This document shows positions 1 through 27,460 of a stretch of 27,460 bases of DNA, piece by piece. The stretch covers positions 1-27,460 of the IMG/VR virus record IMGVR_UViG_3300028767_000080. The stretch is one strand, 5' to 3'. A program made the position numbers and the translations under genes. The notes below the pieces were generated by a model, which saw nothing but the letters and a program-made list of their open reading frames with translations, was not told the DNA's origin and did not search any database. Every line of letters begins with the position of its first letter. Positions within the stretch are counted from its first letter, which is position 1. Source of the stretch: a virus (Duplodnaviria; Caudoviricetes).

Positions 1-29
1 CCATTAAACACTTTTAAAACAAATGATTT

Positions 30-617
30 ATGGAAAATAGTATGAGAACCATTGAACGTTGGCAAAAGTTTGTAATGCCTATGAAATTGAAAAATCTATC
101 AGAAAGGATTCAACAAGATTTACAAACAATACCTTTCCCGGAGGATATTGCAAAAATAAAAGAAATCAAAAGCACCTTCATTTATGGAAAGTCAGAATAT
201 GGAAAAACAATTACCTCTATATTTATGCTTTTACAAGAAGAAAAAAACCTATATTTAAATTTGAACGTTGATAAAAAAGATTGTTTATTTCTTTCAGTTC
301 CTATCTTATTTCATGAACTCAAAAAAACTTTCAAAAAAGATTATGAAGGTATGGATGAATGTGCAATAATTGATAAATATAAAGATTGTCATTTTTTAGT
401 GCTGGATGATATCGGGGTAAAAAAACCTTCTGATTGGATGCTTGATATTTTATATTTGATTATAAATTCACGTTATGAAGATATGAAAACAACCATAATA
501 ACTTCCAACCTAACTTTGACAGAACTTTCAAATCAGTTTGAGGATGATAGAATCACAAGCCGTATCCAGCGGATGTGTAAAGTGGTGGAGAAAAAGAATT
601 GGAAAACTGGTAATTGA
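30..617 (+). CDS. DnaC/IstB-like AAA+ ATPase, probable helicase loader
   Basis: Walker A-like GKSEYGKT, Walker B LVLDDIG, IITSN sensor and DRITSRI; stop overlaps the helicase start (TGATG). Confidence 0.85.
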   Translation: MENSMRTIERWQKFVMPMKLKNLSERIQQDLQTIPFPEDIAKIKEIKSTFIYGKSEYGKTITSIFMLLQEEKNLYLNLNVDKKDCLFLSVPILFHELKKTFKKDYEGMDECAIIDKYKDCHFLVLDDIGVKKPSDWMLDILYLIINSRYEDMKTTIITSNLTLTELSNQFEDDRITSRIQRMCKVVEKKNWKTGN

Positions 618-2176
618 TGGAACGTAAAATCATTATTGGGCTGATAACCTCTTCAGAATACCTGAGAAGGATCAAGCCTGTTTGGGATAGTTCCCTGATT
701 GAAAGTGCGGCAGCTAAACGTATGGCAGCATGGTGCTGGTCTTATTTTGACCGATATGGAAAAGCTCCGGGAAAGAACATTGAAGGCATATTGTTTGATA
801 AACTTAAAAATGGATTGGATGAGGATACCGCTGAAGAAATTGAAACCACGATATTGCCCGGGCTAAGTGAACAATTCATAAACTCCAATGATGATATTTC
901 TTATCTACTTCAAATCACCGTTGATCATTTAAATAAACGAAAGCTACAACTACAAAGTGAAACTGTTCAGGTATTATTGGACAAAGGTAGAGATGATGAA
1001 GCTATCCAATTATCCAAGAATTATAAACAACTATCATTAGAGGAGGAAAGAAAACCTGATCTGGATTTAGCCACTCATGAGGCTTTAATACGGTTGGAAA
1101 AAGCTTTTGAGGATTCTGCTGAGCCTGTTGTAAGGTTTCCAAAACAACTGGGAGCTTTCTGGAATGATCAGATGGTAAGGGGAGCTTTCGTGGCTTTCCT
1201 TGCACCCTCCAAGAGGGGTAAAACTTTTCTATTATTGGAATTTGCTATGAGGGCTGTGAGGCAGGGAAAGAAAGTTGCCATGTTTCAAGCCGGGGACATG
1301 ACAGAAGCCCAACAAATGAAACGTATAGCCATACACCTTACCAAGAAATCAGATAAAGCCAAATACTGTGGTAGAATGTGGGAACCTGTCCGGGATTGTG
1401 TTAAGCATCAAACCGGAACTTGTGACAAGGATATCCGTGAATGTGCTTATGGGGTGTTTGAGGGATGGACTGAAAAAGCTGTCCGGGAGGATATCACCCA
1501 ACAGGAATTGATTGAAGCCTATGAAGCCAATAAAGATTATACCCCATGTACCAATTGCTTGGAATACGCAGAAAGCCCGTGGGGCACTCCTTGGATAAAA
1601 TTTGTGGATGTAGGAGAAGAACCTCTTGGAGTTCATGAAGCAAAAAGGGTCTGGCGCAAATTCTTTATGCGACATCGCAAAGACTTCCGGTTGGCCTCTT
1701 ATGCCAATGGAACGCTGACGATAAAGGAAATGGACAGGGTGCTGGATGAATGGGATAAAGACGGTTTCAACCCTGATGAAATATTAGTGGATTATGCTGA
1801 GTTGCTTGAAGATGATAATAAAGACTACAGGCATAAACAAAACAATATTTGGAGGGGATTGAGAAAAATGAGTCAGCAAAGGGATTGTTTGTTGATCAGC
1901 CCCACTCAATCTGATGCCGATGGCTATGAACGGAATACATTAAGCCTGAAAAACTTCTCTGAAGATAAACGCAAGTATGATCATGTAACAGGGTTCTATG
2001 CCTTGAATCAGGATACCAAAGGAAGGGAAAAGAAAATAGGCTTGATGAGGATCAATGAATTGATGTTAAGGGAAGGGGAATGGGATACCAACCGTTGCAT
2101 AACGATTTTACAGAACCTGAGGAGGGGCAGACCATTCTTGGGAAGTTATTGGAGCTATACGAAAAACAATGAATAA
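617..2176 (+). CDS. dnaB: DnaB-like (SF4) replicative helicase with a Cys-rich insertion
   Basis: Walker A APSKRGKT, Walker B ILVDYAE, LLISPTQ and FSEDKRK motifs; ATG at 617 overlaps the upstream stop and is preferred over TTG 614. Confidence 0.85.
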   Translation: MERKIIIGLITSSEYLRRIKPVWDSSLIESAAAKRMAAWCWSYFDRYGKAPGKNIEGILFDKLKNGLDEDTAEEIETTILPGLSEQFINSNDDISYLLQITVDHLNKRKLQLQSETVQVLLDKGRDDEAIQLSKNYKQLSLEEERKPDLDLATHEALIRLEKAFEDSAEPVVRFPKQLGAFWNDQMVRGAFVAFLAPSKRGKTFLLLEFAMRAVRQGKKVAMFQAGDMTEAQQMKRIAIHLTKKSDKAKYCGRMWEPVRDCVKHQTGTCDKDIRECAYGVFEGWTEKAVREDITQQELIEAYEANKDYTPCTNCLEYAESPWGTPWIKFVDVGEEPLGVHEAKRVWRKFFMRHRKDFRLASYANGTLTIKEMDRVLDEWDKDGFNPDEILVDYAELLEDDNKDYRHKQNNIWRGLRKMSQQRDCLLISPTQSDADGYERNTLSLKNFSEDKRKYDHVTGFYALNQDTKGREKKIGLMRINELMLREGEWDTNRCITILQNLRRGRPFLGSYWSYTKNNE

Positions 2177-2555
2177 GAACACCAGAATAAAAGTTTGGAA
2201 TAAATACCATCAACGTTGTGCGTATTGTGGAAAGCCTTTGGCCTATAAAGATATGCAGGTTGATCATTTTATTCCTAAACGATTGGAATGGTGGTGTATA
2301 AATCCGGGGAGAAAGGAAAAGTACAATCTACCGGAAACGTTGGATCATATCAGCAATTTAAAGCCCTCCTGTGGAAGCTGTAATCATTATAAACGGGCTG
2401 AACTTCCTGAATCCTTCCGACATACAATGAAGACTATCCATAAAAGGATCAAAAAAATTTATATTGTTAAAGTGGCTGAAGATTATGGACTTATCCAAAT
2501 AAAGGAATGGGATGGGGTGTTTTATTTTGAAAAATGCTTGAAAAGAACCAAATAA
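2169..2555 (+). CDS. HNH endonuclease
   Basis: CAYCG...MQVDHFIPK...NLKPSCGSCNHYK: Zn-binding CxxC pairs plus HNH. Confidence 0.9.
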   Translation: MNKNTRIKVWNKYHQRCAYCGKPLAYKDMQVDHFIPKRLEWWCINPGRKEKYNLPETLDHISNLKPSCGSCNHYKRAELPESFRHTMKTIHKRIKKIYIVKVAEDYGLIQIKEWDGVFYFEKCLKRTK

Positions 2556-2577
2556 TTGAAAAAGTTTTTGTATAATA
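2556..2577 (+). promoter_or_regulatory. Putative phage promoter TTGTATAATA (copy 1)
   Basis: ttgaaaaagtttttgtataata, nearly identical to 26557-26577; core TTGTATAATA also at 18489-18498. Confidence 0.6.
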
Positions 2578-2580
2578 GAT

Positions 2581-2760
2581 AAAACTTAATTTTGATATTC
2601 AATAAACGATGGTTGTAAAAACTGGTAGGAATTGAAGGAGCAAAAACACAAAATTAAGTTTTCAAAAAATATTTAAGATGTTGAAAGAGGATTAATAAAA
2701 ATCTCAGTGGTTGCAAAACCTAATAGTATAATGCCAGTACACTTTCTAATTTTGAAAATA
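2581..2760 (+). ncRNA. Candidate structured RNA or 5' leader
   Basis: Perfect 14-bp inverted repeat 2581-2594/2649-2662, nested ttcaat/attgaa, GGTT-GCAA-AACC tetraloop hairpin 2709-2720, ttttcaaaa/ttttgaaaa 2659-2667/2750-2758; no long ORF. Confidence 0.35.
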
Positions 2761-2774
2761 ATTAAATCAATAAT

Positions 2775-2966
2775 ATGTTACATTATCCTTTGACCGCTGA
2801 TGTTCATGTGATCAAAGACGTGTTTGAATTTTTACTTCCAATCACTGTTCCGGGGCTATTGGTTCCCCGTTTAATGAAAGGAAGGTTATTCACTTTGGTC
2901 TTGATAGCAATGAACTTTAAATTATACCGCTTTAGGGACATACAATTTAAGCCCCTAGATGCCTGA
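2775..2966 (+). CDS. Small hypothetical protein
   Basis: 63-aa ORF with an AT-rich leader; no recognisable motif. Confidence 0.35.
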   Translation: MLHYPLTADVHVIKDVFEFLLPITVPGLLVPRLMKGRLFTLVLIAMNFKLYRFRDIQFKPLDA

Positions 2967-2990
2967 AATGTTTTGTTCTTCTGGGGGCTT
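2949..2990. terminator. Hairpin, possible terminator
   Basis: AAGCCCCTAGA/TCTGGGGGCTT 11-bp stem (one G-U pair) just upstream of the host-type promoter; no clear U tract. Confidence 0.45.
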
Positions 2991-3044
2991 TAAAAAAAGA
3001 TTAAAAAAATTAAAAATATTTTCAACATAATAGTAGGATATCAA

Positions 3045-3076
3045 AAAACATTTCCTATCTTTGTAGTGTTGTTAAA
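3045..3076 (+). promoter_or_regulatory. Bacteroidota-type promoter (-7 box TATCTTTG), repeat copy 1
   Basis: 32-nt aaaacatttcctatctttgtagtgttgttaaa is identical to 23497-23528 and contains TAnnTTTG at 3056-3063. Confidence 0.75.
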
Positions 3077-3094
3077 CTTATAAACACTACTACA

Positions 3095-3343
3095 ATGAAA
3101 ACTTTTACATGTATTTCCGACAATTCAAATTGGATGCGCTCTCATGAAAGTTCTTATTTGAATATTACAAGACTTTCAGGAAAATGTATTTCAATCAGTA
3201 AAACAAAAATGAGTTTATTTTCAAAAGAAGAAAGGGATTTAATATGGAAATGTATTGATGATGAAATGATACGAAATACCTCTTTGAAAATTGAATTAAC
3301 CATAGATGAAATGCAAAAATTACTTGAACTTTCAAAACGATAA
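3095..3343 (+). CDS. Hypothetical (putative early) protein
   Basis: 82 aa; follows the promoter and an AAACACTAC leader. Confidence 0.65.
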   Translation: MKTFTCISDNSNWMRSHESSYLNITRLSGKCISISKTKMSLFSKEERDLIWKCIDDEMIRNTSLKIELTIDEMQKLLELSKR

Positions 3344-3365
3344 TCTATCAATAAAACACTACAAA

Positions 3366-3560
3366 ATGAAAACAAAATTTAAATTGCTTGAAATTAGCGT
3401 TCAGGATGCCTTAAAAGCTTACCGTGTAATTGAAGATAATCCCAACCTAAAAGTAGAATGGACATCAACTAATACTATTCTCATAAAAGGTAAAAGTATG
3501 ACAGAGGAAGTTCATTCTGTTCTTATTGAAAATAATATCGAATTTGAACAAATATCATAA
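3366..3560 (+). CDS. Hypothetical (putative early) protein
   Basis: Start re-assigned to ATG 3366 (MKTKFKLL), which follows the shared aaacactac leader. Confidence 0.7.
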   Translation: MKTKFKLLEISVQDALKAYRVIEDNPNLKVEWTSTNTILIKGKSMTEEVHSVLIENNIEFEQIS

Positions 3561-3575
3561 AACACTATACAAATC

Positions 3576-3896
3576 ATGGAAAAATTAATACCAGTCAAAG
3601 TATCCGATGAACTCAACGTGGAGTTCCTTAAAAACAGTAACGGGAAACCAACCTGCCGCATCAATGGCAAAATAGCCTTTATAGATCGTACATACACCCA
3701 TTTTGTTGCCCCAGGCAGCTCTTGGATGGTTCGTATAGTAACGATCAACCCCCGCTTCATTTTCGTGTATCCGATCATTGAAACCCATACTGCAAAAGAA
3801 AATATTGAAAATTTTAGAACCCGGCTTGCTGAAATGAAATCCGTTAAAGGAGCCACAAAAGGCAACAAGCAGTTCAAAACTAAAATGCTGTTATGA
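3576..3896 (+). CDS. Hypothetical protein, possible TRAM-like beta-barrel
   Basis: GKPTCRINGKIAFID...PGSSWMVRIV resembles the TRAM pattern; aacactatac leader. Confidence 0.6.
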   Translation: MEKLIPVKVSDELNVEFLKNSNGKPTCRINGKIAFIDRTYTHFVAPGSSWMVRIVTINPRFIFVYPIIETHTAKENIENFRTRLAEMKSVKGATKGNKQFKTKMLL

Positions 3897-3924
3897 TTTT
3901 TAGTAGTGTTTAGTCATAACAGAC

Positions 3925-3966
3925 ACCCGGAAACAGGAGCTTCTCAGGCTTGGCTGTCCGGGTTTT
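3925..3966 (+). terminator. GC-rich hairpin with short U tract (terminator or small-RNA 3' end)
   Basis: ACCCGGA (3925-3931) pairs with TCCGGGT (3957-3963), with inner CAG/CTG and AGCT/GGCT pairs, running into a T tract. Confidence 0.55.
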
Positions 3967-4038
3967 GCCGGTGAAAAGAAGTTGATAAAACAACAATAAT
4001 TATTATTCATTTATTCAAAAATTTAAAAATTCATTATC

Positions 4039-4803
4039 ATGGCTAAAAAAGCAAGTGCCCAGAAAGTAGTAAAAACAGCTTATCAGAAAGCTGCTGAAGA
4101 ATTGAACGAAGTTCTTGGATTGACTGATCCCAGTATTGATACCACATTGAGTGACGAAGAGTTGAAACCGTTGTTGGTGGAAGCTATCACCCTGATTGCT
4201 GATGGTGACGAAATCAGTGAAGAAACTCAGGAAGTTGTTGATGAACTGTCCGCTGAAGCCCCGGCTGAAGAAGAGGAGGAAGAAGATGGTGCAGATTTGG
4301 CTGATGAAATCACTGCCTGTAAAAAGGTATCTGAACTTCAGGTTATCATCAAAGCAAACGATGCTTTCAAAAAAGCTGCAAAGAAACTGAACGCAATGAC
4401 AAAAGTTTCTGAATTGAAAGCTACCATGTTGGCTATCGTTGCCCCTGAGGAAGAAGAGGAAGAACAAGCCCCTGCAAAAACTCCTGAAAAACCAAAACCA
4501 GCACCTAAAGCCAATGCAAAGAAAGATGCCAAGCCAGAAGGGGAAAAGAAAGCCAAAGGATTTCCAGCACGTGAAGGCAAATCAAGAATTGTTTGTATTT
4601 GTGATGCTGTAAAAACAATCGGTGCAAAAGGGATGACAATAAAAGCTGTTGCTGAAGCATCCAACAAATTGTACATCAAAGAAGGTGGTGCTGGAAAGGA
4701 TAACGTAAAACAATCACTACATACCTTCAAAGTGATTATGCCAGTACTGGTTGAATTCAACCTGATTAAAGTTGATGGTGAGAACGTTTTTATGGCCAAG
4801 TAA
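4039..4803 (+). CDS. Acidic, low-complexity protein with an SSB-shared helical module and possible C-terminal winged helix
   Basis: Poly-Glu tracts, LADEITACKKVSEL...PEEEEEE module also present twice in 20571-22037, Lys/Pro linker; stop overlaps the radical SAM start (TAATG). Confidence 0.8.
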   Translation: MAKKASAQKVVKTAYQKAAEELNEVLGLTDPSIDTTLSDEELKPLLVEAITLIADGDEISEETQEVVDELSAEAPAEEEEEEDGADLADEITACKKVSELQVIIKANDAFKKAAKKLNAMTKVSELKATMLAIVAPEEEEEEQAPAKTPEKPKPAPKANAKKDAKPEGEKKAKGFPAREGKSRIVCICDAVKTIGAKGMTIKAVAEASNKLYIKEGGAGKDNVKQSLHTFKVIMPVLVEFNLIKVDGENVFMAK

Positions 4804-5855
4804 TGGGGGAATACAAAAATCCAATAAAGATAAGGGGCACGCATATGACGTGCCCTTTGCCTTTAACATTAGAATCTTACTGGACATGTGAGGCAGATTG
4901 CCTTCATTGTATGGGTAGGAGGTTGAATCAGATATGGGGGAATGAACAAAAATTTACAAACCCTGACAATGTTCATAGAATCCTTACCAATGCATTAAAG
5001 AAAGAAAATACAACACCAACAGCCAAAGCTTTATTTAAAAAGAAAGCTTTTTTTATTGGTAGGAAGGCAGATTCATATCAGCCTATTGAAAAGGAAAAGC
5101 ATATAACACACCAATTGGTTGAGATTTTAAATGAACTTGATTGGCCTTATGTGATCTGTTCTAAATATCAGGAAAACATGGTTGTGGATACTCCCCTGTT
5201 TTTGAATAATAAGAATGCAAATATTTTAGTTGAGATTACAGCAGGAGGAGAATCTGACAGGGAATTGTTTGAATTCAATAGAACAACACCGGTTGAAGAT
5301 AGGTTAAGAATTGCAAGAAAATGGAAACATAGTGGTATGAATGTGGGTGTCCGTGGTGAGCCTTTTATACCCGGTTATCATACCACAGAACAATTTCGGG
5401 ACACCTTAAAGCTGATTAAAAGCTATGGTTTGTTGTCCTACAATATATACAACCTGCACATCAATGAATACACCATGAAACGTATGCATGCTGCAGGTTT
5501 TGATATTGAACGGATATGGGAAATGAATCAGGATGATAGGTGGAAACCTATCCAGAAAAGACTTTGTATGATAGCTGAACAGGAAGGTATAGAGCTTGGC
5601 TGTCCAGATTTCGTAAATGTCCCAAAATGCCACACAAGTACCACAAATACATGTTGTGGTATATCCGTTCCGAATGCCTTTACTTTTAACACACATGCTT
5701 GGCGCAATGAGCTTATAAAAGGGGAAGCCCCGGAAGATGTTTTGAAAAATACTTGGGAGGGGGTAGGAACTGATATAGATTTTAAAATGGCTGAAACAAT
5801 AGTCTATAAAAAAGAGTCAAAAGATTTTTACACCTTTAAAAATGCAGATATATGA
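4803..5855 (+). CDS. Radical SAM protein (SPL/SplB-like), paralog 1
   Basis: CEADCLHC (CxxxCxxC) at 4887-4910, DSYQPIE, VRGEPFIPG and C-terminal TCCG. Confidence 0.85.
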   Translation: MGEYKNPIKIRGTHMTCPLPLTLESYWTCEADCLHCMGRRLNQIWGNEQKFTNPDNVHRILTNALKKENTTPTAKALFKKKAFFIGRKADSYQPIEKEKHITHQLVEILNELDWPYVICSKYQENMVVDTPLFLNNKNANILVEITAGGESDRELFEFNRTTPVEDRLRIARKWKHSGMNVGVRGEPFIPGYHTTEQFRDTLKLIKSYGLLSYNIYNLHINEYTMKRMHAAGFDIERIWEMNQDDRWKPIQKRLCMIAEQEGIELGCPDFVNVPKCHTSTTNTCCGISVPNAFTFNTHAWRNELIKGEAPEDVLKNTWEGVGTDIDFKMAETIVYKKESKDFYTFKNADI

Positions 5856-6568
5856 TTTACACAATAGGAACCACAGAACTGCATACCACCAGTGAAGAAG
5901 AAAGTGTTGATAAAGGTTCACCAAATCAGGTTGTAGGCTGGAGGGATATGGTGGAAACTTGTTACACATTATTTGCTGTATGTCAAAATATTACTTTTAA
6001 AAAACCCCCATTTATAGTTGATGGTATTTCAAGAGCAGGATGGTGGGGAGCTTGTTTCAGAAATATTTGGCCTGATTGTAAAATCCATTTGAATGAAGCC
6101 GAAAAACATTGTCTGGATACACTCAAAAGAAACTTCCCAAAGGACAAAATAACAAGCAATAGCATTAAGGAGTGGTCACCACCAACGTGTGATTTAGCTA
6201 TGATTGATTTTGACTTTTTTACTTTAAAGAAAGCCGAAAAAGAATGGGTGGATGTGTTACAAAGATGGGCTGCTGCTGCAAAGTATTTAATAATAGTTGA
6301 TGGTGCCTGTTTTGGCTTTAAGTTTGGAAATCTTAAAAGTTACAACTGCAGTAATGAAATTGAATATTATGATTTGCTTAACGAATTTATCAAACACAAT
6401 ATCCCCGGAAAAAGAATCACCCAAATAAGCAAATTTACCAATGCTGCCACTGTTGTTATTGAAGATGTGACCAAAGAAAACAAAAAAGATAAAATCAAGC
6501 ATATTCCCGCTTTTAGAAACATCCAAATAACAAAGAACAAATTCAAACAACCAAAACCTTTATTTTAA
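5852..6568 (+). CDS. Putative class I SAM-dependent methyltransferase-fold protein
   Basis: IVDGISRAGWWG (motif I-like), IHLNEAEKHCLDTLKRNF (motif II-like), CDLAMIDF; ends QPKPLF. Confidence 0.55.
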   Translation: MIYTIGTTELHTTSEEESVDKGSPNQVVGWRDMVETCYTLFAVCQNITFKKPPFIVDGISRAGWWGACFRNIWPDCKIHLNEAEKHCLDTLKRNFPKDKITSNSIKEWSPPTCDLAMIDFDFFTLKKAEKEWVDVLQRWAAAAKYLIIVDGACFGFKFGNLKSYNCSNEIEYYDLLNEFIKHNIPGKRITQISKFTNAATVVIEDVTKENKKDKIKHIPAFRNIQITKNKFKQPKPLF

Positions 6569-7584
6569 TGAATATAAATCCTGAGTGGGAAGAGGTACTT
6601 GATCAACTGAATTTTTTAGAGCTTGGTGGTGATTTAGGTTCAGTTGATCAAATATGTATTGATACTTTACATGGATCCATGTTCGGTTTGAATTATCGTT
6701 ATACAACACTTGAAGAGGTATTTAAAACACATAAACAGGATTTGTTAAAATACTCTATTCAAAGAATAAAAGAACTTACAAAAGAAAACAATTTTCAATT
6801 CAAAAAAAGAGCCATATCACGCTGTCAGGTTGGATTTGGTACATTTGGGTGGAAGTATGACAGTAAGTTAATTGAAACAGCTATAACATGTGGTGTTTCC
6901 CTTATAGATACTGCTGAGGGATATGGATATGGAAAGGTGGAAACTATATTGGGGGGTATTTTATCCGGGCAAGAAAATCCACCATCAATTTATACCAAAG
7001 TCAGAAGGGATCATATGAGCCCAAAAGCTTTACCTGAGGCTGTAAAAAGAAGTGTGCAAAAACTTCATGCAATCCCATTTGAACAGCTTCATTTCCCACA
7101 TGACAAGTTTAGTGACTCAGCTATAAAAATATTGTCAAATTTACAATGCTTAGGTAAAATAAAAGGGCTTGGCCTTGGTAACTGTTCAATTGATATGATT
7201 GAACAATCCCAAAGGATTTTAACTGAATATAATGGAACACCATTAACATCAATTCAGATTTCCTTTAGTTTATTAAATCAAAGAGCTACAAACACTATAA
7301 TTCCATATTGTCAAGAACGTGGGATATTAATTTTAGCATACAGCCCATTGGGGCAGGATTTTAAAAAGCTTCAGACACCATTTTTGAAAAAGATAGCTAA
7401 AAAATATTCAGCAACAGAATCCCAAATTGCACTCAGCTGGATATTATCTTTCCACGGGGTGGTTCCTATTCCGGCAACAAATAATATTGAACATTTAAAG
7501 CAAAATATTAAAAGTAATGATTTAAAGTTAGATGCTGATGATGTACTGAAACTTTCTAATTATTATAAAAATTTGTATATATAA
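6568..7584 (+). CDS. Aldo/keto reductase with an ~80-aa N-terminal extension
   Basis: VGFGT, IDTAEGYG, IYTKV, QLHFP (Asp/Tyr/Lys/His tetrad), AYSPLG, QIALSW, PIPAT...HLKQN. Confidence 0.92.
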   Translation: MNINPEWEEVLDQLNFLELGGDLGSVDQICIDTLHGSMFGLNYRYTTLEEVFKTHKQDLLKYSIQRIKELTKENNFQFKKRAISRCQVGFGTFGWKYDSKLIETAITCGVSLIDTAEGYGYGKVETILGGILSGQENPPSIYTKVRRDHMSPKALPEAVKRSVQKLHAIPFEQLHFPHDKFSDSAIKILSNLQCLGKIKGLGLGNCSIDMIEQSQRILTEYNGTPLTSIQISFSLLNQRATNTIIPYCQERGILILAYSPLGQDFKKLQTPFLKKIAKKYSATESQIALSWILSFHGVVPIPATNNIEHLKQNIKSNDLKLDADDVLKLSNYYKNLYI

Positions 7585-7596
7585 ACTTTTAGGATT

Positions 7597-8592
7597 ATGG
7601 ATTTGAAATATGAAGATTTAGATTATTGGGCACTAAGGAAGCTGATTGCCCGGGTTGTACCCCGCATCACTCAACTGGTATCCTCCAGACGTAAAGCACA
7701 TGCTGTGCAGGAAAAGGGCAGGAAAAAGAATTATAGTCAATTCAATCTCCGTCACAATGAATGGCGTAAACAGGAAAGGTTATTGAATACAGAGGAAATT
7801 AACAGCTTCCTTGAAATATCCATCCGGGCTGCTGCCTGTCCTATGCCTTTTAACATGGATGTGTGGGATGGGCTTGTTTGTATTGCTAAAGGGCAACGAA
7901 TAACAACAAATAAAGGAAAAATTCCAATTGAAGAAGTTATTGTTGGAGATATTGTTTTGTCGTATAATGAAGCTACAAAAGAAACGGAATGGAAGGAGGT
8001 TTTAAAAACAACCAAATCAATAAAAGAAGATATTATTGAAATGGGGACTTCTTTGGGTTTATTGAGATTGACCCCTGATCACAATATTTTTACCCAACGG
8101 GGATGGATTGAAGCTGCTTATGTGGATATTTATGATACCATTTATACATATGAAGAAGGGATAAAAGGAATTATTGGCGTTCCTGTGGATACTTATTATT
8201 ATTTGGATGAGGAGCCAACAGAGGTGTACGATGTAACCGTACAAGATAATCCAAACTTCTTTGCTGAAGGGATGCTGGTTCATAATTGTCCTTTTGCCTG
8301 CATTTATTGCTTTCCTTCCGATACTAAAATCATGATGGTTGACGGTACGGAGAAAGTGATTGAAAGAATATTGGTTGGGGATAGGGTAATATCTTTTAAT
8401 GAGACAACAAAACAACTTGAACCCGCTGTTGTAACTCAGCCAATGAAACGACATTATAATAAAGAATTGATCTGTATAGAAACAGAGGATGGGAAAGTGC
8501 TAAAAATGACACCAGAACATCCGATATATACACAAAGAGGGTGGATTGAAGCAAAAGGGTTAACAGAGAAAGATGAGGTGTTGATATGGTAA
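7597..8592 (+). CDS. Radical SAM paralog 2, N-terminal part: extein, mini-intein, CPFACIY, then the N-fragment of a split intein
   Basis: CPMPFNMD matches CPLPLTLE of paralog 1; two Hint N-termini (CIAKG, CFPSD), TPDH/TPEH block B motifs and a VHN/C junction. Confidence 0.88.
   Translation: MDLKYEDLDYWALRKLIARVVPRITQLVSSRRKAHAVQEKGRKKNYSQFNLRHNEWRKQERLLNTEEINSFLEISIRAAACPMPFNMDVWDGLVCIAKGQRITTNKGKIPIEEVIVGDIVLSYNEATKETEWKEVLKTTKSIKEDIIEMGTSLGLLRLTPDHNIFTQRGWIEAAYVDIYDTIYTYEEGIKGIIGVPVDTYYYLDEEPTEVYDVTVQDNPNFFAEGMLVHNCPFACIYCFPSDTKIMMVDGTEKVIERILVGDRVISFNETTKQLEPAVVTQPMKRHYNKELICIETEDGKVLKMTPEHPIYTQRGWIEAKGLTEKDEVLIW
7879..8286 (+). mobile_element. Mini-intein (136 aa, no endonuclease) in radical SAM paralog 2
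   Basis: Starts CIAKG, block B LTPDH, ends VYDVTV...NFFAEGMLVHN with Cys at +1. Confidence 0.92.
8308..8589 (+). mobile_element. Split intein N-fragment (94 aa)
   Basis: CFPSDTKI...MTPEHPIYTQRGWIEAKGLTEKDEVLIW then stop, at the usual end of the N-terminal splicing region. Confidence 0.85.
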
Positions 8593-9305
8593 CTTGTAAC
8601 TATTGTGGTAAAAAGTTTGTCTGTATAACTAATACTCATTTGAAACGGCATAATCTTAACCGGGAAGTGTATTTGAAACTTTACCCTGATTCAGAATTAA
8701 CAAGTAAAGAACACAGAGAACACCAACACGATGCTTTAATGGGTAAGAACGTTGGAAATGTACGAAAGGATGCCCGAAAGAGAATGAATTCAAATAATCC
8801 AATGAAAGATCAAAAAATTGCTACTAAAATGGGTAATGTAAGGAAAGTTAAAATAGCAACAGGAGAAATTGACGTCATGAGTAATTTCAATCATTTACCT
8901 ACCAATCATGAAAAACATTTAATTTATTGGTTTGCTGAATGGGGTATTCCTTTACAGTACGTGGGGGATGGAAAAGTAATGATTGGGGGGCTTTGTCCTG
9001 ATTTTATTAATGAGGATTTGAAAATCATTCTTGAATTGAATCTCAATTTTACTTCCCAGCCAAGGAATGAAATGAATGAAAAAGAAAGGATTTACAATTC
9101 ATTAGGCTACAAAGTAATTTGGGTTACTAAAATGTTAAAATCTTATGTGAAATCATGGGTGTGTCCTTTTTTCAACGGAGGCTTAAAATCAAAACGTATT
9201 ATCAAGATTTGGAAAGAGAATAACAATAAAGGCAGGAAACAGGTTTACAACATGGAAGTAACTCCAAACAACACCTATGTAGCGAATGGAATTGTTGTCC
9301 ATAAT
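8586..9305 (+). mobile_element. Split intein C-fragment carrying an N-terminal homing-endonuclease-like domain
   Basis: CxxC...HLKRH finger, PTNHE...CPDF...IILE...GYKVIWV (Vsr/DUF559-like), then blocks F/G at about 9183-9305 ending HN. Confidence 0.8.
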
Positions 9306-10433
9306 TGCTTTGCAAATGCTTTCCGGGCTTCTCTATACACCGCATTCTTCGATAATAGTAAAACGATGGGATTTCGCCACTGCAATCCAACCTACTACAA
9401 ACAGGAAATGGATAAAATGGATAAGTACCGGGGAATGGGTGAAGCTGAAAAGAAAAAACTATCTGGAATCAATAAAGCTTATGCATATGATATGCCTTTG
9501 CGTTTGGGTATCCGGTTTGAGGATTTCCTGAAAGATGAGGGCAAAGAAAAGGTATCACTGGAAATGTTACAATACTTGAAAAAAATAGAGTACCCGGTGA
9601 TGATTAATAGCAAATCAGGATTGCCCAGTGAAGGAAAGTACTTGGAAGCATTGGCTGGAAATAAAGCCAAAGCAGCTATTCATATCACCCTGATCAGTAA
9701 CAATGATGAAATATTAAGTAAGCTTGAGCCCGGTGCTCCTCCTTATGCTGAAAGATTGAAAGCTTTAAAAGTTCTGAGTAAAGCCGGGATCAGGGTTGTT
9801 GCCCGCATTGAACCTTATCTTTTCCTGCTGAATGATGAGAAGGAGGATACAGAACGATATATTGAAGAAGTTTGGGATGCAGGTGTAAGAAATATCACTT
9901 TTGATACTTATTCCTATACTGCCCAAAATCAGGGTATCCGTCAAAGTTTCATAAACAAAGGATTTGATTATGACCGTTTGTTTACAGCCGGGTGTGATAG
10001 TCAACCACTGGGAAGCCTATTGTTGGGTAAATTCATGGAATTGTTCCGGGCTAAAGGATTCAGTTGTAGTACCTTTGATATGGGTAATGTACACACCAAT
10101 GATGATGCTATTTGTTGTGAGGTTGGGGATTGGTTTGAGGGAGGCTTCAATTATGGCAGTACTGTTATGGCAGCCCGTTTCATTAAAGACCGGGGAAAGC
10201 TTTTCACCACTTGGAGTGATTATGAAAGCTGGGTTGAAGATCATGGGGGCTTCCTGACTGAAGAGATACGAATGGATGTAAAACACTTGTGGAACTTGGA
10301 AGGGAATTTTGCATACAGCCATAAATGGGCTGTGGGCTTGGTTCCAGTAGGAAGGAATGAAGATGGCCTTGTGTGGGCTATTGATACAACAGTGGGGGAT
10401 TATCGTATGGACTTATTAAATTCAATTATATGA
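8586..10433 (+). CDS. Radical SAM paralog 2, C-terminal part: Zn finger/Vsr-like endonuclease, intein C-fragment, then a 375-aa C-extein
   Basis: VYNMEVTPNNTYVANGIVVHN/CFANAF junction at 9305/9306; the extein has SKLEPGAP, RLKALKVL, VARIEP and ICCE, which are SPL-like features. Confidence 0.88.
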   Translation: MVTCNYCGKKFVCITNTHLKRHNLNREVYLKLYPDSELTSKEHREHQHDALMGKNVGNVRKDARKRMNSNNPMKDQKIATKMGNVRKVKIATGEIDVMSNFNHLPTNHEKHLIYWFAEWGIPLQYVGDGKVMIGGLCPDFINEDLKIILELNLNFTSQPRNEMNEKERIYNSLGYKVIWVTKMLKSYVKSWVCPFFNGGLKSKRIIKIWKENNNKGRKQVYNMEVTPNNTYVANGIVVHNCFANAFRASLYTAFFDNSKTMGFRHCNPTYYKQEMDKMDKYRGMGEAEKKKLSGINKAYAYDMPLRLGIRFEDFLKDEGKEKVSLEMLQYLKKIEYPVMINSKSGLPSEGKYLEALAGNKAKAAIHITLISNNDEILSKLEPGAPPYAERLKALKVLSKAGIRVVARIEPYLFLLNDEKEDTERYIEEVWDAGVRNITFDTYSYTAQNQGIRQSFINKGFDYDRLFTAGCDSQPLGSLLLGKFMELFRAKGFSCSTFDMGNVHTNDDAICCEVGDWFEGGFNYGSTVMAARFIKDRGKLFTTWSDYESWVEDHGGFLTEEIRMDVKHLWNLEGNFAYSHKWAVGLVPVGRNEDGLVWAIDTTVGDYRMDLLNSII

Positions 10434-11209
10434 CAACAAAAATTTCAGATTTAGTTGAAGGCATATTTGCGAATGCAGTAGCCTTGGACCAAAATGGAGG
10501 TCTTAAAAATACCATTTACGCAATCGGCAGTGAAGTGTTCATAATGAATTATGATCATACTGTTTTGCTGCGCTTTCGGTTAAGAAGGTCAGAAGCAAGT
10601 TTTGATAGCCCTATCAGCTTCAAGGCAAATGATTATGACAGTAATGAGTTTGAGCAGAAAGATGGCAGGGTGATCTTTTATTCTGGTAACAAGGGATACA
10701 TCAAGAAAAAGACCTGCGGAACAACAGACCTGACCCCGGAAGAGGTAAAAGATTTGTTTGAAGGTTATATGGAGTTATCTGAGGAAACCCTTACAGCCAC
10801 TTTATCCAAAGACATATTGGAATTAATGGATGATAGCCTGTCTCACATAGAATTTACAGGTATAACTGGAAAAGGTGTTAAATTGACCCAAAGGAACATT
10901 TACAGTGGGGGAGTGATTGAGGTGGAAAAGAAGTCAGACGGCTTTTTCAAAGATGAACTTGAATCTGACTTTGGCCCAATCGGTATCAAGACCAGTGACT
11001 TCCAAGCACTGTTTACTTTTCAGAACCAATTGAAATTCTCTTTCCCCGGTTCTATGGATGAAAACAACTTTATTGTTGTGAAGTCTATTGAAAGTAAAAG
11101 GGATATGGTAGGCATAATTGCTTCCTGTTTGTATGATGAGATCATTAAAATCAAGGAAGTAAAACGTTCAGAATCAAAGAAAGCTAAACCAATGTTAAAA
11201 CGTAAATAA
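10430..11209 (+). CDS. Possible PCNA/gp45-like sliding-clamp-fold protein
   Basis: 259 aa; FIMNYDHTVLLRFRLRRSEASF resembles the PCNA strand pattern (AMDSSHVALVSL.LRSEGF); two-domain size. Confidence 0.45.
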   Translation: MTTKISDLVEGIFANAVALDQNGGLKNTIYAIGSEVFIMNYDHTVLLRFRLRRSEASFDSPISFKANDYDSNEFEQKDGRVIFYSGNKGYIKKKTCGTTDLTPEEVKDLFEGYMELSEETLTATLSKDILELMDDSLSHIEFTGITGKGVKLTQRNIYSGGVIEVEKKSDGFFKDELESDFGPIGIKTSDFQALFTFQNQLKFSFPGSMDENNFIVVKSIESKRDMVGIIASCLYDEIIKIKEVKRSESKKAKPMLKRK

Positions 11210-11211
11210 TC

Positions 11212-11346
11212 ATGGGTGGAAAAAGCAGGAAAAGTGGTGGAATTTCAAGGAAATTGATTGCCCAAATTAAAGCCGGGAATGGTACCAAATGTAATGGAAC
11301 GAAAAAACCCGTTAAAGATGAAACAGCAAAACCTTTGTTTGATTAG
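11212..11346 (+). CDS. Unannotated 44-aa Gly/Lys-rich basic peptide
   Basis: MGGKSRKSGGISRKLIAQIKAGNGTKCNGTKKPVKDETAKPLFD; ATG 2 nt after the upstream stop, in the taatcATG context used by other genes; below the ORF-track cut-off. Confidence 0.7.
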   Translation: MGGKSRKSGGISRKLIAQIKAGNGTKCNGTKKPVKDETAKPLFD

Positions 11347-12118
11347 GGAGTATCTGAAAAGGGCTGAACAATTAAGAATACAACCCAACTTCTTCATGTC
11401 TGAAGCTTATCTGATATTAATGGATGTGGAAGGAGTTAAAAATGATTTTTGGATTTGGATTGCCACTGAGGATGGTTGTTTACTTCCTCCGTTACCCCTA
11501 TACGGCAAAGAATCCCTTTGGTTTCCAAATATTACGGATATATGGGCTTGTTTTCCAGTAAATAATGAAGGTTATAAATTAATGGCAGGAAAACAAGAGT
11601 TTCTGGATTATCAATATATCTTTGATCCAAAAGCTTTCCAATCTATGGTTGGAGGTAAATGGGAAACCTTTAGAAAGAATTGCCGGAAGGTATTGAAAAA
11701 TGATCCTGAGGTTCAATATTTATCTGAACCTTTAGATGAATCAGAAGTCCCTATGTTTATAGGAAACTGGTTGGAAAGAAAGGAAGAAACTGTTGAAGAT
11801 GGTTTGTTTTTAGCTGATTTCGCTTTCTTATCTAACAATGAACATATAGGCAGGAAATTCCTGTATTTGGATGGTAAATTAGCTGCGATAAATGCTTGGG
11901 ATAGTAATTACATGTACATCAATTATCGTGTCTGTATGTGTGATGAAACTGTGCCATATATCAGTGAATTTGCCCGGTTTAAATTCTACCAGCAATGGTG
12001 GTATTCAAATGTATTAGTGAATGATGGGGGTTGCTTGGGTTTAGCCTCCTTGGAAAAATTCAAAGATAAAATGAACCCAATTGAAAAAATTCCAATTTAC
12101 ACTTTAAACCTAAAATAA
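11318..12118 (+). CDS. DUF2156 / LPG-synthase C-terminal-like GNAT (aminoacyl)transferase
   Basis: DYQYIFD...MVGGKWETFRKN, LDGKLAA, VNDGGCLGLASLEKFKDKMNP; start moved from TTG 11258 to ATG 11318. Confidence 0.65.
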   Translation: MKQQNLCLIREYLKRAEQLRIQPNFFMSEAYLILMDVEGVKNDFWIWIATEDGCLLPPLPLYGKESLWFPNITDIWACFPVNNEGYKLMAGKQEFLDYQYIFDPKAFQSMVGGKWETFRKNCRKVLKNDPEVQYLSEPLDESEVPMFIGNWLERKEETVEDGLFLADFAFLSNNEHIGRKFLYLDGKLAAINAWDSNYMYINYRVCMCDETVPYISEFARFKFYQQWWYSNVLVNDGGCLGLASLEKFKDKMNPIEKIPIYTLNLK

Positions 12119-12119
12119 T

Positions 12120-12383
12120 ATGGAAACAATTTACAAGTATCCTTTATACATTCAGGATGTACAAACATTACAGCTTCCTAAAGGGGCTGAAATACTTTGC
12201 GTACAAACTCAAATGCAGATGCCTTATTTATGGGCAATAGTTGATCCAGAGGTTAAAGAAAAGGAAGATGTTGTTGTAAGAACAATTGGAACCAGTCACG
12301 AATTTAGAGACGGGGCTGAACTGTTGTATGTAGGAACATATCAACTACCTTCTTTAGTTTTTCACGTATTTATAAAACAATAA
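12120..12383 (+). CDS. Conserved small phage protein of unknown function
   Basis: IYKYPL...LPKGAEILCVQTQ...LWAIVDP...IGT.H...YVGT pattern, common in phages. Confidence 0.8.
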   Translation: METIYKYPLYIQDVQTLQLPKGAEILCVQTQMQMPYLWAIVDPEVKEKEDVVVRTIGTSHEFRDGAELLYVGTYQLPSLVFHVFIKQ

Positions 12384-12388
12384 TAATC

Positions 12389-13387
12389 ATGAAAAAAGCA
12401 GATTTACAAAAAGCTCTTGAGATAGCCAAACCGGGGCTGAGTAACAAAGAACAGCAGATTGAACAAACCAATCATTTTGCTTTCATTGCAGGTCGTGTCG
12501 TAACGTATAACGATGAAATCAGTGTATCCCATCCGGTTGAAGGATTGGAGATTGAAGGGGCTGTAAAAGCCGATGTATTGTATTCAATCATCAGTAAGAT
12601 CAAGGCTGAAGATATTGATTTATCAGTTAACGAAAGTGAAGTGGTGATTAAGTCAGGTAAAATGACAGCCAGTATTGCCCTTCAACATGAAGTATCCCTG
12701 CCTTTGGAGGAGGTTTCTGATATGGGTAAATTCAAAAAGATACCAGACAATCTCATAACCTTATTACATCTGGCTGCCGGGGCTTGCCCCAGTGGTATGG
12801 ATAGACCTGTATTGACCTGTGTAAATGTTATGGATAACGTTGTACAGGCTTCTGATGGATTTAAGATCATTGAAGGTACTTTGAGTTCAAAACTTCCGGT
12901 TGAAAGCTTTCTTATCCCTGCACCTGCAGCTATGAAAGTTTGTACCATGAATCCCAATCGGATCAGTGTGACTGAAAGTTGGGTTCATTTCAAGAATAGT
13001 GAAGGAACTACAATCAGTTGCCGTACATTTGAAGACACTTATCCTGCGATTTCCCACATTCTTTCGGTTAAAGGGGATAAAGTTACATTACCAACCGTGA
13101 TGCCTGAGATATTGGAACGTGCGTGGGTATTTGCTGTCCGGGAAAGTGCTTCATTAGAGGTACTGAATGTTATTTTGACTAAAAAGAAAATCACTGTAAA
13201 AAGTCAAAGTGATTATGGTAAATTTGAAGAATCTGCTATTATTAAGTTTGATGGGGCAGAATCAGAATTTTCCATTAGCCCTTACCTCCTAAAAGGTATC
13301 CTGAAACAAACGCTGGAATGTATTATCGGTTCAGATCGTTTGAAATTTGAAGGTTCTGATTGGGTTTGTATAACAGCTTTGAAATAA
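12389..13387 (+). CDS. dnaN: DNA polymerase III beta-like sliding clamp
   Basis: 332 aa; RPVLTCV, ASDGFKI, FLIP, YPAI and ISPYLL motifs typical of beta clamps. Confidence 0.85.
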   Translation: MKKADLQKALEIAKPGLSNKEQQIEQTNHFAFIAGRVVTYNDEISVSHPVEGLEIEGAVKADVLYSIISKIKAEDIDLSVNESEVVIKSGKMTASIALQHEVSLPLEEVSDMGKFKKIPDNLITLLHLAAGACPSGMDRPVLTCVNVMDNVVQASDGFKIIEGTLSSKLPVESFLIPAPAAMKVCTMNPNRISVTESWVHFKNSEGTTISCRTFEDTYPAISHILSVKGDKVTLPTVMPEILERAWVFAVRESASLEVLNVILTKKKITVKSQSDYGKFEESAIIKFDGAESEFSISPYLLKGILKQTLECIIGSDRLKFEGSDWVCITALK

Positions 13388-14136
13388 TGTTACGAAGACA
13401 AGGAACAAAGGATGGGATTAATGCTAAAATCAGGGTTTATTTCCCATCTCATACTTCTTATGTTGAGCCCTTCTTTGGAGCTGGGGGTATGTTTTTTAAT
13501 AAACCTTTAGTCAAGTATAATTGCGTTAATGATAACGATTCAGAAGTCTTTAACCTGTTTCAAGTTATTCAAAATCATTTAGAGGAATTTAAACAACAAT
13601 TTGAAGATACCCCTATTAATGAAGATTTGCTGAGGCATTGGAAGGAAAACAAAGAAATAGAACCAATAATGAAAGCTGTACGTTTTGTTTTCTTGTCAAA
13701 TTATACTTTATTTGGGAAAATGGGAACGTTGAACAGTTCTGTAAATAGTAATCACAAAAGCTTATATTTAGTTGATTTAAAACATATTCAATCCCATATT
13801 AAAAATACCCATTTCTTTAATCATGATTTTCGTGACTTTTTGAGAATAATTGCGATTGAAGAATGTTCAACCTTCATTTATGCTGACCCTCCTTATATTA
13901 CAACGAATGCTAATTACACTGGATTCACTGAACAAGACAGCTTGGATTTATTTGATAGCCTTGAAGCTAAAAAATGTAAATGGGCTATGAGTGAATTTGA
14001 TAATCCTTTTATATTGAATCAAGCCAAAGACCGGGGGCTGAATGTTATCATTATCGGTGAACGTAGAAACATCAACAATCGCAGAACTGAAATTTTAGTT
14101 ACCAATTACAAAACACCAAACAAGAGCTTAATATGA
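13387..14136 (+). CDS. dam: Dam-like (D12 class) N6-adenine DNA methyltransferase
   Basis: YVEPFFGAG motif I, DPPY motif IV, EILVTNY; start at ATG 13387 overlapping the clamp stop. Sequence specificity unknown. Confidence 0.9.
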   Translation: MLRRQGTKDGINAKIRVYFPSHTSYVEPFFGAGGMFFNKPLVKYNCVNDNDSEVFNLFQVIQNHLEEFKQQFEDTPINEDLLRHWKENKEIEPIMKAVRFVFLSNYTLFGKMGTLNSSVNSNHKSLYLVDLKHIQSHIKNTHFFNHDFRDFLRIIAIEECSTFIYADPPYITTNANYTGFTEQDSLDLFDSLEAKKCKWAMSEFDNPFILNQAKDRGLNVIIIGERRNINNRRTEILVTNYKTPNKSLI

Positions 14137-15356
14137 ACGAAGGTTTTTTCACAAAGAAGGAAACTGAAAGTGTCAGCAGACCGGATGGTAGACCCCGCAC
14201 ATGTATAAGCTGTGGAATTTACCGGACAAGCAAAAACCCCAAGATGAAACCTTTCGGAAATTTCAAAAAAGGAATCATGAATATTGGGGCTTGTCCTGAG
14301 GAGGTGGATGACTCCTGCGGAAAACCTTTCCATGGTAGGGATGGAAAAACAATAAAGACAGCTTACCACAGGATGGGTATAGACTTATTTGAGGACTGCA
14401 TCAACCTGAATGCTGTAAATTGTTTTTGCTCTACCCAAGAAGGGGAACGCAGGGAACCAACCCCAAATGAGGTAGAAACCTGCCGCAAATCTATTTTAGC
14501 CTATATTAAGCAATACAAGCCACGAATCATCGTACTATTTGGTGAATCTGCTTTACTTAGTGTTATAGGTCATAGATGGAAGGAAGGGGCAGAATCCATG
14601 GAAAAGTGGCGTGGTTTCTGTATCCCTGATCAAGAGTACAAAGCATGGTTGATCCCGGTCTTTGATCCCAACTTCCTGAATCCCAAAAAACCTGAAATTG
14701 AAACTATCTGGATTCAGGATTTATCACAGGTAAAAGAAAAGTTGAATGAAGAGTTCCCTAACCACGTTGACCCGGTTATTGATATTGTTGACGATTTTAG
14801 CATGTTTGATGATATCGTTCATGGTACTATTGCTTTTGATTATGAAACTACAGGATTGAAACCTCACGCTGAAGGGCATCGTATTATTTGTGTTTCAGTG
14901 GCTGATAGTGAAGATCATGTTTGGGTAGGTAGAATGCCGGAAAGCAGATCAGGAAAACAACCGTTCAAAAGGCTTCTACAATCCAATGCCATATTGAAGA
15001 TGGCCCACAATATGAAATTTGAGGATACTTGGACAAATGTAGCTTTAAAGTTTCCTATAAATCATTGGTGGTGGGATAGTATGCAAGCTGCCCATGTGTT
15101 AGATAACAGGGAGGGGATAACAGGATTGAAATTTCAGACTTATGTGAATTTTGGGGTATCTGATTACAGCACTGAGGTCAGCCCCTACCTGAAAGCCAAA
15201 GATGATAAAAATGCAAATTCAATTAATCGGATTGAGGAGCTTTTGAAGTTTCCGGGAGGGGAACATAAATTGCTAACTTATTGCGGTCTGGATAGTATCT
15301 ATGAATTCAGGCTGGCTATGAAACAACAATCTATTATGAATTATTTACCTTTTTAA
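14133..15356 (+). CDS. Family 4 UDG-like domain fused to a 3'-5' exonuclease (N-terminal part of a split family A polymerase)
   Basis: CISC, GKPFHG.DG, NAVNC, PTPNEVETC (Fe-S UDG fold); ExoI FDYETTGL, ExoII HNMKFE, ExoIII YCGLDS. Confidence 0.88.
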   Translation: MNEGFFTKKETESVSRPDGRPRTCISCGIYRTSKNPKMKPFGNFKKGIMNIGACPEEVDDSCGKPFHGRDGKTIKTAYHRMGIDLFEDCINLNAVNCFCSTQEGERREPTPNEVETCRKSILAYIKQYKPRIIVLFGESALLSVIGHRWKEGAESMEKWRGFCIPDQEYKAWLIPVFDPNFLNPKKPEIETIWIQDLSQVKEKLNEEFPNHVDPVIDIVDDFSMFDDIVHGTIAFDYETTGLKPHAEGHRIICVSVADSEDHVWVGRMPESRSGKQPFKRLLQSNAILKMAHNMKFEDTWTNVALKFPINHWWWDSMQAAHVLDNREGITGLKFQTYVNFGVSDYSTEVSPYLKAKDDKNANSINRIEELLKFPGGEHKLLTYCGLDSIYEFRLAMKQQSIMNYLPF

Positions 15357-15359
15357 ATT

Positions 15360-16034
15360 ATGAAAATAGGAACTAAATCAGTGTTATACGGAGCTCATTG
15401 CTTTTTTATCCATCCAATCTTTGTAATGGTAGCTTGGTGGAAGTTGTACGGTTTTCCAAATAATATTCAATATTGGATTGCATTTTTTGTACACGATCTT
15501 GGATATTGGGGAAAACCTAATATGGACGGCCCCGAAGGAGAAACACATGTTGAACTTGGAGCGAATATTATGGGTTGGTTATTTGATTTCCATATTGGAA
15601 CGTTACGTGGAGAATTCTATAAATTAACTCACGGCCAAATATGGATGGCTTGTTATGAATGGGTATATGTAGAAAAATACTCATGGAAATGGGCTGAATT
15701 TTCAAAATACCATTCAAGATTTTATGCCAAAAAAGATAAAGCACAATATTCAAAACTTTGCGTGGCTGATAAATTAGCTATCTGTATTGAACCAATGTGG
15801 TTGTATTTATTTAGAGTTAATTTGACAGGGGAAGTGAATGAATACATGGCTAAAGCTGCCGACAAAGAAGGTAAAAATGCTTCAATGAAATTAACAACGG
15901 TAAATCAAAAAGAATGGTTTAAAAGCATGGGGGCTTATCTGCGTGAATGGGTTGAAACTCATAAAGATTTGAAACCAGATACGTGGACACCAGAGTACAA
16001 AGAATCTATTAATGATCAAGGGGTATGGAAATAA
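15360..16034 (+). CDS. HD-domain-like phosphohydrolase
   Basis: H...VHDLG...H...YHSR...ADKL pattern. Confidence 0.6.
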   Translation: MKIGTKSVLYGAHCFFIHPIFVMVAWWKLYGFPNNIQYWIAFFVHDLGYWGKPNMDGPEGETHVELGANIMGWLFDFHIGTLRGEFYKLTHGQIWMACYEWVYVEKYSWKWAEFSKYHSRFYAKKDKAQYSKLCVADKLAICIEPMWLYLFRVNLTGEVNEYMAKAADKEGKNASMKLTTVNQKEWFKSMGAYLREWVETHKDLKPDTWTPEYKESINDQGVWK

Positions 16035-18481
16035 ACCCAAAGACAAGTGAAGCTTATGACCTTATGCATCAAGGTATATTAGCACTGGCAAAGGCGGAAA
16101 GGCAGGGATTTCGGATTGATGTTGAATATTTGGAAAACAAAAAATCCCACCTAACACGCAAAATATCCCGGCTGGAAAGTCAATTTGAAAATAGTACTTT
16201 TTACAAGAAATGGCAGCGTCAGAGTACCACTAAAATCAACCCCGGGTCAGGGGATCAGCTTGGAAAGTATCTTTACACCACTTTGGGACTAAAGCCACAG
16301 AAACTAACAAAAACTGGTAAAGGTTCAACGGATGAAGAAGCCTTGGGACTTTTGAATTTACCGGAACTGAATGCCATATTAGAAGTAAAGAAACTGAAGA
16401 AAATCCGGGATACTTATTTGGATGGTTTTCTGAGGGAGCAAATCAATGGACAGATTCATCCTTTCTATAACCTGAATACAACGGTAACATACCGTTCATG
16501 TATTGCTAAAGGAACGAAAATATTGGCTGTTAGAGATTTTTACAGGTATCCGAATGGAGTTCCTATTGAAAAGATCAAGGAAGGGGATTTTGTTTATTGT
16601 TTTGATGATAATTTAAACCCTGCTATTCAAAAAGTACTTTGGTCTGGAAAAACCGGACATAAAGAAGTTATCAGGATTCATTATTCAGCGAAAGGTGGGG
16701 GAGGAAAAGGATTTTTGGACGTTACCCCTGAGCATCTTATACGCGTAATTAATGGGGAATACGTTGAAGCCCAGAATTTAGTTGGGGATTTTAGAAAGCC
16801 TGAAGAAAGTAAAAGACTTGGAAAAATAAGAACTTTGTCTTGTAAACGGGTTGATGTTAATTTAAATTTTACCGGTCATGTAAAAGGGGGTAAAGGTGTT
16901 CTTGAACATCGTTTGGTCTATTCCCAGTTAATTGGGGATTTAAAGCCTGCGGAAGTTGTTCATCATAAGGATGAGGATCATTTCAATCATACACCATCTA
17001 ATTTAAGAAAAATGACTTTAAAACGTCATTCATATCTCCATTCTTTAAAAGTATCTGATGAAATAAAACAAAATAGGATTAAGACGTTGAAAGAAAATCG
17101 ACATTTGATTACCTATACTTCAGGAGCTGAAAATCCTTTGAGTATGAACTTGACAAAATTTCAATGTTACCGATTATTGGCACAAAATTCAGGAAAGTTA
17201 AAAGGGATTAATTTTGATTTTGGTACAATTAAAAAGTATTTAGAAATAAATGGAATAGACCCTTTTAAAGTTCGATTGCGTTTTGATAAACATGGGGAAT
17301 ATATTTGGAAATCTAATTTAGAAAAAATATCTATTTTAGGTCGTTCTGAGGTTTCTAAATTATTAGGGCATAATCATTATCGTTTGTTAGAATTATATTC
17401 GATTTATGGGATTGATGAAAAGCGTAAATGGGGAAATCAATTTGGTGCATTTAAACCCGGAAATCACCAAATCACAAAGATTGAATGGGTAAACAAAAAG
17501 GTAGATGTTTATGATATTGAAGTAGAAAAATACCATAATTTCTTTGCTAATGAAATTTGTGTACACAATTCATCAAATAACCCGAATTTCCAAAACCTTC
17601 CTGCCCGAGATGAGGAGTCAATGAGGATGGTTAAAGATGCTATCTTTCCACGTTTAGGGCATCAATTGTTGGAAGTGGATTTCAAGGGTATAGAGGTTGC
17701 TGTGAATGCCTGTATAAATAAAGACCCGGTATTGATACATGACATCCTTCACGGAGATATGCACGGGGATATGGCTAAACAGATTTTCAAAGTACCTAAT
17801 TTTGATAAAAATACACCAACTCATAATACCCTACGTTCAGCAGCAAAGAATGGGTTTGTATTTCCTGAGTTTTATGGGGATTATTTCAAAAGCTGTTCTG
17901 AAAACCTTGCTACACGCTGGGGAAAGCTCCCCCAAACTAAATGGTCAATGGGGCAGGGGATAGCTTTTGAGAAAACATTTTTATCAAACCATTTAATCAG
18001 CCAAGGAATAACATCATTTTCCTCCTTCACAAAGCATATTGAAAATATTGAAAATGAGTTCTGGCATGAACGTTTTATGGTGTATGGTAAATGGAAGGAT
18101 ACTTGGTTCAGGAAGTACCAAAAGAACGGATTCATTGACCTACCCACAGGCTTCCGGTGTAGTGGGGTTATGAACAAGAAACAGGTTTGTAACTACCCGG
18201 GGCAGAATGGGGGTTTTATGTGCCTGTTGTGGTCTTTGATTGAGGTGACTGATATTCTTGAACAAGAACAAAGGGATACCAAAGTGGTGGGGCAAATCCA
18301 TGATAGTTTGATACTTGATGTACATCCTGATGAATTATCTCATATCCTTGAAGTAGTGAAATACGTTACCTGTACAGCCCTTCAAAAACACTTTGATTGG
18401 ATAATTTTACCCATGGAAGTGGATGCTTCCATCTCAGGTATAGACCAATCTTGGGCAACCAAGGAAAAGTGTAAAATATAA
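16025..18481 (+). CDS. polA: Family A DNA polymerase, polymerase domain only, intein-containing (461 aa after splicing)
   Basis: STDEEAL, TYRS/SSNNPNFQN, motif A EVDFKGIE, motif B RSAAKNGFVFPEFYG, motif C QIHDS. Confidence 0.93.
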   Translation: MEINPKTSEAYDLMHQGILALAKAERQGFRIDVEYLENKKSHLTRKISRLESQFENSTFYKKWQRQSTTKINPGSGDQLGKYLYTTLGLKPQKLTKTGKGSTDEEALGLLNLPELNAILEVKKLKKIRDTYLDGFLREQINGQIHPFYNLNTTVTYRSCIAKGTKILAVRDFYRYPNGVPIEKIKEGDFVYCFDDNLNPAIQKVLWSGKTGHKEVIRIHYSAKGGGGKGFLDVTPEHLIRVINGEYVEAQNLVGDFRKPEESKRLGKIRTLSCKRVDVNLNFTGHVKGGKGVLEHRLVYSQLIGDLKPAEVVHHKDEDHFNHTPSNLRKMTLKRHSYLHSLKVSDEIKQNRIKTLKENRHLITYTSGAENPLSMNLTKFQCYRLLAQNSGKLKGINFDFGTIKKYLEINGIDPFKVRLRFDKHGEYIWKSNLEKISILGRSEVSKLLGHNHYRLLELYSIYGIDEKRKWGNQFGAFKPGNHQITKIEWVNKKVDVYDIEVEKYHNFFANEICVHNSSNNPNFQNLPARDEESMRMVKDAIFPRLGHQLLEVDFKGIEVAVNACINKDPVLIHDILHGDMHGDMAKQIFKVPNFDKNTPTHNTLRSAAKNGFVFPEFYGDYFKSCSENLATRWGKLPQTKWSMGQGIAFEKTFLSNHLISQGITSFSSFTKHIENIENEFWHERFMVYGKWKDTWFRKYQKNGFIDLPTGFRCSGVMNKKQVCNYPGQNGGFMCLLWSLIEVTDILEQEQRDTKVVGQIHDSLILDVHPDELSHILEVVKYVTCTALQKHFDWIILPMEVDASISGIDQSWATKEKCKI
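16499..17569 (+). mobile_element. Intein (357 aa) with HNH homing endonuclease
   Basis: CIAKG start, VTPEH, EHRLV...VVHHKDEDHFNHTPSNL HNH, VYDIEV...NFFANEICVHN/S end. Confidence 0.93.
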
Positions 18482-18488
18482 AAATTTA

Positions 18489-18498
18489 TTGTATAATA
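18489..18498 (+). promoter_or_regulatory. Putative phage promoter TTGTATAATA (copy 2)
   Basis: In the short gap 15 nt before the clamp loader ATG. Confidence 0.6.
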
Positions 18499-18513
18499 TA
18501 TAAAACAGATAAA

Positions 18514-19428
18514 ATGACACTATACATCAAACATCGCCCCACCGATTTAATTGGGGTGAAAGGTAATGAGGATGTTGTGGAAGCTTTGAAAAACATGCTT
18601 CTAAATAAAGAATCCTGCCCCCACTCCTTCCTCCTTTCTGGGCCAACAGGCTGCGGCAAGACAACCCTTGCCCGCATTATTGCCGCTGAATTAGGTTGTT
18701 TTGGTTCAGATTATAAGGAAATTGATTCAGCTGATTTTAGGGGTATAGATACCATTCGTGAAATTGGTAAACAATGTATGTATAAGCCGTTGGAAAGCTC
18801 CTGCCGGGTATTTGTTATTGATGAGTGTCATAAGATGACTAATGATGCTCAAAATGCCTTTTTAAAGAGGTTGGAGGATACCCCCAAACACGTTTATTTT
18901 ATCCTTTGTACAACTGACCCAAGTAAGTTGATTCCAACTATCCGGGGAAGGTGTTCTCAGTTCCAAGTTAAGCCTTTGTCTGAAAAAGTATTGTTAAGGC
19001 TTTTGAAACAGATCGTAACGGAGGAAAAAGAAACGCTGGAACAAGAGGTTTATGCCATCATTATTCAAGACAGTTTGGGACACCCACGCAACGCTCTGAC
19101 TATATTAGATCAGGTTTTACAAGTTCCTGCCGTAAAACGATTGAAAATGGCTAAACAGGGGTTGCTAGAACAATCCCAAAGTATTGATCTTTGTAGAGCC
19201 TTGATGAAAAAGGGAACGGGTTGGAAAGAAATTGCCTCAATATTATCCGGTATAAAAGACCAAGACCCGGAAGGAATAAGAAGGCAAGTGATGGGATATG
19301 CTGTATCAGTACTCCTGAAAGCAGATGATCCAAAAGCTGGTCTGATATTAGAATCATTCATGGAACCTACTTACAACAGCGGGTTTCCTCAAATTGTTTT
19401 GGCTGCATACACAGTAATTAAATCATAA
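18514..19428 (+). CDS. dnaX: Clamp loader ATPase (DnaX gamma/tau-like)
   Basis: LYIKHRP, GPTGCGKTT, VIDECH, AQNAFLK.LE, TIRGRC. Confidence 0.9.
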   Translation: MTLYIKHRPTDLIGVKGNEDVVEALKNMLLNKESCPHSFLLSGPTGCGKTTLARIIAAELGCFGSDYKEIDSADFRGIDTIREIGKQCMYKPLESSCRVFVIDECHKMTNDAQNAFLKRLEDTPKHVYFILCTTDPSKLIPTIRGRCSQFQVKPLSEKVLLRLLKQIVTEEKETLEQEVYAIIIQDSLGHPRNALTILDQVLQVPAVKRLKMAKQGLLEQSQSIDLCRALMKKGTGWKEIASILSGIKDQDPEGIRRQVMGYAVSVLLKADDPKAGLILESFMEPTYNSGFPQIVLAAYTVIKS

Positions 19429-19432
19429 TATC

Positions 19433-19885
19433 ATGAAAAAAGAAACATTGGAACTTGGAATAAAGATTTTCAAGTTAAGTGAAAAACTAAAATGTAGAAT
19501 TGATAAATTTCAATTCACCCGCAATTCAGTAGGCCCAATTTATGAATACCGATTTATTCCTGCTATTTATTTAAACCACCAGAAAATAGCAAATAAAGCT
19601 ATCCAAATTCAATTAATTGGCGTGGTTAATTCCCTTGATGTACTTTTGGAAAATTTGTCTGATACCAGTTATGAAATTTCATTGAAAACTTTTGAAAACA
19701 TTACGGAAGAACCTGAGGAAGTTGAAAACATTATCCCTGATCCTTTCAATGTAAAGAAAGTAAAAGAAGAAACCCCATTACCTGCTAAAAAAGATAAATG
19801 CCCACATGGACATGTATTTGGAAAAGATTGTGATGAATATAAAGAATGTGGTAAATGTCCTTTATGGGAAGACTGCAGCGATTAA
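19433..19885 (+). CDS. Hypothetical protein with a C-terminal Cys-rich motif shared with the SSB
   Basis: KDKCPHGHVFGKDCDEYKECGKCPLWEDC. Confidence 0.7.
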   Translation: MKKETLELGIKIFKLSEKLKCRIDKFQFTRNSVGPIYEYRFIPAIYLNHQKIANKAIQIQLIGVVNSLDVLLENLSDTSYEISLKTFENITEEPEEVENIIPDPFNVKKVKEETPLPAKKDKCPHGHVFGKDCDEYKECGKCPLWEDCSD

Positions 19886-19923
19886 AAAGATGAGATTTTA
19901 AAAAAGGTAAAAAATAAAAAACA

Positions 19924-20403
19924 ATGAATTACGAAAAAGACATACAAATTAATGATCAGGCCTTGGATATAGAGTGGCTTGAACAACCGTCAAAAATGAT
20001 GCGTTATACCCGGCATTCGACTGACATGAATAGAGCTTTAGATCAGGCAAAACAGGATTTGGATATTGCCAATGCAGAGGTTGATCACAAAATAAGAAAA
20101 AACCCTGATAAGTTTCTTGTGGAGGGAAAGATAACAGTCGACTCAGTAAAAGCTGCTATATTAGTTCATCCAGACTATCAGAAAGCATATACCAAATTTC
20201 TTGAAGCCAAGTATGAATATGATATGGCTCAGGGAGCTGTACGTGCTTTTGAACAAAGAAAATCAGCTCTTGAAAACTTGGTTAAATTATATCAATCCAA
20301 CTATTTTGCTGGCCCTTCTATCCCCCGGGATTTGAAATGGGAAAGGGAGGAAAAGCAAAAAATGATGGATGATCGTATAGCAAAACGATTAACAAGGAAA
20401 TAA
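19924..20403 (+). CDS. UvsY-like helical recombination mediator
   Basis: 159-aa helical protein (KITVDSVKAAI...AFEQRKSALENL) located between the clamp loader and SSB/RecA. Confidence 0.6.
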   Translation: MNYEKDIQINDQALDIEWLEQPSKMMRYTRHSTDMNRALDQAKQDLDIANAEVDHKIRKNPDKFLVEGKITVDSVKAAILVHPDYQKAYTKFLEAKYEYDMAQGAVRAFEQRKSALENLVKLYQSNYFAGPSIPRDLKWEREEKQKMMDDRIAKRLTRK

Positions 20404-20570
20404 CCATCATTGTATTTAATGTTGTTTTTATTCGATTTAAAGCATTTATGTTGAAAGTGGTATAAGTATATCAATTGAAAAAGATAATGTTATTGGGTAT
20501 AAATCAAGTAGTTATAAATCAATAAATTTTTACAATAAAATTACTTTTGTTTAATTAAATACTCATTATT

Positions 20571-22037
20571 ATGGCAAAGAAAGAAAAGAAAAAAAGCATT
20601 TTTGCAGGTCAGGTTGTGGACAACGTAAGGGATAACAAACGCTCAAATGAACGTTCCTATGGATACCTGAAACTGCCCAAAGGAGTAAAAATTTGGAGCC
20701 CAGAAGTGGCTTCTGAAGTTGGAAAAGGTATCACTGCAACCTTTGATATCATCCCCTACAAAGTCGCTACTGCTAAACATCCTGACTTGAAAAAGGAAAC
20801 CGGAAGAGCCGAAAAAGGTTCACTGTGGTACAAAAGACCTTTCAAAGTTCACCGCAATGTTGGCCCAGATAACGACACCGTGGTATGTCTTACCTCCTTT
20901 GGGGAAAAGTGTCCCATCTGCGAATATGCTACCAAACGCTGGAAAGAAGGAGCTGAAAAAGAGGAAACAAAAGACCTATGGGCAAAAGACCGGGAAATGT
21001 TCGCCATTGTTCCCAAGGGGGATAAAAAGCATGAAGAAGAGGTTCATGTGTTTGATATCAGTCACTACAACTTCCAAGAATCCTTAATGGAGGAAATTGA
21101 TGAGCATGAAGAGTTTGAAATCTTTCCTGACTTGGAAGAAGGGCTGACCCTGAAAGTACGTTTTGCCGCTGCCTCTATGGGAGGTAAAAGCAAGCCGTAT
21201 GCTAAAGCCAGTAGGATTGATTTTGTGGAACGGGATGAAGCTTATGATGAATCAATACTGGAAAGTGTACCAGATTTGGATTCACTTCTTGTCAAAATGT
21301 CTTACGATGAAATGAGTGCTAAATTCTTTGATGTAGCCACTGAAGAGGAGGAAGAAGAGGAAGAAGCCCCGAAAGGAAAGAAAGAGGAAAAACCAGCCTT
21401 GAATCGTCAAAAAAAGATAGCTGAACCTGATCCAGAACCTGAGGAGGAAGAAGAGGATGAAGAAACATTGGCAGATCAGATTGATGCTTGTAAAAGTCTT
21501 GGGGCACTTCTCACTATTGCTACCAATAACAAGGAGTTCAAAAAATCCCTGAAAAGTTTTGCTACAATTAAAAAGGTATCTGAATTGAAAGCTGCTATGA
21601 TGGAAATCATTGAGCCTGAAGAGGAGGAAGAAGAAGAACCGGAAGAGGAAGAAGAAAGCTTGGTGGATCAAATCAATGCTGCCAAGAAGGTTTCTGAATT
21701 GATGGAGATTGCTGAAAATAATGAGCCGTTGAATGATAAAAAGACCTTGAAAAAATTAGGGGCTTTTGTTAAGGTATCAGGATTAAAAGCAGCCATGTTG
21801 GAATTGTTGGAACCTGAGGAGGAAGAAGAGGAAGAAGAGGATGAACCTGAACCCCCAAAGAAAACCCCTGCTAAAAAACCAGAAGCCCCGAAAACAACCG
21901 GAAAAGATAAATGCCCTTTCAAACATGGTTGGGGTATAGGAACTGAGGATCATAAAGAATGCGACAAATGTGATATTTGGGACAGCTGTATTGACGAAAA
22001 GGAAAGACTTGCAAAATTAAACAAAGGTAAAAAGTAA
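20571..22037 (+). CDS. gp32-like single-stranded DNA-binding protein with an extended modular acidic tail
   Basis: FDIIPY, VHRNVG...VCL...CPICE Zn motif, very acidic tail, two helical repeats and a terminal Cys motif. Confidence 0.75.
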   Translation: MAKKEKKKSIFAGQVVDNVRDNKRSNERSYGYLKLPKGVKIWSPEVASEVGKGITATFDIIPYKVATAKHPDLKKETGRAEKGSLWYKRPFKVHRNVGPDNDTVVCLTSFGEKCPICEYATKRWKEGAEKEETKDLWAKDREMFAIVPKGDKKHEEEVHVFDISHYNFQESLMEEIDEHEEFEIFPDLEEGLTLKVRFAAASMGGKSKPYAKASRIDFVERDEAYDESILESVPDLDSLLVKMSYDEMSAKFFDVATEEEEEEEEAPKGKKEEKPALNRQKKIAEPDPEPEEEEEDEETLADQIDACKSLGALLTIATNNKEFKKSLKSFATIKKVSELKAAMMEIIEPEEEEEEEPEEEEESLVDQINAAKKVSELMEIAENNEPLNDKKTLKKLGAFVKVSGLKAAMLELLEPEEEEEEEEDEPEPPKKTPAKKPEAPKTTGKDKCPFKHGWGIGTEDHKECDKCDIWDSCIDEKERLAKLNKGKK

Positions 22038-22043
22038 ACATTT

Positions 22044-22415
22044 ATGGCTGATCTTATCCTCAAAACAAGGAATAAGCCCGGGCTGAAAAATCAGAGTTTC
22101 ATTGGGGCGAATATCCCCAATGAGCTCTATTTTAAAGTCCTGTTGTATATTACAGCAAATGGGACAACAAAAAATACTTTCATTAAAGAAGTTCTTCAAT
22201 CAACTTTCAATTCTGAATCTACCGGGTTATCAACCAAAGTTTTAATGGATAAATTGATTTGCCGTATACACAATTCATATAAGAGTAAAAAGCAAATAAA
22301 TCCTGAACTAACCAAGGAACGGTTTGTTGAACTTTTATCATTAGAATTGAACCTTAAAGGCTTTGAACAGGATTCAATCAAACTAATAATAGACAGATTT
22401 TATGGAAAGGAATAA
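22044..22415 (+). CDS. Hypothetical protein, possible ribbon-helix-helix DNA-binding N-terminus
   Basis: FIGANIPNELYFKV...TKNTFIKEVL strand-helix-helix pattern. Confidence 0.6.
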   Translation: MADLILKTRNKPGLKNQSFIGANIPNELYFKVLLYITANGTTKNTFIKEVLQSTFNSESTGLSTKVLMDKLICRIHNSYKSKKQINPELTKERFVELLSLELNLKGFEQDSIKLIIDRFYGKE

Positions 22416-23454
22416 ACCACAAGCCCTAAGCACCCAAATGAAAAGAAACTCCACCAAAAGTAAAGAGGAAAAAGGAAAAGCTGAATATGAAGGTAATACT
22501 GAGGTGATGATAAGTTCCGGTTCAACCCTCTTGAATTTAGCTATAAGTGGAGGAAGGAAAAGGGGTGGGGGTTTTATTGGAGGTACTATGGTAGTGGCTT
22601 ATGGCCCATCAGGAAGTGGTAAAACTGTGCTTGCCTGTGAGGTTGCGGGATATGTGCAAAGACAAGGGGGTGCTGTTAATTATAAAGACTCAGAAGCCAG
22701 ATTGGATCGTAAATTCAGTGAACTGTTTGATCTGGATTATGATAAGATTAACTATGAAAAACCTAATACCATCCCAGAAGCTTTTCAACCATTATACAAA
22801 TGGAAAGTCGACCCGAAAAAAATCAATGGTTATATTATTGACTCCTTGGCTGCTTTATCTACTGACATTGAAATGGATAATGATGATGGAGATAAGATGG
22901 GGATGCGAAGGGCTAAAGAATTTTCAGAACATTTACGCAAAGGTGCCCGAATAGTTACCAATAACAATATCCTTCTGTTTTGTACCAATCAAATCCGGGA
23001 AAAAGCCGATGCTCAAAAGTTTGAACGCAAGGATATCAACCCCGGGGGAAAAGCCATTGAATTTTATTCCAGCCTGATACTTCGTTTTTCAAATTACAAA
23101 AAAATTACAAAAATTGTTAAGGTATCCGGCAAAGAAGTTAAAAGGGTTGTGGGTATAGAGGTTGAAATTGAAGTGGTAAAAAGCTCTATATGGAAGCCCC
23201 ACCATACTGCCCCTGTTATTATTTATTATGATTATGGAATTGATGATGTGAGGGCAAATCTTCAGTATATAAAGGATTTCAGCAACAGTTCTGTCTACAC
23301 CATAGGAGGACAGCCATTGAATATTAGCCTTGATAAATCGGTACGGTTAATTGAAGTATCCGAAAGGGAGCAGGAATTGAGGGACGAAGTGATTGATTTG
23401 TGGGAAACGATTGAAAGTAAATTTGAGCAGCAAAGAAAACAAAAACAACGGTAA
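22402..23454 (+). CDS. recA: RecA/UvsX-like recombinase
   Basis: SSGSTLLNLAISGG, GPSGSGKT, IIDSLAAL, NQIR, PGGKAIEFYSS. Confidence 0.93.
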   Translation: MERNKPQALSTQMKRNSTKSKEEKGKAEYEGNTEVMISSGSTLLNLAISGGRKRGGGFIGGTMVVAYGPSGSGKTVLACEVAGYVQRQGGAVNYKDSEARLDRKFSELFDLDYDKINYEKPNTIPEAFQPLYKWKVDPKKINGYIIDSLAALSTDIEMDNDDGDKMGMRRAKEFSEHLRKGARIVTNNNILLFCTNQIREKADAQKFERKDINPGGKAIEFYSSLILRFSNYKKITKIVKVSGKEVKRVVGIEVEIEVVKSSIWKPHHTAPVIIYYDYGIDDVRANLQYIKDFSNSSVYTIGGQPLNISLDKSVRLIEVSEREQELRDEVIDLWETIESKFEQQRKQKQR

Positions 23455-23496
23455 AAAATATTTTTAAAGTTTTTTTAAAAAAGCATAGAAGTTATC

Positions 23497-23528
23497 AAAA
23501 CATTTCCTATCTTTGTAGTGTTGTTAAA
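23497..23528 (+). promoter_or_regulatory. Bacteroidota-type promoter (-7 box TATCTTTG), repeat copy 2
   Basis: Identical to 3045-3076; TAnnTTTG at 23508-23515; followed by aaacactacaaatcATG. Confidence 0.75.
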
Positions 23529-23555
23529 GTTTACAACATTAAAACACTACAAATC

Positions 23556-23759
23556 ATGGAACCAAAAATTCAAAAAGTAATTAATACCGTGGCTTTACAA
23601 GCTTCTTACCTTTACAAAACAAGGGAAAACTTATTGAGATTCAATAAAAGCCTGACCGAAAGCAGAACCTACCAGCACGAAAGATCAAAAATGATTGGCA
23701 TGCTGGATATATTGGACGCCCTTGAAATTGACCGTACCGAATACAACTGGATATTCTAA
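23556..23759 (+). CDS. Hypothetical (putative early) protein
   Basis: 67 aa behind the promoter and shared leader. Confidence 0.7.
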   Translation: MEPKIQKVINTVALQASYLYKTRENLLRFNKSLTESRTYQHERSKMIGMLDILDALEIDRTEYNWIF

Positions 23760-24103
23760 TGAAACATTTATTTTTTCTCATCTTCATAGCCTTGTTTATA
23801 AGCCCTGCTTTTTCAAGTGGGGCTTCTAACTATAACAAGCCATACTGGAAAGAAAAACATTCTTTCAGACCTGCCGCAAGTTTTGGGGAAAATACTACCA
23901 GAATTGGATTTGTGCTGCTTGCCGCAGCAGCTTCCGGGATAATAACCCATGATGATAAATTTAACACCACTTTAGCTTATATTAGTGGGGGATTTATTGT
24001 TGGGGGTGTAGTTATCCACTTAACACCTGAAAATACCAAGAAAAGGATCAAAACAGCTATTTTCGGTAACAGAAATCATTTTGGAATACGTTTTAAATTT
24101 TGA
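23759..24103 (+). CDS. Secreted or membrane protein
   Basis: Signal peptide MKHLFFLIFIALFISPAFS, two Gly/Ala-rich hydrophobic segments, C-terminal FGIRFKF. Confidence 0.7.
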   Translation: MKHLFFLIFIALFISPAFSSGASNYNKPYWKEKHSFRPAASFGENTTRIGFVLLAAAASGIITHDDKFNTTLAYISGGFIVGGVVIHLTPENTKKRIKTAIFGNRNHFGIRFKF

Positions 24104-24107
24104 TGAT

Positions 24108-24344
24108 ATGGAACGTTCCAAGCCCCAAAAAGGTTTATGGTGGGTAGGCTACAAGCAAGCCCATAACCTTCCTCAAATGCGATATGGCCCATGGGAAACA
24201 GCTGAGGAGATTTTGAAAGATCATTTTTTAAGGTTTTACCCCGGTGATTTTATTTATCTCAAATTAAAAAACACTATCACAATCATGTACCGCTTCCGGG
24301 ATAACAACCGATGGCAAAAACTTTTTAATCCTATTACCTTATGA
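24108..24344 (+). CDS. Hypothetical protein
   Basis: Start re-assigned to ATG 24108 (MERSKP); stop overlaps the next gene. Confidence 0.6.
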   Translation: MERSKPQKGLWWVGYKQAHNLPQMRYGPWETAEEILKDHFLRFYPGDFIYLKLKNTITIMYRFRDNNRWQKLFNPITL

Positions 24345-24718
24345 TACGCACAATTAAACCAAAAACAACACTGTCTTTGATTGAACAAGTCAAGGAAAGT
24401 ATAGAAACCCAAATGACACTAAACCCTCCAGTTATTCCAAACAAAACATTGTTAAAATGGGTAGAGGTTTATGCCAATAACTGCTTCGTAAAGATTGAGG
24501 AGGCTATGAGAAAAAGCCCTGAGTACAATAGCTGTGTTGATATTTATCATCAGAACTTTTCCCTGATTCTTTCCACAGTGAATCAATTTTTAGCCTTTCA
24601 TAATTGCTCAACCTCGCATACTTGGATGGATCGTGGGATGCAGGATGATTTATCAAGTATTGATTTACAACTTATCCCAAAACCATTATCTATTTTTAAC
24701 AGAAACAGAAAGAAATAA
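24341..24718 (+). CDS. Hypothetical protein
   Basis: 125 aa, ATGA-coupled within the operon. Confidence 0.65.
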   Translation: MIRTIKPKTTLSLIEQVKESIETQMTLNPPVIPNKTLLKWVEVYANNCFVKIEEAMRKSPEYNSCVDIYHQNFSLILSTVNQFLAFHNCSTSHTWMDRGMQDDLSSIDLQLIPKPLSIFNRNRKK

Positions 24719-24721
24719 CCA

Positions 24722-25267
24722 ATGGAAAGAACCACGAAACATCGTACAAGTGTTATTACCGGATATGGTAAAAGCCCATCCAATATCTGGGAAATGGAAT
24801 ATGCCGCAGAACAAAGACATAAAACAACAAAAATACTGGCTATTGACCCGGCTTCCCATTGTGGATGGGCTGTAAGCAGGACTGTTTATGGGGTATGGAA
24901 CCTGACTGCTAAAAGGGATGAAAGTGCTGGTATGCGATTAATCCGTATGCGATCTAAAATGATTGAATTGATAAAGGCTGAGGGAATAAACTTGGTAGTA
25001 TTTGAAAGACCGGGAGGACAATTCAAAGGGGCTATCATTGTTCAGTCTGAATTACAAGGACAAATCAAAGTAGTTTGTGAAGACCTTGGAATCAACTACA
25101 GGGCATACTCTTCTATGGAAATGAAAAAACATGCCACCGGGAAAGGAAATGCCGGGAAACCTGCCATGATATCCGCTGCTAAATTGAGATTGGGGTATCC
25201 CGGAAATGACGACAATGAGGCAGATGCTTTGTGGCTTTTGGAACTTGCTAAATCAGAATATAAATAA
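24722..25267 (+). CDS. ruvC: RuvC-like Holliday junction resolvase
   Basis: ILAIDP, VVFE, KKHATGKGNA.K, DNEADA. Confidence 0.9.
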   Translation: MERTTKHRTSVITGYGKSPSNIWEMEYAAEQRHKTTKILAIDPASHCGWAVSRTVYGVWNLTAKRDESAGMRLIRMRSKMIELIKAEGINLVVFERPGGQFKGAIIVQSELQGQIKVVCEDLGINYRAYSSMEMKKHATGKGNAGKPAMISAAKLRLGYPGNDDNEADALWLLELAKSEYK

Positions 25268-25269
25268 CA

Positions 25270-25464
25270 ATGGATAGCCGTTACATTTGCAATCATTTAC
25301 GCAAGCTTATCCGGGTTATGTATATAACTACAGGTAAAGGCTTTTATGCCCGGGAAATCCAGCCAAACCACTTTGAATTTGGTTGTGTTGAACCCCCTGT
25401 TAAGAATGTAGTTCATAGAAGTGTTGCTATTTATTTAATATGTGGAAATTATGAAAACAACTGA
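25270..25464 (+). CDS. Small hypothetical protein
   Basis: 64 aa, fills the operon gap. Confidence 0.5.
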   Translation: MDSRYICNHLRKLIRVMYITTGKGFYAREIQPNHFEFGCVEPPVKNVVHRSVAIYLICGNYENN

Positions 25465-25639
25465 AATTAAAAATAAAGTCAAAATTTTAGTAGCTAAAGA
25501 AAAAGCCCTAAATGATTTGGAATCTTTACTGAAGTATATTTTGAAAAATACCCCGGAAATACCCCCACCAGCTTATGTTCAGAATATTGAAAAAAGAATA
25601 CTTTCTTTACAAACCCAATTTGACGATTTGTTAAAATAA
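25451..25639 (+). CDS. Small hypothetical protein
   Basis: ATG 25451 (MKTTEIK) preferred over GTG 25442. Confidence 0.55.
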   Translation: MKTTEIKNKVKILVAKEKALNDLESLLKYILKNTPEIPPPAYVQNIEKRILSLQTQFDDLLK

Positions 25640-25646
25640 ACATACC

Positions 25647-26702
25647 ATGATCAAAAGTCTTGATATCAAAAATCTTCATAGTCACAAAGAAAGTCACCTT
25701 GAATTTAGGGAAGGAGTGAATGTGATTATAGGGGCTTCCGATGCCGGTAAATCAGCAATAATCCGGGCTTTCAATTGGGCTGCTGAAAACAGGCCTCTTG
25801 GAGACAGTATCCATTCCACATGGGGAGGGGAGACGGTTGTTAATATTGTTACAGATACTGCTGAAATTGAAAGGGCTAAATACAAAAGGGATCAATACAC
25901 CTTATCTGGTATTGAAACCCCTTTTAAAGCTTTCGGCACCAAAGTACCTGAGGAAATACGCCAAGCCCTGAATCTTGATCCAATAAACACTCAATTCCAA
26001 GCTGACCCCCATTTCCTGTTTAGTAAAAGCCCGGGGGAGGCTGCCGTGTTCTTTAATCGGATAGCTAACTTGGAGATACTGGATAAAGCCAGAAACAACA
26101 TCGAAAAAACCATTAATTCTATTGAGGCTGATATAAAGTACAATAAGAAACAATTGGATGTAAAAACACAGGAATTAAATGAATTTGAGTACTTGGAAAA
26201 GCTTGAGATTGAACTTGAGGTGATTGAGGGTTTAGAGGAGGAAAGAAACACCAATTCATCAAAAATCAGTAAGCTGGAAACCTCAATAAATACCTTACGT
26301 GAAATTGAAAGTAAACTGGAGTTATTGAAAGAAAAGATAACAGCTGAGGAAGAAGTTGATATTGTTTTACAATGGATAACTACTTTTGAGGGTAGGAAAA
26401 AGGAAATTGAAAGCTTTACCGATTTATTGTTTGAGATTAATGCTTGTGAATCCGATATCCGGTTAAAAAGCAAAATACTGTTGGCTGAAGCTTCGGTAAA
26501 TAAAGTGATTGAATTGATAGAGGAAGAACAGAAAAACAAAACAATAATTGAGGAATTTGAAAAGTTTTTGTATAATATAAAAAACACTATCAAAAAACTC
26601 ATTATGCTTGAAAAAGAACTTGCGGATATGGAAAAGACTTTTGAAAAAGAAATGCCAGAACGTTGCCCATTATGTGAAACCCTTTTAAAACCAAAATCAT
26701 GA
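25647..26702 (+). CDS. sbcC: SbcC/Rad50-like ATPase, N-terminal half only
   Basis: GVNVIIGASDAGKSAIIRA Walker A, Q-loop, coiled coil, terminal CPLC hook; no signature motif or Walker B. Confidence 0.85.
   Translation: MIKSLDIKNLHSHKESHLEFREGVNVIIGASDAGKSAIIRAFNWAAENRPLGDSIHSTWGGETVVNIVTDTAEIERAKYKRDQYTLSGIETPFKAFGTKVPEEIRQALNLDPINTQFQADPHFLFSKSPGEAAVFFNRIANLEILDKARNNIEKTINSIEADIKYNKKQLDVKTQELNEFEYLEKLEIELEVIEGLEEERNTNSSKISKLETSINTLREIESKLELLKEKITAEEEVDIVLQWITTFEGRKKEIESFTDLLFEINACESDIRLKSKILLAEASVNKVIELIEEEQKNKTIIEEFEKFLYNIKNTIKKLIMLEKELADMEKTFEKEMPERCPLCETLLKPKS
26557..26577 (+). promoter_or_regulatory. Putative phage promoter TTGTATAATA (copy 3, inside sbcC)
   Basis: ttgaaaagtttttgtataata, differing from 2556-2577 by one A. 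Confidence 0.45.
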
Positions 26703-26803
26703 ATCAAGATTTAAAAATTTTGTTTATTTTCATAGCTTTTATAATGGCTTTTGTTTTGTTAGTAGCGATTTTTGTATGGATCCTTAGTTTTTTACTTTCC
26801 TGA
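26699..26803 (+). CDS. Unannotated 34-aa single-pass membrane peptide
   Basis: MNQDLKILFIFIAFIMAFVLLVAIFVWILSFLLS; ATGA overlap with the sbcC stop and ends 2 nt before the next ATG. Confidence 0.6.
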   Translation: MNQDLKILFIFIAFIMAFVLLVAIFVWILSFLLS

Positions 26804-26805
26804 AA

Positions 26806-27093
26806 ATGAAAAGGACTAAATTTCCAATAAACCCCAATATTTCAGAAGTAATGAAAAAAGGGGAAAGTACTTTGCAGGATACTGATATCATGCCGTTTGG
26901 GATATATCATGATAAACAAGTCATGATGGCTAATGTTCCCGCTTGGTATCTCCTAAAGCTTTTTGATTCTGGAAAGTGTTTTGGAGCTATTAAAAACTAC
27001 ATTGCTGATAATGAAACTATATTAAGAACTGAGAATCAAAAAGAAAATGATGCTTGGCGTAAAACCGTAAATGTTAATCGAAATGATTCGTAA
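26806..27093 (+). CDS. DUF3820-like (MPFGKY...VP..YL) small protein
   Basis: IMPFGIYHDKQVMMANVPAWYLLKL. Confidence 0.7.
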   Translation: MKRTKFPINPNISEVMKKGESTLQDTDIMPFGIYHDKQVMMANVPAWYLLKLFDSGKCFGAIKNYIADNETILRTENQKENDAWRKTVNVNRNDS

Positions 27094-27460
27094 ATACCCC
27101 ACTCCTGATCTTATCCTTTCCGCTGATTGGCATCTGCGTGAAGATACCCCAATATGTCATACCGGGGATTTTCAAAAAGAACAATGGGATGCCATGAGGT
27201 TTATTTCCAATTTGCAGAAGGAATACGGATGCCCTGTAATATGTAGTGGGGATTTATTCCATCACTGGAAGCCAAGCCCAGAACTATTATCAAAAGCCTC
27301 TATATACATGCCTAAAGAGGTTTATGCAGTATATGGAAACCATGATTTGCCTCAACATAATATGGATTTATCTGAAAAATCAGGATTCTATAATTTGGCA
27401 ATAAATGGTAAAATATCAAGGTTGGATGAAGGTTCTGAAATTGAAGGTTGTTCATGGAAT
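27083..27460 (+). CDS. sbcD: SbcD/Mre11-like metallophosphoesterase nuclease (truncated by the window end)
   Basis: Manual translation MIRKYPTPDLILSADWHL...SGDLFH...VYGNHD; open to the window end and absent from the ORF track. Confidence 0.88.
   Translation, partial: MIRKYPTPDLILSADWHLREDTPICHTGDFQKEQWDAMRFISNLQKEYGCPVICSGDLFHHWKPSPELLSKASIYMPKEVYAVYGNHDLPQHNMDLSEKSGFYNLAINGKISRLDEGSEIEGCSWN

Follow-up and report, generated by a model that had tools for sequence, protein, structure and literature searches.

The window, a stretch of 27,460 nucleotides of viral DNA (IMGVR_UViG_3300028767_000080), carries nine open reading frames on the plus strand, at 4039–4803, 4803–5855, 5852–6568, 6568–7584, 7597–8592, 8586–10433, 10430–11209, 11212–11346 and 11258/11318–12118, with spacings between neighbours of −29 to +12 nt. 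The series runs on into genes for a DUF7352 protein, a beta-type clamp, Dam and PolA, as an initial annotation of this DNA had described. That annotation had counted nine same-strand genes, and all nine frames are real, but those at 7597–8592 and 8586–10433 encode parts of a single, intein-interrupted radical SAM enzyme (rSAM2). Its fold labels were borne out, namely two radical SAM enzymes (both SPL-like), a class I methyltransferase (MTase) fold, an aldo-keto reductase (AKR) and a clamp (a PCNA fold); the transferase does have the GNAT fold assigned to it, but in the double-GNAT form of DUF2156/PF09924 and not in a Mom-like one. Also in agreement with that annotation, none of the usual markers (hydroxymethylase, Que/Dpd, PurZ, glycosyltransferase) occurs among the 30 ORFs scanned in the window. 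A glycosyltransferase gene adjoins the capsid gene in a near-identical longer contig, outside the module. PADLOC gave no matches for six pieces of the window.

The first frame (4039–4803, plus strand) had been taken as part of the module, and this assignment did not hold: the same gene was found in 12 of 30 relative loci that lack the module. Its product, an acidic, lysine-rich protein with no match in family searches, belongs to the flanking replication region, outside the module. On the right, the slot is bordered by the replicative beta-type clamp (12389–13387, plus strand; phrog_947, E = 1e-31), which lies downstream of the module in all 66 loci with enough DNA. A promoter and terminator scan stayed at chance level (33 vs 29; 4 vs 6), and the sequencing runs listed for the stretch include no RNA run.

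The radical SAM enzyme rSAM1 (4803–5855, plus strand) is SPL-like, of the PA0069/Rv2578c kind (NF033668, E = 6.7e-14, under the cut-off). The equivalog cut-offs for spore photoproduct lyase, PA0069 and Rv2578c are not reached: the best PA0069/Rv2578c score is 51.7 bits against a curated cut-off of 360, and the SPL model TIGR04070 gives 12.5 bits (E = 0.052) against 400. Its CxxxCxxC motif spans residues 29–36, with C29, C33 and C36 invariant in the alignment, as are C17, C267, C284 and C285. rSAM1 aligns with phage M6 gp53 (hhalign 97%, E = 1e-10) and is no nearer to it than to PA0069 proteins in general, a family that gp53 matches too; there is in addition a faint match to MnmL (E = 0.033, far under the cut-off). 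Neither rSAM1 nor the clamp-fold protein had a significant match in a PDB sequence search.

Next come a class I SAM-methyltransferase-fold protein (5852–6568, plus strand; profile match to 3ntv, E = 4.8e-6; Atlas TM about 0.6), whose motif I is altered in the alignment (Arg instead of Gly), whose C-terminus is a PLF tail and whose closest structural matches are N6-adenine tRNA methyltransferases, and an AKR extended at its N-terminus by a further domain of about 80 aa (6568–7584, plus strand; PF00248, E = 1e-36). The AKR retains its Asp, Tyr, Lys and His positions in 12 of 12 aligned sequences, which we take to be the catalytic-type tetrad of the family. Its partner is always either an FAD enzyme or the MTase together with one rSAM1 clade (12/12). 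The window's rSAM1 falls in the clade that travels with MTase and AKR; in our quick trees, loci carrying rSAM1, MTase and AKR form one clade for rSAM1 and are rejected as a clade for rSAM2 (p-AU 8e-8). The trio appears to travel as one unit, with MTase and AKR as accessories outside the core.

The remaining three genes follow rSAM2. The first (10430–11209, plus strand) encodes a two-domain PCNA-fold protein (AF2 pLDDT 90; Foldseek PCNA, E = 5.6e-9; against VIA, Z 15.5, rmsd 4.2, 211 aligned), whose predicted structure has the two clamp domains of a sliding clamp; it is missing from the 30 module-less relatives and is private to the module. The second (11212–11346, plus strand) encodes a 44-aa peptide, found in all 73 loci and belonging to a family of 293 clusters. 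It is built of an invariant head (GGKSRKxGxxSxxL), a variable lysine-rich linker and a PLF-type tail, and its sequence stays constant whichever set of tailoring genes accompanies it. The third encodes a DUF2156/PF09924-fold (double GNAT), aminoacyl-tRNA transferase-like protein (Atlas TM 0.79–0.85; 2HQY, E = 1.8e-4), whose longest frame opens at a TTG at 11258 and whose start, judging from relatives, is likely the ATG at 11318 (11318–12118, plus strand). The window protein has no Pfam match of its own, and PF09924 matches relative L042 under its cut-off (E = 1.1e-4; 21.9 bits against a gathering threshold of 27.5). The double GNAT fold is joined by an inter-domain basic helix, a DUF2156 feature (PMC8913301), with R119, K120, R123 and K124 kept in 49–53 of 54 sequences. 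The Mom model PF25680 matches none of the window proteins.

Inteins in the second radical SAM gene

The rSAM2 coding sequence (all parts on the plus strand) can be laid out against the intein-free relative P0002. An N-extein of 94 aa (7597–7878), 87 of whose 94 residues are identical to P0002, precedes intein a (7879–8286), a contiguous mini-intein (C...HN) upstream of the first cysteine of the cluster motif that matches Pfam Hint/intein, TIGR01445 and TIGR01443 models. There follows a seven-residue extein, CPFACIY (8287–8307), identical to P0002 and carrying Cys1 and Cys2 of CxxxCxxC, and then the N-half of a split intein b (8308–8592), with the same split in relatives L029 and L033. This half ends in a genuine stop, which shares nucleotides with the ATG that follows (ATGGTAA), with GAGGTG 5 nt upstream of that ATG. 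The new frame opens with a likely zinc-finger/DUF559 (Vsr-like) homing endonuclease (8586–9182), to which matches are weak (DUF559, E = 0.055; zinc finger, E = 0.06–0.25) and whose N-terminus is common to P0007, P0023, P0041, P0066 and P0105. It is fused to the intein b C-half (9183–9305, start approximate), which ends in VHN (TIGR01443, E = 9e-6), and a C-extein of 375 aa (9306–10433; 94% to P0002) begins with Cys3 of the motif. Each half of intein b occupies an ORF of its own, and Cys1, His-Asn and Cys+1 are all present.

A misassembly or frameshift at 8586–8592 was considered and rejected: contigs of two other runs (X7, X8) span the junction without differences, relatives keep it, the new frame has only three open codons ahead of its ATG, and inspection by eye shows no slippery run. 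The two frames are best read as a single enzyme, a core member of the module with 549 homologs, a radical SAM fold (PF04055, E = 1.4e-5) and extra conserved cysteines. Both radical SAM proteins combine CxxxCxxC with a TIM-barrel fold, the motif of rSAM2 being complete only after splicing. Its assembly into a product of 476 aa would need one cis-splice and one trans-splice, both predicted, and the enzyme would be active only afterwards.

Split inteins and Vsr-like endonucleases are known from fractured genes (PMC2677866). The window resembles these in having a likely Vsr/DUF559-type endonuclease where its intein is split, and their classic three-ORF form is found at site a of relatives L031, L049 and L054. 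The window differs in that the endonuclease is fused to the intein C-half, the interrupted gene is one for a radical SAM enzyme, and a seven-residue exon within the cluster motif lies between two inteins. This doubly interrupted motif offers a new natural split intein.

Distribution of the module

The initial annotation had proposed gene-neighbourhood conservation as a check, and the core genes do co-occur: in loci anchored on the transferase and with enough DNA, the clamp-fold protein is present in 67/67 and rSAM2 in 57/57. The core, recurrent in dozens of uncultured phages, comprises rSAM1, rSAM2, the PCNA-fold protein, the MGGKSRK peptide and the DUF2156-fold transferase, accompanied by swappable tailoring genes; a recognised tailoring gene is missing in five of 45 loci. 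Searches of cultured phages with rSAM1, rSAM2, the transferase, the clamp and the UDG-exonuclease gave weak or no matches, and hence no isolate carrying the module; nor did the literature searched hold a description of it.

Among the tailoring genes of relatives are a PLP enzyme with 36% identity to M6 gp52 over 98% of its length, Lys36 retained, and an FAD enzyme with 27% identity to PaMx11 gp47 over 85%; gp52 homologs occur in 39 of 95 stretches and gp47 homologs in four. For gp52 and gp47 alike, activity on glycyl-thymine in DNA has been demonstrated (PMC8989533). The relatives carry PLP, FAD or radical SAM tailoring enzymes, the window only a distant radical SAM; it has neither a gp52 nor a gp47 homolog, and its tie to thymine runs through its relatives.

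The slot itself is shared with known DNA-modification systems. When relatives were anchored on the clamp loader, 30 of 32 lacked the module, and in its place 27 of these 30 had a TGT/DpdA-like gene (phrog_887, E = 3e-58), 20 FolE, 13 QueC and one, L176, Mom (PF25680, E = 2e-44). As only one of 169 module-bearing stretches has a DpdA match, the module and DpdA systems are near mutually exclusive. A k-mer comparison of 46 module with 24 DpdA replication regions gave differences (e.g. ATCG, AGG, GCA) that cannot be separated from kinship and GC and point to no particular base. LF-type tails, a motif defined after the tails had been inspected, end 10/16 MTases, 4/5 Dam, 8/25 DpdA and 36/56 peptides (shuffles 4.4) against a background of 82/1047, and also 8/16 FolE-like proteins, which do not act on DNA.

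Proposed function and its alternatives

The initial annotation had read the locus as a replication-linked DNA modification system combining radical, redox and aminoacyl chemistry. Its outline stands on synteny, on the gp52/gp47 homologs and on the DpdA and Mom genes in the slot, without the acidic gene and the Mom-like GNAT. We consider it probable, from comparison of the genes, that DNA is the module's target. With less assurance, we lean towards a post-replicative hypermodification in which an amino-acid-derived group, probably glycine, would be placed on bases of the phage's DNA, thymine being the likeliest. To our knowledge, the characterised amino-acid modifications of thymine all begin with 5-hydroxymethyl-uracil, a kinase and an amino-acid:DNA transferase. 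The route suggested here likely does without these steps: the known starter enzymes appear to be missing from two complete relatives. In tblastn searches at E 0.01, which very remote homologs may escape, M6 gp51, gp54, gp55 and gp58 and PaMx11 gp46, gp48 and gp49 were found in none of 95 stretches (including the two complete genomes), and PaMx11 gp51 in one of 95. The dUMP hydroxymethylase family PF00303 occurs in one of five genomes and neither of the two complete ones, and TET/JBP had no Pfam match. At about 80% completeness, the contig of the window falls short of a whole genome. One relative genome, G003, has ThyX.

How such chemistry might proceed is a matter on which we offer only a tentative scheme. 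We hold it slightly more likely than not that an amino acid taken from tRNA is coupled to thymine at the clamp by radical chemistry and that rSAM1, the MTase-fold protein and the AKR finish the adduct here; the fullest version, in which a clamp-tethered ribosomal carrier peptide, charged from tRNA, would feed the radical SAM pair, is rather doubtful. The DUF2156-fold enzyme would move an amino acid from charged tRNA to the peptide's invariant head (as a Ser ester or a Lys amide); that the peptide is an amino-acid carrier is possible, if on balance doubtful. LF-type tails may dock the peptide and tailoring enzymes on a clamp, and with the PCNA-fold protein the module would bring a platform of its own. 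The best-conserved member, rSAM2, would generate a radical on the unactivated thymine methyl of new DNA, with no hydroxymethyl-uracil, and couple it to the glycyl unit once cis- and trans-splicing had completed its cluster motif, and rSAM1, the companion of the tailoring genes, would reshape the adduct. In this phage rSAM1 might produce a carbonyl that the AKR reduces, with the MTase-fold protein adding an alkyl group, and in relatives a PLP decarboxylase or an FAD oxidase may act as finisher. Some peptides begin MAGG, not MGG (three loci; 6/149), which counts against the N-terminal glycine as donor.

A Mom-style reaction, in which the DUF2156 enzyme would aminoacylate adenine N6 or cytosine N4 from charged tRNA, the radical SAM enzymes rearrange or trim the product and the peptide serve as enzyme–clamp adaptor, fits the slot and synteny equally well. 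Mom itself puts tRNA-borne glycine directly on adenine N6 (PMC13219725), and the structural proximity of the MTase-fold protein to N6-adenine enzymes points the same way. We nevertheless think it unlikely: the accessory homologs are known from thymine pathways only, an adaptor has no obvious need for an invariant Ser/Lys-rich head at its extreme N-terminus, and the DUF2156 enzymes characterised so far use hydroxyl groups on lipids and sterols as acyl acceptors (PMC8913301). The literature searched gave no DNA or peptide acceptor for DUF2156 enzymes. RiPP-like tailoring of the 44-aa peptide, the alternative of the initial annotation, or its stable crosslinking to DNA, would make a modified basic peptide the product. 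Strict co-conservation of so small and invariant a peptide speaks for it, as does the action of aminoacyl-tRNA GNATs on peptides (PMC13219725), and the RiPP maturases SuiB and SkfB are among the top Foldseek matches for the model of rSAM2, though weakly (TM about 0.35) and with no separation between radical SAM subfamilies. A predicted complex of rSAM2, transferase and peptide scored 0.13 against a mark of 0.32, which speaks neither for nor against an interaction. Yet both radical SAM enzymes match SPL-like models, no PqqD/RRE or SPASM Pfam match was found (divergent forms may escape), the neighbouring genes include no conserved protease or transporter, and the peptide is the same across tailoring sets. 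We strongly favour DNA modification over this improbable reading because the core recurs, gp52/gp47 homologs that act on DNA are swapped in, and a module carrying a clamp exchanges with DpdA and Mom in the slot.

Modification of a wobble uridine in tRNA (cmnm5U/mnm5U-like chemistry), tuning host translation, draws on the resemblance of gp47 to MnmC1 (PMC8989533), on the faint MnmL match of rSAM1 and on some bacteria that finish mnm5U with a radical SAM enzyme plus an MTase (10.64898/2026.05.18.725915). The private sliding clamp, the replisome operon position and the exchange with DpdA and Mom all point to DNA instead, the MnmL match lies well below threshold, and we regard this reading as very improbable. 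We give hardly any credence to clamp-bound repair by photoproduct-lyase-like enzymes with unrelated passenger genes, despite the SPL-like matches and the database label 'DNA repair photolyase' borne by homologs: the SPL model falls far short of its cut-off, M6 gp53, a modification enzyme, bears the same label, and the all-or-none linkage with the transferase, the peptide and amine-tailoring enzymes would be left unexplained.

If the thymine route outlined above is true, it would be a widespread third entry route, after the 5-hmU pathways and Mom, with direct radical C–H functionalisation of DNA and several new bases. It would also give a DNA-related role to DUF2156 enzymes. Because the kinase served as anchor in published metagenome surveys (PMC8989533), these would have missed the module.

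Relation to known systems

A reported link between UDG-fused PolA and T-modified genomes (PMC13697223) was set aside: the nearest cultured matches are at 24–26%, and the window has a degenerate UDG motif. The thymine pathways offer closer parallels. Phage M6 makes 5-NedU with gp51 (amino-acid:DNA transferase), gp52 (PLP decarboxylase), gp53 (radical SAM isomerase), gp54 (kinase) and gp58 (hydroxymethylase), and PaMx11 makes 5-AcNmdU with gp46, gp47 (FAD) and gp48 (acetyltransferase) (PMC8989533). The module is like M6 in its modular tailoring, in the gp52 homologs of relatives and in two SPL-like radical SAM enzymes with extra cysteines as in gp53. It differs in using two such enzymes, a DUF2156 transferase, a peptide and a PCNA-fold protein, the window having MTase and AKR and no PLP enzyme. 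As in PaMx11, gp47 homologs hold the tailoring position in some relatives, but partnered by the AKR and not by an acetyltransferase.

With the 7-deazaguanine DpdA/FolE/QueCDE systems (PMC6884629) the module shares its slot and, with DpdA, similar LF-type tails, but no enzymes. The fold of its transferase is that of the DUF2156/PF09924 proteins (MprF C-terminal domain, ErgS, 2HQY; TM about 0.8), basic helix included, whereas the module protein is viral, lacks a membrane domain and stays under the Pfam cut-off, its tRNA-dependent transfer being predicted. In Mu, Mom transfers glycine from tRNA straight onto adenine N6, giving 6-NcmdA (PMC13219725). The module would likewise employ a GNAT-fold enzyme and charged tRNA for DNA modification, and one relative has Mom in this very slot, but the fold is the DUF2156 double GNAT and not PF25680, and a multi-enzyme radical system stands in place of a single enzyme.

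Genes of the module and their conservation

The genes that precede the replicative beta-type clamp of this phage (12389–13387) form a real, conserved module that is probably a new way for phages to hypermodify DNA; in a search mainly of non-subscription papers we found no published account of these genes together. The window derives from a virus record, and a 59-kb contig, identical over the genes tested, bears tailed-phage structural genes. All nine same-strand ORFs of the initial annotation were found, with ends touching or overlapping, and its fold assignments were largely borne out: 5852–6568 encodes a class I methyltransferase fold, 6568–7584 an aldo-keto reductase (AKR), and 10430–11209, the suggested clamp, a predicted PCNA fold (pLDDT 90; Foldseek E 5.6e-9; VIA Z 15.5, rmsd 4.2 over 211). 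The suggested GNAT transferase (11318–12118), which had no Pfam match of its own in a Pfam scan, is a DUF2156/PF09924 double GNAT (Atlas TM 0.79–0.85; 2HQY E 1.8e-4). As for the two radical SAM enzymes claimed, both 4803–5855 (rSAM1) and 9306–10433 match SPL-like PA0069/Rv2578c radical SAM models, with scores below the model cut-offs, but 7597–8592 and 8586–10433 are one enzyme, rSAM2, in two ORFs.

Homologues numbered 549 for rSAM2 and 227 for rSAM1. Loci were fetched by alignments of rSAM2 (85) and of the transferase (80; we examined the 74 that had not been numbered before), and the two sets overlap because the transferase alignment was built from the first. The module genes co-occur across relatives: among transferase-fetched loci with enough DNA, the PCNA-fold gene is present in 67/67, rSAM2 in 57/57 and the beta-type clamp in 66/66, while at least two rSAM ORFs occur in 45/45 non-redundant full loci. 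The small MGGKSRK peptide was recognized by pattern in 70 of 73 loci, and the remaining three start MAGGKSRK. A profile search returned 293 peptide clusters; among the best 150 of these, 149 are short stand-alone peptides, GGK is kept in 149, and Ser5, Arg6, Lys7, Gly9, Ser12 and Leu15 in 148 each. In the DUF2156 transferase a basic helix is conserved, whose role we take from PMC8913301. Five loci (L035, L058, L059, L060, L080) carry a third SPL-like rSAM gene (~505 aa) after the transferase, and in another an RtcB ligase gene is inserted between the rSAM2 and PCNA-fold genes (L034:11404–12582).

A radical SAM enzyme interrupted by two inteins

The first rSAM2 ORF (7597–8592) opens with a 94-aa N-extein and a whole mini-intein (7879–8286); the heptapeptide CPFACIY follows, and then the N-half of a second intein. 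In the other (8586–10433), a likely zinc-finger/DUF559 endonuclease (weak matches only) precedes the C-half of that intein, which leads into a C-extein of 375 aa. Compared with P0002, a natural intein-free homologue, these extein pieces match at 87/94, identically (CPFACIY) and at 94% (C-extein), and their lengths add up to its 476 aa. Since Cys1 and Cys3 of CxxxCxxC each occupy the +1 position of one of the two inteins, the sequence implies that rSAM2 would require one cis-splice and one trans-splice. The stop codon between the ORFs is genuine, as contigs from two sequencing runs (X7 and X8) span the junction with zero differences. The ATGGTAA overlap recurs in L029 and L033, where GAGGTG again stands 5 nt ahead of the ATG, and the endonuclease–intein–extein architecture is common to five other proteins. 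Relatives hold rSAM2 in other intein states, some at the first site in a three-ORF form that matches the fractured genes described in PMC2677866. The full range (L031, L044, L049, L054, L058, L039) takes in this fractured gene, an endonuclease fused to the N-half, a split intein that lacks the endonuclease, and a contiguous mini-intein retaining the endonuclease's last residues.

Elsewhere in the replication region, the PolA polymerase domain (16025–18481) holds an HNH-containing intein, with UDG and 3'-5' exonuclease in a separate upstream gene. The UDG motif (14133–15356) is GACPE, compared with GEAPG/GEGPG/GESLG in 14 other matched variants, so the window glycosylase may be inactive; the N-terminus of this protein has a GFF motif common to relatives. 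An acidic protein (4039–4803) and a long acidic SSB-like protein (20571–22037) have a common stretch (51% over ~75 aa). At L089:3236–5916 and L089:10210–13449, on the longer contig that matches this phage, the capsid gene has a sulfotransferase and a glycosyltransferase–methyltransferase fusion as neighbours, and the Mu-F head protein contains a DUF559 intein.

Exchange of the module and of its tailoring genes

A clamp-loader alignment scan yielded at least 316 loci, of which the best 80 were fetched; 32 of these have 1.2 kb or more of sequence ahead of the clamp, two with the module (one being the window's own phage) and 30 without. Among these 30 module-less loci from the best 80, a TGT-like gene (phrog_887, E 3e-58) is found in 27, FolE in 20 and QueC in 13, and the others have one Mom, one Dam alone and one other rSAM. 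We take the TGT-like gene to be DpdA, partly on the basis of PMC6884629. Module-less loci retain the beta-type clamp and, in 12 of the 30, the acidic gene, the PCNA-fold gene being absent together with the module. Only 1 of 169 module-bearing stretches has a DpdA match (L204:2555–3523, the sole locus with both). In one relative a single different rSAM-like gene (phrog_9298) occupies the slot (L123:3746–4915). DpdA-like genes that accompany glycosyltransferase-like, radical SAM and SDR genes (L105, L109, L120, L142, L173, L130, L164) possibly produce undescribed 7-deazaguanine derivatives.

An LF-type C-terminal motif, defined after inspection of methyltransferase-fold, Dam and peptide tails, occurs in 10/16 methyltransferase-fold proteins, 4/5 Dam proteins (background 82/1047) and 36/56 peptide tails (4.4 in shuffles). 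DpdA tails, unseen when the pattern was defined, carry it in 8/25 (p 6e-4), but so do FolE tails in 8/16. By analogy with clamp-binding tails, it is a putative clamp binder.

Tailoring sets vary across 45 loci: PLP (19), AKR+methyltransferase (8), none (5), DUF362 (4), AKR+FAD (3), methyltransferase+PLP (2) and other singles (4). The AKR always has a partner gene (12/12 loci), and methyltransferase motif I has Arg in AKR+methyltransferase loci and Gly in the other eight methyltransferases. AKR+methyltransferase loci form one clade in a quick rSAM1 tree of 60 (8 rows, SH-aLRT 100), whereas they are scattered in an rSAM2 tree of 53 rows, from which a selection pattern removed L075 and several others, and constraining seven together is rejected (p-AU 8e-8); rSAM1 thus travels with the finishing genes, and rSAM2 stays with the backbone. 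A divergent rSAM1 clade is accompanied by a DUF362 gene (L024, L036, L041, L048, L069, L082). One CmoA-like carboxy-SAM synthase gene (L073:7654–8373; TIGR00740 E 3e-40, under cut-off) adjoins methyltransferase-fold and PLP genes, a hint of carboxymethyl transfer. An Amidoligase_2 gene occupies the tailoring position at L038:8523–9440; amidoligases are reported in thymidine hypermodification clusters too.

A candidate mechanism and the known thymine pathways

We infer every chemical step of the following mechanism, the one that we favour. The DUF2156 enzyme would take an amino acid, probably glycine, from charged tRNA, and this would ride on the peptide's invariant Ser/Lys head; its N-terminal Gly was considered as donor, and the MAGG variants count against it. 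rSAM2 would then generate a thymine-methyl radical, the intermediate proposed for gp53 of phage M6, and couple the amino acid to it, after which rSAM1 would reshape the adduct. The window phage has neither a PLP nor a FAD tailoring enzyme, and here rSAM1 would provide the carbonyl needed by the AKR.

Weak SuiB/SkfB fold matches and the altered methyltransferase motif count against this scheme. Mom (PMC13219725) is a precedent for a tRNA-derived amino acid in DNA modification, and direct acylation in its style is unlikely, though the most credible of the rivals. RiPP-like tailoring of the peptide, an alternative already raised in the initial annotation, seems doubtful to us; a role in tRNA modification is very improbable, and one in repair slightly more so.

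Three lines of evidence bear on the target: the slot exchange, the tail motif and a likeness to tailoring genes of phages M6 and PaMx11. The relatives' PLP gene has 36% identity over 98% to M6 gp52, whose aldimine Lys36 is conserved in at least 90% of the 29 PLP sequences, and their FAD gene 27% over 85% to PaMx11 gp47; both proteins are reported to act on glycyl-thymine in DNA (PMC8989533). rSAM1 aligns to M6 gp53 (97%, E 1e-10) and rSAM2 weakly (66%), a likeness of kinship rather than orthology, since gp53 and both rSAMs match the same broad models. The 95 stretches searched, among them two complete genomes (G003, G005) and G001 at 80% completeness, gave no match to M6 gp51, gp54, gp55, gp58 or gp59, nor to PaMx11 gp46, gp48, gp49 or gp52, and PaMx11 gp51 matched one (L046). 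When 108 and 65 additional ORFs from these genomes were scanned against Pfam, no hydroxymethylase, Que/Dpd, PurZ or TET was found; G003 encodes ThyX, and glycosyltransferases sit among structural genes. Lacking the starters that define the M6 and PaMx11 pathways, the module is therefore not a member of them, yet it would work alike.

What the first reader, a model, noticed from the sequence alone, without database searches (positions are those of the whole stretch)
7879..9308. Two inteins interrupt a single CxxxCxxC Fe-S motif
Seen: removing 7879-8286 and 8308-9305 gives ...DGLV-CPFACIY-CFANAF..., a 476-aa radical SAM. The first and third cluster cysteines are the +1 nucleophiles of the two inteins, separated by a 7-residue micro-extein. 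The enzyme cannot bind its cluster until both have spliced. Inference: possible redox- or metal-gated activation, and evidence that the gene is important, since inteins persist in conserved essential sites.
Basis: partly seen in the sequence, partly recalled or inferred. Interest (0 to 1): 0.85.

Follow-up and report, generated by a model that had tools for sequence, protein, structure and literature searches.

The report
Two inteins inside one iron-sulfur motif
In a phage enzyme gene, the three-cysteine iron-sulfur motif is interrupted by two self-splicing protein inserts only seven residues apart, the second split across two overlapping genes, so the enzyme would have to be stitched together from two proteins; relatives suggest the inserts are likely selfish mobile elements rather than a built-in redox switch.

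Summary
Observation confirmed. A phage radical-SAM gene (SPL/Rv2578c-like, not a member) carries a cis mini-intein before cluster Cys1 and a second intein before Cys3, 7 residues apart. The exteins sum to 476 aa and match an intein-free 476-aa homologue (448 of 476 residues identical). Intein 2 is naturally split: its C-half is fused behind a zinc-finger/Vsr-like nuclease in a second, overlapping ORF, and this junction recurs in diverged phages. 102 of 120 listed homologues are empty. Intein states are scattered over the extein tree, intein b is more alike between phages than its exteins are (88% vs 64%), and five double alleles are not one clade. No double seen whole keeps two nucleases. Best reading: two selfish homing elements stacked on neighbouring conserved cysteines, matured by one cis and one trans splice. 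Redox gating is chemically possible (Cys-3/Cys1, as in P. abyssi MoaA) but unsupported as a function. The window's nuclease lacks the family's catalytic His. The parts are known; double occupancy with a half-fused split intein was not found in print. This scan noted a mirror version (e1-6122375) and another double (e1-5476228) earlier on other DNA. New variant; interest 0.5.

The parts
7597..7878 (+). N-extein of the radical SAM protein (94 aa), start of ORF1
   Evidence: 87/94 identical to intein-free P0002
7837..7839 (+). Invariant Cys81, 13 residues before the motif; empty here but a third intein site in homologue P0122
7879..8286 (+). Intein a: cis mini-intein, 136 aa, Cys1, TxxH, terminal His-Asn, no nuclease; +1 residue is cluster Cys1
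   Evidence: Spl DnaX mini-intein E 5e-12
8287..8307 (+). 7-residue micro-extein CPFACIY (cluster Cys1 and Cys2); C-extein of intein a and N-extein of intein b; its second Cys is Cys-3 of intein b
   Evidence: 7/7 identical to P0002
8308..8592 (+). N-half of naturally split intein b (94 aa, Cys1, TxxH) and ORF1 stop
   Evidence: (TIGR01445 42.2 bits vs cut-off 24.5)
8575..8592 (+). Shine-Dalgarno-like GAGGTG, 5-nt spacer, and 7-nt ORF1/ORF2 overlap ATGGTAA
   Evidence: same in L016 and L065
8586..9182 (+). C2H2-like zinc finger + Vsr/EDxHD-fold nuclease, in frame with the intein C-half; general-base His absent
9183..9305 (+). C-half of intein b (41 aa, ends His-Asn); +1 residue is cluster Cys3
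   Evidence: (TIGR01443 22.5 bits vs cut-off 15.6)
9306..10433 (+). C-extein (375 aa), radical SAM barrel
4803..5855 (+). Paralogous intein-free SPL-like radical SAM gene with the same C-x13-CxxxCxxC spacing; fixed partner of the host gene
10430..12118 (+). Two fixed downstream partners: 259-aa unknown protein and 286-aa protein weakly like LPG_synthase_C (aminoacyl-tRNA transferase type)
   Evidence: 28 of 30 locus groups each; 14 of 26 members hit PF09924 at E up to 0.1, best 1e-6

Best explanation
Two inteins sit before the first and third cysteines of one radical-SAM iron-sulfur motif, the second split over two overlapping genes; they are likely selfish mobile elements that invaded these neighbouring conserved sites separately, and the enzyme would be matured by one cis and one trans splice. 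Steps: (1, inferred) ORF2 is translated by re-initiation at its own Shine-Dalgarno site, giving two chains. (2, predicted) Intein a splices in cis, using the micro-extein's first Cys as +1 nucleophile. (3, predicted) The two halves of intein b associate and splice in trans, using the C-extein's first Cys; the nuclease leaves still attached to the intein C-half. (4, follows from radical SAM chemistry) Only then can CPFACIYC bind the [4Fe-4S] cluster. (5, inferred) Each intein spread by homing with a Vsr-like nuclease that fractured it. Where both met in one allele, one lost its nuclease and re-fused to a cis mini-intein, which keeps the product to two chains. Cysteine codons in an invariant motif give both a +1 nucleophile and a conserved target, which explains the clustering without any regulatory role. 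The host enzyme likely acts on phage DNA bases (inferred from neighbours only).
For: Empty alleles dominate: of the 120 listed hits (549 found), 102 empty, 7 split-a C-halves, 7 split-b C-halves (window included), 1 cis a, 1 cis b, 2 N-truncated. Sister exteins on short branches differ in state: P0002/window, P0088/P0135, P0103/P0102, P0031/P0144, P0065/P0129. Intein b is more alike than its exteins: window vs P0127 N-half 88% but N-extein 64%; vs P0007 C-half 93% but C-extein 74%. Five double alleles (window, P0124, P0125, P0126, L047/49/51/53) need 5 changes on each of the intein-a, intein-b and extein trees; starred branches force at least 2, 4 and 3. The full fractured-gene series occurs: free-standing nuclease (L017, L044, L050, L052), nuclease fused to the N-half (L045/P0153, P0150) or C-half (window + 6), nuclease lost but still split (L041), re-fused minis that keep a scar (P0102 retains the nuclease's last helix; P0125 retains the C-half's start Met). 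All five doubles have one cis mini-intein. Cys1 and TxxH are kept in 22/22 a and 32/32 b inteins. ESMFold2 pairs the b halves at 0.85 vs best control 0.00 (mark reached by 51 of 78 solved and 2 of 108 mismatched pairs; runs agree in 99% of contacts; partner pLDDT at least 83), probably from likeness to solved inteins.
Against: No splicing, cleavage or expression data. The window's nuclease lacks the EDxHD general-base His (present at the aligned position in only 1 of 7 site-b nucleases and one residue off in another, against 3 of 3 other family nucleases checked (two site-a, one site-c)), so current homing by this copy is doubtful although its intein looks recently moved. Patchy presence could partly be repeated precise loss. 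Trees rest on about 90 columns, most forks are unresolved, and the extein tree is the quick search. Several N- and C-halves are paired only by equal contig length (P0127/P0007, P0125/P0023), not by DNA. The nuclease state of P0124 and P0126 was not seen. A doubly split allele's middle piece (about 140 aa) is below the 182-aa floor, so 'one is always a cis mini' is biased (Fisher 4/5 vs 1/8, p = 0.03).
Confidence: 0.75

Rival explanations
1. The inteins are kept as a redox or metal gate: a Cys-3/Cys1 disulfide at intein b (and metal binding by the free cysteines) would hold the oxygen-labile enzyme as a precursor until conditions are reducing.
For: Cys-3 and Cys1 of intein b have the spacing reported for the P. 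abyssi MoaA intein redox trap (passages of PMC3922620 and PMC10663303). Fe-S enzymes are oxygen-labile (established knowledge). Site b always has this Cys-3 because it is cluster Cys2.
Against: The geometry is forced on any intein before the third Cys. 102 of 120 homologues, including a 94%-identical one, do without it. No clade has fixed either intein. Doubles are not clearly enriched: 2 of 7 split-b alleles carry a against 8 of 118 overall, p = 0.08. Intein a has no Cys at -3.
Confidence: 0.12
2. The two inteins now move as one cassette: the single nuclease cuts empty alleles and the mini-intein 21 bp away is co-converted.
For: Both window inteins group with those of one distant extein clade (a with P0124/P0140/P0143, support 88/93; b with P0124/P0127, 93/76), while the window's extein groups with empty P0002. 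21 bp is inside the ~60-bp footprint reported for I-Bth0305I (PMC3239194 passages). Compatible with, and an extension of, the best explanation.
Against: Intein a is only 66% identical to that of P0124 while b is 84%, which fits two separate arrivals. Neither branch reaches starred support. The window's nuclease lacks the catalytic His. Turgeman-Grott 2023 found no co-homing in haloarchaeal MCM, though both inteins there have nucleases (PMC10643990).
Confidence: 0.25
3. The break in intein b is a programmed -1 frameshift or an assembly error, so the precursor is one chain with two cis inteins.
For: The ORFs overlap in the -1 frame; an in-frame long intein b exists in P0121.
Against: ORF2's frame has a stop four codons before its ATG, leaving no room for a slippery site. 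The Shine-Dalgarno site and overlap are conserved in three diverged phages. Independent contigs agree. No stable structure at the junction (z = +0.7). 26 other proteins made of N-extein plus a b N-half end at the same place.
Confidence: 0.03
4. The double allele is a dead end: a 7-residue extein between two intein domains blocks splicing, and the gene is non-functional.
For: Each intein has the other as its immediate flank, and flanking residues affect splicing (established knowledge).
Against: All catalytic residues and the extein frame are intact. Five diverged doubles exist. The stretch is near-identical over several runs. The gene is a fixed member of its module.
Confidence: 0.05

Closest known systems
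[quoted passage not shown] 2009, PMC2677866)
   Same: Phage enzyme broken by a split intein at the usual break point (N-half 94 aa, C-half 41 aa), with a Vsr-like nuclease between the halves on the same strand; opposite net charge of the halves (-3, +6).
   Different: The nuclease is not free-standing but fused in frame to the C-half; a 7-nt overlap replaces the 27-51-nt spacer; the host is a radical SAM enzyme, not among the hosts listed; a second intein lies 7 residues upstream (their DnaE-1 locus has part of an additional intein, spacing not given in what I read).
Pyrococcus abyssi MoaA intein redox trap (Callahan et al. 2011; seen only through PMC3922620 and PMC10663303)
   Same: Cys at -3 next to intein Cys1 in an oxygen-sensitive host. 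That MoaA is a radical SAM enzyme and that the site is in its CxxxCxxC motif is recalled, not read.
   Different: Single cis intein in a cellular enzyme; disulfide shown there, untested here.
Intein-containing SplB/COG1533 and Rv2578c-family radical SAM proteins (Novikova 2016, PMC4760082: 48 inteins in Actinobacteria; NCBIfam NF038136)
   Same: Inteins in SPL-like radical SAM proteins; P0002 hits Rv2578c and PA0069 models at E 4e-12.
   Different: Scores far below family cut-offs (45.9 vs 430); I did not check the insertion site or number in those proteins; here phage, two sites, split forms.
Neighbouring double inteins in haloarchaeal MCM (PMC10643990) and DnaB sites a and c (PMC4760082)
   Same: Several intein sites in one conserved motif region; doubles with one mini-intein are mentioned for T. 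kodakarensis mcm and M. smegmatis dnaB.
   Different: DnaB a and c are two residues apart, but the section read reports co-occupancy only for a + b. Here both sites, 21 bp apart, are filled, and one intein is split.
I-Bth0305I / EDxHD homing endonucleases (PMC3239194; PDB 3R3P)
   Same: Best fold match of the ORF2 nuclease model (E 0.005, probability 1.0, TM 0.59-0.66 on target); N-terminal DNA-binding part plus C-terminal Vsr-like domain.
   Different: The His general base is missing in the window's copy; encoded in a split intein, not a group I intron.
Phage M6 / PaMx11 thymidine hypermodification clusters (PMC8989533)
   Same: SPL-like radical SAM beside PLP-, FAD- and GNAT-type enzymes (PLP enzyme in 13 of 26, FAD enzyme in 2 of 26 locus groups).
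   Different: Two radical SAM paralogues; no 5-hmdU kinase or aGPT-Pplase hit among the 37 window ORFs scanned; no tblastn hit of P0002 to any M6-like record in the phage collection.

Membership tests
Radical SAM superfamily | CxxxCxxC motif | tested here: met
   Contiguous in 102 of 120 listed homologues; C95, C99, C102 invariant in 105 aligned
Radical SAM superfamily | Pfam PF04055 and partial TIM-barrel fold | tested here: met
   P0002 29.6 bits vs cut-off 29.5; model pLDDT 87.5; all listed top Foldseek hits are radical SAM enzymes
Radical SAM superfamily | [4Fe-4S] binding and reductive SAM cleavage | not testable with these tools
   needs protein
Spore photoproduct lyase / Rv2578c / PA0069 families | Score above curated cut-off | tested here: not met
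   45.9 vs 430 and 45.8 vs 360; no PF20903 hit for P0002; SPL gives the best query TM among top hits but only 0.37
Class 1 inteins | Cys1, block-B TxxH, terminal His-Asn, Cys+1 | tested here: met
   Both inteins; Cys1 and TxxH in 22/22 and 32/32 relatives
Class 1 inteins | Self-splicing | not testable with these tools
   needs expression
Naturally split inteins | Halves in separate ORFs, conserved beyond one assembly | tested here: met
Fractured genes (Dassa 2009) | Free-standing endonuclease gene between the halves, after a non-coding spacer | tested here: not met
   Fused to the C-half with a 7-nt overlap in the window; met at site a in L017, L044, L047, L050
EDxHD / Vsr-like homing endonucleases | Vsr-like fold | tested here: met
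   (E 7e-5 to the DUF559 nuclease of L017); Foldseek E only 0.005
EDxHD / Vsr-like homing endonucleases | Catalytic His (H213 of I-Bth0305I) | tested here: not met
   Window reads ELNLNFTSQ where site-a nucleases read EFDGHxSH; register from hhalign, not from a structural superposition
EDxHD / Vsr-like homing endonucleases | Cleaves the empty allele | not testable with these tools
   needs assay
MoaA-type redox-trap inteins | Extein Cys-3 beside intein Cys1 | tested here: met
   CIY|C at intein b; absent at intein a
MoaA-type redox-trap inteins | Disulfide blocks splicing | not testable with these tools
   needs assay

The most novel reading that the evidence does not exclude
The pair is a co-homing, order-coupled cassette: one nuclease spreads both inteins, each intein is the other's flank so splicing is ordered, and the trans step is held by the Cys-3/Cys1 disulfide. 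A phage DNA-modifying radical SAM enzyme would then be assembled from two chains only under reducing conditions: a natural two-step AND gate built from selfish parts.
Probability: 0.12. Interest if true: 0.8.

Novelty: new variant of a known kind. Interest (0 to 1): 0.5.

Why it matters
It shows that two inteins can share a 7-residue extein, one working in cis and one in trans, inside a single metal-binding motif. One phage gene family supplies empty, single and double alleles and nearly every stage of the fractured-gene model, including half-fused stages (nuclease on the N-half or on the C-half) and re-fusion scars. That makes two open questions directly testable with natural alleles: whether a mini-intein co-homes with a neighbour's nuclease, and whether redox-trap geometry is adaptive or incidental. 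It also offers dozens of new natural split inteins with Cys+1 junctions.

Tried and rejected
Frameshift or assembly error at 8586-8592: rejected. Intein-free alleles in the same runs: no joint across either intein in 8 laid runs; contigs show presence only. Expression: no RNA holder listed. Cultured relatives: tblastn of P0002 and of the paralogue each gave 1 weak unannotated record among 50,697 phage records. PDB sequence search with the C-extein and with the 105-sequence profile: nothing real. Cellular doubles: pattern scan of GTDB genomes gave 65 matches, none an intein junction; by my reading 30 were one intein-free radical SAM family (mostly Nitrospirota) that naturally reads VHN-C, the rest chance or unrelated; the pattern needs VHN and F/Y, so it can miss others. 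Metagenome scan gave 8 loci; only the window's own allele matched over the inteins. Nuclease relatives in viral contigs: only the 3 near-identical copies. The 259-aa neighbour as a clamp paralogue: hhalign against the window's clamp not significant (E 0.19). The wider search for tandem inteins in other protein families over the 1.84-billion set, and the VIA second look at the nuclease fold, were not obtained, so family-independent frequency and the exact active-site register stay open. Rows dropped or mis-binned: P0164 left out of all trees, P0159 not parsed, P0122 (site c) labelled empty.
Full report
OBSERVATION. The window is part of a phage replication module (helicase loader, DnaB, clamp, PolA, clamp loader, RecA, RuvC); the runs that hold the stretch are labelled peat metagenome. 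ORF1 (7597-8592) encodes a 94-aa N-extein, a 136-aa cis mini-intein (a), the micro-extein CPFACIY and a 94-aa intein N-half (b). ORF2 (8586-10433, -1 frame) encodes a zinc-finger/nuclease of 199 aa, the 41-aa C-half of b and a 375-aa C-extein. The exteins sum to 476 aa. P0002 is an intein-free 476-aa protein identical at 87/94, 7/7 and 354/375 positions with a contiguous CPFACIYC. Both inteins have Cys1, TxxH, His-Asn and Cys+1.

THE SPLIT IS REAL. ORF2's frame is closed four codons before its ATG. GAGGTG-N5-ATGGTAA is the same in the window, L016 and L065, whose C-exteins are 65-66% identical. Contigs of runs X7 and X8, not flagged as the source, bridge the junction without a difference. Six other proteins have ORF2's layout. 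ESMFold2 pairs the halves at 0.85 against a best control of 0.00 (mark reached by 51 of 78 solved and 2 of 108 mismatched pairs; contacts agree 99%; partner pLDDT at least 83); solved inteins exist, so this shows likeness, not binding.

HOST ENZYME. P0002 passes Pfam Radical_SAM narrowly (29.6 vs 29.5). Its model (pLDDT 87.5) matches only radical SAM enzymes, with SPL the best by query TM (0.37). It is far below the Rv2578c and PA0069 cut-offs. The 40 loci fall into 30 groups. A paralogous radical SAM gene lies upstream in 26 of the 26 groups with enough DNA; two downstream genes are present in 28 of 30; between the paralogues lie variable enzymes (PLP 13, aldo-keto reductase 5, the 238-aa unknown 4, FAD 2 of 26). 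One fixed partner resembles LPG_synthase_C weakly (14 of 26 members). This enzyme mix recalls M6/PaMx11 thymidine hypermodification (PMC8989533, passages), so a DNA-base-modifying role is likely but inferred. I noted this; several earlier scan notes seen say the same and are not independent support.

ALLELE SERIES. Of the 120 listed C-extein hits (549 found), 102 are empty, 7 split-a C-halves, 7 split-b C-halves, 1 cis a, 1 cis b and 2 truncated. A search with ORF1 (120 of 220 listed) and two DNA-pattern scans (13 and 16 loci) added the rest. Site a: split with a free-standing DUF559/NUMOD3 nuclease (L017, L044, L050, L052), nuclease fused to the N-half (L045/P0153, P0150), split with no nuclease (L041), cis mini (P0072). 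Site b: split with nuclease on the C-half (window + 6), cis mini (L018/P0102, L056, L059, L067), long in-frame insert (P0121). P0102 keeps the nuclease's last helix between the re-joined halves, and P0125's intein a keeps the C-half's start Met, so these minis derive from split forms (read). A third site, 13 residues upstream, is filled in P0122. Five doubles were seen: window, P0124, P0125, P0126 (cis mini a + N-half of b) and the mirror L047/49/51/53 (split a with free-standing nuclease + cis mini b).

MOBILITY. Short-branch sisters differ in state. The doubles need 5 changes on each tree; starred branches force at least 2 (a, 22 rows), 4 (b, 32 rows) and 3 (extein, 150 rows, quick search). 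These trees use about 90 columns and are mostly unresolved. Doubles are not clearly enriched (2 of 7 vs 8 of 118, p = 0.08). Intein a is cis-mini in 4 of 5 doubles against 1 of 8 singles (p = 0.03), with the bias that a doubly split allele's middle piece was too short for the protein searches; the DNA scan could have shown one and did not in 13 loci.

THE NUCLEASE. Atlas features, hhalign and the fold search agree on a Vsr/DUF559/EDxHD type, the best match being I-Bth0305I (Foldseek E only 0.005). P-D-F, E150, K166-E167, G-Y and W179 are invariant in 7 copies, and pN is below pS against L016 (0.31 vs 0.80) and, less so, L065 (0.28 vs 0.43). But the general-base His (H213, PMC3239194 passages) is absent in the window and four others, present in P0081 and one residue off in P0023. 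The window's copy may be dead, though it cannot be lost by frameshift because it carries the intein C-half. This sits uneasily with the recent-looking transfer and is unexplained.

MECHANISM. Shown: anatomy, motifs, conservation of the split, allele series. Inferred: re-initiation, cis splicing of a, trans splicing of b, cluster binding only afterwards, spread by homing. The simplest account is two selfish elements on adjacent invariant Cys codons (0.75). Co-homing as one cassette is a live extension (0.25): both window inteins group with those of one distant extein clade, but with unstarred support and unequal identity (66% vs 84%). Adaptive redox gating is 0.12: the Cys-3/Cys1 geometry is forced on any intein at the third Cys, and most of the family has none.

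LITERATURE. Read: Dassa 2009 (PMC2677866: abstract, Results parts 1-2 of 3, Discussion part 1 of 2); PMC10643990 (abstract, introduction, passages); PMC4760082 (passages, DnaB/MCM section; supplements not read, and they list intein sites that may include doubles); passages of PMC10663303, PMC3922620, PMC3239194, PMC8989533, PMC3322345 and bioRxiv 10.1101/2025.01.02.630785 (supplements closed). Callahan 2011 was not held. Searches: intein + radical SAM gave 25 papers, none on this by title and abstract start; intein + CxxxCxxC gave 0; tandem/adjacent inteins gave 6. None showed two inteins co-occupying one radical SAM motif, or a nuclease fused to only one half of a split intein. Subscription journals and InBase were not searched. 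Within this scan the mirror layout (e1-6122375), a double three residues apart in an archaeal enzyme (e1-5476228) and single split inteins at Cys1 or Cys3 were noted earlier.

VERDICT. Observation confirmed; interpretation partly supported; new variant of known kinds. Interest 0.5: striking anatomy and a good natural test bed, but every component has a precedent and the regulatory reading has no support beyond geometry.

Noticed in passing
window 16499-17569: 357-aa intein with an in-frame HNH domain in the PolA polymerase ORF (Cys1 ... His-Asn, Ser+1).
   Followed up: no
window 14133-18481: PolA is in two genes (UDG-like + 3'-5' exonuclease 14133-15356; polymerase 16025-18481) with a 224-aa unknown ORF between. 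Many related loci show the same two-gene layout with different spacers; L014, L035 and L036 have one 840-865-aa gene.
   Followed up: partly
window 4803-12118: Conserved module of two SPL-like radical SAM genes, a variable tailoring slot (here a 238-aa unknown and an aldo-keto reductase; elsewhere PLP or FAD enzymes), a 259-aa unknown and an LPG_synthase_C-like protein: candidate DNA-base modification pathway.
   Followed up: partly
P0122 (equivalent to window 7837-7839): Third intein site at the invariant Cys 13 residues before the motif, split, with a DUF559 nuclease fused to the C-half.
   Followed up: partly
P0121: Cis intein b with a ~250-aa low-complexity insert that looks like an alternative reading frame of a nuclease gene; no DNA available to check.
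   Followed up: no
L018:5260-7128 (P0102): Re-fused mini-intein b that keeps the nuclease's last helix; the deletion appears to run between two similar V-x-x-W/V-I-W ends.
   Followed up: partly
L041:1640-3664: Split intein a whose halves are about 160 nt apart with no nuclease gene left (Dassa step III).
   Followed up: partly
L148 around 1801: A different viral radical SAM family also has an intein C-half directly before Cys1 of its motif.
   Followed up: no
window 13360-14136 and 2169-2555: D12-class adenine methyltransferase inserted between clamp and PolA; free-standing HNH gene after DnaB.
   Followed up: no
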